DNA of 64,000 bases, from contig CAUJDF010000041.1 in NCBI GenBank assembly GCA_963169045.1, positions 2,872 through 66,871 on the forward strand. Reading direction: 5' to 3'. Under the pieces are notes generated by a model. It did no database searches and was not told where the DNA came from. It saw nothing but the letters and a program-made list of their open reading frames with translations. The stretch comes from Myxococcota bacterium (lineage in GTDB: Bacteria; Myxococcota_A; Bradymonadia; UBA7976; UBA1532). Each line of letters starts with the position of its first letter. Positions within the stretch are counted from its first letter, which is position 1. The position numbers and the translations under genes are program-made. Of the stretch, positions 1 through 64,000 are shown one piece after another.

Positions 1-44
1 AAGACGACAAACTGCACCAGTATACCGAGCCACGGCGCAACTCC

Positions 45-437
45 TCAGACGCGCCGGCGCTTCGGCGGCCGGCAACCGTTGTGCGGGATCGGCGTCACGT
101 CCCGGATATGCGTGATCTTGAAACCGGCGTTCGACAGCGAACGCAGAGCCGCCTCGCGACCCGCGCCCGGCCCCTTCACGTACACTCCGATCGAACGCAT
201 GCCGTGTTCCATCGCCTTCCGAGCGGCGTCTTCGGCAGCGAGCTGGGCGGCGAACGGCGTACTCTTGCGACTTCCCTTGAAGCCACGGGAGCCAGCGGAC
301 GACCAAGCCACGCAGTTACCCTGCACGTCGGTAATCGTGACGATGGTGTTGTTGAATGTCGCCTGAATGTGGGCGATACCCGACTGAATGTTCTTGCGAA
401 CCTTCTTCTTGGCACCGCGCGCGGGATTCTTGGCCAT
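45..437 (-). CDS. rpsK: 30S ribosomal protein S11
   Basis: 130-aa [36 protein letters not shown]..., canonical S11 N-terminus; sits in alpha/spc operon context next to S13. Confidence 0.95.
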
Positions 438-450
438 GGTCGTACCTTGC

Positions 451-819
451 TTACTTCTTCTTCTGTGCGATCACCCGACGCGGCCCCTTGCGCGTGCGGG
501 CATTCGTGCGCGTGCGCTGACCACGGACCGGAAGGCCGCGGCGGTGCCGAAGGCCCCGGTAGCAGCCGAGATCCATCAGACGCTTGATGTTGAGGGTCAC
601 GTCGCGCCGAAGATCACCCTCGACCTTGAACTTTTCGTCCAGCACGGTGCGGATCTTCCGCACATCGACCTCCGACAGGTCGTCGGTGCGCACGCTGGGG
701 TCGATCCCGCACTCCTGCAGAATCCTGGCCGAGGCGCTCTTCCCAACCCCATGAATGTACGTCAGAGCGATCAGCACCCGCTTATTGCGCGGAAGGTCGA
801 CACCTGCAATACGCGCCAT
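451..819 (-). CDS. rpsM: 30S ribosomal protein S13
   Basis: 122-aa [29 protein letters not shown]..., typical S13. Confidence 0.95.
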
Positions 820-843
820 CTTTCGTCCCCGTTCCTTACCGGC

Positions 844-957
844 TCAGCCCTGCCGCTGCTTGTGGCGAGGGTTGTCGCAGATGATCCGCACTCGACCGTG
901 CCGGCGAATAATCTTGCACTTGTCGCAGATGCGCTTCACCGAGGCTCGCACCTTCAT
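844..957 (-). CDS. rpmJ: 50S ribosomal protein L36 (zinc-ribbon type)
   Basis: Hand-translated 37-aa ORF (below the size cut-off of the ORF track) [37 protein letters not shown] with CxxC...C..H motif; between adk and rpsM. Confidence 0.8.
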
Positions 958-992
958 CGTCCGCTCCAGCTTCCTAGTCGCCGTGGCGCGCT

Positions 993-1640
993 TCAGAGTT
1001 CCAACGCCGCCATGATACTCGCGAAGACCCCATCGAACGATCCTTCACCATCCACGCGGCGAAGCTTGCCCATTCGTTCATAGTACTCGATCAGCGGAGC
1101 AGTGCTTTCGTCGTAGACCCGCAGTCGGCTCGCAATGACCCCAGGCCGGTCATCGGAACGCTGATAGGTCTCACCTCCACAGACGTCGCAGACTCCCTCC
1201 AGCCTGGCCGGCCTGAACTCGACGTGGAACGTCGCACCGCATTGCCGGCAAACGCGCCGCCCGCCGAGCCGAACCGCAAGAGCCCTGGCCTCCACCTGGA
1301 TGCTGACTACTCGCTCGATCAGCACCCGACGCACCTCAAGTGCGCTCGCCTGGGCAACGTTTCTGGGGAATCCGTCGAGAATGTAGCCCGCCGCAGCATC
1401 TGGCTCGCTCAGCCGGTCCTCAACAAGTTCCAGGACGAGCTCATCCGGCACCAGCGTGCCGGCATCCATGTACTGCTGAGCCTTCCTTCCGAGCGGACTG
1501 CCCACTGCCCGCGCAGCCCGCAGCAAGTCTCCAGTCGAAACCTGGGGTACCCCAAGTTCTTCGACCAGACGAGCCGACTGGCTGCCCTTTCCCGCCCCAG
1601 GCGGGCCTAGCAGAATCAGGCGCTTGGCGAGCATTCTCAA
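993..1640 (-). CDS. adk: adenylate kinase (zinc-lid type)
   Basis: 215 aa, P-loop [14 protein letters not shown], lid CRQCG...CDVCGG. Confidence 0.93.
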
Positions 1641-2992
1641 GCCACGCTCACGCCACGACGGTCCCGGATGCGGGAGGCCTTCGATTCTGTGAAACCTTCG
1701 TAATTGCGAGTGATCAGATGACTCTCAATTTGCTGCACGGTGTCCAGCGCCACCGAAACAACAATCAGCAACGAGGTTCCACCAAAGTAGAAAGAAACCC
1801 TGAACTCCTGCTGAACGAACATTGGAAGTACACACACGGCGGCCACATACAAAGCTCCGGCTACCGTCAGACGCGTCAGGACGTAGTCAATGTACTCCGC
1901 AGTCTTCGCGCCAGGGCGGATGCCAGGAATGTAGCCGCCGTACTTCTTCAAGTTCTCGGCAACATCCACGGGATTGAACATGACGGCGGTGTAAAAGAAG
2001 CAGAAGAAAAGAATGAGGCCGCAGAAAAGTACGAGGTACGGCCACTCACCGGGCATAAGCGCCTGCTGAATCTGCTGCATCCATGCCGCGTCGCTCCAAC
2101 CGGCAATCGTCGACGGAAACATCAGGATGGACGAAGCGAAGATTGGCGGGATCACGCCGGCCATATTCACCCGTAGGGGAAGATGCGTGCTCTGTGCTGC
2201 CCCCACCCGATTGCCCACCAAGCGCTTAGCGTACTGAATAGGAATCCGTCGCTGTGCGCGCTCCATGAACACGATGAACCCGATGGTCACCAGAACCATA
2301 CCGGCCAGCGCTACGAGCGAGAACAACGACATCTGCTGATCGCTCACAAGGCTGATCGTCTGCTGCATCGCCTCCGGTAGGCCCGCAACGATGCCGGCAA
2401 AAATGATCAGGCTCATTCCATTTCCGATGCCGCGCTCGGTGATCTGCTCGCCGAGCCACATGATGAAGGCACTTCCAGTTGTCAACGTCAGTACCGTCAT
2501 CGCGCGGAAGCCGAATGTCCCCGGGGCATGGACGATCTGGCCCGCCCCAGACTCGGCGTTGAGATTCTCCAGGTAGACCGCGATGAAGAAGCCCTGAACG
2601 ATCGAGAGGGCTATCGTTCCGTACCGCGTCCACTGGTTGATCTTCTTACGCCCCTGCTCGCCTTCCTTGTTCAGACGATCGAGCGTCGGAATCACGACTG
2701 TCAGCAGCTGAAAGATGATCGAGGCCGAGATGTAGGGCATGATGCCGAGCGCAAAGACACTCAGGCGTTCGATCGCCCCACCACTGAACATGTTGAACAG
2801 GCCCAGAAAGTTGTTCTGCTGGCCCGCCATGAACTCAGACATCGCGCTTCGATTGACACCCGGCAGAGTGACGAAGACGCCAATGCGATAGACCGCAAGC
2901 AGCGCAAGCGTGAACAGAATCCGCTTGCGCAGCTCGGGGATCTGGAAGATTCGGACGATAGTTCCCAAGGGACTCGGCCTCTCAGCGCTCAA
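1637..2992 (-). CDS. secY: preprotein translocase subunit SecY
   Basis: 451 aa multi-TM protein, SecY N-terminus [30 protein letters not shown]; spc operon position. Confidence 0.95.
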
Positions 2993-3434
2993 TCAGCTCG
3001 ACGGTGCCACCGGCCCCACTGATCTTCTCAACGGCGCTCTTGCTGAAGTGGTGCGCGCGAATGGTCAGCGCCACCGCAACATCGCCGTCACCAAGAACCT
3101 TGAGCAGGTCGTGACCCTTCTTCACCAAGCCCCGCGACCGGAGAGTATCGGGATCGATAATCGCGCCTGCTTCGAACGCCACGAGATCGCGAAGATTGAC
3201 CACGGCGTACTCAATGCGGTTCTCGCTACGGAACCCGCGCTTCGGCAGACGCCGCTGCAGCGGCATTTGCCCACCCTCGAAGCCGTGACCGGGCTTGCCG
3301 CCACCCTGACGGCCCTTCTGGCCCTTTCCGCCCATCCCGGCAGTCTTACCCCACCCGGACGACTCGCCACGACCAATGCGCCGGCGGCGCTTGTTGGCAC
3401 CAATCGGCGCTTCGAGATTGCTGAGTTCGCTCAT
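2982..3434 (-). CDS. rplO: 50S ribosomal protein L15
   Basis: 150 aa, Gly/Arg-rich N-terminus [28 protein letters not shown] typical of L15. Confidence 0.93.
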
Positions 3435-3437
3435 GAC

Positions 3438-3620
3438 CTAATCTTCCAAGACCGACCACTCGACGAGATGACTAACCTGAGCCACCATCCCACGGACGGA
3501 CGGCGAATCGATAAGGACCCTCTCTTGATTCAGGCGACGGAGCCCCAATCCCTGCAGCGTCTTACGGTGACGTTCGGGCCGCCCAATCCCACTCCGGCGG
3601 AGAACAATCTTCAGCTTCAT
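3438..3620 (-). CDS. rpmD: 50S ribosomal protein L30
   Basis: 60 aa [32 protein letters not shown]... Confidence 0.9.
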
Positions 3621-4174
3621 GGCTGCGGCACCTCCCGCCCCGGCACCGAGTGTGCGAGTTCATCGAGGCCTTTGCCCCGCCGCGTGGCCATCTCAATCGG
3701 CTCAACCAAGCGGCGAAGCGCGTCCACCGTCGCGTGCACGACGTTGTGAGGATTGCTCGTGCCCAGCGACTTCGTCAGCACATTGTGGATGCCTGCCGCC
3801 TCGAGCACAGCGCGAACAGCTCCGCCAGCAATCACGCCGGTACCGGGGCTGGCCGGCCGTAGAACGACGCGACCGGCACCGAAGTGCCCAACGACCTCGT
3901 GGGGGATGGTGTCGGAAAGGAGCGGGACCTGAAACATGCTCTTTCGAGCCCTTTCATTCCCCTTCCGAATCGCCTCCGGCACCTCATTGGCCTTGCCCAG
4001 ACCGATGCCCACGCGACCGTGGCCGTCGCCGACGACGACGAGCGCACTGAAGCTGAAGCGGCGGCCACCCTTGACCACCTTGGCCACGCGGTTGATCCTG
4101 ACGACTTTGTCAATCAGGTCGGTTTCAATCTCTCTTAGCACCGCCAACTTCCTGCTCCCGGCCTGCAAACGCAA
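3617..4174 (-). CDS. rpsE: 30S ribosomal protein S5
   Basis: 185 aa with S5 core [30 protein letters not shown]; exact start uncertain. Confidence 0.92.
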
Positions 4175-4251
4175 AAAGCGTCGCCACCCTCAGCGCCAAC
4201 GAGGCGCGGACTTGTACCGCAGGCCTCCTGCGCTGTCAATACCGAGCTTCC

Positions 4252-4620
4252 TCAGAACTGCAGGCCACCTTCACGCGCACCGTCGGCGACCGCCCTGACG
4301 CGCCCGTGGTAGATGAACCCATTTCGATCAAAGACCACGCGTTCGATCTGCCGATCGCGACACTTCGCCGCGATGAGCCTTCCGACCAACGTTGCGGTCT
4401 CGGTCTTTCTCTTTCCCTCGCACTGCGATCGGACTTCCGGACTGAGCGAGGATGCCGCGGCCAGCGTCGCTCCGCTTGAATCGTCGATGACCTGCGCATA
4501 GATGTGGTTGGTCGAGCGGAAAACACTCAACCGCGGACGCTCAGAGGAGCCGAGCACCCGCTTTCGCACCGAGCGCTTCCGCCGGAGCCGAGCCGCCACT
4601 TTGTCATTCTTGACTGTCAT
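4252..4620 (-). CDS. rplR: 50S ribosomal protein L18
   Basis: 122 aa, [18 protein letters not shown] motif. Confidence 0.93.
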
Positions 4621-4649
4621 TGCAGCCGTCCTTCCCCGGTCCGCGCGCC

Positions 4650-5192
4650 TCAGCGGGCGCCGGACTTGCCTTCTTTGCGGCGGATAGTCTCGTCCGAGTA
4701 CTTGATGCCTTTGCCCTTATAGGGCTCGGGCTCACGGAACGAACGAATCGTCGCGGCGGCGGACCCGACTACCTGGGCATCGGCACCGCTGACGATGAGG
4801 CGCGTCGGCGACTCGATCTTGGCCTGCACCCCAGCGGGCAGCTCGTAATAGATGGGGTGGCTATAGCCGAGCGCGAAGACGAGATAGTCCTTCTTCTGCT
4901 CGACGCGGTAACCGACGCCAACAATGTCGAGCGTGCGACTGAAGCCGGCACTCACCCCACGGACCAAGTTGCGGAGGAGCGTGCGAGCGAGGCCGTGCAT
5001 CGCTCGCGCCGTACGATCGTCCGGCTCCTCACGCGCCACGATCAACTTCCCGCTCTCGACCGAGACGCTCACGCGAGGCGGCAATTCACGTGCCAGAGTG
5101 CCCTTGGGCCCCTTGACGCTGATCCGTCCTTCGGTCACCTCGACGGTCACACCGGCCGGTACTGCCACCGGCAACTTGCCGATACGGGACAT
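4650..5192 (-). CDS. rplF: 50S ribosomal protein L6
   Basis: 180 aa [19 protein letters not shown]... Confidence 0.93.
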
Positions 5193-5222
5193 TCCCGAGT
5201 TCCTTTCCTCGTCGCTCGCGAG

Positions 5223-5621
5223 CTACCAAATGGAGCAGAGGTGCTCGCCGCCGACCCGGAGCTGGCGCGCTTGTGTGTCGGTCATGACGCCGCGCGAAGT
5301 CGAAAGAATGGCGACACCGAGGCCATGGCGGACACGCGGAATGTCGCTCGACTTAACGTATGCTCGACGCCCAGGCCGCGAGACGCGCTCGAGCCCGGTG
5401 ATGACAGGCCGTTGGTCCGGCGTGTACTTCAGATAAATGCAGATCTGGTCCTGCTTCGCGTCCTTGACGACCTTCCAGTTACGGATGAACCCCTCCTCTC
5501 GGAGCAGGTTGATAATCCGCAGCTTCAGGTTCGAAGCCGGCACATAGACCTTGTCGTGGCGGACCGCCGACGCGTTACGGATGCGCGTCAGCAGATCGGC
5601 GATAGGGTCGGTCATCCCCAT
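5223..5621 (-). CDS. rpsH: 30S ribosomal protein S8
   Basis: 132 aa [15 protein letters not shown]... Confidence 0.93.
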
Positions 5622-5676
5622 GGGTCATTCCCTCAACGATTCGGCGCAGGGCGCCTTCAGCCGATCCCGGTCGGAA

Positions 5677-5862
5677 TCACCAGCTCGCCTTGACCACCCC
5701 GGGGATTTCTCCCCGCAGCGCCAACTCGCGGAAGCAGATACGACACATACGAAAGCGACGGATGAAGGCGCGGGCACGCCCACAGAGCGGACAACGATTG
5801 TAGCCCCGCACCGTGAACTTCGGCCGCCGCTTCGCCTGCGCGATCTTGGACTTTTTGGCCAC
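5677..5862 (-). CDS. rpsN: 30S ribosomal protein S14 type Z (zinc-binding, 61 aa)
   Basis: 61 aa with CPLCGR...CRIC zinc ribbon, between S8 and L5. Confidence 0.92.
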
Positions 5863-5871
5863 CTGGCTCTC

Positions 5872-6426
5872 CTACTTGGCCGTCGCCTTGCGGAACGGCA
5901 TCCCGAGATGCCGGAGCAGCGCGCGACCCTCTTCGTCCGTCCTCGCCGTGGTGACGATCGTGACGTTCAGACCCTTGACCTTATCGGTCTTATCGTAGTC
6001 AATTTCTGGAAATATGATGTGTTCGCGGATGCCCAACGAGTAATTCCCACGGCCATCAAACGCCTTCGGGCTAACGCCACGAAAGTCGCGGACTCGCGGG
6101 AGCGCGATGTTCATCAATCGGTCGAGGAACTCCCACATACGATCGCGTCGCAACGTGACCGAGCAGCCGATCGGCATGCCCTTGCGCAACTTGAATCCGG
6201 CTATCGCCTTCTTCGACCGCGCAACCACGGCCTTCTGACCTGCGATGTCTGTGAGCTCGACCTGCGCCGATTCGACGATCTTCGGGTTCTGCACAGCCTC
6301 ACCGAGACCCATGTTGCAGACGACCTTCAGAATGCGAGGCACTTCATTGACGTTGGAGTACTTGAACTCCGACATCAACGCGGCTGCAACATCGTCCCTG
6401 TAGACCTTCTGGAGTCGCGAGGTCAT
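5872..6426 (-). CDS. rplE: 50S ribosomal protein L5
   Basis: 184 aa, conserved spc-operon position between L24 and S14. Confidence 0.92.
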
Positions 6427-6800
6427 TCGAACACCTCACCGGACTTCGCACAAAACCGAACCTTGCGAATTCGCTCCAGCGCCCCGCCGCCAAAACTCGC
6501 GAGGGCTGCCGCGCGCGTGCCGTGGAACTCGCCCCCCTGCCCCTCGAACCGATACGAAACGCGAACGCCCCTCTCAAGCTTCTGCGAGTACAACTGTACA
6601 TTGGAAGCGTCCAATGACGCCTCCTTCTCGGAGATCCCACCCTGCGGATCGAGTGCCGTCGGGCGACGGTGCCGCTTCACGACATTCAGACCCTCGACCA
6701 CAACGCGGTTGCGCACGCGATCAACGCGGAGAACGCGGCCGGTCTTGCCCTTCTCCTTACCGGCGATGACCTGCACGACGTCGTTTGTCTTGATGTACAT
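6423..6800 (-). CDS. rplX: 50S ribosomal protein L24 (with ~20-aa internal insertion near C-terminus)
   Basis: 125 aa; KOW motif [15 protein letters not shown]; longer than the 104-aa E. coli protein. Confidence 0.92.
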
Positions 6801-6822
6801 CGTGTGTTCCCTTCGAAGTGCC

Positions 6823-7191
6823 TCAGAGCACCTCGGGCGCCAGCGAGATGATCTTCATGAACTTGCGCGCCCGCAGCTCTCGTGCGACGGGCCCGAAGAT
6901 GCGGGTACCGAGCGGTTCGCCGGCCTCGTTGATCAGCACCGCCGAGTTCGCGTCGAACTTGATGTAGGAACCGTCGGGCCGCCGAACTTCTTTGGTGGTA
7001 CGAACGATGACAGCACGGCGAACGTCACCCTTCTTCACCTTCGAGTTCGGGAGCGCCTCTTTGATACTCACCACGACGACGTCACCAATCGAGGCGTACT
7101 TACGCTTCGAACCTCCGAGTACCTTGATGCACATCAGCTTCTTGGCACCGGAGTTATCGGCGGCGGTCAGGATGGTCTGCATTTGGATCAC
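6823..7191 (-). CDS. rplN: 50S ribosomal protein L14
   Basis: 122 aa [27 protein letters not shown]... Confidence 0.95.
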
Positions 7192-7229
7192 GGCGAACCT
7201 CGAGATTGCTCAGGCGCTTACGCCCGGCC

Positions 7230-7496
7230 TCAGACGGCCCGGCTTGCGATTTCCCGCAGCCGCCACCGCTTGTCCTTGCTCAAGGGCCGACACTCTTCGA
7301 TCACCACAGTGTCGCCCATGCGCGCATCGTTGTGCTCGTCATGGACCTTGTACTTGACCCGACGGCGAACGTACTTCTTGTAGACGGGGTGCTTCACGAG
7401 TCGCTCGATCTGCACCACAATCGTCTTCTGCATCTTGTCGCTGACCACCACCCCGGTTCGGCTCTTTCGGTGGCCCTGGGACGTCGTCTCACTCAT
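7230..7496 (-). CDS. rpsQ: 30S ribosomal protein S17
   Basis: 88 aa, [20 protein letters not shown]... Confidence 0.93.
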
Positions 7497-7711
7497 CGCG
7501 CACCCTTTCGCCCAACCTGCTGCACGATCTGACGTTCCCGAAGGATCGTCTCTACGCGGGCAATGTCACGTCGCACTGCGCGCAGCTCGGATGTCTGCGT
7601 CAGTTGACCCGTGTGCTGCTTGAACCGCAGATCGAACAGGTTGCGACGAAACTCCGTGCTGATGGTAAGGAGCTCGTCAGTGCTCTTCTGACGAAGTTCG
7701 CTGGCTTGCAT
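7493..7711 (-). CDS. rpmC: 50S ribosomal protein L29
   Basis: 72 aa [32 protein letters not shown]... Confidence 0.92.
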
Positions 7712-7712
7712 C

Positions 7713-8123
7713 TCACTGACCCCGCGCCAGGATTCGCGTTCTCATCGGCAGCTTGTGCGCAGCGAGGCGAAACGCCTCGCGCGCGACATCCTCGGGCACC
7801 CCCTCCATTTCATAGAGGACACGACCGGGCTTAATGACCGCCACCCAGGCTTCGACGCCGCCCTTGCCCTTACCCATTCGGGTCTCGGCGGGCTTCTTCG
7901 TGATCGGCTTGTCGGGAAAAACGCGAATCCAAATCTTCCCGCCACGCTTCACATGGCGGGTCATCGCGATGCGAGCCGCTTCAATCTGACGGGCAGTAAT
8001 ACGCGCGGGCTCGAGGGCCTGCAGCCCGAAGTCGCCGAAGCTGACGTCCGAGCCGCCCTTGGCCATGCCAGTCATGCGGCCCTTGAACTGCTTGCGAAAC
8101 TTGGTCTTCTTCGGGGAAAGCAT
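7713..8123 (-). CDS. rplP: 50S ribosomal protein L16
   Basis: 136 aa [19 protein letters not shown]... Confidence 0.95.
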
Positions 8124-8147
8124 CGCTCATCTCCCTCGAGGCCTTGG

Positions 8148-8819
8148 TTACCGACGGGCGGGCTGCGCAGCGCGCGCGGCAGCGGCCGTCTGGTCCTCGA
8201 GCACCTCACCCTTGAAAATCCAGCACTTGATGCCAATGACGCCGTACGTTGTCCGGGCGATTGCCGTGCCGTAGTCGATGTCCGCCCGCAGCGTGTGCAG
8301 TGGAACGCGGCCGTCGCGGTACCACTCATAGCGGCCCATCTCCGCGCCACCGAGTCGACCTGATGCCGAGACACGAAAGCCCTTAGCGCCGAACTTCATG
8401 CCCGTCTGCATCGCCTTCTTCAGAGCCCGTCGGAATGCAACGCGGCGCTCCAATTGAGCAGCAACGTTCTCAGCGACCAGCGTCGCATCCAACTCCGCCT
8501 TCCGGACCTCCTGGATATTCAGGTAGACCTCGCCCTTCGTAAGCTTCTCGACCGCGCGCTTGAGTTCGTCGACACCGGCGCCACGCTTGCCGATCACGAT
8601 TCCGGGCCGAGCAGTGAAGACGTTGATCTTCACTTTGTTGGCCATCCTCTCAATCTCGATTTTGGAGATTCCCGCGTGATGCAGCTTCTTCTTGATGGAC
8701 CGCCGGAGCTGAATGTCTTCGTGGAGCCATTCGGCATACCGCCTCTCGGCATACCACTTCGAGCTCCACGTCCGAATGACGCCGAGACGGAACCCGACGG
8801 GATGCGTCTTCTGACCCAC
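8148..8819 (-). CDS. rpsC: 30S ribosomal protein S3
   Basis: ORF 8148..8903 carries the S3 core; the 28 residues upstream are Arg/Ser junk. Likely GTG start at 8819 ([14 protein letters not shown]...) preceded by GGAGG. Confidence 0.9.
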
Positions 8820-8829
8820 GGTAGCCTCC

Positions 8830-9156
8830 TCAGCCCCGCACGCCGAGCACGCAGGTGACGTGACTCGTGCGCTTGTTGATCCGGGTCGCTCGCCCCATCG
8901 CACGCGGCATGAAGCGCTTCAGCGTCGGACCTTCGTTGACGAAGATAGTCTTGACAAAGAGTCGGTCGGGATCTGCGTTCTGCGCTTCAGCGTTCGCAAT
9001 TGCGCTCTCAATCAGCTTGCGCAGCGGTTCACTCGCCGACCGACGGGTGAACTGGAGGATCCCGATTGCCTCGTTCACGTTCTTGCCGCGTACCAGATTG
9101 GCCACCAGCCGGGCCTTGCGCGGCGTGACCCGCAGATAGCGGAGCATGGCCTTCAT
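8830..9156 (-). CDS. rplV: 50S ribosomal protein L22
   Basis: 108 aa, [22 protein letters not shown]... Confidence 0.93.
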
Positions 9157-9160
9157 CGCG

Positions 9161-9439
9161 CTACTTCCTCTTGGCCTTGCGGTCCGCGGCGTGACCGAAG
9201 AACGTCCGGGTCGGCGAGAACTCGCCTAGCTTGTGACCGACCATGTTCTCAGTCACAAAAACCGGAATGAACTTGCGGCCATTATGGACCGCGAAAGTGT
9301 GCCCGACGAACTCAGGAAGGATGACCGATCGGCGCGACCAGGTCTTGATGACGCGCCGCTCGCCCGCCCGGGTCATCTCGTCGACCTTCTTCATCAGATG
9401 GTCGTCGACGAAGGGGCCCTTCTTTACGGAACGAGGCAT
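9161..9439 (-). CDS. rpsS: 30S ribosomal protein S19
   Basis: 92 aa [19 protein letters not shown]... Confidence 0.95.
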
Positions 9440-9448
9440 CGTCTGCTC

Positions 9449-10276
9449 CTACTTGGCGTTGCGCCGACGCACAATGAAGCGGTCGGTCGCCCGGTTATTG
9501 CGGGTCTTCTTGCCCTTCGTAGGGAAGCCCCATGGCGTCACCGGATGGCGTCCGCCCGAAGTGCGTCCCTCACCACCACCGTGCGGGTGGTCCACCGGGT
9601 TCATCGCGACGCCACGAACCTTGCCGCGGCGGCCAAGCCAGCGCGTGCGTCCGGCCTTGCCGATCGAGACGTTATTGTGCTCTTCGTTGCCAACCTGACC
9701 GATGGTCGCTCGGCAGTTCTGGTGGACGAGCCGGACCTCGCCCGAGGGAAGGCGCACCTGGCACCAATCCCCTTCCTTGGCCATCAATTGCGCGGCCGTA
9801 CCGGCTGCGCGGCACATTTTCGCACCGGCTCCGATCTTCAGTTCGACCGCATGAACGACCGTGCCAACCGGCATGTCACGCAGCGGTAAACTGTTGCCTA
9901 CCTTGATGTCGGCACCACGCGCCGAAACAACCTCGTCGCCGACCGTCAGCCCCTTGGGCGCGAGGATGTAGCGCTTCTCACCGTCGCTGTATGTCAACAG
10001 CGCGATGCGGGCGCTTCGGTTTGGATCGTACTGGATGCTCGATACCCTCGCGGGAATGCCGTACTTGTCGCGGCGGAAGTCGATGATGCGGAAGCGACGT
10101 TTGTGACCCCCCCCGCGGAAGCGGACCGTGATCCGTCCATAGCTGTTGCGCCCCGCGCGCTTGCGCGCCGGCTGCGTCAGGCTTTTCTCCGGACGATTGT
10201 GAGTAATTTCCGCGAAGTCGCTGACCGACATACCTCGCCGTCCCGGCGAAGTCGGCTTGTAAGTCTTGATACCCAT
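9449..10276 (-). CDS. rplB: 50S ribosomal protein L2
   Basis: 275 aa, conserved L2 C-terminal HPHGGGEG motif. Confidence 0.95.
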
Positions 10277-10282
10277 CTCCGC

Positions 10283-10603
10283 TTACTCCGCAGGCACCGC
10301 TTCGAGGTCCTCAAGGGCTCCGAAGAAGTCAACCTCAGCACCAGGCGCCAGCGTTACGACCGCCTTCTTCCAGTTCGAGCGCTTGCCGAAGTTACGACCG
10401 ACGCGCTTCGGCTTCCCGCGGTACAGCATCGTGTTGACCGCAGAGACTTCAGCGCCGAGAAGTTCCTCAACGGCGCTACGGATGTCGACCTTCGTGGCGT
10501 CGCGACGGACCACAAATACAACCTGGTTGAGATCGTCCTTCTGGCCAGTCGTCTTCTCGGTAACGAGCGGACGCCGGAGAATGCTATGGATGTCCTTCCT
10601 CAT
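10283..10603 (-). CDS. rplW: 50S ribosomal protein L23
   Basis: 106 aa, S10-operon position between L4 and L2. Confidence 0.9.
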
Positions 10604-11220
10604 TTCGCCAGTGCTCCCTCGATCCGTCGCACCATCGGCTCGGTGAGAACGACATGCCGGTACTTGAGCACGTCAAAGACGTTCAGGCCCTCGACGGGCA
10701 GGCACTTGACATGCGGAAGGTTGCGGACCGAGAGCAGCAGTTCGCGGCTTCCGCCATCGATGACCAGTGCATGTCCTTCGGCAAGGCGCGAAAACACCTG
10801 TGCCGCGCGCTTTGTCTTGACCTCGCCGAGAGAAAGTTCCTGCACAACGACAAGGCGGCCCTGGGATGCGCGAAGGCTGAGCGCCGAACGCAGTGCTCCC
10901 TTGCGCATCTTCTTATTCAGAGAGTATGCGAAGCTTCGAGGCCGAGGACCGTGCACGGCACCGCCGCCGACCCACTGCGCTGCGCGCCGCGAGCCCTGCC
11001 TGGCGCGGCCGGTACCCTTCTGGCGATACGGCTTCTTGCCGCCGCCCGCGACCTCGGAACGGGTTTTCGTCGAAGCAGTGCCGGCGCGGCGCCGTGCAAG
11101 CTGCCACTTCACCACCTCGTAGAAGAGGTGCCGATTCACCTCGGCCGCGAAGACTGCATCGGACACCTCAATGGAGCCGACCTCTTCGCGGTTCAGGTTA
11201 TAGACAGGGAGCGTCGCCAT
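10600..11220 (-). CDS. rplD: 50S ribosomal protein L4
   Basis: 206 aa with L4 signature [19 protein letters not shown]. Confidence 0.93.
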
Positions 11221-11232
11221 TCCCGTGGCTCC

Positions 11233-11544
11233 TCAGGACTTCAGCTCGACGTTGACGCCCGCCGAGAGATCGAGCTTCATGAGCGCGTCGAGCGTCTGGG
11301 GCGTGGGTTCGAGAATGTCAAGTAGGCGCTTGTGCGTTCGAATCTCAAATTGCTCGCGGCTCTTCTTGTCGACGTGTGGGCCGCGTAGCACCGTGTAGCG
11401 GCTAACGCTCGTCGGCAGCGGAATCGGACCCGCTACCTTAGCTCCGGTGCGCCGCGCGATATCGACGATCTCGGTCGCCGATTGGTCGAGCAACTTGTGA
11501 TCATATGCCTTTAGCCGGATTCGAATCTTCTGGCTGTTCGACAT
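11233..11544 (-). CDS. rpsJ: 30S ribosomal protein S10
   Basis: 103 aa [27 protein letters not shown]... Confidence 0.95.
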
Positions 11545-11554
11545 CGTGTCTTCC

Positions 11555-13645
11555 TCAGCCTCCGTACCGCTTCACGATGCTCTCGGCGAGCGCCTCGGGC
11601 ACCGGCGAGTGATGCGCGAAGTGCATCGTGTAGGTGCCGCGTCCTTGTGTCGCGGACCGCAGAACGGTGGCGTATCCGAACATGCTCGAAAGCGGCACCA
11701 CCGCTGAAACTACCTGCGCACCCGTGCGCAGCGCCATGTCCCGAATCTCACCGCGTCGACTATTCAGGTCGCCGATGACGTCCCCGACAAACTCTTCGGG
11801 AACAACCACCTCGACGCTCATCATCGGCTCGAGGAGCACGGGGCTCGCACTCCGGGCGGCTTCCTTGAATGCCATGCTTCCCGCCACACGGAATGCCATC
11901 TCCGACGAGTCCACTTCATGGTACGACCCGTCGTAGAGCTCAACCTCGACGTCCACCATCGGGAAGCCGGCGAGTACGCCGCCCGAACAGGCGCCTTCGG
12001 CGCCAGCCTGTACGGCGGAAAAGAATTCCTTCGGAACGACTGCATTCGCAATCGTCGACGTAAACTTGAAGCCGCTACCTCGCTGTCCAGGGCGGAGCCG
12101 CAACCAGCAATGACCGTACTGCCCACGCCCTCCGGTTTGGCGAACGAACTTCCCTTCGCCCGTTCCTTCGCGGCTGATCGTCTCGCGGTACGCAACTTGG
12201 GGCTTTCCCACGTTCGCCGCGACATTGAACTCGCGCAACAGTCGATCGACGATGATCTCGAGGTGCAACTCACCCATGCCGGCGATCAGCATCTGTCCGG
12301 TCTCTGGGTCTGTCAGTACCCGAAAGGACGGGTCTTCGAGCATGAGCTTGCCAAGCGATGAGGCTAGCCGGTCCTCGTCGGCCTTTGTCTTCGGCTCAAT
12401 TGCGACATTGATGACCGGCTCCGGGACCTGCATTCGCTCCAACGCTACCGGATGGCGCTCGTCGCACAGCGTGTCACCTGTGCGTACCGTCTTTAGTCCG
12501 ACGGCCGCGACAATATCACCGGCGAAGCAGTCTACAATGTCCTCGCGCTGATTCGCATGCATGCGAAGCAGGCGGCCGATCCGCTCGCGCTTGCCCGTCG
12601 TGACGTTGAGGACGGTCTGCCCTGCCGTCAGCGATCCCGAGTACACTCGAAAGTACGTCAAGTGACCGACGTACGAATCCGTCGATATCTTAAACGCTAG
12701 TGCCGCGAACGGCCCATCGTCTCTGGCGGGACGCCCAACCCTATCCTCGGTTGCTTCGCCGTTCTGCACCCGCATGCCCTCAATCGGAGGGACGTCGACG
12801 GGCGCGGGCAGAAAGTCGATCACCGCATCGAGAAGCGGCTGAATCCCCTTGTTCTTGAAGGCCGCTCCGCAGAGGACCGGCACTCCCTTCAGCGCGAGGG
12901 TCATCCGGCGCACTGCACGCCGAATCTGCTCGGGCGTGAGTTCGCGCTCCTCAAGCAGCCACTCGAGGATCTCGTCGTCGTGGGTGGACAAGTGCTCAAG
13001 CATGGCTTCGCGGTGCATCTCCGCCTCATCTGCGAGGTCGGCAGGTACTTCCGTTACCTCGAAGCGAGCCCCTTGCCCCTCCTCGTTCCAGACGACCGCC
13101 CTACGCTCGATGAGATCCACAACCCCTCGAAAGGACTCCTCGGCGCCGAGCGGCAACTGGATCACCAGCGGATTCGCGTATAGACGATCACGGAGCATCT
13201 CAACGCAGCGGTCAAAATTGACACCGACGCGGTCCATCTTATTGACAAACACAACGCGCGGTACTCTGTACCGGTCGGCCTGACGCCAGACCGTTTCGGT
13301 CTGCGGCTCCACTCCCGAGACGCCGTCGAGCACCGTAATCGCGCCGTCCAGGACGCGCAGGCTACGCTCTACCTCGATTGTGAAGTCGACGTGCCCCGGA
13401 GTGTCGATGATATTGATCACGTGCTCTCGCCAGTGGCACGTGGTGGCCGCCGACGTGATTGTGATCCCCCGCTCTTGCTCTTGTTGCATCCAGTCCATGA
13501 CGGCGGTGCCCTCATGGACCTCGCCCAGCTTGTAGCTGCGCCCGGTATAGAACAAGATGCGCTCGGTCGTCGTCGTCTTGCCGGCGTCAATGTGGGCCAT
13601 GATCCCGATGTTGCGGGTCGAGGCGATGGGAACCTGACGCGGCAT
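11555..13645 (-). CDS. fusA: elongation factor G
   Basis: 696 aa, G1 motif [23 protein letters not shown]. Confidence 0.96.
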
Positions 13646-13676
13646 TGACGATGTCCGAATCCTCTACTGGCCCGGA

Positions 13677-14147
13677 TTACCAGCGATAGTGGGCGAAAGC
13701 CTTGTTCGCCTCGGCCATCTTGTGCGTGTCTTCGCGCTTCTTGATCGTGTTTCCACGACCGGCGGCAGCATCAATCAACTCGCCTGCGAGCTTCTCGGCC
13801 ATCGTCTTCTCGTGGCGCGAGCGCGAGTAGATGATGAGCCAACGAATCGCAAGCGCTGTGCGCCGCTCGCCCCGGATCTCGACCGGCACCTGGTATGTAG
13901 AGCCGCCGACGCGACGGCTCTTCACCTCGAGGCTCGGCTTCACGTTCTCAACGGCCTTCTTGAAGACGCGCAGCGGATCTTCCTTGGCGCGCTTCTCGAC
14001 GATGTCGAAGGCGCCATAGATGATCTGCTCGGCTACCGACTTCTTGCCGGCAAGCATCAGGCTGTTCGTAAATTTTGCTACCAGCCGATCACCGAATTTG
14101 GGATCAGGCAGGATGCGGCGCTTGGGGACTTCGCGGCGACGCGGCAT
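13677..14147 (-). CDS. rpsG: 30S ribosomal protein S7
   Basis: 156 aa [20 protein letters not shown]... Confidence 0.95.
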
Positions 14148-14164
14148 CTTCCTTCTCCTCTACA

Positions 14165-14539
14165 CTACTTCTTGGGCCGCTTGGCGCCGTACTTTGAACG
14201 GCCCTGCTTGCGATTGGCGACGCCAGTCGCGTCCAGCGTGCCGCGGATGATGTGGTACCGAACGCCAGGCAGGTCCTTTACACGACCACCGCGAATGAGC
14301 ACCACTGAGTGCTCCTGCAGGTTGTGCCCCTCACCCGGAATGTAGCTCGTCACTTCGATCCCGTTGGTCAAGCGAACACGGGCAACCTTGCGGAGCGCCG
14401 AATTTGGCTTCTTGGGCGTCGAAGTGTAGACGCGGACACAGACGCCGCGCTTCTGAGGGCATTCCTGCAGAGCGGGCGCGGCGTTCTTGCCCCGCTTGTG
14501 CTCGCGGCCCTTACGGACCAGTTGGCTGATCGTAGGCAT
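14165..14539 (-). CDS. rpsL: 30S ribosomal protein S12
   Basis: 124 aa [34 protein letters not shown]... Confidence 0.95.
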
Positions 14540-14791
14540 TCGTCCTCTACCTCAGAATGACCGTCGGCGCCGCGGCGTCACCGGTCGTCCAGCTGTCGGG
14601 TGTCGGGAAACCATTCGGAGGGCGATGGACGCTACTCAGCGTCCTTCCGGAGTACCACGGTACATCCAGTCGACCCCCGGTGGTTCGAAACCGCTCACCT
14701 GCGGCCCGCCTTCCGGGATGCGCCTCGTATGAAGGGGTCCTTTGCGGGCTCCCCTCAGCCGGCCTTCACGGCATTCGGCAACGAGAGCGGC

Positions 14792-14819
14792 ATTATAATG
14801 GGCAGGTCCGGCCAGTCAA
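14792..14819 (-). promoter_or_regulatory. candidate sigma70 promoter of the rpsL-rpsG-fusA-S10 transcription unit (TTGACT-16 nt-TATAAT), followed by ~245-nt 5' leader
   Basis: On minus strand: TTGACTggccggacctgcccatTATAATg, a near-consensus -35/-10 immediately downstream of rpoC stop. Confidence 0.5.
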
Positions 14820-14835
14820 CAGTTTTCGACTGACC

Positions 14836-18963
<4,128 letters not shown>

Positions 18964-18988
18964 GGTTCTCCTCGCTCGATCCGGGGAT

Positions 18989-23155
<4,167 letters not shown>

Positions 23156-23248
23156 GCGTGATCCTCTTCAAGACGAGGCAGCGGCGGAAGCGTGAGCGGC
23201 CCAGCCCCGACGAGCCGCAGCCTGACCAGATGACCGAAAGCGGCGCGA

Positions 23249-23316
23249 GGTTGCACATCTCGGCAGAAAACCAGATGCGCAACTCGCGCCACTGGCGCGC
23301 GCCGGCCACGTGCCGG
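23249..23316 (-). promoter_or_regulatory. rplL-rpoB intergenic stem-loops (candidate transcription attenuator)
   Basis: Two imperfect inverted repeats in the 190-nt rplL-rpoB spacer: gttgcgcatct-12 nt-agatgtgcaac, and cgcgcaccggc-acgtg-gccggcgcg (RNA sense). No clear U-tract. Confidence 0.3.
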
Positions 23317-23347
23317 TGCGCGCTGCTCGCACTGAGAGAGGCGTCGG

Positions 23348-23734
23348 CTACTTGAGCTCGATCGTCGCGCCGGCCTCTTCCAGCTTCTTCTTCAGGTTCT
23401 CGGCGTCATCCTTGGACAGGCCTTCCTTCACGGTGCTCGGCGCGCCGTCGACCATGTCCTTGGCTTCCTTCAGGCCAAGGCCGGTGAGCTCACGCACCAC
23501 CTTGATGACCTGGATCTTCTTGTCGCCCGCCGCCTTCAGGACGACGTCGAACTCGGTCTTCTCGACGGCCGCGGGGGCCGCGCCGCCGGCGGCGGCCGGA
23601 GCGGCGGCGATGGCGACCGGCGCCGCGGCGCTCACGCCCCACTTCTCCTCGAGCGTCTTGGTGATCTCGGCGAGCTCGAGGATGGTGCGGTTGCTCAGCC
23701 AGTCGATGACCTGGTCACGCGTCAAATCGGCCAT
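23348..23734 (-). CDS. rplL: 50S ribosomal protein L7/L12
   Basis: 128 aa, Ala-rich hinge, C-terminal [11 protein letters not shown]... Confidence 0.95.
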
Positions 23735-23779
23735 TTTCTCGTTTCTCCTCTGATTGCTGTTCGTCGACTTGAATCAACT

Positions 23780-24298
23780 TCACTCCGCCAGCTTCTCACC
23801 GCGCGCCTGCAGGACCCGGACGAAACCGGACTGCGCAGCGTTGAGCAGGCGGACGAACTGCGAAGGCACCCCGTTGAACACGCTGAGCAGGCGCGAGCGG
23901 AGCTCGTTCTTCCCCGGCATGGTGGCCAGAGACTTGACGCCATCCGCATCGAGCAAAGTGCCCGAGAGCCAGCCGCCCTTGATCACCAGCTTCTCGTTCG
24001 TCTTCACGAACTCGCTGAGGACCTTCGCGGCCGCCGCCGGGTCTTCGGCATGGAACGCGATGGCGGTGTTCCCGTGCAGCAGCGGGTCGAGCACCGACAT
24101 CGCCGTGCCAGCAACGGCCCGACGGACAAGCGTGTTCTTCACGACCTCATAGCGGACCGCCGCCTTGCGAAACTCCCGTCGAAGCTCGGTGATCTTCTCG
24201 ACCGTGAGCCCTTGGAAGTCCGTGAGCACGACGGCGGGCACGCCATCGAGCGCCTCGCGGAGGCGATCGACTTCTTCAGTTTTCTGGGTGCGGTTCAA
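23780..24298 (-). CDS. rplJ: 50S ribosomal protein L10
   Basis: 172 aa; adjacent to L7/L12. Confidence 0.93.
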   Translation of the reverse strand: MNRTQKTEEVDRLREALDGVPAVVLTDFQGLTVEKITELRREFRKAAVRYEVVKNTLVRRAVAGTAMSVLDPLLHGNTAIAFHAEDPAAAAKVLSEFVKTNEKLVIKGGWLSGTLLDADGVKSLATMPGKNELRSRLLSVFNGVPSQFVRLLNAAQSGFVRVLQARGEKLAE

Positions 24299-24467
24299 CG
24301 CTCCTCACCCCCTTTCCCGGTTCAGGCCGTCCTGAACGTCTCTCTGCGGGGGCGCTGCCGATCGAACAGCATGGCCCCGCCTCGGCGGGCCCCCGAGGCC
24401 GTTGCCCCGGAACTTAAGCGATGAGCACCCGCTGTCTCTGGCCGGCCGTAGTTCTCGATTGCGTTCC
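24299..24467 (-). promoter_or_regulatory. rplJ (L10) leader region
   Basis: 170-nt untranslated spacer between rplA and rplJ with GC-rich hairpin gcctcgg-cgggccc-ccgaggc. Position matches the autoregulatory L10 leader of other bacteria. Confidence 0.3.
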
Positions 24468-25175
24468 TCAGTGCGTAGCGCCGAGGTACGCGCCGGGGTC
24501 AATCTTGACGCCCGGACCCATGGTCGAGGACACCGTGATGTTCTTGAGGTAGACACCCTTCGCAGTCGCCGGCTTGAGGCGCACGAGGGTCTCCATCAGA
24601 GCATTCAGGTTCCCCAAGAGCTTCTCCGCGTCGAACGAGGTCTTCCCGATCGGCGCGTGCACGATACCGGCCTTGTCGACGCGGAACTCCACACGACCGG
24701 CCTTGGTCTCGCGAACGGCATTCCCAATGTCGAAGGTCACCGTGCCCACTTTCGGATTGGGCATGAGGCCGCGAGGACCGAGAACACGACCGATACGACC
24801 CACGAGACCCATCATGTCAGGGGTCGCGATGGCCTTGTCGAAGTCGAGCCAGCCTTCATCCTGGATCTTCTTGACCAGATCCTCGCCACCGACAAAGTCG
24901 GCGCCGGCCTCGCGCGCTTCGATCTCTTTGTCGCCCTTCGCGAAGACGACGACGCGAACCGTCTTGCCGAGACCGTGGGGGTAGACGACTGCGCCGCGGA
25001 CCATCTGGTCCGCGTGTCGCGGATTCACCCCTAGGTTCACGGCGAGGTCGACGGTTTCGTCGAACTTCGTGTAGTGCGCGCTCTTGACGAGCGAAAGCGC
25101 CTCGGCGGGGTCATACCGTTTGGAACGGTCGACCAGCCCGATGACCTGGCGGTACTTCTTTCCACGCGTGGGCAT
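24468..25175 (-). CDS. rplA: 50S ribosomal protein L1
   Basis: ORF 24468..25241; probable true start [11 protein letters not shown]... (25175). Confidence 0.93.
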
Positions 25176-25266
25176 CTGTGCCTCCTGAGTCAGCGTGGCC
25201 CCGGTCCAGCCGCGCTCCGCCGGCGCTCCCGGGACATTCAACGGCTCCCTCGGCGGGAGCCAGAAA

Positions 25267-25692
25267 TCACTGCGAAATGGTGATGCCCATCGACCGAGCC
25301 GTGCCCGAGATCGTGCGGATCGCCGACTCGAGCGAGTCGGTGTTCAGGTCGGGAAGCTTCAGCTTCGCGATGTCGCGGATCTGCTCCTCCGTCACCTTGC
25401 CGACCTTGTTCCGGTTGGGTGCACCTGACCCCTTCTGGACTTTTGCGGCCTTCATGATGAGGACCGACGCAGGCGGGGTCTTCGTGATGAAAGAGAACGA
25501 GCGGTCGGAATAGACGGTGATCACGACGGGAATGATCATCCCTATCTGGTCCGCCGTCCGCGCATTGAACTCCTTCACGAACTGCATGATGTTGACGCCG
25601 TGCTGACCGAGGGCCGGACCCACGGGCGGCGACGGGTTCGCCTGGCCCGCCGGACACTGCAGCTTGATGAAGCCCGTTACCTTCTTGGCCAT
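25267..25692 (-). CDS. rplK: 50S ribosomal protein L11
   Basis: 141 aa [36 protein letters not shown]... Confidence 0.95.
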
Positions 25693-25718
25693 CGGTTGAT
25701 CTCCTGCTCAGCGGCCGC

Positions 25719-26258
25719 TCAGGCCTTCTCTACCTGTGTAAAATCGAGCTCGACCGGCGTCGCGCGTCCGAAGATGCTCACCAAGACCCGCAGCTTGCCC
25801 TTGTCGGCGTTGACCTCGTCCACCGTGCCGCTGAAGTTCGCGAACGGACCGTCGGTCACGCGGACGGTCTCCCCCTCTTCGAAGCGCTGCTTCGGAGCGG
25901 GGCGCGCCGTGCCTTCGGCGATCTGATTGGTGATGCGCGCGACCTCGTGTGCCGGCACGCTGGGAACCGAGGACGGGTCGCTTCCCCCGCCGACGAAGCC
26001 AGAGACCTTGGGCGTATCGCGTACGACGTGCCAGGTCTGCTTGTTGAGCTCCATCTTGACGAGGATGTAACCCGGAAAGAACTTGCGGGACGAGGGCTTC
26101 CGCTCGCCCTTGGCGCCCTCGTTCACGGTCTCCTTCGGGACGAGGATCTCCGAAAAGAAGGCCTCCATCCCGAACTGCTTGATCCGCTCGCGAAGTGACT
26201 GCTCGACCTTGTTCTCATACCCGGAGTAGGTATGAACGACGTACCACTTGTGCTCCAT
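25719..26258 (-). CDS. nusG: transcription termination/antitermination factor NusG
   Basis: NGN+KOW; probable start [18 protein letters not shown] (26258). Confidence 0.93.
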
Positions 26259-26295
26259 GGGGCTTCTCCGGGCGACGACTACGCTTCGTGGTCCG

Positions 26296-26685
26296 TCAGG
26301 TCGTGCCGCCAAGGATGAGATTTGTCAGATTGCCGAACACCAGGTCGAACACCCAGAGGATCACCGCGACCACGACCGCCACCACCACCGTGATGCGCGT
26401 GTTCGTCTTGACCTCTTTCCAGGTGGGCCAGGTGACCTTCGTCAGCTCGTCGGCGGCCTCGTAGGCGAGAGGACGAACGCGCGGGTGGCGCCAAGCCCAG
26501 AACAGCAGCGCAACCGCTGCCGCCGCCCCGAGAAGCGTGGTGGTCGTGAAGCGCCGTCCGAGCAGTCCCGCATCGCGGATGCCGAACGCGCCGAAGACCG
26601 CCTCGAACACGTGGGCAAAGAGCCACCACGCCAAGAAGGTACCGGCCGTGAAGGCAATGTTGACGATTCGCTTCGACGCTTCCAT
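26296..26685 (-). CDS. secE: preprotein translocase subunit SecE
   Basis: 129 aa membrane protein with [10 protein letters not shown] motif; conserved tRNA-Trp/secE/nusG arrangement. Confidence 0.8.
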
Positions 26686-26761
26686 CGCTCACCCGCGCCG
26701 CAGGCCGCTCTGAAGCATTGCCCACGTACGCTCTTTCGCCGCCGCCTGCGGCTTCGATTGG

Positions 26762-26834
26762 CAGGCCCGGAGGGACTCGAACCCCCGACCGCCGGATTTG
26801 GAGTCCAGTGCTCTACCGACTGAGCTACGGGCCT
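26762..26834 (-). tRNA. tRNA-Trp (anticodon CCA)
   Basis: Cloverleaf by hand: AGGCCCG-TA-GCTC...CTCCAAA (CCA)...GGGGG-TTCGAGT-CCCTC-CGGGCCT-G. Confidence 0.88.
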
Positions 26835-26854
26835 ACGAAAGGGCGGCGACTCTC

Positions 26855-26893
26855 CAAAAAGTCCGAAACCCAGGCGGCTTCGGGCCGCCTGGG
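26855..26893 (-). terminator. intrinsic terminator downstream of tuf
   Basis: Perfect 10-bp GC stem cccaggcggc / gccgcctggg with 5-nt loop, followed on the transcribed strand by UUUCGGACUUUUU. Confidence 0.7.
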
Positions 26894-26931
26894 TTCTCGG
26901 TCGACGCCCCGAAGGGGCGCCCGCGCAACGC

Positions 26932-28116
<1,185 letters not shown>

Positions 28117-28202
28117 CTGCAGGAATCTCCCTGAGGAAGCGCTTGCGCCCTCGCTCGCGTCGCGAGCCGGGTCGAACGGTCATTAGCCTACGCGCGATAG
28201 CA

Positions 28203-28275
28203 AGCCGACGACCGGACTTGAACCGGTGACCCCGTCCTTACCAAGGACGTGCTCTACCTGCTGAGCTACGCCGGC
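28203..28275 (-). tRNA. tRNA-Thr (anticodon GGT)
   Basis: GCCGGCG-TA-GCTC...anticodon loop TTGGTAA...TTCAAGT T-loop. Confidence 0.85.
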
Positions 28276-28323
28276 ATGGGCCGGGCCCACCGAGGCAGAC
28301 CCGACCATGCTCAATTCAAGGGC

Positions 28324-28396
28324 AGCGGGAGACGGGGTTCGAACCCGCGACATTCAGCTTGGAAGGCTGACGCTCTGCCAGCTGAGCTACTCCCGC
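28324..28396 (-). tRNA. tRNA-Gly (anticodon TCC)
   Basis: GCGGGAG-TA-GCTC...loop CTTCCAA...GCGGG-TTCGAAC-CCCGT. Confidence 0.85.
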
Positions 28397-28435
28397 GCAG
28401 GGCCCGAGTAAGCAGGCCCGAACGCGATCAATCCA

Positions 28436-28518
<83 letters not shown>

Positions 28519-28565
28519 AAAGGACCCCATACCGTCTGAAAAGAACCAGCGGCGTCGGGGTGTCG

Positions 28566-28637
28566 TGCTGGCGATGGGAGTTGAACCCGCAACCTGCTGA
28601 TTACAAATCAGCTGCTCTACCATTGAGCTACGCCAGC
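28566..28637 (-). tRNA. tRNA-Thr (anticodon TGT)
   Basis: GCTGGCG-TA-GCTCAATGGTAGAGC; loop TTTGTAA. T-stem has one mismatch in my reading. Confidence 0.72.
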
Positions 28638-28652
28638 GCAACGCGGAGGCGG

Positions 28653-28793
28653 AACCTAGCAGCGGATCTGAAACGGGTCAACCCGTTTGCAGTGTTCGAT
28701 CAACGCCCGGACGCGACACCTCGACGCGGAAGACAGAGGTACCCCTGCCTTCAAAGTCCGGGGCGTTATAGGGCAACGTGTGGACCTGGTCAA
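28653..28793 (-). promoter_or_regulatory. tandem candidate sigma70 promoters for the tRNA(Thr-Tyr-Gly-Thr)-tuf unit
   Basis: Minus strand: P1 TTGACC-17 nt-TATAAC (28788-28793 / 28765-28770). P2 TTGACC-17 nt-TAGGTT (28676-28681 / 28653-28658) about 10 nt before the first tRNA. Confidence 0.4.
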
Positions 28794-28838
28794 GATGTTT
28801 TGTTGGAGAATTCCGCCGGAGAGCGAATCTCGAAGATG

Positions 28839-29579
28839 TCAGCGACGCCTCTCCGCACCTCGACGCTGCCGCGCGACCTCGTAGAGCAGTATCGAGGCAG
28901 CGGCAGAAGCGTTGAGGCTCTCGGTGACCCCGGTCAGCGGGATGGTGGCGACCGCATCGCAGGCCTGTCGCGTGAGACGTCGCAGCCCCTCCCCTTCGGC
29001 GCCGATGACGAGAATCAGGGGCCCGGTGAGGTCGAGGGTGTCAGGCGCGACGCCGTCGAGGTCGGCGCCGACCACGAGGAGGCCGGCGTCCCCAGCCGCG
29101 CGGAGAGCGCGGGCCAGATTGACCTCCATCGCGACGGGGAGGAGCTCGCTCGCGCCCGCCGAAGTCCGCGTGACGGTGGGTCCGAGGCGGGCGCAGCGGT
29201 CGGTCGTCAGAAGCGCGCCGGAAGCGCCGAGCGCCTCGGCCGATCGGAGGACGGCGCCGAGATTGCGCGGATCGGTGATCTGGTCGGCGGCGACGATGAG
29301 GGCGTCGGGCGCCGAGACGAGCTCGTCGAGGCCGACATAGCCTGCCGGTGTGGCCAGCGCGACGAGACCCTGGTGCCGAAGGTCGCCGGCGTGCCCGGCG
29401 AGGGTGGCCTCGTCCGTGGCCTCGAGCGCGATGCCGCGCCGGCGCGCCTCATCGAGGATGCGTCCGCGCGCACCGTGTGAGGGTCCATGGTGCAGGACGC
29501 GTTCGACCCGCCCAGGCGCGTGATTGAGCAGCGCTTCGACCGCGCGTACGCCGACGACCGGGACCCTCGGTGGCGCCAT
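28839..29579 (-). CDS. rlmB: SpoU/TrmH-family rRNA 2'-O-methyltransferase (RlmB-like)
   Basis: N-terminal SpoU substrate-binding domain plus C-terminal SPOUT knot (VIGAEGEGL...SLNASAAA); start MAPPRVPVVGV. Confidence 0.75.
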   Translation of the reverse strand: MAPPRVPVVGVRAVEALLNHAPGRVERVLHHGPSHGARGRILDEARRRGIALEATDEATLAGHAGDLRHQGLVALATPAGYVGLDELVSAPDALIVAADQITDPRNLGAVLRSAEALGASGALLTTDRCARLGPTVTRTSAGASELLPVAMEVNLARALRAAGDAGLLVVGADLDGVAPDTLDLTGPLILVIGAEGEGLRRLTRQACDAVATIPLTGVTESLNASAAASILLYEVARQRRGAERRR

Positions 29580-29580
29580 G

Positions 29581-30279
29581 TCAGCCGATTTCGTCGTGGA
29601 GGGCGGTGATCGCGGCCTGCCAGTCGGCCGCGGCCACGATTGGGCGGCCAACGACCAGAAGATCGGCGCCCGCCTCGATCGCGGCGCGCGGCGTCGCGGC
29701 ACGACGCTGGTCCCCCACTTCGAGGCCGGCGGGGCGGATACCGGGCGTTACGATCCGAAGGTCGGGCCCGTTCTCGGCGCGCAGCGCGGGGACCTCCATC
29801 GCGCTGCAGACGATGCCTCCGAGGCCAGTCTCGCGCGCGAGGCGAGCACGGGCGGCGACGACGGCGTCGATCGTCGTTGTGACGCCGACTTCGGCGAGGG
29901 CAGCGGCATCGAGGCTGGTGAGGACGGTCACGCCGAGCACGCAGACCTCGCCGCGGGCGGCTTCGGCCGCAGCGGTGAGCATCGCCCGCCCGCCCCCCGT
30001 GTGCACGGTGAGGTAGTCCGCGCCGACCCGAAGGAGGGCTTCGACGGCGCGACCGACGGTCTGCGGAATGTCGTGCAGCTTGAGGTCGAGGAAGACGGCC
30101 CGAGCGCCGGCTTCGCGGATGGCGGAGACAGCCGTGGGGCCATGGGCGCCGAAGAGCTCGAGGCCCACCTTGAACACGCGGAACGCGTCGCGCGTCCGCC
30201 GGACCCACTCCACCGCCGTCTCGAGCTGGCCTGTGTCGAGGGCGAGGCAGAGGCGATCGGCGGGCTTCACTCCGTCCAC
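29581..30279 (-). CDS. pyrF: orotidine 5'-phosphate decarboxylase
   Basis: 232 aa, LDLKLHDIPQTV active-site motif. Confidence 0.88.
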   Translation of the reverse strand: MDGVKPADRLCLALDTGQLETAVEWVRRTRDAFRVFKVGLELFGAHGPTAVSAIREAGARAVFLDLKLHDIPQTVGRAVEALLRVGADYLTVHTGGGRAMLTAAAEAARGEVCVLGVTVLTSLDAAALAEVGVTTTIDAVVAARARLARETGLGGIVCSAMEVPALRAENGPDLRIVTPGIRPAGLEVGDQRRAATPRAAIEAGADLLVVGRPIVAAADWQAAITALHDEIG

Positions 30280-31973
30280 TCGGCCACGCGGCGGGCGATG
30301 TCGGCGAGGGGCACCTGCTGGACCTCACTCGATCGTCGAGGCTTCAGCTCGACGACGCCGTCCTTCAGGCCGCGCCCCCCAATCGCCACGCGAAGTGGAA
30401 TCCCGAGGAGATCCGCATCTTTGAACTTCACACCGGCGCGCTCGTCCCGGTCGTCGAGCAGCACCTCGACGCCCGCCGCCTGCAGGTCGGCGTACAGCTT
30501 CTCGGCGGCCTGAACGACGTCGGGAACGTTCATCTGCAATGGGAGGACGATGACGCGATAGGGCGCGATGGCGAGCGGCCAGACGATGCCGTCGGCGTCG
30601 TGGTTCTGCTCGATGGCGGCGGCCATGGTGCGGGTGACGCCAATGCCGTAGCAGCCCATGACCATCGGCCTCTCGACGCCGGACTCGTCGAGGTAGGTGC
30701 ACTTCATCGCGTCGCTGTACTTGGTGCCGAGGAAGAAGACGTGACCCACCTCGATGCCGCGGAAGCTCTTCAGCTCGCCGCCGCAGCGCGGGCATGGGTC
30801 GCCTTCGACGGCGAGCCGGAGGTCTCCGAAGCGAGTGACCTGGAAGTCGCGGCCTTCCGTGACGTCGACGAAGTGGTGGTCGTCGGCGTTGGCGCCGGCC
30901 ACCGCGTGCGTCATGCCACGGACGGCGTTGTCGGCGAGGATGCCGACGACGCCGCGCAGGCCGACGGGGCCGGCGAAGCCCACCGCGGCGCCGGTGGCGG
31001 TGCGCACCTGCTCCTCGTGCGCCAGGTCGACGCGCTGCGCCCCGAGCAGCTTCTTGACCTTGATGAGGTTCAGCTCGTGGTCGCCCCGGACGAGGACCGC
31101 GAAGAGGCGATCGTCGGCGTCGACGATCAGCGTCTTGATGAACTGGCGCGCGGGCCGGCGCAAGTAGTCCGTGACTTCAGCGATCGTGCGACGATTGGGC
31201 GTGTGGACCCGCTCGTAGGCCTTCTCGGCGACGGCGGGCGGCGGTTCGTGGTGCAGATGCAGCTCCGCCTGCTCGACGTTGGCGGCATAGGAGCATTGAG
31301 CGCAGCTGACGATCGCGTCCTCGCCGCTGGAGGCCAGCACCTGGAACTCGTGGCTGCGGCTGCCGCCGATGGAACCCGTGTCGGCCTCGACGGCGCGGAA
31401 CTGCAGGCCGCACCGGGCGAAGATGCGCTCGTATGCCGCGTACATCGCGTCGTAGCTTCGATTCGTGGCGGCGTCGTCGACGTCGAAGGAGTATGCGTCC
31501 TTCATGACGAACTCGCGGCCGCGCATCAGCCCGAAGCGCGGCCGGACCTCGTCACGGAACTTGGTCTGGATCTGGTAGAGGTTCAGGGGCAACGAGCGCC
31601 ACGACCGAACGTCGCGCTTCACGAGGTCGACGATGACCTCTTCGTGCGTCGGGCCGAGGCAGAAGTCGCCGCCCTTGCGATCCTTGAAGCGCAGCAACTC
31701 GGGGCCGTACTGGAACCAGCGGCCGGATTCCTGCCAGACCTCCGCCGGCACGACCGCCGGCAGGAAGACCTCCTGCGCGCCGGCGGCGTCCATCTCCTCG
31801 CGAATGATCGTCTCGATCTTGCGAACGACGCGCTTCGCCAGCGGCAGGAAGTCGTAGATGCCGGCGGCGAGCTTGCGGATGTAGCCGGCGCGGACGAGCA
31901 GCTGGTGGCTGACCACCTCCGCGTCCTTCGGTACTTCCTTGAGCGTCGGGGCGTGGAGACGGCTCAGGCGCAT
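30267..31973 (-). CDS. proS: proline--tRNA ligase
   Basis: Class II aaRS; start MRLSRLHAPTLKEVPKDAEVVSHQLLVRAGYIRK. Confidence 0.9.
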   Translation of the reverse strand: MRLSRLHAPTLKEVPKDAEVVSHQLLVRAGYIRKLAAGIYDFLPLAKRVVRKIETIIREEMDAAGAQEVFLPAVVPAEVWQESGRWFQYGPELLRFKDRKGGDFCLGPTHEEVIVDLVKRDVRSWRSLPLNLYQIQTKFRDEVRPRFGLMRGREFVMKDAYSFDVDDAATNRSYDAMYAAYERIFARCGLQFRAVEADTGSIGGSRSHEFQVLASSGEDAIVSCAQCSYAANVEQAELHLHHEPPPAVAEKAYERVHTPNRRTIAEVTDYLRRPARQFIKTLIVDADDRLFAVLVRGDHELNLIKVKKLLGAQRVDLAHEEQVRTATGAAVGFAGPVGLRGVVGILADNAVRGMTHAVAGANADDHHFVDVTEGRDFQVTRFGDLRLAVEGDPCPRCGGELKSFRGIEVGHVFFLGTKYSDAMKCTYLDESGVERPMVMGCYGIGVTRTMAAAIEQNHDADGIVWPLAIAPYRVIVLPLQMNVPDVVQAAEKLYADLQAAGVEVLLDDRDERAGVKFKDADLLGIPLRVAIGGRGLKDGVVELKPRRSSEVQQVPLADIARRVAEWTE

Positions 31974-32035
31974 GGCGGGATCCTCCCGTTCGGAGGCGCG
32001 CATTTAGCACACGCGTCCGCCGGCAGCAAGGCGGC

Positions 32036-33160
32036 CTAGGCGAGCGCGTCGACCAGAGCGGCGGTGCGATGCGCGGCCCGACCGTCGCCGAACTGGTCGA
32101 TGCGGGGCGCCGTCGTGGGCGCCGCGGAGCGGACGGCGCTCACGAGCGCCTCGGGATCGTCGCCGACGAGCGTGTTCCAGGCGCCCTCGAGCGTCTCGGG
32201 CCACTCGGTGCGATCTCGCAGGGTGATGCAGCGACGGCCGGCGAAGTAGGCCTCCTTCTGGACGCCGCCCGAGTCGGTGAGGACGAGGCCCGCCCCCTCG
32301 AGCAGCGCGGCGAAGGCGAGGTAGCCCACCGGGTCGACACAGGCGACGGACGGCGACGGCTCGATGCCGGCGCGCTCCATGGCCTTGCGCGTCCGGGGGT
32401 GCACGGGGAAGAGCACCGGCAGCGGCAGGCGACCGAGCGCCGAGACGAGGGCCCGGAGGCGCGAAGGATCGTCGGTGTTCGCGGCCCGGTGGATGGTGGC
32501 CAGCGCGTAGGCGCCCGGCCGCGCGGCCTCGGGCGGGAGCGCGTCGAGGGGCGCCGGCGCCGGGGTCGTCGGCGCGCCGGCCAGGTGACGACCCACCGGC
32601 GTGAGCTCGCGGGCGCGGGCCGCCTGCTGGCGGGCAACATCGAGCATGACGTCGCCGGTGTCGGTGACGCCGCGCGTCAGGCCCTCGCGAGCGAGCTGCT
32701 CGACGGCCCGCGCCGTCGGGCAAAGGAGGGCGTCCGCCAGGTGATCGGCGACGACGCGGTTGATTTCCTCCGGCATCGAGCGGTCGTAGCTGCGCAGGCC
32801 AGCCTCGACGTGGGCCACACGCCAGCCGAGTTTCGACGCGGCGAGTGCGCCGGCGACCGTGGAGTTGGTGTCGCCATAGACGACGACCACGCCGGGCGAC
32901 GACGCCAGCAGCACCTGCTCGATGGCCGCCAGCATGGCGCCCGTCTGGGCACCATGGGGACCGCTGCCGACGCCGAGGTGATGGTGCGGCGCGGGAATGG
33001 CCAGTTCCTCGAAGAACACGGCGGACATCGAAGCGTCGTAGTGCTGTCCGGTGTGCACCAGCACGTTGCGCTCGGGACGCGGCGCCGCGGCGAGCACCAC
33101 CGCCGCCTTCACGAACTGGGGGCGCGCACCCACGATGTGAACGATCGGAGACTCGGCCAC
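32036..33160 (-). CDS. wecB: UDP-N-acetylglucosamine 2-epimerase (non-hydrolysing)
   Basis: C-terminal 375 aa of ORF 32036..33697 matches WecB (HIVGARPQFVKAA..., HVEAGLRS); upstream 170 codons are R/P/A frame noise; GTG start with AGGAGGAGG. Confidence 0.8.
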   Translation of the reverse strand: MAESPIVHIVGARPQFVKAAVVLAAAPRPERNVLVHTGQHYDASMSAVFFEELAIPAPHHHLGVGSGPHGAQTGAMLAAIEQVLLASSPGVVVVYGDTNSTVAGALAASKLGWRVAHVEAGLRSYDRSMPEEINRVVADHLADALLCPTARAVEQLAREGLTRGVTDTGDVMLDVARQQAARARELTPVGRHLAGAPTTPAPAPLDALPPEAARPGAYALATIHRAANTDDPSRLRALVSALGRLPLPVLFPVHPRTRKAMERAGIEPSPSVACVDPVGYLAFAALLEGAGLVLTDSGGVQKEAYFAGRRCITLRDRTEWPETLEGAWNTLVGDDPEALVSAVRSAAPTTAPRIDQFGDGRAAHRTAALVDALA

Positions 33161-33195
33161 GGTTCCTCCTCCTGATTCCTGTCCCGCGCAGGCCC

Positions 33196-34509
33196 TCAGA
33201 GCAGGCGGACGAGGTGGTCCTTGATCACGTTGCGCATCGAGGCCTCCGGGCAGACGGCCAACGCCTGCTGCCACATTTCGATGGCTTTCTGAACGAAACC
33301 GTTCGCCTGATAAAGGATGGCGAGATCCTTGATGGCCGGAAAGAACGACGCGTCCAGGCTGACCGCTCGTTCGTACTCGTACATGGCGTCGAAGGTCCGA
33401 CCCCGGCGTTCGTGGATCTTGCCCAGGTAGAACCGCGGACGGGCCGCGTTCGGATCGGCCTGCGCGCTGCGCGCGAGCGCTTCGGCGGCGCCGTCCAGGT
33501 CGCCCCTCTGCAGCAACATCAAACCGGCGTTGAGCTCCCGCAGGGCGTCGGCGACGAGGGAGCGCGTGGTGCGCGCCGCGTCGCGGCGCGACGACAGCAG
33601 CGCTTCGACCCGTTCGCGGAGGCGATCCACGTCGAAGGGCTTCTCGACGAAGTCGTCCGCGCCGCACTGCTGGAGGAGGTCGGCGCGCATCTGCCATCCC
33701 CGATAGGCGCCGCTGAGGATGACGACGATGGTCCGACGGAGCGCGTCGGAGTGCTTGATGCGACGACAGATCTCGAAGCCGTGGAGGCCGGGCAGGCGCG
33801 CGTCGAGGAGCACGACATCGGGGCGCTCCGTGTGCACCCGCGCGAGGGCCGCGTCTCCATCACCGCACGTGACGAGCCGCCAGCGGCTCGGATCGAAGAT
33901 GCCTTCGTAGATCCGCAGGATCGCCGCGTCGTCGTCGACCGCGAGCACCAGCGGTCCCTCCGCGACGACGGGTGTCGGGTCGGCCGCGATCGCGAAGGGC
34001 GGCAACGTCGACTCCGGCGGAAGAGGGGCGACGGGGATGTCCGGACTCACCGGCCGTGGCTCGAGGGTGATGGCCGGAGCGTCGGCCTGCTGCTCGGCGA
34101 TGGCGCGATGGAGGGGGCCCGCCAGCGCGACGAGCGGCCGTAGGACCTTTCCCGTCCGCGCCTGTAGCTCCGCCAGCAGCGCGGCGTCGGCGGGATCGGA
34201 CATCAGGACCGTCAGCGTCCGATTGAACACCCGGATCGGCAGGACGGAGGCGCGCGCCGCCGTCGCCCGATCGACCACGTCTCGCGCCCCCGCGTCCGGG
34301 CGCGCCTCGCCGACGACCATGCCAGGCACGCCGAGCTGACGGCTCAGGATGCGCACGAGCGCCCGCTCGTCGGCCAGCCCGAGGCGGAGTGCGACCGAAC
34401 AGAAGCGACCGCCGTCCCGCGACTGCGCGTCGAGGACGGCATGGACGTCGTGGTCGAGGAGAACGCCGGCGTCGATGAGGAGCCGACCGACCTTTGGCCG
34501 TGGGGCCAC
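33196..34509 (-). CDS. response-regulator protein: MshEN/T2SS-E N-terminal-like domain + REC receiver + C-terminal TPR repeats
   Basis: 437 aa; N-term GVLLDHDVHAVLDAQ...; REC VLAVDDD...VVLLDARLPGLHGFE; TPR-like AMYEYERAVSLD. Confidence 0.6.
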   Translation of the reverse strand: MAPRPKVGRLLIDAGVLLDHDVHAVLDAQSRDGGRFCSVALRLGLADERALVRILSRQLGVPGMVVGEARPDAGARDVVDRATAARASVLPIRVFNRTLTVLMSDPADAALLAELQARTGKVLRPLVALAGPLHRAIAEQQADAPAITLEPRPVSPDIPVAPLPPESTLPPFAIAADPTPVVAEGPLVLAVDDDAAILRIYEGIFDPSRWRLVTCGDGDAALARVHTERPDVVLLDARLPGLHGFEICRRIKHSDALRRTIVVILSGAYRGWQMRADLLQQCGADDFVEKPFDVDRLRERVEALLSSRRDAARTTRSLVADALRELNAGLMLLQRGDLDGAAEALARSAQADPNAARPRFYLGKIHERRGRTFDAMYEYERAVSLDASFFPAIKDLAILYQANGFVQKAIEMWQQALAVCPEASMRNVIKDHLVRLL

Positions 34510-34510
34510 C

Positions 34511-36121
34511 TCAGCTCACCGGCTGACCGACGCGCCACACGGTCTGGCCGAGCATCACCGCGTCGCCGATTGCGAGCTGCCGGCGGCCGATTACGCGGAT
34601 CCACGTTCCGTTGCGGCTGGACAGGTCGCGCAACAGGAACCCGTCGCCCCGGGGCACGACCAGAGCGTGCGTTCCGCTCATGAACCCGTCGTCGGTGAAG
34701 ACGACGTCGGCGATGTGACGACCCAGTCGGCACCCCTCGGCGGAGACGTGATACACGTCGCGGTCTTCGCCGTCGTCCCCGAGCTGGACGAGTCTTGCGC
34801 CGTCGACGGGGCGTGGAGCGCCCAAACGGCGCGTCCCGTCGGACGTCTCGCCGCCGTTGCCGGCTCGGATGCGCTCCGCCCGCAGGATCTGACGCCCCAC
34901 CATGAAGGTCTCGCCGTCGCGCAGCAGCGCGTCCTTGCGAACGCGCAGCCACACCCCGTTGAGGCTCGAGAGATCCTCGACGAAGAGGCCGCGGTCGTCG
35001 GCGAGGAAGGCCGCGTGGTGGGGGGAGAGGTAACGATCGTCGCCGACCTCCACGTCTGCGTCGGCGCGGCCGATGACGACCGGCTGGTCACCCACCGGCA
35101 CGAGGCGGCTGACGGCCACGTTGTTGGAGAGGGGGCGAAGCACGTAGCGGGCGACGAGCGCCGGCAAGGGGGGCGGCAGCGGGCGCGAGGGGGTATCCAC
35201 CGCCTCGAACTCGCCGCTGTCGAGCATCGTCGCCTCGCCGCCCGGCCCCTCGTCGAGGTCGGAGGCGGAGAGCTCCTCGGCCTCGAAGTCGGCTTCGTCG
35301 CGCAGCACGGGCTCGGGGACCGGCGCGGACGGCTCGGCTTGGGACGGCGCCTCGGCGGGACCGGTCTCCGGTTCGAGGTCGACGGAGTCGTAGTCGCCGG
35401 TGTCGTTCAGGAGGCGATCGGCCTCCTCGTCGACAGATTCTCCTGGAATTTCGAGCGCGTCGTCGAAGTCCGGCGCCTCGGCTTCGTCGCCAGCGTCGTG
35501 CTCCTCCTCGATGCCGTCGGCGCTCGAGCCGAGGTCGTCTTCGACCACCTCTTCGTCCAGCGTGACGAGCGCCGCCACGAGCGGGACCGGCGGCGCCAGG
35601 AGGGTGACCGAGGGCCCCGTCGCGCGCGGCGCCTCGTTCAGCGTCGGCGGCCCTCCGACGGCGTCGCGCGCGAACGCCAGCGCAGCCTCGCCCAGCCCGA
35701 CGATCGCCGAGCCTCCGTCGGCGTCTTCGTCGTGCGGGTCGGAGGCCGGATCGGCGCTCGGCTCGACGGCGTCGCCGGCGGCGGGTGCGAGCGCGTCGTC
35801 GGCGACCGCATCGTCGCCGGGCAGGGGCGACTGGTTCGCGCGCAGCTCGGCGAGCACCGCCTGGAGGCTGAAGTCGATGAGCGTGGCCTGCGCCTCGCGG
35901 GGCGAAGGACCGGGAGGCGAACGGAGCGGCGGCAGCGGCTCGTCGACGTCCGCCAGCACGGGGCGCGCCGCCTCGAGCGAGCGGAAGCGACGCACGGCGC
36001 CGGAGGGCGCGCTCTCGGTGGCGTCACCGCCGGGCCGGGAACGGCCGAGGCCCCGCCCGCAGTTCGTACAGAACGCTGCCTCGGCAGGGTTGTCCCAACC
36101 GCAATGTCGACAGACGATCAT
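34511..36121 (-). CDS. zinc-ribbon + disordered acidic linker + tandem FHA-domain protein
   Basis: 536 aa: N-term CRHCG...CTNCG; two FHA cores (VIGRADADVEV...SSLNGVWL; LGRHIADVVF...SSRNGTWI). Confidence 0.7.
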   Translation of the reverse strand: MIVCRHCGWDNPAEAAFCTNCGRGLGRSRPGGDATESAPSGAVRRFRSLEAARPVLADVDEPLPPLRSPPGPSPREAQATLIDFSLQAVLAELRANQSPLPGDDAVADDALAPAAGDAVEPSADPASDPHDEDADGGSAIVGLGEAALAFARDAVGGPPTLNEAPRATGPSVTLLAPPVPLVAALVTLDEEVVEDDLGSSADGIEEEHDAGDEAEAPDFDDALEIPGESVDEEADRLLNDTGDYDSVDLEPETGPAEAPSQAEPSAPVPEPVLRDEADFEAEELSASDLDEGPGGEATMLDSGEFEAVDTPSRPLPPPLPALVARYVLRPLSNNVAVSRLVPVGDQPVVIGRADADVEVGDDRYLSPHHAAFLADDRGLFVEDLSSLNGVWLRVRKDALLRDGETFMVGRQILRAERIRAGNGGETSDGTRRLGAPRPVDGARLVQLGDDGEDRDVYHVSAEGCRLGRHIADVVFTDDGFMSGTHALVVPRGDGFLLRDLSSRNGTWIRVIGRRQLAIGDAVMLGQTVWRVGQPVS

Positions 36122-36273
36122 CGACCTGCTTCGCGGATACGAACGGGACCCGCCCTGAAATCGGGACGCGGGACGGCCGTTTCCCTCGGACTCAATTACC
36201 CGACCCCATCGGGGGGGTCAAGGTGGACGCCGGCCTTGCGCTCCTCGCCCGGCACGTGGGAAGGAAGCGCACC

Positions 36274-37533
36274 ATGAAATTGTCCGTCTTGTTCGTCGTC
36301 GGGAGCCTGCTGTTCGCCGCGTGCGGCGCCGGGCCTTCCCGTGCTCGCAGCGAGGCGGACGACGATGCCGGCGTCCCCGCAACGACGCTCGACGGCAGCG
36401 CCGTCTCATCGCCGGGAGGCGAGCCGACCGACGACGGGCCTTCGCCCGAGACACCGGCGCCGGACGTCGAGGCGCCGCCCGCCATCTTCGGCCTCGTGCT
36501 GCCGCTCGAGGGGCGCTCCCGCCTGCTCGGGCAGCAGATCGCCGGCGCGGCTCAGGTGATGTTCGCCGGCGACGCGGAGGACCTCCCGGCGGAGGCGCCG
36601 CAGCTGCGGGTGCTCGATGGCGGTGACGCCGAGACCGCTCGGCGGGCGATCGCGCGCCTCGCTGAGGACGAGCACGCATTCGCCGCGGTCGGCCTCTTCG
36701 ACCAGACCGTGTCGCAGGCGGCGGCCGAGGCGGCGGCGGAGCACCGGCTGCCCCTGATCATGCTCACGTTGAGCGATGCGCCGATGCAGCGGGAGGGCCT
36801 GCTGTGGCGCGCGCTCCACACGCCGGCGCTCGCCGCGGGGACGGTCGCTCGGGCCGGCCTCGCGCGCGGCGGACGGCAGGCGGCGATCCTCGCGCCGCGC
36901 AATGGCTACGGCCGCGCGCTGGCCGCGGCGTTTCGCGACGCCTGGGAGGCCGGCGGCGGCGCCGTCGTCTACGAAGCAGGCTGGGAGCCGGCGAAGCCCG
37001 AGTGGCCAGGCGTCGCGCGCGCAGCGAGGGCGGCCCCGTTCGACACCCTGTTCATCGCCGACGGGCCCGTGGGGGCCGCGCTGCTCAGCTCGCACCTCGC
37101 AGCCGAGGACCTCTGGTCTCGGGGCCGCGAGCCGCGTTTCAAGCGGGACAAGAAGGTGCGCGAGGTGCAGGTGCTCGGGACGCCGGAGTGGTACGAGCCG
37201 GCGCTGCTCAGCCAGGCGGGGCGCTATCTCGAAGGCGCGCTCGTGCCGGTGCCGTTCGCCGCCGAGGTGCCGTCGGGCGCGGCCTTCGCGGCCCGGCTGC
37301 GGGGGGCGGCGGACCGCGAGCCGACCGCGTTCGACGCGCTGGTCGCCGACGGGCTCGCCGCCTGCCAGCAGGCCCACGCCCGTCTCGCCGCGGGCGCCGC
37401 GAGCGTCGCCGATGCGTTCGCCGGCGTCCGCGTGGCCGGGGCCTCAGCCGGCCTGCGCCTCGATCGGCGGGACGCCCTCGAGCGCCTCCACCTGCTCGAG
37501 GTTCGCGGCGGCGCCTTCATCCCAGCGGAATAG
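36274..37533 (+). CDS. periplasmic-binding-protein (LivK/ABC type I PBP)-like lipoprotein
   Basis: Start MKLSVLFVVGSLLFAACG (lipobox) after GGAAGGAAG; ORF track begins 36223 with alternative start. Confidence 0.55.
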   Translation: MKLSVLFVVGSLLFAACGAGPSRARSEADDDAGVPATTLDGSAVSSPGGEPTDDGPSPETPAPDVEAPPAIFGLVLPLEGRSRLLGQQIAGAAQVMFAGDAEDLPAEAPQLRVLDGGDAETARRAIARLAEDEHAFAAVGLFDQTVSQAAAEAAAEHRLPLIMLTLSDAPMQREGLLWRALHTPALAAGTVARAGLARGGRQAAILAPRNGYGRALAAAFRDAWEAGGGAVVYEAGWEPAKPEWPGVARAARAAPFDTLFIADGPVGAALLSSHLAAEDLWSRGREPRFKRDKKVREVQVLGTPEWYEPALLSQAGRYLEGALVPVPFAAEVPSGAAFAARLRGAADREPTAFDALVADGLAACQQAHARLAAGAASVADAFAGVRVAGASAGLRLDRRDALERLHLLEVRGGAFIPAE

Positions 37534-37534
37534 T

Positions 37535-38623
37535 TCAGAAAAGCCGCAAGTACCAGGCCGCGCCGGCTGCCGCCCCCGACACGGCGAGCATGCCGAAGAG
37601 CAGCAGCATGAGGAGCGAGCGACGCGCCGCGACGCGCGCCGACGGCGAGACGGACGCGGCGGCGAGCGGATCGCCGCCGGCCCAGGCGGGCTCGAGGTCC
37701 GGCGCGGGCGTCTCGCCGAGCGTCCATTCGCCGTCGCCCGGCGCCGGCGTGACCGCCCGCTCCACGAGCGCCGCGACGTCGCGCGCGCTCGAGGTGCCGA
37801 AGCGGGGACCGGAAGCGGCGAGGAGCGCGTGCAGGAACGCCTCGGGGTCGGAGTAGCGGCGTTCGCGGTCGGGCTCGAGCGCCTGCAGGACGGCGCGGTC
37901 GAGGTCCGGCGGCACGTCAGGCACGAGCACCGAGGGCGGTGCGGGCCGATCGGGAGAGGGCACCGCGCCCGTCATCAGCTCGTAGAGCAGCGCGCCGACG
38001 GCGTGGACGTCCGTCCGAGCATCGGCGGCCTGTCCGGCGCGCTGCTCCGGCGCGCGCTGCACCCGCTCGCCGCGGCCGTCGGAGACGTCGAAGACCGCCA
38101 GCTTCACCTGGCCGTCGCGCGACAGGCGCACCGTCGAGAGGCGCACATCGGCGTGCACGAACGCCAGCGGATGGCCGGCGGCATCGGTCGCGCGGTGCGC
38201 GTAGTCGAGCGCCTTGAGCACTGCCGCGGCGACGCCCACCGCAAGGGGGATCGACAGATGCGGAATTCCGCGACGCCGGAGGCGCGCGAGCAGGGTGGCC
38301 AGGTCGGGACCGTCGACGGCCTCGAGCACGGCGACGGGCCCCTGCCCGTCTCGGGCGCAGTCGATGACCTGGACGATGTTGGCGTGCGTCAGACGCGCCG
38401 CGAGGCGCGCGCGATCGACGAACGCGCGCAAGCGGGCGGGGTCTCTGGTGGCCCGAGGCGTGAGGCGGTGGAAGACCACGGGTCGGACGAAGCCGTCGGC
38501 CCCGCGCAGCTCGCCCCGCAGCACTTCGACGTCGCCGGTCGCGCCGATGCGCTCGCCGAAGACGTACCGACCGGGGTCGAACGACGACGGGAGCGTGGTC
38601 GGGCCACTGGGCGGCCACGCCAT
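37535..38623 (-). CDS. membrane-anchored Ser/Thr protein kinase-like protein, probable pseudokinase
   Basis: 362 aa with kinase-like fold (HADV catalytic-loop remnant, APE, YELMTG) but no VAIK lysine and degenerate G-loop/DFG; C-terminal TM helix; GAGGAGG RBS. Confidence 0.6.
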   Translation of the reverse strand: MAWPPSGPTTLPSSFDPGRYVFGERIGATGDVEVLRGELRGADGFVRPVVFHRLTPRATRDPARLRAFVDRARLAARLTHANIVQVIDCARDGQGPVAVLEAVDGPDLATLLARLRRRGIPHLSIPLAVGVAAAVLKALDYAHRATDAAGHPLAFVHADVRLSTVRLSRDGQVKLAVFDVSDGRGERVQRAPEQRAGQAADARTDVHAVGALLYELMTGAVPSPDRPAPPSVLVPDVPPDLDRAVLQALEPDRERRYSDPEAFLHALLAASGPRFGTSSARDVAALVERAVTPAPGDGEWTLGETPAPDLEPAWAGGDPLAAASVSPSARVAARRSLLMLLLFGMLAVSGAAAGAAWYLRLF

Positions 38624-38761
38624 GTGAACGTCCTCCTCGTCCCCCCCACGGGACGGCCGGACCGGACGACCGGGTCCACCGAACGCTTGATGATGCCCCG
38701 GTCCGAAACCGGGTGGCGGTTTATATCACGGCGTGACGGGGCCGCGGCAGGCCTTTCTTGG

Positions 38762-41194
38762 TCAGGCGGGCACCGGCGCGTCGGACGATCCGGCGGACTC
38801 GACGGGCTCCGGGGCGGGCTCCGGCGCCGCACTCGCCTGCCGCTGGCCGATGAGCGCCACCTCGAAGGCTTCGTCGACGCGCTCGATCAGGTGGAACGTC
38901 GTGACGTCACGCACTTCGGCGGGCACCTCCACGAGGTCCTTCTCATTGGCGCGGGGCAGGATGACGTGACGAATGCCGGCGCGATAGGCCGCCAGCAGCT
39001 TGTCTTTGATGCCGCCGACAGCCAGCACCTTGCCGCGCAGCGTGACCTCGCCGGTCATCGCCACGTCGCGGCGCACCGGCAGCCCCGACATCAGGCTGGT
39101 GAGGGCCAGCGTGACCGCGACGCCTGCCGAGGGGCCGTCCTTGGGCACCGCGCCCGCCGGAAAGTGGATGTGGATGTCGTGCGCGTCGAGGTCGGGCACC
39201 TCGGCGCCGAGCGTCTGGGCCCGCGAGCGCGCGAAGGAGTGCGCGGCCTGGACCGACTCCTTCATCACCTCGCCCAGCTTGCCGGTGATGACCAGCTTGC
39301 CGCGCCCGGGGGTGCGCAGGGCCTCGATGACGAGGATCTCGCCGCCGGTCGACGTCCACGCGAGGCCGTTGACGACGCCCACTTCGTCGCGGTCGACCGC
39401 CTCGTCGTGGAGGAACTTCCGCGGTCCGAGGTAGTCGGGCACCTCGTCCGGCCCGATGGCGGCCGCGACCGGCTCGCCGCCGGCTTCGACCTGGTTGCGC
39501 GCCACCTTGCGGCACATCTTCTCGAGGCTGCGCTGGAAGTTGCGGACCCCGGCCTCGCGCGTCCAGTAGCGGACGACGTCGCGCAGCGCGTCGTCGCTGA
39601 CCTCGGGCGGGTGCGCGAGCAGGCCGTGCTCGCGCACGACCTTCGGCACCAGGTGGCGCCGGGCGATCGCCAGCTTCTCGGTCTCGGTGTAGCCCTCGAT
39701 CGAGATGACCTCGAGGCGGTCCAGCAGCGGCTTGGGCATGTCGTGCAGGTAGTTGCCCGTCACGACGAACATGACCTTCGACAGATCGAAGGGCACGTTG
39801 AAGTAGTGATCGACGAAGGCGTTGTTCTGCTCGGGATCGAGCACCTCGAGCAGCGCGGCCGCCGGATCGCCGCGGTGATCGCTGCCGATCTTGTCGATCT
39901 CGTCCAGCATCAGCAGTGGGTTCATGCAGCCGGCGCGGGTGAGGCCGTTGAGGATCTTGCCCGGCAGCGCGCCCACGTAGGTGCGTCGGTGCCCGCGGAT
40001 CTCCGCCTCGTCGCGCACACCGCCGACGCTGATGCGGAAGAAGCGGCGCCCGATGGCCTCGGCGATCGCGCGGCCGAGGCTGGTCTTGCCGACGCCCGGC
40101 GGGCCGGCGAAGCACAGGATCGGGCCCTTGTGGTCCGGGTTCAGCTTGCGGACGGCCAGGAACTCGAGGATGCGCTCCTTGACCGAGTCGAGGCCGTAGT
40201 GACCGTCGTCGAGGGCGCCCCGGACGCGGTGGAGATCGATGTCCTCCTCGGTGACCACGCCCCAGGGCAGCGCGAAGAAGCGGTCGAGGTACGTCTTGAT
40301 GACCTGGTACTCGCTGGCGCTCGGCTGGATGTGGCGCAGGCGCTCGATCTCGCGCTGGGCCTCGCGCGCAATCTCGTCGCCGAGGTTCAGCGCCTCGAGG
40401 CGACGCGCGTAGTCGTCGGCCTCCTTGCGATTGAGCTCCTCCTCGCCGAGCTCCTTCTGGATGGTCTTCATCTGCTGGCGCAGGAAGTACTCGCGCCGCG
40501 AGTCCTCGATGTCGCCCTTTGCGCGCTTCTCGACCTCCTGGGCGACCTTCACCCGGTCGAGCTCGCTGCGCAGCAGCTCCACCACCCGCTGCAGGCGCTG
40601 CTCGATGCCGACCGCCTGGAGGACCTTCTGCTTCTCGGCGTACTCGAAGTTGAGCGAAGAGCACAGCAGGTCGGCGAACCGGCCTGGGGCGTCGACGTTC
40701 ATCTTCAGGATGTGGATCAGCTCCTTCGGGTAGTTGGCGCTGTTGCCGACGAGCCGCTCGAAGAACGTGATCGCCTTCTGCACGAGCATGTTGACCTTGT
40801 AGGGGTCGGTGATCTGCTCGCGGATGTCCGCCACGTGGGCGGTGAAGAACGGCTTTTCTTGAAGGATCTCGAGGATGCGCACGCGGCGCAGCCCCTGGAA
40901 CGTGACCTGATAGCTGCCGCCGGGAAGCTTGAGGCGGTCGAGGACGCGGCTGACGACGGCGACCTCGGAGAGGATCTCCTTGCGGATCTCGCCGCCGCCG
41001 GTGGCGTCCGCGAAGGCCAGGGCGATGACCGTGTCCGGCTCGGGATTGGCCTTGAGGAGCGAGATGTTCTCCTCGAAGCCCACCTGCACGGTCGCCACGC
41101 CCTGCGGGTAGATGACCGTCGAGAGCAACGCCATCACGGGGATCGGGTCGGGGATGATCAGATCCGAGGACTCACCCCGACGAGCGGCAGCCAT
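38762..41194 (-). CDS. lon: ATP-dependent Lon protease
   Basis: 810 aa: Lon N-domain, AAA+ GPPGVGKTSLGRAIAEA, S16 protease PKDGPSAGVA. Confidence 0.93.
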   Translation of the reverse strand: MAAARRGESSDLIIPDPIPVMALLSTVIYPQGVATVQVGFEENISLLKANPEPDTVIALAFADATGGGEIRKEILSEVAVVSRVLDRLKLPGGSYQVTFQGLRRVRILEILQEKPFFTAHVADIREQITDPYKVNMLVQKAITFFERLVGNSANYPKELIHILKMNVDAPGRFADLLCSSLNFEYAEKQKVLQAVGIEQRLQRVVELLRSELDRVKVAQEVEKRAKGDIEDSRREYFLRQQMKTIQKELGEEELNRKEADDYARRLEALNLGDEIAREAQREIERLRHIQPSASEYQVIKTYLDRFFALPWGVVTEEDIDLHRVRGALDDGHYGLDSVKERILEFLAVRKLNPDHKGPILCFAGPPGVGKTSLGRAIAEAIGRRFFRISVGGVRDEAEIRGHRRTYVGALPGKILNGLTRAGCMNPLLMLDEIDKIGSDHRGDPAAALLEVLDPEQNNAFVDHYFNVPFDLSKVMFVVTGNYLHDMPKPLLDRLEVISIEGYTETEKLAIARRHLVPKVVREHGLLAHPPEVSDDALRDVVRYWTREAGVRNFQRSLEKMCRKVARNQVEAGGEPVAAAIGPDEVPDYLGPRKFLHDEAVDRDEVGVVNGLAWTSTGGEILVIEALRTPGRGKLVITGKLGEVMKESVQAAHSFARSRAQTLGAEVPDLDAHDIHIHFPAGAVPKDGPSAGVAVTLALTSLMSGLPVRRDVAMTGEVTLRGKVLAVGGIKDKLLAAYRAGIRHVILPRANEKDLVEVPAEVRDVTTFHLIERVDEAFEVALIGQRQASAAPEPAPEPVESAGSSDAPVPA

Positions 41195-41385
41195 GGAACC
41201 TCCAGTGCGGGTGGGGCGGCGGACCGCCTCCGCATACTCATGCCGGGTCGATGCGATCGAAGCAAGGGCAGCCCCCGGGCATCGCCCGCAGGGGCGCAGC
41301 AGGCGGCGCCGGGTGCCATTGTTGCGAAAGCGGCCCCTGTAGTACGTTCGCAGCCCGTGACCCCTTGAATCAGGGACGGAATTCC

Positions 41386-42486
41386 ATGTGTGACGGAAGA
41401 GTCTCGGCGATCGGGCTGGCGCTGTTGCTCGCGGCCTGCGGTGGTGGCGGCGGTGACGACAACGGCGCCGGCGGAGCGGGCGGCGGCATGGGCGGCGCCG
41501 GCGGCATGGGCGGCGCCGGCGGCATGGGCGGCGCCGGCGGCATGGGCGGCGCCGGCGGCATGGGCGGCGGCGGCGGTGGCGAGCTGCCCACCGAGGAGCG
41601 CTGTCCCGACGCGCAGCAGGGCAACTACCTGCTCGTCCAGTACCCCGACCGCGTCGATGCCTACCGGCACCGCGCCGGCTTCAACTTCACCTACGAGTGC
41701 GTCTTCCTCGACCTCGCCGCCAACGGCATCTCCGAGGCCCGCGGCGTCGCCCGCGTGCCGGTGCCCGACGGCGACTTCGTCGTCGTGGTGCCCGAGGGTG
41801 AGAAGGGCGCGCTCTACCGCTTCAACGCGCGCGGCGAGTTCCAGGGCAAGAGCGGCGACAACATCAATCTCGCCGGCGTCGACGGCATCTGGAACACCTT
41901 CGGCGACGACTTCGTCGTGTGGAGCCGCGCCAACTCGAACATCTACTCCGTCAGCTCGACGGGGCTGTTCCGGGGCACCTACCGCCTGCCCGGCTTCCAG
42001 GGATCGCGCCTCGACAACCTGACCGACCTCCTCTTCGTGAAGCAGGACGCGATCATCGCGACCTTCTCCGACAAACCGGCGAAACTCTTCGTGAATCCGG
42101 CGTCTCAGAACTTCCCGGCCGACGAGGTGGGACCGGCGAACGCGGTCGTGGGCGTCGAGACGCAGGAGGGCCTGAAGACGCTGATGACGGCGCAGGTCGG
42201 CGGCGAGGGGAACGGCTACGGCGTCGTGCTGTACAAGCCGGTGGTCCGCGTCCAGATCGCGCCCGAACGGGAGGGCGTCATCGTCGATGCCAGCGAGATC
42301 ACGGACGGCATCGACATCCTGCCCATGAACAGCCCGTCGGGCATCCTCGTGCTCGACAGCCGCCTCGGCGGGACGCCCAAGGTGCAGGCGTTCAACGTGG
42401 TGGGCGAGCACCAGGGCGACCTGACGCTCATGGGCGACGGCGACCCCCGCCAGATGCTGTTCGAAGAGGTCTTCCCCGGCTTCTGA
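41386..42486 (+). CDS. hypothetical secreted lipoprotein with Gly-rich (GGAGGMG)x5 linker
   Basis: Start MCDGRVSAIGLALLLAACGGGGGDDNGAGG...; ORF track starts upstream at 41251. Confidence 0.6.
   Translation: MCDGRVSAIGLALLLAACGGGGGDDNGAGGAGGGMGGAGGMGGAGGMGGAGGMGGAGGMGGGGGGELPTEERCPDAQQGNYLLVQYPDRVDAYRHRAGFNFTYECVFLDLAANGISEARGVARVPVPDGDFVVVVPEGEKGALYRFNARGEFQGKSGDNINLAGVDGIWNTFGDDFVVWSRANSNIYSVSSTGLFRGTYRLPGFQGSRLDNLTDLLFVKQDAIIATFSDKPAKLFVNPASQNFPADEVGPANAVVGVETQEGLKTLMTAQVGGEGNGYGVVLYKPVVRVQIAPEREGVIVDASEITDGIDILPMNSPSGILVLDSRLGGTPKVQAFNVVGEHQGDLTLMGDGDPRQMLFEEVFPGF
41482..41586 (+). repeat. perfect 21-nt tandem repeat x5 (ggcggcatgggcggcgccggc) inside lipoprotein gene
   Basis: Directly visible; encodes GGAGGMG heptapeptide repeats. 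Confidence 0.85.
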
Positions 42487-43107
42487 GCGACGGGCGCACC
42501 TCGAGCCGGTGCGTCCCCCGCCCCCACCGTCGTGACGTCGACGGTCTCGCCGAGCCGATCCGGCGCCTGCCCTGCCCTGCCCTGCTCGAAGGTGCCGTGC
42601 CGGTGATCGTCGAGCTGTGTGGCGAGCGCGCGCGTCTCGCGGACGGGCTCCGTCCGGGCGAGGCGGTCGAAGCGGGACCGGTGGGGCTGGGAGCCACCTG
42701 GCGGAGCGCGATGACGAGGCGCGGGCGGTCGAACGGGAACGCGCTGACCGGGGGGCCGGCGGCGGTGGACCGGAAGACTACGGTCGCGGCGCCGCCGTCC
42801 GGGCACCACCCCGCCGCGCTCGGGCGCGCGCCCGCCGGCGCGGCAGAGCACGCCAGCTCGCGGCGCCGGACGCCACCAAGAGCTTGCCGAGGACGGCGGC
42901 GACGTCGCCGAACCGGTCCGCGCCGCCCGCCCCGTCCACGAAGACGATCTCGGGCGAACCTTCGGGCACGCCTGCCGCCGCGGGATCGACCGGCGGGGGC
43001 GCGGCGGGCGCCGGCGAGAGCGGGCGGCGACGCGCCGCCTCGCGGTGCTTCTCGCCCTCGGGAGGACGCGATGTGGGCGAGCCCGGCGGGGAACGGCCCC
43101 CGGCCCC

Positions 43108-43983
43108 CTACTCGGCGCGCGGGGCGCGCGCCATGAGCCGCTCGAGCGCGGCAGCGGCGTCCACCTCGCCGGCGAGCATCGCACAAACCATCGAAAGCAT
43201 TGGCGATTCGAGACCGACTTCCGTGGCACGGGCCGCGAGCACGGCGGCGGTCTCGAGCAGGCCGTCGGCCACCCGTTCGCCGCGCGCCAGGGCCAGACCG
43301 GCGCGATACGGATCGCCGTCGGCCCGCAGCGCGCTCGCCGCGAGGACGCCGAGCCCGGCGAGGCCGTGGGCGGTGCCGACGCGCCCGCCGAGGCCGACGA
43401 CGAGGCGCTCCATCTCGGCCACCGCGCGTGTGAGGGCGGTCGCCTCGGCCACGGGCCCCGCGCCGAGGCCCCGCGCGGCGCCGAGCGCCACGGCGCCGAT
43501 CTCGGCGAACGCCGCGGCGATCTCCACGCCGAGCGGGTCGGGCTGGGTGTAGACGCGCAGGGCAGGCCCGGCGAGCGCTGCCTGGATCTCCTTCGCCCAC
43601 GCGGGGAACGCGCTCCCCACGACGAACGCCGCCGGCCTGTCGCTCGCGAGCGCGCCGGCATCGGCCGCGCCCGCGACCACCGCGACCTGGCGCACGCAGG
43701 TGAGCGCACCGACCGCTTCGCTGGGCAGTCGCGCGCCCTCGGTGACGCGGCCGGCGAGCACCAGCAGCCGGTGGTGGCCCTCGAAGTGCGAGGCGTGGGC
43801 CGCCAGCGCCGTCGCGAGCGCGCGGCCCTCGAACGCGACCACCACGCGCTCGGCGCCGGCGAGCGCGTCGGCGGCGGCCCGCTTCGACGTCGCGCCGACG
43901 AGGCGCGCCCCGCCGCCGGCCCCCGACAGGCGCTTCGACAGCGCCCTGCCGAGCGGCGTGTCGCCCAGGACGACCCAGGTCAT
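43108..43983 (-). CDS. GpsA-like NAD(P)H-dependent glycerol-3-phosphate dehydrogenase family protein (divergent)
   Basis: C-terminal 291 aa of ORF 43108..46755; start MTWVVLGDTPLGRALSKRL; C-terminal ESPMLSMVCAMLAGEVDAAAALERLM resembles GpsA. Degenerate dinucleotide-binding loop. Confidence 0.45.
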   Translation of the reverse strand: MTWVVLGDTPLGRALSKRLSGAGGGARLVGATSKRAAADALAGAERVVVAFEGRALATALAAHASHFEGHHRLLVLAGRVTEGARLPSEAVGALTCVRQVAVVAGAADAGALASDRPAAFVVGSAFPAWAKEIQAALAGPALRVYTQPDPLGVEIAAAFAEIGAVALGAARGLGAGPVAEATALTRAVAEMERLVVGLGGRVGTAHGLAGLGVLAASALRADGDPYRAGLALARGERVADGLLETAAVLAARATEVGLESPMLSMVCAMLAGEVDAAAALERLMARAPRAE

Positions 43984-45590
43984 GCCAGCACCTCGCGGAG
44001 CGGACGGGCCCACGCCGCGAGGCGGTTGCCATAGAAGTAGAGGAGCCGCGGATCGCGCACGACCACGCCGTCGCCCTCCCGCTCGGCCGCCGGACGCGCG
44101 TGGTACATCGCGAACGTGCGCAGTGCCTCGTCGACGACGGCGTCGATCGACTGCCGACGCAGCTCCGGCGGGACACGAACCTCCCCGGCGGCCTCCATCG
44201 CCATCAGCTTCGTCCGCACGCGCTCCGCGTCGGCGCGCACCTCGGCCAGCGGCTGACGCTCGCCGCTGGTCGTGCGCAGCAGCGCGAACAGATCGAGGTG
44301 CGGGACCGCGCGGCGCTCGCGCTCGAGCAGCACCCAGCCGAGCAGCGCCGTCGGCAGGACCACCGTCTCCCGCAGGAACGCCTTCGCGACCTCGCGCCCG
44401 AGGTGTCGCGTGTACTCGGCATCGCGCGCGGCGTCGTCGACGGGCTGGCCGTCGCGGAAGAGGTAGCGCTCGCGCCGGAGCACGGTGCCGTCGGGGCCGC
44501 GGCTCTCGCCGTCGGGTCCCACCGGGTTGCCGAACACGTCGAGGGGGGCCCCGTAGCGGATGACCATGCTGGTGTCGAGCCCCATCAGCTTGATCGCGAA
44601 GTGCGTGACGCGGCCGACGCGGCTGAACTCGTCGTCCTCGATGATGTACCGCGCCTGCCCGGCTTCCTTGAGGAACTCGCCGACGAGCGTCTCCGCCTCG
44701 AGCACCAGCGGGTAGTTGATCGTCGCCGGCACGATGTAGATGGGGCGGTCGTCGCCGCGCCGGAGGCGCTCCGACGTGGCCGTGAGCGCCGTGCCCATCA
44801 GGCCCAGCTTCAGCTTCTGGTCCACCGCCCCGGACCGGCTGCGCGTGCCACCGGGAAAGAACAGGCTGTGGTAGCCGCGCTCGAGAAGAACCTGGCTGTA
44901 GGTCTTGAGGATCTGTTTGTACAGATCGTGCTTCAGGCGGCGATCGACGCGGTACGCGCCGAGGTTCCGCATGAAGTAGCCGATCAGGGGGTTCGTGAAG
45001 AGGTTCTTGCCCGCGCCATAGGTGCAGGGCGGCAGGCCCGCCTCCATCAGCGACCAGCCGAGCACGACGCTGTCGAGGTTGCTCGAGTGCGTCGGCACGA
45101 CGACCAGCGTGCCGAAGGTCGCGAGGCGCTGGAGCGTGTCGAGCTCCCCCTCCACGCGGATGCGCCCCGAGAGCTCCCGCAGCGCCTTGAGGCCGTGACG
45201 CATGCCGGCGGTGGCCACGTCGGCGGCGTTGAAGAGCATCCCGAGGCCGACCGGCAGGACGCGCGACGCGAAGCGATACACGCGCGGATCGAAGTGCCCG
45301 ACCACGTCGCCCACGTAGTACGCCGCGAGGCGCCGTAGCTCGGCGGCGAGCGTGTCGGCGTCCATGCGGCCGAGCTGGCGGGCGAGCGAGCGCCAGCGTT
45401 CGAGCCGCTCTTCGTCGCCGCTGGCTTCGAGGCGCCGGATCTCGTGGTAGGCGGCGTCGTTCAGCACGAGCTGGTGGCTGCGGGGCGGCCGCGCGCCGCC
45501 GAACCGATCGGTGGCGGCCATGACGCGCGCCACCACCTCGCGCTCGATGTCGGGCCGGTGGTCGTTGAAGTGGAAGAGCGGGGCCTGCAT
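43980..45590 (-). CDS. PlsB-like glycerol-3-phosphate acyltransferase (GPAT family)
   Basis: 536 aa with acyltransferase HX4D box VVVPTHSSNLDSVVLG; overlaps the gpsA-like start by 4 nt. Confidence 0.6.
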   Translation of the reverse strand: MQAPLFHFNDHRPDIEREVVARVMAATDRFGGARPPRSHQLVLNDAAYHEIRRLEASGDEERLERWRSLARQLGRMDADTLAAELRRLAAYYVGDVVGHFDPRVYRFASRVLPVGLGMLFNAADVATAGMRHGLKALRELSGRIRVEGELDTLQRLATFGTLVVVPTHSSNLDSVVLGWSLMEAGLPPCTYGAGKNLFTNPLIGYFMRNLGAYRVDRRLKHDLYKQILKTYSQVLLERGYHSLFFPGGTRSRSGAVDQKLKLGLMGTALTATSERLRRGDDRPIYIVPATINYPLVLEAETLVGEFLKEAGQARYIIEDDEFSRVGRVTHFAIKLMGLDTSMVIRYGAPLDVFGNPVGPDGESRGPDGTVLRRERYLFRDGQPVDDAARDAEYTRHLGREVAKAFLRETVVLPTALLGWVLLERERRAVPHLDLFALLRTTSGERQPLAEVRADAERVRTKLMAMEAAGEVRVPPELRRQSIDAVVDEALRTFAMYHARPAAEREGDGVVVRDPRLLYFYGNRLAAWARPLREVLA

Positions 45591-45623
45591 GGGAGCGGAC
45601 GATACACCGCTCCCGGGACGGTG

Positions 45624-48029
45624 TCAGCGACGGCGGCGACGCGCCAGGCCACCGACGAACAGGACCGCGAAGGGCCAGACGCCGGGCGCCGACGAGGCGT
45701 CGCAGGCGCAGCCCGCCGAGTCGCCCCCGGCGGGGTCGACGAACTGCGATCCGCCGTCGCCGCGATCGCCACCGCCCACGCCGCCGTCGCCCTCGAGGCG
45801 GTCCGGGTCGAGGACGGGCTGCTCGGGCGGCTCCGTCCAGGCGGCGACGCACTGCGCCGTGCCCGCGTGCACCGCACAGGCCTGCCCGCCCGGGCAGCGC
45901 ACGGCGTGGCACGGATCGCCGACGCACTCGCCGCCGACGCAGCGCTGGCCCTCGGCGCACTCGATGTTGCCGCAGCGGTCCGGCTGGCAGTGGCCGTCGA
46001 CGCACTGGCCGTTCCCCGCGCACTCGAAGCCGCCGCATGGATCCGGCTGGCAGGCGCCGTCCTGGCACGACTCGAACAGCGGGCACGAGATGGTGGCGCA
46101 CGAGGAGACGCACTCGCCGCCGCGACAGAACTGCCCGGCGCCACACGGCACGCCGACACACGGATCGTTCACGCACGCGCCGCCCACACAGGCCTGGCCC
46201 GCCGGGCATCCGGTCGTCGTGCAGTCGCCGGCGAGACACTGCCCGCCGACGCAGGTCTCGCCCGCCTGACAGACCACGTCCGCGCAGGGATTGCTGCACT
46301 GCCCGGTCATCTCCTCGCAGAGGAGGCCGTCCGGGCAGCTCACGCCGTAACAGAAGCTCACGCACAGCTCGAGCTCGGGGTGGCAGTAGGTGCCGCCCTC
46401 GACGCACTCGTTGTTCTGGCAGCGCCCGACGCACTCCCCGTTCACGCAGACGCCGTTGGGGCAGAGGTCGCCGTCGTCCACGAGCCCGTTGCAGTCGTTG
46501 TCGGCGCCGTCGCAGACCTCCACCGACTCGCCGAGGCAGAAGCCGCAGCCGTTGAGCGTGCCCTCGTCGACCCGGCCGTCGCAGTCGTCGTCGGCGGCGT
46601 TGCACACCTCCTCGGACGCGCCGCCGTCGGGCACGCACTGGAAGAAGCCGTTGATGCACTCCTCGTGGCCCGTGCGGCACGCGCCCGGCCGCCCGGTGGC
46701 GCAGCGACGCGGCCGCACCGGATCGCCGGACTCGTCGAAGCAGGGCCGGTTGCACAGATCGCCGCGCCCGTCGCCGTCGGTGTCGGACTGGTCGGCGTTC
46801 GGCACCTCCGGGCAGTTGTCGCAGGCGTCGCCGAGCCCGTCACCGTCGGTGTCGCGCTGGTCGGGGTTCGGCGCTTGCGGGCAATTGTCGTCGTTGCCGC
46901 ACGCCTCGTCGCCGTCGAGGTCGACGCACGCGCCGCCGAGACTGCGCTCGAGGACCAGGATCGCGAAGGCGGTGTCGGAGCCCGGCGTCCAGTTGGACTC
47001 CGGGTGGTTCCAGCTGCCGTCGGGGAGCTGCAACTGCAGGAGTTGAAAGGCGAAATCGTAGTACCAGTTCCGCGGCTCCTCGGGGAAACCGTCGCTCGCC
47101 GGATCGCGTTGGCCGCCGATGGCGGTGCTGTTCAGGCCGCCGTTCGCCTCCGCGCTGACCTCGAAGCCCTTCGCCGCCGCCCAGAGGTAGTAGTAGTAGC
47201 TCTGTCGGAACTGATTGATGTGGTCGTCGTAGCGGTAGTTGTCGCGCAGCCACGTCAGCGTCTGTTGAACGTCCGGCGCGTCGACGGGCATGTCGGCCAG
47301 GCGGAACGTCCACAGGCCCGACGCCGTCATCGAACTGCTGCTGGGGTACTGCCCCTGCCCGCCCCCGCGATAGATGTGGCCGCCGTCGGGGTTGCGCGTG
47401 TTGCGCACGAACGGCACCGCTGCGCCGAGCGAGTCGCCGGCGCCGGGCACCACCTGCTCGGCGGCGGACAGACCGGCCATCGAGAACTGGGTGGTCGACA
47501 GATCGCCGTCGCTCTCGGGCTGCTCGTAGTTCCAGCCGCCGGTGTTGGCGCCGAAGTTGCCCTGCGTGCGGCGCAACCCCGCGACACCATTGGCGATCGC
47601 CTGCTGCACCCCCACGCCCGCGCCGACGTCGTCGGGGCCGCCGCTCGAGGCATACAGCGACAGGGCCATCAGACCGGAGCCGGTGATGTAGGACTGCGGC
47701 CGGCCGCCCTGCATGCCCGGGTCGTTGGCGATGATCCAGCGCACCGCGTTGCGGATGCGCTCCTGGTCCTGCGCGCTCATCCCCGCGTAACCGACGACGG
47801 GCGCGTTCCAGTCGGCGCTCGTGCGCTTCTCGAGAAAGCAGAGGACGACGAGGGCCGTCGCCGGCGGCGTGGGACCGAAGCCGCCGTCCCCCTGCTGCTG
47901 CGCACGGAAGAAGTCGAGGCCGCGGTCGATGGCCGCGTTCACCCGCTCGCCGAACGGGGTGGTGAAGGCGGCGGCGGGGCCGGCCAGGGCGAGCGCGAGC
48001 GCGATGAGCGCGACGCGGGCTGCACGCAT
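45624..48029 (-). CDS. secreted MYXO-CTERM-anchored surface protein: signal peptide + prenyltransferase/terpenoid-cyclase-like repeat domain + thrombospondin type-3 Ca-binding repeats + myxobacterial Cys-rich repeats
   Basis: Start [21 protein letters not shown] (GGGAGGG RBS); QxxDGGF/NPDGGH/LPDGSW repeats; [18 protein letters not shown]3 repeats; >10 CxxGxxCxxGxC repeats; C-terminus [29 protein letters not shown]. Confidence 0.7.
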
Positions 48030-48135
48030 GGTTCCCTCCCTGCGGGTGCGCACCGCACGAGGGTAACAATCCCCATGCCTGGAGGGCGAGCTACATCTGT
48101 CGCGGTCGCCGGCGGCAGCCTCCGGGACCTGGGGG

Positions 48136-49023
48136 TCACACCTGCGACGCGAGGGCCACGGTGTCGCGCGCCGGCGGACGCTCGTGGGTGCGGACGAGCA
48201 GCTCGGCCACCTCGCCGCGGCCCTCGCCGTTGCGGTTGATGCTGCGGCGCGCGTAGACCACGTCGTGTGGGAATGCCGCGTACAGATCGCAGGTGGCGTC
48301 GACGTAAGAGTTGGACAGCACCCCATAGGCGCCGCGCGCCCGGAGGTCGATGAACGCGTCGCGCAGACGCCCCTGCTCGGCGGCGCCGAACGGGAACGGG
48401 TCGTAGGCGGTGAAGTTCGCGGTGCGGCTCACCGGCCAGTAGGGCGGATCGAGGTACACGACGGCGCGGTCGTCTACGCGCGGGTCGGCGAGGATCGCCT
48501 CGAAGTCACCCTCGAGGATGTCGACGTCGCGCAGCGACCGCGAGCAGGCGAGGATGTTCTCGGCGTTCACGAGGGTCGGGTTCGCGTGGCGGCCGAACGG
48601 CACGTTGAACTTGCCCGACTGGTTCATGCGGTACAGGCCATTGAAGCCCGTCCGGTTCAGCCAGAGCGTGCGCGCCGCGCGGCGGACGGGCGGGAGCGTC
48701 GCCGGATCGAGGTCGCGCACCGCGTAGTAGACGCGCTCGTCGTACGCCCACCCCTCGATCTCATCGATCAACGCCTCCGGGTGGTGCTTGACCGCGCGCC
48801 ACGCCTCGACGAGCTCCGGGTTGCGGTCGCCGAGGATCGCCCGCTTGAAGCGGCGCAACCGCGCGAGCTCGAAGAAGACCGCACCGCCCCCCACGAACGG
48901 CTCGACGTACGTCTCGATGCGCTCGGGGAGGCGCGGCAGGATTCGATCGAGCAGCCCTCGCTTGCCCCCCGCCCACTTCAGGAAGGGATGCGGCACCGGC
49001 TGCTTCGGCCCCCGTTTCGCCAT
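48136..49023 (-). CDS. Dam-family N6-adenine DNA methyltransferase (D12 class)
   Basis: 295 aa, start MAKRGPKQP; motifs [21 protein letters not shown]. Confidence 0.8.
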
Positions 49024-49034
49024 GGCGCGGCAGA

Positions 49035-49868
49035 CTAGGAGAGGGCGTCCCCTGACGCAAGCACGGCGGCGACCTGCTCGACGACGGCCTCGACGGGCAC
49101 GCCGCTGGTCTCGACGACGAGGTCGGCCTGGCGGTAGAGCGGCTCGCGCGCCTCGAGCAGCGCGCGCAGCTCGGCCATCGCGTGCGGGTGGTCGCGCATC
49201 GGCCGCCGGTCGCCCTGCCGGATGACGCGGTCCCAGTGGTCCTCGGGGGCGGCGCGCAGCCAGACGGTGAGGGCGCCCGAGCGCAGGCGCGCGTAGTTGT
49301 CGACGTGCGTGACGATCGAGCCGCCGGTGGCGACGACGCAGGCGTCGGGCGCCTGTAGCAGGCGCTCGAGCGCCTCGGCCTCGAGGCGGCGGTAGTAGTC
49401 CTCGCCGTGCAACGCGAAGAGCTCCGAGAGGCCGAGATCCGCGGCCTGCTCGACGCGGCGATCGAGCTCGACGAAGTCGCGGTGCAGACGAGTGGCGAGG
49501 CGGCGGCCGACGGTGGACTTCCCCGCCCCGCGCACGCCCAGCAGCGCGACGATGCGACCGCGGCCGCCGGCGCCATACCGGGCGCGCAGCCAGGACGCGA
49601 CCTCCGCCAGCTCCGCCGCGGAGCGCGAGGACAAGAGCGCGTCGACCTCGCCGCGCGCGCCCTCGGACACGAGCGCCGGCAGCGAGAGGTCGAGCGCCGT
49701 GCCGAGCGCCTGCAGCTTTTCGAGCGAGAGGTTGGCCTCGCCCTTCTCCGCCAGGATCACGTAGCGCTCGCTGAGGCCGGACTTCGCTGCCAGCGCTCGC
49801 AAGCTCAGGCCCAACGCCTGGCGCCGCGCGCGCAGCCGCTCCCCGACCTGACGCGTCAAACGGTTCAT
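49035..49868 (-). CDS. HTH-XRE (Cro/C1-type) transcription regulator fused to shikimate kinase
   Basis: HTH LGLSLRALAAKSGLSERYVILAEKGEANLSLEKL; SK Walker A LLGVRGAGKSTVGRRLA, DLDRRVE, VATGGS. Confidence 0.7.
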   Translation of the reverse strand: MNRLTRQVGERLRARRQALGLSLRALAAKSGLSERYVILAEKGEANLSLEKLQALGTALDLSLPALVSEGARGEVDALLSSRSAAELAEVASWLRARYGAGGRGRIVALLGVRGAGKSTVGRRLATRLHRDFVELDRRVEQAADLGLSELFALHGEDYYRRLEAEALERLLQAPDACVVATGGSIVTHVDNYARLRSGALTVWLRAAPEDHWDRVIRQGDRRPMRDHPHAMAELRALLEAREPLYRQADLVVETSGVPVEAVVEQVAAVLASGDALS

Positions 49869-49971
49869 GCAACATATTGCACCACATCGGTGCAATAAAT
49901 TGCAATCAGCCGTTGTGCGGATGCGCCACCCCGCCTAAGATGGCAGGCGATCAACTCCGCGGAGCCGGCCC

Positions 49972-51608
<1,637 letters not shown>

Positions 51609-51609
<1 letters not shown>

Positions 51610-53042
51610 TGGCCAACATCGACTATTCGGAGAAGATCCCGAACAACGTGGATCTCGCGAGCGACCGCAAGCTGCAGCGCGCGCTGGAGGAGTGGCAGCC
51701 CAACTTCCTGCAGTGGTGGCAGGAGATGGGACCGGACGGCTTCCAGCAGGACCAGATCTATCTTCGCACCGCCGTGAGCGTCGATCGCGACGGGTGGGCC
51801 CACTTCGGCCACGTGAAGATGCCCGACTATCGGTGGGGCATCTTCCTGACGCCGGGGGACGAGAACCGGCTGATCCACTTCGGCGACCATCTGGGGACGA
51901 AGGCCTGGGACCAGGTGCCCGGCGAGTACCGCAACATGCTGCGGCGCATCATCGTCACCCAGGGCGACACCGAGCCCGCCAGCGTCGAGCAGCAGCGCCG
52001 CCTCGGCCACACCGCGCCGTCGCTCTACGACATGCGCAACCTCTTCCAGGTCAACGTGGAGGAGGGCCGCCACCTCTGGGCGATGGTGTACCTGCTGCAC
52101 AAGTACTTCGGCCGCGACGGTCGCGAAGAGGCCGAGGCGCTGCTCGAGCGCCGCTCCGGCGATCCCGACAGCCCGCGCATCCTCGGCGCGTTCAACGAGC
52201 CGTGCACCGACTGGCTGTCCTTCTTCTGCTTCACCACGTTCACCGACCGCGACGGCAAGTACCAGCTGCGCGCGCTCTCGGAGAGCGGCTTCGACCCGCT
52301 CGCGCGCACGACCGAGTTCATGCTGACCGAGGAGGCGCACCACATGTTCGTCGGCAAGACGGGCGTCGAGCGCATCCTCCAGCGGACGGCCCGCCTCGCG
52401 AAGGGCGGCGACGTGCTGAACCAGGGCGGGATCCCGTTCGAGATGGTCCAGCGCGCGGTGAACTTCTGGTACTCGGTGTCGCTCGACCTCTTCGGCGGCG
52501 AGGACTCGTCCAACGCGGCCACCTTCTTCGGCGCCGGCCTGAAGGGTCGCGACCGCGAGATGGAGCAGGCGGAGCACAGCGGGTTGAACGAGACGTTCAA
52601 GCTCGAAAAGTTCGCGCCGGACGGCACCATGACCGTCGAGGAGTTGCCGCTGCGCCGCGCGATGAACGAGGTGCTGCGGGAGGCCTACGTGAAGGACTGC
52701 GACAAGGTCGTCAAGTCCTGGAACCGGGCGCTCGAGGCCGAAGGCACCGACTTCCGCCTGACGCTGCCGCACAAGCGGTTCCACCGCGCGCAGGGCGTGT
52801 ACGCCGGCCTGCACTTCGACCCGCAGGGGCGCTTCGTGACCCCCGACGAGTGGGAGAAGCGCAAGGACGACTGGATCGTGAACGACCGGGACCGCGACGT
52901 GCTCGCGAACCTCATGACCGAGGCGGTGGTGAAGCCCGGTGAGTTCGCCGGGTGGATCGCGCCGCCGCCCCGCGGCATCGACGGCCAGCCGCTCGACTTC
53001 GAGTACGTGAAGTTCCACTCCGGCTCGCCCTACGCCGAGTAG
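51609..53042 (+). CDS. boxB: benzoyl-CoA 2,3-epoxidase (oxygenase component, diiron)
   Basis: Start MANIDYSEKIPNNVDLASDRKLQRALEEWQPNFLQWW overlapping boxC stop (TGATG); EExxH diiron ligands (TEEAHHM). Confidence 0.65.
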
Positions 53043-53097
53043 TCGGCCGTCGCGCATCGCCTCACGTCCCATCGTCGTTCCGCCGATGTGACGGGGC

Positions 53098-54000
53098 ATG
53101 TCGCGCACCCGCACGTTCCACGTCCTCAGCGCCGATCCGCAGTGGGCGCGGCCCACGCCGCCGCCCGTCCAGCCGACCCCCGGTCCGACGCCGGCGCCGG
53201 CGATCGACACCGGTCCCCTCGCCCGCGATGAAGCGCTGCTGGCGCACAAGGAGCGGGAGCTCGCGGCGCGCGAGGCCGCGATCGCCCATCAGGAGGTGAA
53301 CGCGCTGGCGGACCAGGCCGGCGTCGAGGGGCGCGTGCGGGCGCTCGAGAAGCGCCTGCGGGCGCTGGTGGCGTCGGGCGTGCCGGGCGCCGCGCCGCTG
53401 GCGGAGACGATGCCACGCCCCGCGCCGCCGCCGAGCATCGCCGAGCGCAAGCGCGCCCTGAACATGCGCCGCGCCGCGCTGGACGCCCGCGAAACCGCCG
53501 CGCGTCGCCGCGAGGAGGCCTGCGGGCTCTTGCGGGCCCACCTCGAGGCCGCCCGCGGCGCGCTCGCCGACGCGGAGCGCCGCCTGGACCTGCTCGAGCG
53601 GTGGCCCGAGGTCGAGCCCGAGCCGACCCCCGCCGGTGACGTCGACCCGCCCCACGACGAGCGCCGCGTCGGTCGCCGCGCGCGCCTCGACTGCCAGGTC
53701 GGCTTCGAGACGCAGGACAACTTCTTCAGCGGCTTCGCGCGGGATCTGTCCGACGGCGGCCTCTTCGTGGCCACCTTCGACACGCTGCCGGTCGGATCGG
53801 CCCTGGACGTGGGGTTCGACCTGCCCGACGGGACGCACGTCGAGGCGCGCGCGCGGGTACGTTGGGTGCGTGAGCTCGTGGAGGCCACGTCGGACGCGTG
53901 GCCGGGCATGGGACTGTGCTTCGAGGACCTGCCGGCCGACGCCGCCACCGCGATCGAGCGCTTCATGTCCGCCCGCGAGCCGATCTTCTTCGCTGATTGA
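53098..54000 (+). CDS. PilZ-domain (c-di-GMP-binding) protein with N-terminal coiled-coil/Pro-rich region
   Basis: C-terminal RRARLDCQVGF...DLSDGGLFVAT matches PilZ RxxxR...D/NxSxGG. Confidence 0.6.
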   Translation: MSRTRTFHVLSADPQWARPTPPPVQPTPGPTPAPAIDTGPLARDEALLAHKERELAAREAAIAHQEVNALADQAGVEGRVRALEKRLRALVASGVPGAAPLAETMPRPAPPPSIAERKRALNMRRAALDARETAARRREEACGLLRAHLEAARGALADAERRLDLLERWPEVEPEPTPAGDVDPPHDERRVGRRARLDCQVGFETQDNFFSGFARDLSDGGLFVATFDTLPVGSALDVGFDLPDGTHVEARARVRWVRELVEATSDAWPGMGLCFEDLPADAATAIERFMSAREPIFFAD

Positions 54001-54040
54001 GGCGTTGACCGGCGCCCGCGCGATCGACACCCTGCGCGCG

Positions 54041-55615
54041 ATGGAGACCTTCGGCATCCCCGGCGCCCCGGACGACGAGCTCCGGCGGTCGCCCGCGGCG
54101 GCGCTCGTCGGGCGGCTGGCGGCGGCCTCGAGCCTGCTGCTCAGCCACTTCGAGCACCGCGTGCACCTGCCGCTGCCGCTGTCGTGGACGGCGTCGGGCC
54201 AGGAGGCGCCCCCCGCGGCCTGGCAGCGGGGGCAGCTGCCCGAGGGCAAGTACGAGCACTTCCGCCACGACAACGCGGTCGGCAGCTTTCACCCGGGCCA
54301 CCGCGCCAAGTGGACGGCGCACGAGCTCTGCCATCGCCTCGTCGGCTTCGCGTGGCACGCCGGGGCGACGACGCTCTTCCACGCGCTGTCGGCGCGCCTC
54401 GCCGAGGTGCTGCCGGTCGCGCTCTGGTACTTCTTCGACGAGATCGGCCTGCGCCGCTGCGACGAACACGCCGGCCAGGGCCCGCTCTTCGGCGCCTTCT
54501 GCGCGGCCTGCGAGGACGCGGCGCGCCGGGGGCCGGTCGCCGCCACCGACGAGGACCGCCGGCGCGCCGAGGGCCGGGCCTTCGTGGAGCGCGAGCTCCT
54601 GGCAGTGCGACGTTCCCGGGAGCTTGGGCGGCCCGTCCCCCACCGCTGGGCGACGCTCGACCTCGCCAGCGACGGCACGGCCTACGCCGCCGCGCACGCG
54701 CCGCGCCTGAGCACGCCCGAGCTCGCCGAGTTCTGCGAGCGCTTCCATGCGCCGTGGGGGCTGTGGCATCGCAGCCTCGACGCGATGGAGGCGCGGGTCG
54801 TCGCGCTCACGGACGCGCTGTGCGGCGGCGCCCCGCCGACGCCCCTGACGGGCACGCGCGACCGCTGGATCGCGCAGGACCTCGGCTGGCGCCTCGTCCA
54901 GGTCCGCGCCGAGACCGAGGGCGAGGCCACCGTGGAGCTCGGACGCCTGATCGAGCGCCTCGCCACCGAGCCGGGGCCCGAGACCTTCGCCGCCGTCGAG
55001 GCCGGCTACCGCGCGCTGTTCGAGGACTGGATCCTGCCCGAGCCGGATGACGTGTTCGCGGTGGGCTACGGCGCGTGGCGTTCGGTTCGTCAGATGCGCG
55101 AGGGCATCGAGTCGGTGTGCCCGGCGGCGCTGAAGCTGCTGGGCGACGGCGAGCTCATCAACGAATTCGTGAAGCAGGACGGGTACTTGCGGCAGCCGCT
55201 CGGCCGGCGATTCGCCGCGTTCCTGGCGGTGCGCGCGCCGGGGCCGGCGGCGCAGGTGGCGGCGCTCGAGGCCGTGCTGGCGCAGCCGCCGGCGCCGGAT
55301 CCGGCGGCGGGGCTGGGCGCCGCCGGGGCGCGCGACGGTCGGCGGCGGTGGGCGGCGGGGCTCGAGCTGCTGCGGGCCGACGTCGACGTGCTGGCGCTCC
55401 TCGAGGCGCTCAACGCCGGGCGGACGCCGCGCCTGCGCCGCCGGCCCGTGAACCTGGTCGTCGGGCGGGCCCACGACGGCGAGGTGGTGCTGGCGGAGGT
55501 GAGCGCCGCGGCGGCGGACGCGCTGGCGGCCGGCGCGGCGCCGGCCCTGCCGTCGGAAGAGCGGGCGTCGCTCGAGAGCCTGGGGCTGGTGCTGCCCGTG
55601 GCCTGGGAGGCGTGA
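54041..55615 (+). CDS. hypothetical protein with HExxH zinc-metallopeptidase-like motif (start uncertain)
   Basis: ~520 aa; WTAHELCHRLVGFAWH; Cys/His cluster CDEHAGQGPLFGAFCAACED; no signal peptide; the N-terminal part of ORF 53636..55615 overlaps the PilZ gene and is rejected. Confidence 0.4.
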   Translation: METFGIPGAPDDELRRSPAAALVGRLAAASSLLLSHFEHRVHLPLPLSWTASGQEAPPAAWQRGQLPEGKYEHFRHDNAVGSFHPGHRAKWTAHELCHRLVGFAWHAGATTLFHALSARLAEVLPVALWYFFDEIGLRRCDEHAGQGPLFGAFCAACEDAARRGPVAATDEDRRRAEGRAFVERELLAVRRSRELGRPVPHRWATLDLASDGTAYAAAHAPRLSTPELAEFCERFHAPWGLWHRSLDAMEARVVALTDALCGGAPPTPLTGTRDRWIAQDLGWRLVQVRAETEGEATVELGRLIERLATEPGPETFAAVEAGYRALFEDWILPEPDDVFAVGYGAWRSVRQMREGIESVCPAALKLLGDGELINEFVKQDGYLRQPLGRRFAAFLAVRAPGPAAQVAALEAVLAQPPAPDPAAGLGAAGARDGRRRWAAGLELLRADVDVLALLEALNAGRTPRLRRRPVNLVVGRAHDGEVVLAEVSAAAADALAAGAAPALPSEERASLESLGLVLPVAWEA

Positions 55616-55622
55616 GCCGGGT

Positions 55623-56207
55623 CTACCGGCGCCAGCGGCGCAGGGCGGCCTCGATGCGATCGGCGGCGCGGTCCAGCAGCAGCTGACGGCCGCGATGGGC
55701 CTCGTCGTTGGCGAGCGCCATGACGTCCTCGAGCAGCAGATCGAGGTCCTCGGGCTCGCCGGACAGGACGATGCCGCGGCGGTGGCGACGCCCGCCGCTC
55801 ACGATGCGCTCCGACGACGGATCGAGCAGCGGGTTGCCTTCGAGCAGGCGGTAGGCCTCCTCGGTGATCACCACCTCGATCTCGTCCTCGTCGGGGCGGC
55901 CCGGCCGCGTCACGTCCCAGGGCGTCCCGCGCCAGTTGCGGATGATGCCGCGGTCCTGGCAGGTGGGGCAGCCCCACTGGATCTCGGCGGGCAGCTCCTG
56001 ACGGCGCACCAGCAGGAAGCCGGTGCACGTCCGGTTGGCGGGGCGCCGGCGGCAGCGCACCGCCGACTCGATGGTGAGGCCCGGATACGTCGCCGTCGCC
56101 GCCGCCGTGATGCGGCCGAGATGGCGCGTCGCCGCCGCCGGCTTCGAGTCGCCCGTCGAGTCGCGGGTGTACTCCGCGCTCAAGTCGGTCTCCCGGGTGC
56201 GACCCAT
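55623..56207 (-). CDS. hypothetical small protein with Cys4 zinc-ribbon-like cluster
   Basis: 194 aa with normal composition (RCRRRPANRTC...WGCPTCQ), preferred over the R/P/A-rich alternative-frame ORF 55090..56292. Confidence 0.35.
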   Translation of the reverse strand: MGRTRETDLSAEYTRDSTGDSKPAAATRHLGRITAAATATYPGLTIESAVRCRRRPANRTCTGFLLVRRQELPAEIQWGCPTCQDRGIIRNWRGTPWDVTRPGRPDEDEIEVVITEEAYRLLEGNPLLDPSSERIVSGGRRHRRGIVLSGEPEDLDLLLEDVMALANDEAHRGRQLLLDRAADRIEAALRRWRR

Positions 56208-56382
56208 GCTCTCCTATCCTCCCCCGCCGCCGGACTTCGGCCGGTCGACGCTGATGACCCGCGAACGCCGCACGCTCACCGTAAACCTTCACTCGGGCTG
56301 AAGGCGCAATTCGCGCCCAGTCTGCCAGCGGCGCAAGTTCTCAACAACAATCGCCGCGGGGCCGCTCCGCAGGCGCTCCCCA

Positions 56383-57456
56383 TCAAAGGCACCCGTAGTG
56401 GTGCAGGGGCTGGCCGCCCTCGCCCATCGGATCCTCGGAGACCGTCCACACACCGGTGCCCTCGGCGTCGTAGGAGACGGCCTCGCCCTGGGGCTCCGTC
56501 AAGGGGCCGACCGCCACGGTGCGCGGCTCGAGGTCGCCGAGATCGGCCAGCGACTGCCCCGGACCGAGCCGGAACTCGTACGTGCCGGTGTAGACGCGCA
56601 CGAGCAGGCGCTCGCCGGAGTCGTGCAGGTCGGCCCCCGTGATCATGCGGCCCTTCGGCACCGAGAAGCCGGGCGAATCGAGCGTCGCGACCAGCTCGAG
56701 CTCCACGCGGCGGTCGTGGACCATCGGCCCGGGGTGACGCCAGACGCGCGCCCGCGGTCCGTCGACCTTCTCGAAGACCCAGAACGACTTCCCGTCGGGG
56801 GCGACGGCGATGGCCTCGGAGTCGACGACCTCCTCGCCGGGGTACCGGAACGGCAGCTTGCGGACCGGCCCGGACGCGCGCACGCCGAACGGACCGTCGA
56901 CCGCCGGCTCCGGGACGACGTAGACCGAGACGGTCTTCCGGTCGCCGTTGTTGGTGCCGGTGTCGGCGAGCCAGAGGCAATCCCCCTGGCCGTTCGGGCA
57001 GGCGGCGAGGTCGACGTCCTCGGTGTCCTCGGTCTGGACGTCGTCGAAGGTGACGACGCCGAGGGCGCTGCCGTCCGTCCGCGCGGCGAAGACGCGCGCC
57101 TGGTTGTCGTTGTTCATCCAGAGCACGCCGGGGGACGTGCGCGAGGGCGCGATGCCCGAGACCTCGACCAGCGCGCGCTCGGCGAGGTGCCCCGTCGTCT
57201 CCGGGGCGCCGTAGCTGCCTTCGCAGAGACCCTCCGGCGCGCCGCCGTCGTCGTCGGCGCCCATGTCGCCGGGCGCGGCGGCGTCAGCGTGGGCGTCGGC
57301 CCCGACCGCGCCGTCGTCGGCCCCGACCGCGCCGTCGTCGGCCGGCCCGGCGTCGGGGACGTGCGCGTCGGCGTGGTCGCGAGCGCTGCCGGATCCCCCA
57401 CCGCAACCGGTGGCGACGAGGGCGATGATCAGGGCGAGGTGGGTGCCAGACGACAT
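56383..57456 (-). CDS. hypothetical secreted lipoprotein (predicted beta-rich domain)
   Basis: Start MSSGTHLALIIALVATGCGGGSGS (lipobox); Asp/Ala-rich DDGAVGADDGAVGAD linker. Confidence 0.5.
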   Translation of the reverse strand: MSSGTHLALIIALVATGCGGGSGSARDHADAHVPDAGPADDGAVGADDGAVGADAHADAAAPGDMGADDDGGAPEGLCEGSYGAPETTGHLAERALVEVSGIAPSRTSPGVLWMNNDNQARVFAARTDGSALGVVTFDDVQTEDTEDVDLAACPNGQGDCLWLADTGTNNGDRKTVSVYVVPEPAVDGPFGVRASGPVRKLPFRYPGEEVVDSEAIAVAPDGKSFWVFEKVDGPRARVWRHPGPMVHDRRVELELVATLDSPGFSVPKGRMITGADLHDSGERLLVRVYTGTYEFRLGPGQSLADLGDLEPRTVAVGPLTEPQGEAVSYDAEGTGVWTVSEDPMGEGGQPLHHYGCL

Positions 57457-57592
57457 CGGCGGCGAGGATAAGGGAAGCGGCGGCGCAGAAGCGAGCCCCG
57501 CGCGTCGACGACGTCGGGCGTGACTCCGGCGGCCCGAGTTGCCATGCTGTGGCCCTCTCTGGCCCGAGGGGGCTTTCGTGACGAGGGGTACG

Positions 57593-58969
57593 ATGCTGGC
57601 GCTCGTGCTGGCCGCGCCGGCGGTGGCCGGCGCGCAGGGCGACGGTGACACGGTGGCGGCGCGGCCCGACGAGGGGCGCTTCTGGCTCGGCTCGTACGGG
57701 CGCGCCGTCGCCTCGAGCGACCTCGACGGCGGCCGCGGCCGCCCCAGCCAGGTGGTCGCGTTCGGTCCGCGCCTGACCGAGGGGAGCTACGTCGAGCTCG
57801 ACCTCGGCTTCCGTGCCCTGCGCGACGAGGTGGCGCACGTCGACGCCGTCGTCACCTTCGCGTTCGCCGACGAGCTCTTCCACGCGACCGGCGAGTTCGA
57901 CTCGCGGATCGCGCTACGGCAGGCCTACGTCGAGGCCCGGGACATCGAAGGCAGCGGCGCGTTCGTCTGGGCCGGGAGCCGCATGTACCGCGGCGACACC
58001 ATCTACCTGTTCGACTTCTGGCCGCTCGACGAGCTGAATACGGTCGGCGGCGGCGCCGGCGTGCGGGGCGACGACTGGGAAGTCGCCCTGCAAGGGGGCC
58101 TCAACCGCCTCGAGGACGGCTTCCAGGTGCAGCGCGTGCCGGTGCCGGCGCCCGACACGTTCGCCGAGGAGGTGCTGTTCCTCGACCGCCAGCGCGCGGT
58201 CTTCAGCCTGAAGGGCGAGCGCCGGTTCGGCGGCCGTGGCGACGCGCCCGGCTTCAAGGTGCGGCTGTACGGCGAGGGCCACCATCTCCCCTCGGGCCGC
58301 CGCGCGCTGCCCGGCAGCTTCACCGAGACCGAGCCCCTGCCCGACGACCAGGGCTTGCTCGCGGGCGCGCAGCTCGGCGCCTGGAACCTCGACCCGGCGC
58401 AGTTCGTGAACCTCTGGTTGTCGATGGCGACCGGCCTCGCCGCCTACGGCGAGTTCCAGACGCCCACCGGCCTGAACGCGGACCGGCGCACCGTCGACGC
58501 CCGCGAGTACCGGATCGCGTTCGACACCAACCTGCAGACCGGCGACCTCGCGGTCCTCCTGGCGGGCTGGGCGCGGGTCTTCACCGACGCCGACGGCGAG
58601 GACGAGGACTTCGACGACCGCGTCGAGGGCGCCGTCGCCGTGCGTCCCACGTACTTCGTGAACCGCTGGTTCACCCCGGCGGTCGAGGCGTCGTACCAGA
58701 TCTCGCGCCCCAACGGCCTGAACCCGCGCACGCTGAACCAGGACGCGGCGACGGTGACCCAGATCGGGTTCGTCCCCGCGTTCACGTTCTCCGAGGCGCC
58801 GAAGGGGCCCTTCGCGCGGCCGCAGATCCGCCTGATCTATGCCGTTTCGCTCATGAACGACGCGGCGCTGGCGCTGTACCCGGCCGACGACCCGCGGGCG
58901 GGCCAGGACACCGTGCACTTCCTCGGCGTCGGCGCCGAGTGGTGGTTCGGTCGCGGAGGCGCCTATTAG
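57593..58969 (+). CDS. putative carbohydrate-selective outer-membrane porin (maltoporin/OprB-like beta-barrel)
   Basis: Start MLALVLAAPAVAGAQG signal peptide (GAGGGG RBS); C-terminal aromatic EWWF...GAY; directly upstream of two GH13 genes. Confidence 0.4.
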   Translation: MLALVLAAPAVAGAQGDGDTVAARPDEGRFWLGSYGRAVASSDLDGGRGRPSQVVAFGPRLTEGSYVELDLGFRALRDEVAHVDAVVTFAFADELFHATGEFDSRIALRQAYVEARDIEGSGAFVWAGSRMYRGDTIYLFDFWPLDELNTVGGGAGVRGDDWEVALQGGLNRLEDGFQVQRVPVPAPDTFAEEVLFLDRQRAVFSLKGERRFGGRGDAPGFKVRLYGEGHHLPSGRRALPGSFTETEPLPDDQGLLAGAQLGAWNLDPAQFVNLWLSMATGLAAYGEFQTPTGLNADRRTVDAREYRIAFDTNLQTGDLAVLLAGWARVFTDADGEDEDFDDRVEGAVAVRPTYFVNRWFTPAVEASYQISRPNGLNPRTLNQDAATVTQIGFVPAFTFSEAPKGPFARPQIRLIYAVSLMNDAALALYPADDPRAGQDTVHFLGVGAEWWFGRGGAY

Positions 58970-59051
58970 TTGGCACCCGCACTCGACCTCCGGGTCGAGT
59001 GCGCTCGCTTCGGGCGAGTGAATCGCCCTTCGCTCGAGAGGGCAACGACCC

Positions 59052-60899
59052 ATGTGGAAGTGGTTCTCGGCCCTGTTGCTCGCGGGGTGCGTGACCGTCG
59101 ACCCCGACATGGCCATCACCGACAACGTGGCCGACTGGCGCGACGAGATCATCTACCAGGTGGTCGTCGACCGGTTCGAGGACGGGGATCCCAACAACAA
59201 CTGGAACGTCGACTACCGCAAGGAGGCGGCGTACCACGGCGGCGACTGGCAGGGCCTGATCGACCGCCTCGACTACATCGAGGCGCTGGGCGTCACCGCC
59301 CTGTGGATCAGCCCGGTGGTGCGCAACGTGGAGTCGGACGCCGGCTTCGCCAGCTACCACGGCTACTGGACGCAGAGCTTCGTCGACGTGAACCTGCACT
59401 TCGGGTCGCTCGAGAAGCTGCGCGAGCTCGTCCGCGAGTGCCACGCGCGCGGCATCAAGGTGATCCTCGACGTGGTCGTCAACCACGTGGGGCAGCTCTT
59501 CTACTACGACATCAACCGCAACGGTCAGCCCGACATCGTGTTCTACGGCGGCGGCGGCGCCGGTCCCGGCAGCCAGAACCAGGACCAGCCCTCGCCGCTC
59601 AAGCGCGCGAGCGAGTGGGACCCCGAGTTCGACAGCCGCGGCGTCCAGGGCTTCACGTCGCTCGGCGAGAACGGCCTCGCGCCGATCGTCTGGGTGGAGG
59701 AGCCGGCGATCAACCGCGTGCCCCCCTCGCCCGCCGAGTTCAAGAACCCGCTCTGGTACAACCGCAAGGGCCGCGTCACGGCCTGGGAGAACCCGCAGGG
59801 GCTCGGTTGGGAGCAGCTCCGCCGGCAGGAGATGCTCGGAGACTTCCCCGGCGGCCTCAAGGACCTCGACACGACGCGCGACGACGTGCGGGCGGCGTTG
59901 ATCCGGGCCTTCCAGTACTGGATCGAGGCCGCCGACTTCGACGGCTTCCGCATCGACACCCTGAAGCACGTCGAGCCCGGGTTCTTCGAGGTGTTCGCCC
60001 CGGCGATGCGCAAGTACGCGGCTTCGCTCGGGAAGAAGAACTTCTTCATGTTCGGCGAGGCGTTCGACGGCAACGACTGGCTGCTCGGCAGCTACACGCA
60101 CGGCGAGGGCGTCGACTCGGTCTTCTACTTCTCCGCGAAGTACCAGGTGTTCGACGACGTGTTCGGCCGCGGCGCGCCCACGAGCAAGGTCCGCGAGCTG
60201 TTCGAGGGCCGCGCGAAGGCCGACGACCAGGGGTGGATGGCCGAGGACGACCCGTCGCGGCCCCGTTACGGCGACCGGCCGAAGACGGACGGCCTGGTCG
60301 GCGCCGACGGCGAGCGCCTGACGCCGCAGCAGACGCTCGTGCACTTCATGGACAACCACGACGTGCCGCGCTGGCTGTCGACGTTCCCCGACGTGCGCAA
60401 GCTGCGCAACGCGCTCGTCTACCTGTTCACGTTCGACGGCATCCCCTGCCTGTACTACGGCACCGAGCAGGACTTCCGCGGCGGCCCGGATCCGTCCAAC
60501 CGCGAGGACATGTGGCAGTCCGGCTTCCGGACCGACGGCGAGACGTTCCGCCACGTGCAGAAACTGGTCGAAATCCGCAAGAAGTACGCGGCCTTGCGAA
60601 GGGGCGACGTCGAGATCCGCTGGGCGACGGACCACACCGGCGAGGAGCCGGACGCGGGCCTGCTCGCCTTCGAGCGCGTGTACGGCCGGGAGCGCGCGCT
60701 CGTCCTCATCAACACGCACGACACACGGACGACGCGGACGCGCGGCGACGACGTGATGCGCACCGGCTTCACGGCGGGCGCGCGGGTCGTCGACGTGCTC
60801 AACGACGGCGCCAGTTTCACGATCGGCGCCGACGGGGCGCTCGACGTGACCGTCCCCGCGCGCGGGGCGCGCATCCTGGTGTCCGCCGGCGGCGAATGA
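59052..60899 (+). CDS. GH13 alpha-amylase family lipoprotein
   Basis: Lipobox LLLAGC; GH13 regions DVVVNHV, GFRIDTLKHV, FMFGEAFDG, FMDNHDVPR. Confidence 0.8.
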   Translation: MWKWFSALLLAGCVTVDPDMAITDNVADWRDEIIYQVVVDRFEDGDPNNNWNVDYRKEAAYHGGDWQGLIDRLDYIEALGVTALWISPVVRNVESDAGFASYHGYWTQSFVDVNLHFGSLEKLRELVRECHARGIKVILDVVVNHVGQLFYYDINRNGQPDIVFYGGGGAGPGSQNQDQPSPLKRASEWDPEFDSRGVQGFTSLGENGLAPIVWVEEPAINRVPPSPAEFKNPLWYNRKGRVTAWENPQGLGWEQLRRQEMLGDFPGGLKDLDTTRDDVRAALIRAFQYWIEAADFDGFRIDTLKHVEPGFFEVFAPAMRKYAASLGKKNFFMFGEAFDGNDWLLGSYTHGEGVDSVFYFSAKYQVFDDVFGRGAPTSKVRELFEGRAKADDQGWMAEDDPSRPRYGDRPKTDGLVGADGERLTPQQTLVHFMDNHDVPRWLSTFPDVRKLRNALVYLFTFDGIPCLYYGTEQDFRGGPDPSNREDMWQSGFRTDGETFRHVQKLVEIRKKYAALRRGDVEIRWATDHTGEEPDAGLLAFERVYGRERALVLINTHDTRTTRTRGDDVMRTGFTAGARVVDVLNDGASFTIGADGALDVTVPARGARILVSAGGE

Positions 60900-62986
60900 G
60901 GCGCTGGCTCGCCGCGCTGCTGATCGCCGGATGCGCCCAGGACCCGGCGGGCTACGCGCCGGCCCTGCGCGACTGCCGGCTGCACGTGGCGCTCGAGCCG
61001 CGCGGCGAGCCCGCCGCGGTCGGGCTCGTCGGCGACTTCGGCCGCCATCCCCTGCACCGCGACGACGACGGCGTGTGGCGCGGCGCGCTGGCGCTGCCGC
61101 CGGGCCGCACGCTGTACCGCATCGAGGTGGACGGGCGGCGCCTGCTCGACGAGGGCAACCCGCTGACGGCCGTGCGTGACGGCGAGACGTGGTCCGTGTT
61201 CTACGCGGAGGACTGCCGGGCGCCCTCTTTTCGCGCCGCCACGCTCGACGTCGGGCCGCGCTCGCTCGCCGCGTGGCTCGTGCTCGAGCGCGTGGACGAG
61301 GGCCTGTCCCCGCCGAGCGTCCGGGTGACGGTGGACGGCCGGGCCGTGCCGTTCGAGGCCGACGCGGACGGCGTCCGGCTCGCGATCGCGGGCCTCGCCG
61401 TGGGCAAGCACCACCTGCGGGTCACCGGGAGCGACGCGCGTGGCCGCGCCGCCGAGCCCTTCACCGCGCCGTTCTGGGTCGAGCCCGGCGGCGAGCGCTT
61501 CACCTGGGAGGACGCCCTCGTCTACCAGGTCGTCCTCGACCGCTTCGCCGGGGACGCCCCGTTCACGCCGGCCGAGCGCCTGCGCCCGCCGGGCCTGCGC
61601 GCTGGCGGCCATCTGCGCGGCCTGTTGCGCGTGCTCGAGAGCGGCTACTTCGAGCGCCTCGGCGTGAACGTGCTTTGGATCTCGCCGCTGAACCGCAACC
61701 CGGACGGCGTCTTCCCGGGCGTCGAGGGCGGCGCGCCGCGCTACGAGGGCTACCACGGCTACTGGCCGGTGGCCGGGCGCGAGGTGGAGCCGCGCTTCGG
61801 CACCGAGGCCGACGTCGAGGCCCTGGTCCAGGCGGCGCACGCCCGCGGCATCCGCGTGCTGATGGACGTCGTGCTGAACCACGTCCACGCCGAGCACCCG
61901 CTGCCCGACGAGCACCCCGACTGGTTCAACCCGCCCTGCGTCTGCGGGACGCCCGCCTGCCCCTGGTGGAGCCACATCGAGACGTGCTGGTTCACGCCGT
62001 ATCTCGCCGACCTCTCCTTCGACCGCCCCGAGATCGCCGAGGCCCAGGTCGACGACGCGCTTTGGTGGATGGAGCGGTTCGACCTCGACGGGCTGCGCGT
62101 CGACGCCGTGCCGATGATGCCGCGCAGCGTGACGCGCCTGCTCACCCACCGCGTGCACCGGCGCTTCGAGGGCCTGCGGGCGCGGCACTTCCTGCTCGGC
62201 GAGACGTTCACCGGGCCCGAAGGTCACCCGCTCATTCGCTGGTACCTCGGGCCGGACGGGCTCGACGGCCAATTCGACTTCCCGCTGATGTGGGCGCTGC
62301 GGGGCGTCTTCGCGTGGGAGTCGGCGCCGATGTGGACGCTGGACGACGTGGTGGCGGCGAGCCGGGAGGCGTGGGCCGGGAGCACGGCGGTGATGGGCGT
62401 GTTCGTCGGGAACCACGACGTGACGCGCTTCCTGAGCGAGGCGGCCGGCCAGCCGACGGGCGCGCCCTGGGACGCGCCGCCCCCGGTGCCCGACGATCCG
62501 CGGGCCTACGACCGCATGGCGCTCGCGCAGGCGTTCGTGCTCACGGCGCCGGGGGCGCCCATCCTCTACTACGGCGACGAGCTCGGGATGCCGGGCGCCG
62601 GCGATCCGGACAACCGTCGGCCCATGCGGTTCGGCAGCGAGCGGAGCCCGCGCGAGGCGGCGCTGCAGTCGACGGTCGAGCGGCTCGGACGCCTGCGGCG
62701 CTGCCTGCCGGCGCTGCGGCGCGGCGATTGGGAGACCCTGCGGGTCGAGGCGGACCGCTACGTCTTTCGCCGCGACGCCGGCGACGGTGCGCCGGCGATC
62801 GTGGTGCTCAATCGAGGGGTCGCGGCCGAGGTTGCCGTCCCGATCGACGCGGGGCCGCTCGTCGACGTGTTGTCCGGGACGCGCGCCGTGGCCGATGATG
62901 CCGGCGTCTTGCGGCTGAGCGTCGGGCCGCGGTCGCCGGCGGTGTTCGTCCCGGCGGGGCATGCGTGCGCGGGAGGGGCGCCATGA
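60896..62986 (+). CDS. GH13-family alpha-glucan hydrolase lipoprotein with ~230-aa N-terminal accessory domain
   Basis: Start MRRWLAALLIAGCAQDP (ATGA overlap); DVVLNHV, GLRVDAVPM (KH of region II replaced), FLLGETFTG, FVGNHDVTR. The 58970..62986 track ORF is a read-through artefact. Confidence 0.7.
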   Translation: MRRWLAALLIAGCAQDPAGYAPALRDCRLHVALEPRGEPAAVGLVGDFGRHPLHRDDDGVWRGALALPPGRTLYRIEVDGRRLLDEGNPLTAVRDGETWSVFYAEDCRAPSFRAATLDVGPRSLAAWLVLERVDEGLSPPSVRVTVDGRAVPFEADADGVRLAIAGLAVGKHHLRVTGSDARGRAAEPFTAPFWVEPGGERFTWEDALVYQVVLDRFAGDAPFTPAERLRPPGLRAGGHLRGLLRVLESGYFERLGVNVLWISPLNRNPDGVFPGVEGGAPRYEGYHGYWPVAGREVEPRFGTEADVEALVQAAHARGIRVLMDVVLNHVHAEHPLPDEHPDWFNPPCVCGTPACPWWSHIETCWFTPYLADLSFDRPEIAEAQVDDALWWMERFDLDGLRVDAVPMMPRSVTRLLTHRVHRRFEGLRARHFLLGETFTGPEGHPLIRWYLGPDGLDGQFDFPLMWALRGVFAWESAPMWTLDDVVAASREAWAGSTAVMGVFVGNHDVTRFLSEAAGQPTGAPWDAPPPVPDDPRAYDRMALAQAFVLTAPGAPILYYGDELGMPGAGDPDNRRPMRFGSERSPREAALQSTVERLGRLRRCLPALRRGDWETLRVEADRYVFRRDAGDGAPAIVVLNRGVAAEVAVPIDAGPLVDVLSGTRAVADDAGVLRLSVGPRSPAVFVPAGHACAGGAP

Positions 62987-63228
62987 GGCGCGGGTGGCTG
63001 TGTCTGGCGTTGGTGATCGGCGGGTGCCTCGAGGAGGCCGACGACCCGCGGCCGCCGCCGCGACCGGCGGACAAGGACGGCGGGACGTTCGATCCCGGGC
63101 CGAAGCCGCAGCCCGGCGGCGGCTACGGATCGGGGAGCGGGTACGGGAGCGGATCGGGGGCGCCGCCGGTGGCGCGGCCCGACGCGGGCGAGGACGCCGG
63201 CGCAGACGCCGGCGACGCGGGCGAGTAG
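62983..63228 (+). CDS. small Gly/Ser/Pro-rich lipoprotein
   Basis: MRRGWLCLALVIGGC lipobox; GYGSGSGYGSGSG; ATGA overlap with upstream gene. Confidence 0.35.
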   Translation: MRRGWLCLALVIGGCLEEADDPRPPPRPADKDGGTFDPGPKPQPGGGYGSGSGYGSGSGAPPVARPDAGEDAGADAGDAGE

Positions 63229-63281
63229 CCCGACGCGGCGGCGTTCCTGAGCCTCGAGACCGGGGTCGGGCCCGCGGGGCG

Positions 63282-63695
63282 TCAGTTCGCGGTGGGATTG
63301 CGGTGCACGAACGCGGGGATGCGCTCGAGCGGCACGCCGGTGGGGCACACGTTCGCGCACGCGTGGCACTCGGGCGGGCAAGACGCCGGCAGATCCGACG
63401 CCGCCGCGTCCGCCATCGCCAACGCGCGGCTGTAGGCCGGCCAGCGATCGAGCGGGAGCGGGCACACCGCCTCGCACAGGCCACAGTGGATGCAGCGGCT
63501 CGTCGCTTCCACGAGCGCCTCGTGCTCGAGCGTGAGCGGCGCGAGGCCCTCGGCGGCGTAGTTCTCGAGGAAGCGGGTGATGCCGCCGTCGTCGCCCCTG
63601 CCGCGCACGAGGCGGCGGACGCGCCGGCGGAGGAACGCGAGCGCCAGGTACACGAAGCTGCGGAAGCGCTTCCAGTTCCAGGGTCCGGAGAACAT
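63282..63695 (-). CDS. 2x[4Fe-4S] ferredoxin-like protein
   Basis: CIHCGLCEAVCP and CHACANVCP cluster motifs; start MFSGPWNWKRF overlapping upstream stop. Confidence 0.5.
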   Translation of the reverse strand: MFSGPWNWKRFRSFVYLALAFLRRRVRRLVRGRGDDGGITRFLENYAAEGLAPLTLEHEALVEATSRCIHCGLCEAVCPLPLDRWPAYSRALAMADAAASDLPASCPPECHACANVCPTGVPLERIPAFVHRNPTAN

Positions 63696-64000
63696 CAGGC
63701 GGGCCCTCCGGCGAGGTGTTCGGCGGCGAGGAAGCCCGACAGGAGCGCGACGCCGCTCGAACATCCTTCGGCGATGCGCTCGGGGCCGCCCATCACGTCG
63801 CCGACGGCGTACAGGCGCCCGTGCAGCGGCTCGCCGTCGCCGCCGATGGGGCGGCAGCGGCCGTCGACGGCGACCCCCGCGCGGAACAGGCGGCCGCCGT
63901 AAGGGCGCTGCGGGTGTACCGCGTCGAGCAGATCGACCGGCAGCGCGGGCGCGAGCTCGAGCGCCGCGAGCGGCTCGGAGAGCGTCTCGCTGCCGACCAG
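63695..64000 (-). CDS. FAD-dependent oxidoreductase, C-terminal fragment (runs off window)
   Basis: Hand translation ...GRLYAVGDVMGGPERIAEGCSSGVALLSGFLAAEHLAGGPA* typical of FAD/NAD(P)-binding oxidoreductase C-termini. Confidence 0.4.
   Translation of the reverse strand: MVGSETLSEPLAALELAPALPVDLLDAVHPQRPYGGRLFRAGVAVDGRCRPIGGDGEPLHGRLYAVGDVMGGPERIAEGCSSGVALLSGFLAAEHLAGGPA

Follow-up and report, generated by a model that had tools for sequence, protein, structure and literature searches.

The S10 gene cluster of this Myxococcota bacterium raises the question of where its gene for ribosomal protein uL3, rplC, has gone. In the window, by which we mean the whole stretch of 64,000 nucleotides that was analysed, the list of open reading frames and a direct reading of the minus strand both give the rpsJ stop codon, 12 nucleotides, and then the ATG of rplD. 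The features around this junction, in the direction of transcription, are the following.

14165..14539, minus strand: rpsL, from its ORF translation, at the start of the str operon.
13677..14147, minus strand: rpsG, from its ORF translation.
11555..13645, minus strand: fusA (elongation factor G), with the Pfam EF-G domains.
11233..11544, minus strand: rpsJ (uS10, 103 amino acids), matched over its full length by Pfam PF00338 Ribosomal_S10 (E=3.5e-37).
11221..11232, minus strand: the S10/L4 intergenic spacer, 12 nt, read as 5'-GGAGCCACGGGA-3'.
10600..11220, minus strand: rplD (uL4, 206 amino acids), with Pfam PF00573 Ribosomal_L4 over residues 17-202 (E=1.5e-68).
10283..10603, minus strand: rplW (uL23), with Pfam PF00276 (E=1.6e-30).
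9449..10276, minus strand: rplB (uL2), with the Pfam domains L2_N and L2_C.

The rpsJ product ends in ELKS and is followed by a TGA stop (11233-11235), and the 12-nt spacer, which is the slot holding rplC in other phyla, carries GGAG as a Shine-Dalgarno sequence, 8 nt ahead of the start of rplD. The canonical arrangement with rplC between rpsJ and rplD is thus not found here, as a preliminary description of this DNA had pointed out. Downstream of the junction the operon has its usual form: rplW and the end of rplD share 4 nt, and open reading frames and Pfam matches together give the canonical order rplD-rplW-rplB-rpsS-rplV-rpsC-rplP-rpmC-rpsQ. The stretch L2-S19-L22-S3-L16-L29-S17-L14 was also recovered from a Logan contig (L001), identical to the window. 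On the upstream side just 10 nt lie between fusA and the start codon of rpsJ, with no tuf, promoter space or leader in between, and the str operon passes directly into rpsJ-rplD (successive gaps of 17, 31, 10 and 12 nt between rpsL, rpsG, fusA, rpsJ and rplD). The window as a whole contains a dense run of transcription and translation genes on the minus strand, in the order rpoB, rpoC, rpsL, rpsG, fusA, rpsJ, rplD, rplW, rplB, rpsS, rplV, rpsC, rplP and onward to rpsK (45-437), which marks its left end. Contig L091, from the same organism, extends beyond this end; after secY it carries adk-rpmJ-rpsM-rpsK-rpsD-rpoA-rplQ, and neither map nor infA was called between adk and rpmJ on it.

Base composition differs along the window. 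G+C amounts to 62% in the half that holds the ribosomal and rpoBC genes (1-28000) and to 72% in 28700-64000. At third codon positions the ribosomal-protein genes, adk and secY, as far as rpoC, have values of 0.69-0.83; these increase to 0.81-0.93 from rplL to tuf, and the rest of the window lies at 0.75-0.99, mostly above 0.86. The lower G+C of the ribosomal half is most likely a matter of codon usage in highly expressed genes and not a sign of foreign origin.

We then looked for uL3 in the remainder of the window. No uL3 was detected in the 64 kb by tblastn with approximate sequences of the L3 proteins of Escherichia coli and Bacillus subtilis (best E=0.2). A profile HMM made from 185 L3 sequences, which scored 317-326 bits on two positive-control loci, found none in the six-frame translation either (best E=0.17, 7.6 bits). 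Eight L3 proteins from within the Myxococcota likewise gave no uL3 by tblastn; their best match (E=0.03) was a 37-residue chance match inside rpoB. The earlier statement that no L3-like open reading frame occurs anywhere in the 64 kb is therefore upheld with distant seeds, with in-phylum seeds and with the HMM.

Could an L3 domain be concealed in one of the neighbouring proteins? The suggestion that the N-terminus of L4 might be a disguised L3 domain fails, because the Ribosomal_L4 domain fills residues 17-202 of 206 and leaves no space for an L3 domain in the rplD product. S10 and L4 are each of ordinary length and occupied by their own Pfam domain, and thus neither of them conceals L3. The absence of L3 from 64 kb would also suit an organism that had truly lost uL3, or in which an extended L4 or S10 had taken over its function. 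We consider this extremely improbable, since both candidate proteins have ordinary lengths (103 and 206 amino acids) filled by their own domains, since a normal uL3 of 216-248 amino acids is encoded elsewhere in all relatives examined, and since uL3 is universal and essential.

The preliminary description had left two possibilities, a relocated gene or a deletion introduced by the assembly. The second would mean that a collapse or mis-join had removed about 650 nt encoding L3 between rpsJ and rplD, and nothing speaks for it beyond the universality of L3 and the fact that the window is a single assembly. Against this, the exact L4 protein of the window was found on contigs of nine public assemblies belonging to at least four accession series; EF-G, S10, L4 and L23 stood in the same order in all nine, and the 312 nt centred on the S10/L4 junction were identical to the window in each of these independent Logan assemblies (9/9). 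The spacer moreover has a well-placed ribosome-binding site, and the same adjacency of S10 and L4 is present in 16 other Myxococcota genomes and in the finished genome of Myxococcus xanthus (see below). We thus give an assembly artefact only a minute probability; of the two possibilities it is relocation that stands, at the level of the lineage, with uL3 at other loci in Myxococcota.

To see how this gene order is distributed, species-representative genomes, one per bacterial species, were scanned with the L4 protein of the window, and S10, L3, L4, L23, EF-G and EF-Tu were located in each of the 80 loci obtained. Two loci that end at a contig edge just upstream of L4 were left out of the count. 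In 16 of the 80 loci, all of them of Myxococcota type, L4 came next after S10 and L3 was missing from the flanking 10 kb on both sides; of these, 15 carry the labels Myxococcales, Nannocystaceae, Polyangia, Kofleriaceae, Anaeromyxobacter or Bradymonadia, and one is labelled only "Deltaproteobacteria bacterium". In-phylum L3 seeds had no match in these 16 loci. L3 lay directly upstream of L4 (S10-L3-L4) in all 62 assessable loci of other phyla, which are labelled as Desulfobacterota-type, Geobacterales, Bacillota and others. The S10-L4 spacer measures 10-35 nt in 13 of the 16 Myxococcota loci; the remaining three have 86-175 nt, and the 12-nt spacer of the window is of the short non-coding kind typical of these operons.

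The window itself, which comes from an uncultured bacterium, belongs to the same group, in agreement with the guess of Myxococcota in the preliminary description. Its best L4 matches are metagenome-assembled genomes labelled Myxococcales (76% identity) and Nannocystaceae (73%), and in a tree of S10, L4, L23 and L2 (663 columns) it forms one clade with all the loci that lack rplC, with all L3-containing loci outside; taxon labels here are those of the submitters, and this tree, like the others below, is a simple neighbour-joining tree without support values. One of the loci without rplC, that of a Myxococcales metagenome-assembled genome (L013), has a G+C content of 46%, compared with 58-70% in the other Myxococcota loci, which means that the gene-order trait spans very different base compositions. 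The comparison with S10 operons of related Myxococcota that the preliminary description had proposed hence gave the same answer at every related locus examined: S10-L4 adjacency without rplC is how these genes are normally arranged throughout the phylum Myxococcota, as sampled by these 16 loci and by nine L3 lineages, a sample that would allow for an exception inside the phylum.

The scan also bears on a second gene. tuf is missing between fusA and rpsJ in the window as well (11545-11554, 10 nt), and the sole tuf of the window (26932-28116) is found upstream of secE-nusG. Across the loci compared for this trait (L010-L013, L036, L042, L073-L075, L082, L087-L089), tuf lies between fusA and rpsJ in the Myxococcota loci L042, L074, L075, L087 and L088; it is not there in the closest relatives of the window or in L036, L073, L082 and L089. 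In the interval 26759-28637 (minus strand), the tuf gene of the window is directly preceded by tRNA genes for Thr(tgt), Tyr(gta), Gly(tcc) and Thr(ggt), the same tRNA order as in the thrU-tyrU-glyT-thrT-tufB operon of E. coli. A tRNA-Trp gene lies between tuf and the next downstream open reading frame, which is presumably secE.

Where is rplC in these bacteria? The finished genome of M. xanthus DK1622 provides a first answer. In the RefSeq gene list given in the supplement of a transcriptome paper (PMC6791715), S10 is MXAN_3299 (3854626-3854934), L4 is MXAN_3300 (3854988-3855611), L23 is MXAN_3301 and S7 is MXAN_3296, and a "50S ribosomal protein L3" is listed as MXAN_3370 (3913660-3914304). 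M. xanthus is thus like the window in that S10 is directly followed by L4, the other S10-spc order being kept and L3 standing at a separate locus. From rpsJ this locus is about 58 kb away, and its neighbours are the hypothetical gene MXAN_3368 on one side and nfsA (MXAN_3371) on the other. MXAN_3370 and nfsA differ in their transcription pattern (PMC2875238). The two genomes differ in detail: M. xanthus has an S10-L4 spacer of 53 nt, against 12 nt in the window, and its distance of about 3.76 kb from S7 to S10 offers room for both fusA and tuf, where the window has fusA alone, ending 10 nt short of rpsJ. The rpoBC cluster, contiguous with the S10 cluster in the window, is presumably far from it in M. 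xanthus.

The same surroundings were found in other Myxococcus species, on contigs where rplC is preceded by genes of 157 and 256 amino acids, with a MoxR-type AAA gene further upstream, and followed by genes of 273, 438, 512 and 1201 amino acids, an arrangement matching that of nfsA-D in M. xanthus. A family from uncultured Myxococcales (P0159) has genes of 283, 377, 513 and 1157 amino acids after rplC, the last with TPR repeats, and its L3 lies nearer to that of cultured Myxococcia (Corallococcus, Myxococcus, Archangium, Melittangium), at 55-57% identity. In the loci of these two groups (L117, L118-L120, L127-L128), rplC is directly upstream of nfsA-D-like genes, which belong to a sporulation or gliding-type envelope complex, and is not beside ftsJ.

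A different neighbourhood emerged from an exhaustive search of 50%-identity cluster representatives, which yielded an L3 protein (P0183) whose gene has a GCS2-family gene and ftsJ as its neighbours instead of those for S10 and L4. With the 226-amino-acid form of this protein (P0286) as query, at least 120 relatives were obtained, and the names among the matches listed are Myxococcota, Myxococcales or Polyangiales, with one Pseudomonadota. Over the uL3 family the named matches listed are nearly all Myxococcota, Myxococcales, Polyangiales, Myxococcaceae, Corallococcus, Myxococcus, Archangium and Melittangium, that Pseudomonadota entry being the single exception. For ten representative L3 proteins, exact-sequence clusters carried no names of organisms. 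Other approaches gave no Myxococcota sequence: an L3 from outside the phylum (L085) as protein query returned only Desulfobacterota-type L3s among the at least 120 matches listed and hence no Myxococcota seed, and tblastn of L3 against a plasmid collection met only mislabelled chromosomes, with nothing myxobacterial.

Seven Polyangia-type contexts could be compared (loci L095, L098, L099-L108, L109-L111, L112, L113 and L114-L116). In all seven lineages the next gene after rplC, in the same orientation, is ftsJ/rlmE (PF01728), at a distance of -1 to 95 nt in six of them and of 217 nt in one, and neither S10 nor L4 is near rplC in any of the seven. This spacing suggests that rplC and ftsJ/rlmE may be co-transcribed. 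Beyond ftsJ there usually follow a convergent TPR gene, glnD and an amidase gene. On the other side, tatD precedes rplC and a HEAT-repeat gene precedes tatD in five of the seven lineages; metG and/or holB lie further upstream in four of these five, and a tetR-family gene in three. The usual neighbourhood is thus holB-metG-HEAT-tatD-rplC-ftsJ, convergent with glnD, which sets the Polyangia-type relatives of the window apart from M. xanthus with its rplC before nfsA-H.

Such separate loci could have arisen by movement of the native gene or by capture of a foreign one. In the latter case horizontal transfer would have brought a foreign rplC into an ancestor's genome at a new locus, after which the native copy in the S10 operon disappeared. 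The nearest outgroups do differ between the two trees, being "Deltaproteobacteria" (L014-L016) and unnamed representatives for the L3 clade and L085 and Trichlorobacter for S10+L4+L23+L2, as a foreign gene might produce; but these trees are too weak for a real conflict. The L3 proteins of Myxococcota form one clade (neighbour-joining, 207 columns) among deltaproteobacterial-type L3s, and no affinity to a distant phylum was seen. Their nearest named outgroups, the L3s of L014-L016, share 47-55% identity with them, the same range as that between the L4 proteins of the Myxococcota and deltaproteobacterial-type groups (49-55%), which favours movement of the native gene over foreign capture as far as such simple trees go. 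Displacement by a foreign gene therefore appears improbable to us. Since all loci without rplC fall into one clade, the simplest and best reading of the data is that rplC was relocated once, long ago, at the base of the phylum or earlier.

Taken together, these results make it very probable that the window has the standard Myxococcota order, in which the ancestor's rplC moved out of rpsJ-rplC-rplD, the junction closed, and uL3 is supplied in trans from elsewhere. The course of events would be as follows. In the ancestor of the Myxococcota, rplC would have left the otherwise universal rpsJ-rplC-rplD junction, which would have closed to an S10 stop, a short spacer with GGAG (12 nt in the window) and the L4 start. 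In the present arrangement rpsL-rpsG-fusA-rpsJ-rplD-rplW-rplB and the genes beyond would form one tightly packed transcription unit, probably read from a promoter-like site before rpsL, with L4 translated from its own ribosome-binding site. uL3 would come from a separate locus with its own promoter, and its stoichiometry relative to the other 50S proteins would be set independently. The source seen in Polyangia-type relatives is the (holB-metG-HEAT-)tatD-rplC-ftsJ/rlmE locus convergent with glnD, and in Myxococcus it is the rplC gene immediately before the nfsA-H sporulation operon.

We searched for the rplC of this organism itself in several ways and did not find it. Following the sample accessions, we found that the contigs with the candidate L3 proteins P0355, P0303 and P0421 come from other runs than those with the L4 and S11 of the window. 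Extension to the left with public contigs reached only rplQ plus 370 nt, and comparison of tetranucleotide frequencies and G+C between the L3 loci and the window did not discriminate among the candidates. A tatD-rplC-rlmE locus is expected in this organism because its closest relatives group with the Polyangia-type lineages in the four-protein tree.

How the closed junction is expressed was considered next. A scan for consensus sequences placed one candidate promoter ahead of the str genes.

14792..14819, minus strand: sigma-70-like promoter upstream of rpsL (TTGACT, 16-nt spacer, TATAAT; 11/12 matches to the consensus), from the consensus scan only.

Judged by its sequence, this site is likely the promoter of a fused str-S10 transcription unit. 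Between fusA, rpsJ and rplD the same scan of the minus strand met nothing resembling a promoter or a terminator, and Rfam detected no ribosomal leader in the window, its only hits there being tRNAs. In E. coli the S10 operon (rpsJ-rplC-rplD-rplW-rplB-rpsS-rplV-rpsC-rplP-rpmC-rpsQ) is autoregulated by L4 at the S10 leader. The window has the same order from rplD on, and rpsJ still precedes it, but it has neither rplC nor space for a leader or promoter, so that neither a promoter of its own nor an L4-responsive leader of the E. coli type is found upstream of rpsJ. With fusA ending 10 nt before rpsJ there is no leader space, and L4 control of the E. coli type at an S10 leader therefore cannot operate. 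PMC3616713 describes such leaders as largely confined to Gammaproteobacteria.

Breaks of the S10 cluster at this position have a precedent of another kind. Cyanobacteria and plastids, as well as Chlamydiae, have a lineage-wide break between rpsJ and rplC, which leaves rpsJ attached to the str operon and makes rplC the first gene of the remaining cluster. In the window, by contrast, rplC alone has been excised, and rpsJ and rplD are rejoined.

A literature search on rplC or the S10 operon in myxobacteria or Myxococcus found no paper describing the rearrangement, which has nevertheless been visible for years in the finished and annotated genome of M. xanthus. As the arrangement is standard for the phylum, it is also much less surprising than the preliminary description had supposed, and only two points are mildly new, the fact that the trait follows the phylum without exception in this sample, and the conserved pairing of rplC with rlmE. 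A more ambitious reading may be offered tentatively, and we think it rather less likely to hold than to fail. The excision of rplC would be a single, phylum-defining synapomorphy, undescribed in the searchable literature, that placed uL3 under separate control; the rplC-rlmE/ftsJ pair, present in most of the phylum, would suggest that the supply of uL3 is coupled to late maturation of the 50S subunit, and in Myxococcaceae rplC would stand beside the nfs sporulation operon. RlmE/FtsJ methylates U2552, a nucleotide of the A loop of 23S rRNA.

Altogether, these data make a modest point of comparative genomics, with no new mechanism. For annotation and quality control, the absence of rplC from a myxobacterial S10 cluster is to be expected and is no flag for mis-assembly or for an incomplete cluster, and the conserved tatD-rplC-rlmE neighbourhood shows annotators where to seek the gene. 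The adjacency of S10 and L4 is a simple gene-order marker, which in this sample separates the 16 Myxococcota-type loci from the 62 assessable loci of other phyla. For biology, the finding shows that throughout a phylum an essential 50S protein which joins early in assembly can be supplied in its stoichiometric amount without being tied to the S10 operon.

Follow-up and report, generated by a model that had tools for sequence, protein, structure and literature searches.

Four adjacent signalling genes of a freshwater myxobacterium, perhaps a mosaic of intact parts rather than one machine

Introduction

Myxococcota are very rich in signalling genes, and the locus studied here raises the question of whether four such genes that lie side by side act together. 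It is part of a window (the whole stretch of DNA analyzed, 64,000 nucleotides) from an uncultured freshwater myxobacterium. An earlier note had recognized a response regulator, a protein with two FHA domains, a lipoprotein and a kinase-fold protein at this locus and had proposed that they form an STK/FHA-type sensory module in which ligand sensing and the FHA scaffold meet a pseudokinase. Our analysis confirmed that the four signalling genes are real and were correctly described. As to their joint role, we favour, at a probability of roughly 0.55, the reading of the region as an evolutionary mosaic, made of signalling parts that are each intact, and not as a dedicated four-component machine. 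All functional readings given below are drawn from sequence.

Gene content and layout of the locus

The GC3 analysis of the window revealed that positions 33196-38623 hold exactly four real open reading frames, with GC3 values of 0.87-0.91. The gene models of the response regulator (RR), the FHA protein, the pseudokinase and a neighbouring epimerase were reproduced by an independent gene caller in another assembly from this organism (L166), in which the lipoprotein was called with 419 amino acids versus 420 in the window. Domain calls were scored against the curated Pfam cut-offs, and every named domain exceeded its cut-off. The genes and their context are as follows.

38762..41194, minus strand: full-length LonA protease, left border of the neighbourhood (Pfam)
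37535..38623, minus strand: tail-anchored pseudokinase, 362 aa (Pfam, PknB alignment, AlphaFold2, Foldseek)
36271..37533, plus strand: lipoprotein, 420 aa (Pfam, orthologue profile, lipobox)
36122..36270, no strand: divergent FHA-lipoprotein intergenic region, 149 bp (locus comparison)
34511..36121, minus strand: zinc-ribbon/acidic disordered linker/tandem FHA protein, 536 aa (Pfam, family alignment)
33196..34509, minus strand: RR, 437 aa, MshEN, disordered linker, REC and TPR (Pfam, family alignment, AlphaFold2, Foldseek)
29581..33160, minus strand: wecB-like/proS/pyrF block, co-directional with the FHA and RR genes
32036-33160, minus strand: wecB-like UDP-GlcNAc 2-epimerase, GTG start behind AGGAGGAGG (Pfam)
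30267-32003, minus strand: proS, context gene (Pfam)
29581-30279, minus strand: pyrF, context gene (Pfam)

The junction analysis assigned the four genes to three transcription directions or units, and they are thus not a single operon. The FHA and RR genes share direction and tight spacing with three housekeeping genes, wecB-like, proS and pyrF (35 nt from RR to wecB-like, 32 nt to proS, then an overlap). The pseudokinase gene lies 138 nt downstream of lon and converges on the lipoprotein gene, the two stop codons being 1 nt apart. The lipoprotein/FHA pair is located between lon and proS-pyrF, near the ribosomal/rpoBC/tuf core. Matches to a terminator-like consensus were not commoner than in shuffled sequence, and none fell at any gene junction. 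The gene calls across the window included none for a histidine kinase, an active STK, a PP2C phosphatase or GGDEF/EAL proteins, and no c-di-GMP enzyme, transmembrane relay, phosphatase, histidine kinase or active kinase was found at the locus. Remote zinc-ribbon/2xFHA relatives, by contrast, are found in complete kinase/phosphatase/FHA islands.

The FHA protein

The predicted architecture of two FHA domains behind a zinc ribbon and an acidic disordered linker was borne out by Pfam (FHA, 68.2 bits over two stretches, cut-off 20.7; Zn_Ribbon_1, 29.6 bits, cut-off 25) and by composition.

36047..36121, minus strand: N-terminal CxxC...CxxC zinc ribbon, residues 1-25 (Zn_Ribbon_1)
35162..36031, minus strand: acidic low-complexity linker, residues 31-320 (composition)
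35858..35884, minus strand: conserved linear motif T80-L-I-D83-F84 in the disordered linker (family alignment)
34877..35149, minus strand: FHA domain 1, about residues 325-415, with G351-R352, S366-x-x-H369 and N388-G389 (Pfam, alignment)
34526..34804, minus strand: FHA domain 2, about residues 440-532, with G467-R468, S482-x-x-H485 and N504-G505 (Pfam, alignment)

All 12 syntenic loci that were compared retain the zinc ribbon, C[RP]HCGW[ED]NPxxAAFCTNCG; L001, L006 and L008 show minor substitutions. The linker contains 24% Asp+Glu versus 4% Lys+Arg, resulting in a net charge of -58. All 52 family members share this acidity; the linker has no conserved transmembrane segment, and its length varies from 63 to 679 aa (mostly 240-530 aa), the shortest belonging to a truncated member of 308 aa. 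Embedded in it is a motif with the consensus P-T-L-[LV]-D-F-R-M-P-A, in which T80 is conserved in 50/50, D83 and F84 each in 49/50 and P87 in 45/50 sequences. T-L-x-D-F was present in 25 of the 40 top-ranked matches versus 2 of 110 lower-ranked representatives, which suggests that it is essentially specific to this orthologous group; it is a candidate phosphothreonine (pT-x-x-D) or docking site. N-terminal to FHA domain 1 lies an invariant proline-rich R..PPPLP segment. In domain 1, G351, S366, H369, N388 and G389 are found in 52/52 members and R352 in 49/52, and the corresponding G-R, S-x-x-H and N-G residues of domain 2 are invariant (52/52); by this alignment, both domains carry the canonical phosphothreonine-binding residues.

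Only 1 nt separates the stop codon of the FHA gene from the RR start, a gap compatible with translational coupling. Besides the window itself, such a tight junction occurs in L166 (the other assembly) and L001 alone; elsewhere, the two genes are separated by 100-700 nt or by an inserted gene.

The divergent lipoprotein

That a lipoprotein resembling periplasmic binding proteins is transcribed divergently from the FHA gene was established by Pfam (Peripla_BP_6, 74.6 bits, cut-off 31.7) and the gene map. Its signal peptide ends in the lipobox FAAC (Cys17 at 36319-36321), and lipoboxes are also present in its orthologues. Its start is probably ATG 36271 rather than GTG 36223, since the closest relative does not share this GTG. 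The lipobox is followed by a Pro/Asp/Ala-rich tether of about 55 aa and a type-I periplasmic-binding-protein fold (36484-37509). The intergenic region towards the FHA gene is 90% identical to that of L081, which is unexceptional because control intergenic regions are similarly conserved.

The response regulator

A receiver domain flanked by an MshEN-like domain and TPRs had been proposed, and this was upheld by Pfam scores above the cut-offs (Response_reg, 81.7 versus 30.2 bits; MshEN, 38.8 versus 23.1; TPR_2, 43 versus 27) and by concordant folds in the AlphaFold2 model (pLDDT 87.8) and its Foldseek matches, which included c-di-GMP-bound MshE as well as REC and TPR structures. The protein is an orphan regulator devoid of a DNA-binding domain. 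Distant MshEN-REC-TPR homologues have the same architecture and unrelated neighbours.

34081..34509, minus strand: MshEN domain, residues 1-143, four-helix bundle plus alpha/beta subdomain
34423..34494, minus strand: c-di-GMP half-motif I, residues 6-29, KVGRLLIDAGVLLDHDVHAVLDAQ (motif match)
34336..34407, minus strand: c-di-GMP half-motif II, residues 35-58, RFCSVALRLGLADERALVRILSRQ (motif match)
33568..33951, minus strand: REC receiver domain, residues 187-314, complete phospho-acceptor set
33202..33561, minus strand: TPR domain, residues 317-436, presumed protein-binding output (Pfam TPR_2/TPR_11)

The MshEN domain aligned with 5HTL_B (MshE with c-di-GMP) at a TM(target) of 0.68 over 137 columns (Foldseek E-value, 3.8e-8), and residues 7-142 match the NCBIfam PilB N-terminus. 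Half-motif I fits the relaxed 24-residue MshEN c-di-GMP motif (PMC5013675) in full, and half-motif II, after the canonical spacer of 5 residues (24-5-24 layout), fits it apart from a Gly-to-Cys exchange at position 3. This Cys37 is near-invariant in the close RR family, and Gly at this position was found in 0 members of the wider family. The exchange could abolish c-di-GMP binding. In the receiver domain (TM(target) about 0.9 for its Foldseek matches), D192, D193, D236, S266 and K290 are invariant among 27 family members, and the aromatic switch residue, as read from the window sequence only, is F287. The TPR domain forms eight helices in the model and matches designed TPR proteins.

The pseudokinase

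The kinase-fold protein was identified by Pfam (Pkinase, 45.9 bits, cut-off 31.7) and by its AlphaFold2 model (pLDDT 84.9, pTM 0.76), which matched PknB with a Foldseek E-value of 3e-18.

37739..38566, minus strand: bilobal kinase fold, residues 20-295, degenerate motifs (PknB alignment, AlphaFold2, Foldseek)
37550..37621, minus strand: C-terminal transmembrane anchor, about residues 335-358 (hydropathy)

The alignment to PknB supports its designation as a pseudokinase. The beta3 lysine is replaced by His52 (VAIK to VVFH), as had been noted, but the degeneration was understated: the alphaC Glu is an Arg, HRD has become HAD (HADVRLST), the catalytic-loop Asn is a Thr and DFG is VFD. The Gly-loop reads GATGDV, and the activation loop is about 14 residues shorter with APE retained. 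Judged by these motifs, the protein is catalytically dead. Its membrane anchoring stands, but only as a C-terminal tail anchor (terminal helix 327-361 in the model) that is identical in P0095-P0097; since only about 4 residues (LRLF) follow it, there is no periplasmic domain. In one pairwise comparison with L081, in a genome with extreme codon bias, dN/dS amounted to 0.075 for Lon, 0.13 for FHA, 0.14 for the pseudokinase and 0.28 for the lipoprotein, which suggests that purifying selection continues to act on the dead copy, with fold and membrane anchor kept. Among relatives, kinase motifs range from canonical (L003/L004) through half-degenerate (L006, VVIRK/HGD/GFG) to the VVFH/H[AG]D/VFD of the window and P0095-97.

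Conservation across related loci

The synteny sample comprised 17 loci from related MAGs, and counts are limited to the loci that cover each gene. The genes do co-occur in the closest relatives; over the sample, this extends to the FHA/lipoprotein pair and, inside one clade, to FHA/RR. The lipoprotein gene is divergent from the FHA gene in 14/14 loci, the sole signalling pair that is always present, and this layout, with a spacer of 85-212 bp, persists down to 32-49% lipoprotein identity. The RR gene follows the FHA gene in 12 of 16 loci, all within a single clade (9/9 of the loci found via RR), and is present in 0/4 more distant loci that keep lon-lipoprotein-FHA-proS (L082-L085). A kinase or kinase-like gene occurs in 5 of 14 loci; the nine that lack it include five other RR-bearing loci. 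The epimerase was present in 6/11 loci, and a carbamoyltransferase-family gene is inserted between FHA and RR in four. All four genes share their layout with the closest relatives, L081 and L166. Whether RR was gained or lost was judged from the Lon neighbour-joining tree, a single-gene tree without support values: the loci without RR branch at its base, and the different kinase states occur scattered inside one subclade. The lon gene is adjacent in 14/14 loci. Since synteny extends over the entire lon...proS region in all relatives, housekeeping genes included, conservation by itself is no proof of functional coupling; the lipoprotein/FHA pair may owe its constancy to inertia of the core region rather than to co-function.

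Discussion

Could the genes, the lipoprotein/FHA pair included, then be neighbours by descent, members of unrelated pathways kept together by a rarely rearranged core region (lon...proS-pyrF-tuf-rpl-rpoBC)? This is possible but doubtful. It would account for the region-wide synteny, the shared direction of FHA and RR with wecB, proS and pyrF, the tolerated carbamoyltransferase-family gene and intergenic conservation not above controls, and it accords with the wealth of signalling genes in the phylum. Against it stand the divergent arrangement with its short spacer, kept at low lipoprotein identity, the constant position of RR beside the FHA gene in its clade and the 1-nt junction in the window.

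We consider it unlikely that the four genes form a single module in which the lipoprotein senses a ligand and signals through the membrane pseudokinase to the FHA scaffold and RR. All four parts are adjacent and intact, the layout is identical in L081 and L166, the pseudokinase appears to be under purifying selection, and there is a precedent in the actinobacterial GlnH-GlnX-PknG-GarA system (PMC8546545), which combines a binding-protein lipoprotein, a kinase with TPR and an FHA substrate. However, GlnX is a membrane relay, and no counterpart is encoded near the locus. With so few residues beyond its tail anchor, the pseudokinase offers no physical path by which ligand sensing could meet it. 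Moreover, it is catalytically dead here, the lipoprotein is of the LivJ-like type I, another binding-protein class than GlnH, and 9/14 loci with the lipoprotein/FHA pair lack the kinase gene, as 4/16 lack RR. An STK/FHA-type four-gene module was not substantiated, and no active kinase or PP2C was found at the locus.

Very unlikely is a controller of envelope growth, in which an LpoA-like lipoprotein activates a peptidoglycan synthase and FHA protein and pseudokinase act like mycobacterial FhaA/MviN. Besides the MviN-FhaA precedent and the wecB-like epimerase after RR, the lipoprotein matches Pfam LppC, the LpoA family (35.3 bits, cut-off 28.8), and its distant orthologues are arranged like LpoA (lipobox, then a helical N-domain of about 200 aa, then the binding-protein fold) and show a weak BamD/TPR-like match. 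In the window, however, the disordered tether replaces this N-domain, and the orthologue profile favours LivJ/aromatic-acid binding proteins in the PDB (6e-16) over LpoA (1e-4). Similarly, the NCBIfam model that fits the FHA region best is FhaB/FipA, but at 79 bits the match is below its 125-bit cut-off and domain-level only, and genes for a peptidoglycan synthase, MurJ or FtsW are absent from the vicinity. A kinase-based anti-phage island (PD-T4-6- or MADS-like) with a Lon-like protease is effectively refuted: the kinase-like protein matches the PADLOC PD-T4-6 models (100 bits) and mad6, and Lon weakly matches BrxL, but this is generic kinase/Lon homology, equal in strength to that with PknB-type models, the other three proteins have no PADLOC match, the kinase is dead, Lon is the full-length housekeeping LonA and the locus is core genome, syntenic across the clade.

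If the region is an evolutionary mosaic of intact parts, the always conserved lipoprotein and FHA adaptor emerge from the locus comparison as the ancestral unit. The orphan RR would have come to lie directly after the FHA gene in the window's clade, and a tail-anchored Hanks-type kinase would have settled between lon and the lipoprotein gene in a subclade, later dying in the window lineage. The FHA protein, a soluble cytoplasmic adaptor, may be a reader or scaffold of threonine phosphorylation written by kinases encoded elsewhere. Its T-L-x-D-F motif may be either a docking peptide or a phospho-switch that one of the protein's own FHA domains binds, in the manner of OdhI and of the intramolecular switch of GarA (PMC8546545). 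The pseudokinase could serve as a membrane-anchored, non-catalytic docking platform; in the precedent, the MviN pseudokinase recruits FhaA once phosphorylated in trans (PMC12599244). RR would combine two inputs, Asp phosphorylation by a histidine kinase that is not linked to the locus and, probably, c-di-GMP bound by MshEN; its output would be TPR-mediated protein binding, perhaps to the co-translated FHA protein. For the lipoprotein, a role in the envelope is most likely, either in ligand binding or in enzyme regulation, with no direct physical connection to the cytoplasmic proteins. Taken together, the parts of this locus represent uncharacterised variants of known signalling components.

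Gene order and transcription layout

Genes in the region, which lies in a window of ~68% GC, were picked out by third-position GC. The four genes are located immediately downstream of a tRNA cluster and of the core formed by the ribosomal-protein, rpoBC, and tuf-secE-nusG genes, and the segment is organized as follows.

29581-30279, minus strand: pyrF
30267-32003, minus strand: proS
32036-33160, minus strand: wecB-like epimerase
33196-34509, minus strand: response regulator with MshEN, receiver (REC), and TPR domains
34511-36121, minus strand: FHA protein with zinc ribbon, acidic linker, and two FHA domains
36271-37533, plus strand: lipoprotein with a periplasmic-binding-protein fold
37535-38623, minus strand: tail-anchored kinase-fold protein
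38762-41194, minus strand: LonA

For L166, another assembly from this organism, an independent gene-calling pipeline gave identical models for the response regulator, the FHA protein, the kinase-fold protein, and the epimerase, and a lipoprotein of 419 aa, one residue shorter than ours. The GTG at 36223 was rejected as the lipoprotein start because the nearest relative lacks this codon, which makes ATG 36271 the likely start.

On the minus strand, the response regulator gene starts 1 nt past the stop of the FHA gene (TGA-G-GTG), the epimerase gene starts 35 nt past the regulator stop and is preceded by AGGAGGAGG, proS follows 32 nt after the epimerase, and proS and pyrF overlap. The lipoprotein and FHA genes diverge from a spacer of 149 bp, and the kinase-fold gene begins 138 nt downstream of lon. 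The lipoprotein and kinase-fold genes run toward each other, and a single nucleotide separates their stop codons (37533-37535); this leaves no room for terminators, so that their transcripts must overlap or end within the opposite gene. A terminator scan of 29400-42600 returned 3 weak consensus matches, versus 3.2 expected from shuffled sequence; none was at a gene junction, and two were inside the regulator and kinase-fold coding sequences. A sigma-70 promoter scan returned zero matches, as expected at this GC content. Taken together, junctions and orientations place the four genes in three transcription directions, with the FHA and regulator genes in a string with housekeeping genes.

Exceptional conservation of the FHA/lipoprotein intergenic region was considered and rejected. 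Its identity to the closest relative (L081) is 90%, compared with 87% for the lon/kinase intergenic region and 82% for lon third positions; since these controls are conserved similarly, the identity was not taken as evidence for a special regulatory element at this spacer, and no inverted repeat was detected in it.

Elsewhere in the window, a cluster of four tRNA genes (Thr-GGT, Gly-TCC, Tyr-GTA, and Thr-TGT; 28203-28637, minus strand) lies between tuf and pyrF, and a plus-strand ORF overlapping it (28497-29480) is probably spurious. Two large ORFs with high GC3, at 45624-48326 (minus strand, 900 aa) and 53636-55615 (plus strand, 659 aa), had no Pfam match.

Conservation of the locus among relatives

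Among 5.8 billion clustered proteins, only ~30 are full-length close relatives of the response regulator, and every one of them comes from metagenomes or metagenome-assembled genomes labeled Myxococcales, Bradymonadia, or Nannocystaceae. Scanning 185,579 species-representative genomes yielded nine close loci (L001-L009; 45-58% identity) along with ~29 full-length homologues that are more distant (27-36%), and a metagenome scan with an FHA-protein profile retrieved mostly the remote tandem-FHA family and only two extra syntenic loci. Pooling L001-L009 with L081, L082-L085, and L086-L087 resulted in 17 syntenic loci.

Conservation of features (loci with the feature/loci covering the position)
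Lipoprotein gene divergent from FHA gene: 14/14
lon beyond the lipoprotein gene: 14/14
Response regulator gene after FHA gene: 12/16 (missing in L082-L085)
Kinase or kinase-like gene between lon and the lipoprotein gene: 5/14
Epimerase gene: 6/11
Carbamoyltransferase-family gene between FHA and regulator genes: 4 loci

This co-occurrence pattern identifies the lipoprotein/FHA pair as the constant unit. The loci that lack the regulator have the gene order miaE-lon-lipoprotein|FHA-proS-pyrF-spoU-tuf and are basal on a neighbor-joining tree of Lon, a single-gene tree without support values. Judged from these sequences, the regulator and the kinase are probably later additions, losses elsewhere being the less parsimonious reading. 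The earlier note had suggested an STK/FHA-type sensory module, to be refuted if the genes did not co-occur in relatives; co-occurrence holds for the lipoprotein/FHA pair, whereas the members of the full circuit are found together only in the nearest relatives. Adjacency alone cannot tell co-function from inertia, because the entire lon...proS stretch is syntenic. A reading of the locus as a defense island with an anti-phage function was rejected and is excluded for practical purposes.

The carbamoyltransferase-family gene, which is not present in the 64-kb window, was found at L002:2360-3283, L003:9030-9959, L004:9105-9971, and L006:9051-10004. Its product carries an STRTR signature, matches best YgeW and the N-acetylornithine, ornithine, and aspartate carbamoyltransferases, and scores under all NCBIfam equivalog cutoffs. 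The gene divergent from lon (41251-42486, plus strand; true start probably near 41.5 kb) encodes another lipoprotein, MCDGRVSAIGLALLLAAC..., which continues into Gly/Met/Ala-rich GGAGGMGG repeats and had no match in Pfam, NCBIfam, or PADLOC. It is kept beside lon in L001, L005, L006, L008, and L081-L086; in L082-L085, miaE, absent from the window, lies between the two.

The distant regulator homologues retain the MshEN-REC-TPR architecture in quite different neighborhoods. No conserved partner was found beside them, their neighbors being gpsA and genes for a Zn_ribbon_4/GYF_2 protein, an ABC1 kinase, and a LysM protein. At two of these loci (L010:11455-13140 and L013:11569-13539), proteins with Zn_ribbon_4 and GYF_2 domains directly follow the regulator homologue. 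Proline-rich peptides are the ligands of GYF domains, and the FHA protein of the window has a PPPLP segment and itself begins with a zinc ribbon; the similarity may be fortuitous, or regulators of this kind may repeatedly pair with zinc-ribbon proteins.

The lipoprotein and the FHA protein

In the lipoprotein, the lipobox (FAAC) is followed by a tether rich in Pro, Asp, and Ala and then by a type-I binding-protein fold. By sequence reading, the signal peptide and lipobox ([LVI][ASTVI][GAS]C) correspond to MKLSVLFVVGSLLFAAC in the window, and orthologues carry LIAC, LVAC, LSAC, or LAAC. Peripla_BP_6 was matched with 74.6 bits (cutoff 31.7), and a profile of ten orthologues searched against the PDB retrieved LivJ/aromatic-acid binding proteins as best matches (4EY3, 6e-16; 4EVQ, 5e-14). 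Like LpoA, the outer membrane activator of PBP1A, the lipoprotein has a C-terminal type-I fold and no ABC transporter partner: genes for ABC permeases or ATPases accompany it neither in the window nor in any of 14 related loci. Membership in the LpoA/LppC activators was nevertheless rejected, as LpoA (5KCN) was matched by the same profile at a marginal 1e-4, the LppC Pfam match overlaps the stronger Peripla_BP_6 match, and the window protein has no N-domain. Distant orthologues do possess an extra helical N-domain of ~200 aa in an LpoA-like layout, whereas the window clade has the disordered tether only.

The FHA protein comprises an N-terminal CxxC...CxxC ribbon, a linker of 290 residues, and two FHA domains (PF00498 in two stretches, 68.2 bits versus a cutoff of 20.7). 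In both domains, the G-R, S-x-x-H, and N-G loops are invariant in 52/52 family members, with the exception of R352 (49/52); since the loop residues are almost wholly invariant, both domains are predicted to bind phosphothreonine. The linker contains 24% Asp+Glu and 4% Lys+Arg (net charge -58) and is acidic in all 52 members, in which its length ranges from 63 aa (a truncated member of 308 aa) to 679 aa, mostly 240-530 aa. A transmembrane segment within the linker was rejected, because the weak hydrophobic patch at residues 170-189 is not conserved among 50 orthologues.

The linker contains a conserved motif, T-L-x-D-F, formed by T80 (50/50), L81, D83 (49/50), and F84 (49/50), with P87 in 45/50; a proline-rich segment, R..PPPLP, in which PPPLP is invariant, lies upstream of the first FHA domain. 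When 1.84 billion representatives were searched exhaustively, 1,228 tandem-FHA relatives were retrieved at E ≤ 1e-10. The majority have an N-terminal zinc ribbon (CxxC...CxxC in 75/110 lower-ranked representatives), whereas T-L-x-D-F is limited to the orthologous group (25/40 top matches versus 2/110 others). Some FHA domains prefer pT-x-x-D, a preference with which T80 and D83 (Asp at +3) agree. This suggests that T-L-x-D-F may be either a GarA-like cis switch or a docking peptide. The protein itself is not a member of the GarA/OdhI family, as the OdhI NCBIfam model scored 29 bits against a cutoff of 200.

FraH of Anabaena has a double zinc ribbon, a proline-rich region, and a C-terminal FHA domain, and the FHA protein shares with it and with the wider zinc-ribbon tandem-FHA superfamily an N-terminal zinc ribbon, a low-complexity linker, and C-terminal FHA domains. 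A literature search for a characterized myxobacterial zinc-ribbon/FHA protein yielded nothing usable. Remote relatives with a zinc ribbon and two FHA domains lack T-L-x-D-F, and their genes belong to complete islands whose other members encode PP2C, an FHA-ABC transporter, an FHA-GAF-cyclase, and an active PEGA-type kinase; unlike them, the window group is tied to lon/proS and the binding-protein lipoprotein, and neither a writer (active kinase) nor an eraser (phosphatase) was found at the window locus. Such islands are conserved on three contigs from peat or soil metagenomes (L100, L108, and L137) and include a PEGA-domain Ser/Thr kinase, an FHA-GAF-adenylate/guanylate cyclase, a trypsin-like protease, PP2C phosphatases, and an Rv1747-like transporter that combines a zinc ribbon, three FHA domains, and an ABC transporter.

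The kinase-fold protein is a pseudokinase

The kinase fold was supported by Pfam (Pkinase PF00069, 45.9 bits versus a cutoff of 31.7) and by an AF2 model (pLDDT 84.9, pTM 0.76), in which both lobes of the kinase fold are complete and lead into a disordered tether and then a terminal helix. The best Foldseek matches were PknB (E 3e-18, TM(target) ~0.8) and PknI. In the alignment with PknB, the Gly loop reads GATGDV, VAIK is replaced by VVFH (the beta3 Lys being His52), the αC Glu by Arg, and DFG by VFD; the catalytic loop is HADVRLST instead of HRDVKPAN, with Asn replaced by Thr and the HxD Asp retained; and the activation loop is ~14 residues shorter, with APE kept. With Lys, Glu, Asn, and the DFG Asp replaced and the HxD Asp as the sole retained catalytic residue, the protein was classified as a pseudokinase. 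The loss of the catalytic Lys had been recognized in the earlier note and is thus joined by further motif losses. The hydrophobic C-terminus (~335-358) is followed by just four residues, and the protein is therefore expected to have no periplasmic exposure.

Syntenic orthologues differ in their state. Those of L003 and L004 have canonical motifs (VVIKK, EEA, HRDVTPSN, DFG, and SPE), and that of L006 is half-degenerate (VVIRK, HGD, GFG, and a short loop). The VVFH/H[AG]D/VFD motifs and an identical membrane tail are common to the window, L081, and three close homologues (P0095-P0097). The nearest database relatives beyond these (32-37% identity) are active kinases with canonical motifs throughout. 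On the Lon tree, L006 clusters with the active L003/L004, apart from the window, which suggests that catalysis was lost more than once and that other branches lost the gene altogether. In the comparison of the window with L081, dN/dS was 0.14 for the pseudokinase (0.15 for its kinase-like part), 0.075 for lon, 0.13 for the FHA gene, and 0.28 for the lipoprotein gene. At the sequence level, the dead kinase is seen as maintained, not decaying. Its motif strings (VVFH/HADVRLST/VFD) are unlike the tabulated examples of the ActPs1-3, DLHK, GLW, CP1, and DYD classes (PMC12599244), a comparison of strings only. The juxtamembrane tail of the L006 kinase (4052-5518, plus strand) contains about ten tandem 9-residue repeats (GDPGDVTPS or GDRGDVTPS), each copy with a Thr-Pro.

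The response regulator

The model of the response regulator (pLDDT 87.8) contains three folded modules and a disordered segment at 145-181, and Foldseek retrieved c-di-GMP-bound MshE (5HTL_B; E 3.8e-8, 137 columns), many receivers, and designed TPRs. The MshEN domain (PF05157) scored 38.8 against a cutoff of 23.1, and a four-helix bundle (helices 7-13, 19-32, 36-42, and 48-59) with an alpha/beta subdomain is supported. The receiver scored 81.7 bits (PF00072, cutoff 30.2) and is similar to PhoB and Spo0F (TM(target) ~0.9 by Foldseek). Each of the domains named in the earlier note exceeds its curated Pfam threshold; NCBIfam had no model at cutoff for any of the four proteins.

The receiver residues D192, D193, D236, S266, and K290 are invariant in 27 sequences; because the catalytic set is complete and invariant in the family, the receiver is predicted to be phosphorylatable. 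Neither the genes called in the 64-kb window nor the related loci include a histidine kinase, and the regulator is thus an orphan. Its presumed output is the TPR domain, that is, protein binding and not DNA binding. In the receiver (33568-33951; residues 236-274), an invariant PGxHGFE[IV]CRRIK follows the phospho-acceptor Asp and an invariant S-[AG]-[AG]-YRGWQM follows the conserved Ser; both are atypical of receivers and may mark a dedicated interaction surface.

The N-terminus matches exactly the 24-5-24 layout defined for MshEN (PMC5013675). Motif I (residues 6-29) satisfies the relaxed motif, and so does motif II (residues 35-58) save for position 3, where Gly, the residue with the ligand-contacting backbone, is replaced by Cys. 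The strict motif is unmet (K for R, V for L, F for L, C for G, and A at two hydrophobic positions). The Cys is nearly invariant in the close family, the wider family has Cys, Ala, or Leu and never Gly, and both motifs are lost in many Anaeromyxobacteraceae homologues. Since motif I fits and motif II fits but for the Cys, c-di-GMP binding is plausible for the window protein; going by these motifs, the odds that it binds are about even. Many MshEN proteins of Myxococcota are uncharacterized, 17-22 of them in M. xanthus.

Comparison with known systems and proposed function

A closed circuit leading from the binding protein via the pseudokinase to the FHA protein, as put forward in the earlier note, is considered unlikely: there is neither the essential membrane relay nor an active kinase, and its members are found together no further than the nearest relatives. 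The locus resembles the actinobacterial GlnH-GlnX-PknG-GarA/OdhI pathway in its parts, namely, a solute-binding lipoprotein, a Ser/Thr-kinase fold, TPRs, a zinc module, and an FHA reader. However, nearby genes encode neither a GlnX-like relay nor any other multi-pass membrane protein, the kinase-fold protein is a dead enzyme with a tail anchor whereas PknG is soluble and active, the TPRs and zinc ribbon reside on the regulator and the FHA protein instead of the kinase, the lipoprotein is of type I (LivJ-like), unlike GlnH, and the FHA protein differs from GarA by its two FHA domains and 290-aa acidic linker. GarA is controlled through a Thr in its own N-terminus, which it binds once this residue is phosphorylated (Nott et al. 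2009, cited in PMC8546545; PMC6069109); T-L-x-D-F, being invariant, could plausibly be modeled on this switch.

In Mycobacterium tuberculosis, the pseudokinase of MviN (MurJ) is phosphorylated in trans by PknB and then recruits FhaA (PMC12599244). Both proteins are membrane-attached, non-catalytic kinase folds, but that of MviN is of the ActPs3 class (VALT/no HRD/Y--) and fused to a lipid II flippase, whereas ours (VVFH/HAD/VFD) stands alone, derives from an otherwise active kinase lineage, and has no flippase or wall-synthesis gene adjacent. The regulator shares the N-terminal MshEN fold and tandem 24-5-24 motif with Vibrio cholerae MshE, without an ATPase domain and with the Cys for Gly. MshEN-receiver fusions are a recognized architecture, and Bd2402 of Bdellovibrio binds c-di-GMP with a Kd of 0.4 uM (PMC5013675); orthology to Bd2402 was rejected because the domain order differs (REC-MshEN_N versus MshEN(N+C)-REC-TPR).

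On these grounds, the FHA protein would be a cytoplasmic reader and scaffold for phosphorylation written by kinases encoded elsewhere, and the pseudokinase, by analogy with MviN-FhaA, a non-catalytic membrane platform. The regulator would combine His-Asp and possibly c-di-GMP input and act via TPR binding, with the FHA protein translated alongside as a possible partner. The lipoprotein would act in the envelope, with no direct line to the cytoplasmic proteins. A bolder version, to which we assign a probability of roughly one in ten, is that the FHA protein, regulator, and dead kinase form a membrane-proximal hub joining three signaling currencies. A trans-acting kinase would phosphorylate Thr80 of T-L-x-D-F, the pseudokinase tail, or both; the two FHA domains would toggle between cis-binding (closed) and pseudokinase binding (open, membrane-recruited); the TPRs would dock on the FHA linker depending on Asp phosphorylation and c-di-GMP; and the series from kinase to pseudokinase in relatives would represent a writer turned into a pure scaffold.

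All domains and several pairings are known, and the parts are known domain types in an uncultured organism. Uncharacterized variants are the MshEN-REC-TPR architecture, the combination of a zinc ribbon, an acidic linker with T-L-x-D-F, and two FHA domains, and a tail-anchored pseudokinase from an active lineage. No paradigm is changed, and nothing in the locus should come as a strong surprise to those who specialize in myxobacterial signaling. If the proposed roles are correct, one syntenic position would offer a natural series (active, half-degenerate, dead but selected, and deleted) for studying the evolution of pseudokinase scaffolds, T-L-x-D-F would be a testable candidate phospho-switch in a widespread and unstudied zinc-ribbon/tandem-FHA family, and the MshEN-REC-TPR regulator could link c-di-GMP with His-Asp signaling.

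Follow-up and report, generated by a model that had tools for sequence, protein, structure and literature searches.

The side-by-side position of a gene for a helix-turn-helix (HTH)/shikimate kinase (SK) fusion protein and a gene for an adenine methyltransferase, found in a 64-kb stretch of Myxococcota DNA (the whole of which is called the window here), is probably explained by conserved synteny between two separate genes of known kinds: boxR, whose product would regulate the neighboring box genes, and a solitary dam, apparently read from a promoter of its own. The value of this result is mainly corrective, in that the fusion protein is a textbook BoxR/BzdR sensor-regulator and not part of a new restriction-modification (R-M)-like or epigenetic module. 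Well beyond the Betaproteobacteria, where it was described, BoxR with recognizable TGCA(N6)TGCA or GCACTATAGTGC operators also seems to be the usual regulator of boxCB. Moreover, one clade of uncultured Myxococcota has a lineage-conserved solitary Dam. Its expression seems to rely on a compact leaderless promoter sharing bases with the stop codon of the preceding gene, a concrete and testable case for studies of orphan methylases and of leaderless transcripts in high-GC bacteria.

The surroundings of the pair are GC-rich (about 70-75% GC, with GC3 above 0.9). Both genes are found on the minus strand where a sequence-only reading of this DNA had placed them, and the gap between them measures 11 nt and not the 12 nt given there. 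The gene that was named as the next one, coding for a MYXO-CTERM protein, is also in place, and the divergent box genes reported next door are boxC and boxB according to their curated profiles. The genes are as follows:

49035-49868, minus strand: boxR, with its ATG at 49868 and its stop codon TAG at 49037-49035; 277 aa
48136-49023, minus strand: dam, with its ATG at 49023; 295 aa
45624-48029, next downstream of dam: gene for the MYXO-CTERM protein, making three minus-strand genes in all
49972-51609, plus strand: boxC, 2,3-epoxybenzoyl-CoA dihydrolase (TIGR03222, 826 bits, cut-off 712)
51594-53042, plus strand: boxB, benzoyl-CoA 2,3-epoxidase subunit B (TIGR03225, 725 bits, cut-off 499)

boxC and boxB are divergent from boxR, with a spacer of 103 nt between boxC and boxR. 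Besides boxC/boxB and the MYXO-CTERM protein gene, the neighbors of the pair in the window are genes for an acyltransferase, for gpsA and for a PilZ protein.

In the boxR product, an XRE-type HTH (Pfam HTH_3, residues 12-64, E = 6e-10) is joined through a linker to a C-terminal SK-like domain (Pfam SKI, residues 113-269), which carries the Walker A motif GAGKST and can be aligned to AroK (1kag). An alignment (A1) was built with five orthologues, and GVRGAGKST is invariant across the six BoxR orthologues that were aligned. Membership in the BoxR/BzdR family is decided by the curated NCBIfam profile NF006015 ("anaerobic benzoate catabolism transcriptional regulator"), which the protein passes with 273 bits against a cut-off of 204, in a match spanning profile positions 26-303 of 314. 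The C-terminal part had been read as a complete shikimate kinase; its architecture is indeed full length, but identity as a kinase is not upheld, with scores under the cut-off of every shikimate-kinase equivalog model (best 137.6 bits against 186). BoxR and BzdR are repressors of the bzd and box genes with an XRE N-terminus and an SK-like C-terminus, and they bind TGCA repeats (PMC6449761). The C-terminal domain of BzdR was found to bind benzoyl-CoA, with SK activity undetectable (PMC3602430). As the subfamily has been in the literature since 2005 (PMC6449761; PMC3602430), a fusion that had been thought odd belongs to a known type, and its gene lies beside box genes, divergent from boxC and boxB. 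Judged by its sequence, the product is an ordinary member of the BoxR/BzdR family at its canonical place, with no novelty.

The closest parallel is provided by Azoarcus (Aromatoleum) sp. CIB, in which BzdR and BoxR are benzoyl-CoA-responsive repressors of the bzd and box genes. The window protein has in common with them the XRE HTH, the linker and the SK-like domain with Walker A, and in both organisms boxR is located beside boxCB with TGCA(N6)TGCA in the target promoter region. The two systems differ in protein length (298 aa for BzdR, 277 aa for the window BoxR), in host (a betaproteobacterium versus a member of the Myxococcota) and in the context of the box genes, with boxA, boxD and the ligase gene not adjacent to boxCB in the window. 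Unlike in the Azoarcus system, the 3' end of the window boxR overlaps the inferred promoter of an unrelated gene, dam.

Operators of BzdR consist of TGCA repeats in the form TGCA(N6)TGCA (PMC6678401). A pattern scan of the 64-kb window for this form returned exactly two sites (shuffle mean 0.53), both within the boxC-boxR spacer, where a promoter-like element for boxC is also found:

49891-49904, no strand assigned: predicted operator A for BoxR, TGCAATAAATTGCA, a TGCA(N6)TGCA site
49868-49881, no strand assigned: predicted operator B for BoxR, TGCAACATATTGCA, which includes the A of the boxR ATG
49913-49941, plus strand: inferred boxC promoter, with -35 TTGTGC at 49913-49918, a 17-nt spacer and -10 TAAGAT at 49936-49941

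Predicted operator A matches OR2 and OR3 of BzdR in form (PMC6678401), in a system with three operator regions as against the two operators predicted here. To place these sites in a wider context, a genome collection was scanned with the BoxR alignment, giving 80 loci from metagenome-assembled genomes of Myxococcota and Acidobacteriota. Nearly all of them have the layout boxB<-boxC<->boxR, most without dam. The density of TGCA in the spacers of BoxR loci is 11.5 per kb, compared with 2.8 per kb in the background, and the spacer palindrome occurs in two copies, as TGCA-N6-TGCA in Myxococcota and as GCACTATAGTGC in Acidobacteriota. A site equivalent to operator B is found directly upstream of boxR in several related loci (L004, L005, L008, L011-L014, L253). 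The inferred boxC promoter is 8 nt from operator A, and a TTGNNN-(16-18)-TANNNT element about 58-90 nt upstream of boxC is present in 14 of the 17 related loci checked. This conserved promoter-like element abuts the operator. Following the Azoarcus paradigm, the XRE HTH of BoxR would bind the two predicted operators between boxR and boxC, repressing the divergent boxCB promoter and probably the promoter of boxR as well, and benzoyl-CoA bound to the SK-like domain would release the repressor.

An XRE-type HTH gene placed just ahead of a methyltransferase gene, with both on one strand, is also the layout of R-M systems of the C.AhdI and C.PvuII type, and the HTH of BoxR weakly resembles C.AhdI (E = 2e-6). 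The pair had been likened to this controller (C-protein) layout on such grounds, and could be what is left of a Type II R-M system with its endonuclease lost or located elsewhere. We consider such an origin highly improbable. The HTH protein is not a stand-alone HTH of about 70-100 aa, as C-proteins are, but a 277-aa catabolic regulator with a fused sensor domain that passes the BoxR/BzdR model. The only repeats upstream of boxR are of the BzdR type, TGCA(N6)TGCA (the C-box consensus itself differs between systems), and as predicted operators they lie in the divergent box promoter, facing the box genes. In at least 70 loci boxR stands beside boxCB with no methylase, and the methylase, for its part, has an inferred promoter of its own and survives loss of the HTH gene in relatives. 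The statement that no restriction endonuclease is present also stands: the genes scanned up to about 10 kb to each side of the pair include none that resembles a restriction endonuclease, and no endonuclease gene was seen beside the dam orthologues in the approximately 20 related loci examined. Within the 64 kb of genome seen, dam is a solitary Dam-type methyltransferase gene with no adjacent restriction gene.

The recognition of this gene as an orphan Dam-like methyltransferase of class D12 was correct. Its product scores 171 bits against PF02086 (cut-off 22) and 245.5 bits against TIGR00571, "Dam family" (cut-off 114.85), and the DPPY motif (as YLDPPYWP) and the AdoMet-binding FxGxG motif (as EPFVGGGAV) are invariant in seven aligned sequences. 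The closest solved structures are those of DpnM (2dpm, 194 bits) and Escherichia coli Dam (2g1p/4rtj, 145 bits), with which FLKWAGGK, NGLxR, NVPFG and DPPY are conserved; residues aligned with the DNA-contact positions of E. coli Dam are conserved too, including a K and the P in NVPFG. Because DpnM and Dam are both GATC enzymes, this similarity together with the conserved contact residues makes GATC the best guess at specificity, and the dam product most likely methylates this site. It has in common with both enzymes the D12 class, the TIGR00571 fold family and the FxGxG and DPPY motifs, but it lacks a counterpart of the DpnII endonuclease that partners DpnM, and it scores 166 bits against the equivalog model for E. 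coli-type Dam (NF008152), under the cut-off of 441. In E. coli, dam belongs to the aroK-aroB-damX-dam operon, whereas the window dam is outside any such operon. An evolutionary tie to that operon, in which an SK gene also lies upstream of dam, was considered and rejected as coincidence: the SK-like domain is common to many BoxR loci without dam, so the present arrangement would be unrelated and dam would have joined it later. A better comparison is with solitary methyltransferases such as Dam in Gammaproteobacteria and CcrM in Alphaproteobacteria. Like them, the window Dam is lineage-conserved, chromosomally fixed and without a partner endonuclease, and its gene has host-like codons, with a GC3 of 0.93 equal to that of the neighboring genes and native codon usage. 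The difference lies in the clade, here one of little-known uncultured Myxococcota.

Synteny of the fusion gene and dam in relatives, a point on which their reading as a module could be checked, does hold. The order boxB<-boxC<->boxR->dam is found in L004, L005, L008-L015, L017, L018, L023, L091 and L253, and about 15 non-redundant loci, with Dam identities of 52-67%, retain boxR and dam as neighbors, at distances from overlap to about 90 nt. Taken by itself, dam is present at the same position in approximately 17 non-redundant loci, the fixed locus of a solitary methyltransferase. The next-best Dam in a collection of 5.8 billion proteins is 67% identical to that of the window. boxR is followed by dam only in loci whose BoxR shares at least 57% identity with that of the window, and the BoxR loci at 54% identity or less are all without dam, including those of other Myxococcota. 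Metagenome Dams among the matches listed are all at 53% identity or less, and only the closest of them, L091 (53%), has boxR upstream. A neighbor-joining tree groups the boxR-linked Dams in a single clade. The gene has been a stable chromosomal gene of one uncultured Myxococcota clade, and an ancient acquisition of dam at the base of that clade may have taken place and would be compatible with this explanation.

Two other members of the Dam clade are located in different surroundings. One, P0006 (L007, 59% identity), belongs to a stretch of phage-like character that also encodes a terminase, DpdA and a C5 methylase, and is nested inside the dam clade in the tree; the other, L252, has an unrelated genomic context. 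The nested phage-like member could be taken to suggest that dam is a mobile or prophage gene, recently acquired and landed beside boxR by chance. This is very unlikely for the window gene, given a GC3 identical to that of its neighbors, the same chromosomal position across genomes as divergent as 52-67% in Dam identity, and the lack of integrase or phage genes near dam in the window. A scan of IMG/VR with the Dam alignment did not speak for a recent arrival from phages either, the nearest Dams there being just 28-38% identical.

The conserved order extends beyond the pair, running through boxB-boxC, boxR, dam, a beta-lactamase-like gene, the MYXO-CTERM gene, an acyltransferase gene and gpsA, with miaE and lon further out in the longest loci. 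Because this whole neighborhood is equally syntenic, the adjacency of boxR and dam alone says little about function, and it would reflect conserved regional synteny in one clade of uncultured Myxococcota. Several relatives depart from the order. In L251 and L254 the layout is boxC<->dam, without boxR and without TGCA operators; L028 has the same backbone with boxR kept and dam missing; and in L019 a gene for a serA-like dehydrogenase is located between boxR and dam. Pairing of the two genes is therefore not obligatory, and in relatives boxR and dam have been lost or separated independently.

Aligning the sequences upstream of dam start codons revealed a promoter-like element, represented in the window by one feature:

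49032-49060, minus strand: inferred dam promoter, with -35 TTGCGT at 49060-49055, a 17-nt spacer and -10 TAGTCT at 49037-49032

This element overlaps the end of boxR, whose stop codon is the TAG of the -10 hexamer, and 8 nt separate TAGTCT from the dam start codon at 49023. Ahead of dam there is no Shine-Dalgarno sequence, and with the promoter 8 nt from the ATG the dam mRNA would be leaderless; a leaderless sigma-70-type promoter would in turn account for the constant gap of about 11 nt. The pattern TTGNNN-N17-TANNNT-N6..8-[AG]TG has a single match over the two strands of the 64-kb window taken together (shuffle mean 0.5). Among the dam loci listed, TTGNNN-17-TANNNT-6..8-ATG/GTG is present in 13 of 17 (the window counted), including loci without boxR. 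A subgroup read by eye (L008, L013, L014, L015, L253) has TTGNNN-17-TAGAAG or TAGAAC before dam, L019 has a variant with an 18-nt spacer, and the bases between -35 and -10 are not conserved. All forms counted, nearly every dam orthologue has such an element ahead of it. Together, these patterns suggest that dam has its own sigma-70-type promoter and a leaderless mRNA. A generic scan of positions 47900-50100 for sigma-70 promoters and terminators returned nothing; it required 4 or more matching bases out of 6 in each hexamer and so misses TTGNNN/TANNNT, and its negative result was given no weight regarding promoters.

A true boxR-dam operon would place Dam under the control of BoxR and benzoyl-CoA, as a metabolite-responsive epigenetic module, with read-through raising Dam or occlusion of its promoter lowering it. 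No terminator was found in the 11-nt gap between the genes, their spacing is tight in several genomes (overlap to 11 nt), their adjacency is kept across the approximately 15 genomes described above, and the overlap of operator B with the boxR start suggests autoregulation; all of these would fit an operon. We nevertheless regard it as unlikely. The adjacency is matched by the synteny of an entire neighborhood of unrelated genes and is broken in the relatives that lack boxR, lack dam or have a gene inserted between them, and translation of dam from a bicistronic mRNA would have to proceed without a Shine-Dalgarno sequence. GATC sites do occur in the box promoter regions of relatives, but their positions are not conserved. 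The frequency of GATC in the window (observed/expected 0.97, neither avoided nor enriched) and the GATC positions do not point towards Dam-dependent regulation or away from it.

The overlap between the 3' end of boxR and the dam promoter might itself be functional, such that derepression by benzoyl-CoA leads to read-through that alters Dam dosage and GATC methylation, although the chance of this seems slim. The same read-through may either supply extra dam message as a bicistronic transcript or block the leaderless promoter of dam, and a regulatory link by read-through or by promoter occlusion is, overall, of low probability. If it were true, Dam dosage and GATC methylation would respond to aromatic substrates met by the cell, a link from metabolite to epigenome, and no other reading would make the locus interesting. 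According to the explanation favored here, most dam transcription would start at the gene's own sigma-70-like promoter, which overlaps the end of boxR, and would yield a leaderless mRNA. The conservation of the promoter-like element, even within the coding sequence of another gene, argues for this and against an operon: the element is found inside the boxR coding sequence in the window, L004 and L005, in a non-coding spacer in L009, L010 and L012, and in the boxC-dam spacer of the boxR-less loci L251 and L254.

At the window locus (positions 49972-54000), as in the relatives L004, L005, L008 and L254, the box genes are limited to boxC and boxB, and none of the neighbouring genes examined in the window and these four loci was recognised as boxA, boxD or a gene for benzoate-CoA ligase. 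In the window, boxB is followed by a further gene, and a gene of the same kind also stands after boxB on the contig of P0002:

window 53098-54000, PilZ-domain gene

In the Acidobacteriota/Vicinamibacterales BoxR loci (L020-L090), the boxC-boxR spacers carry two copies of GCACTATAGTGC, a near-perfect 12-bp palindrome, with GTCAAG often placed just before the first copy. This palindrome is a predicted variant of the TGCA-type operator and does not match any of the operator forms in the papers compared.

On the other side of boxR, one relative, L019, has an additional gene inserted between boxR and dam, its identity assigned by eye from the translation alone:

L019:3090-4346, D-2-hydroxyacid/phosphoglycerate-dehydrogenase-like gene, sequence start MRIFIADKL...

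The window Dam also has a relative, P0006 (59% identity), on L007, an 87-kb groundwater metagenome contig, where its gene belongs to the following block:

L007:89-10826, phage-like block holding the P0006 dam, a terminase large subunit, a DpdA-like gene and a C5 DNA methylase

Because P0006 lies in this phage-like block and is nested within the chromosomal boxR-linked Dam clade in the NJ tree, the data suggest that this dam has been exchanged between these bacteria and their phages.

On L122, a metagenomic locus, the gene for an unrelated Dam (45% identity) is preceded, at a distance of about 3 kb, by a shikimate-kinase-like gene:

L122:519-995, shikimate-kinase-like gene
L122:4001-4828, dam

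This resembles E. coli K-12, in which the annotated gene order is aroK-aroB-damX-dam-rpe-gph-trpS (L255, 3513000-3520500). The parallel between these two arrangements and the shikimate-kinase-like domain encoded upstream of dam in the window is coincidental.

Across the whole 64-kb window, CTAG is strongly rarer than expected (10 sites, observed/expected 0.24); for all 15 other palindromic tetramers tested, this ratio lies between 0.8 and 2.3. Some of the rare CTAGs fall within TAG-containing -10-like boxes in the putative dam and boxC promoters of relatives.

Also in the window, two ORFs with strong GC3 bias gave no Pfam match at E <= 0.001:

53636-55615, (+), ORF, 659 aa as listed
55623-56213, (-), ORF, 196 aa as listed

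Finally, a tRNA cluster adjoins ORFs at 14.8-28.2 kb that look like translation/transcription housekeeping genes:

26762-28637, (-), five clustered tRNA genes (Rfam RF00005)
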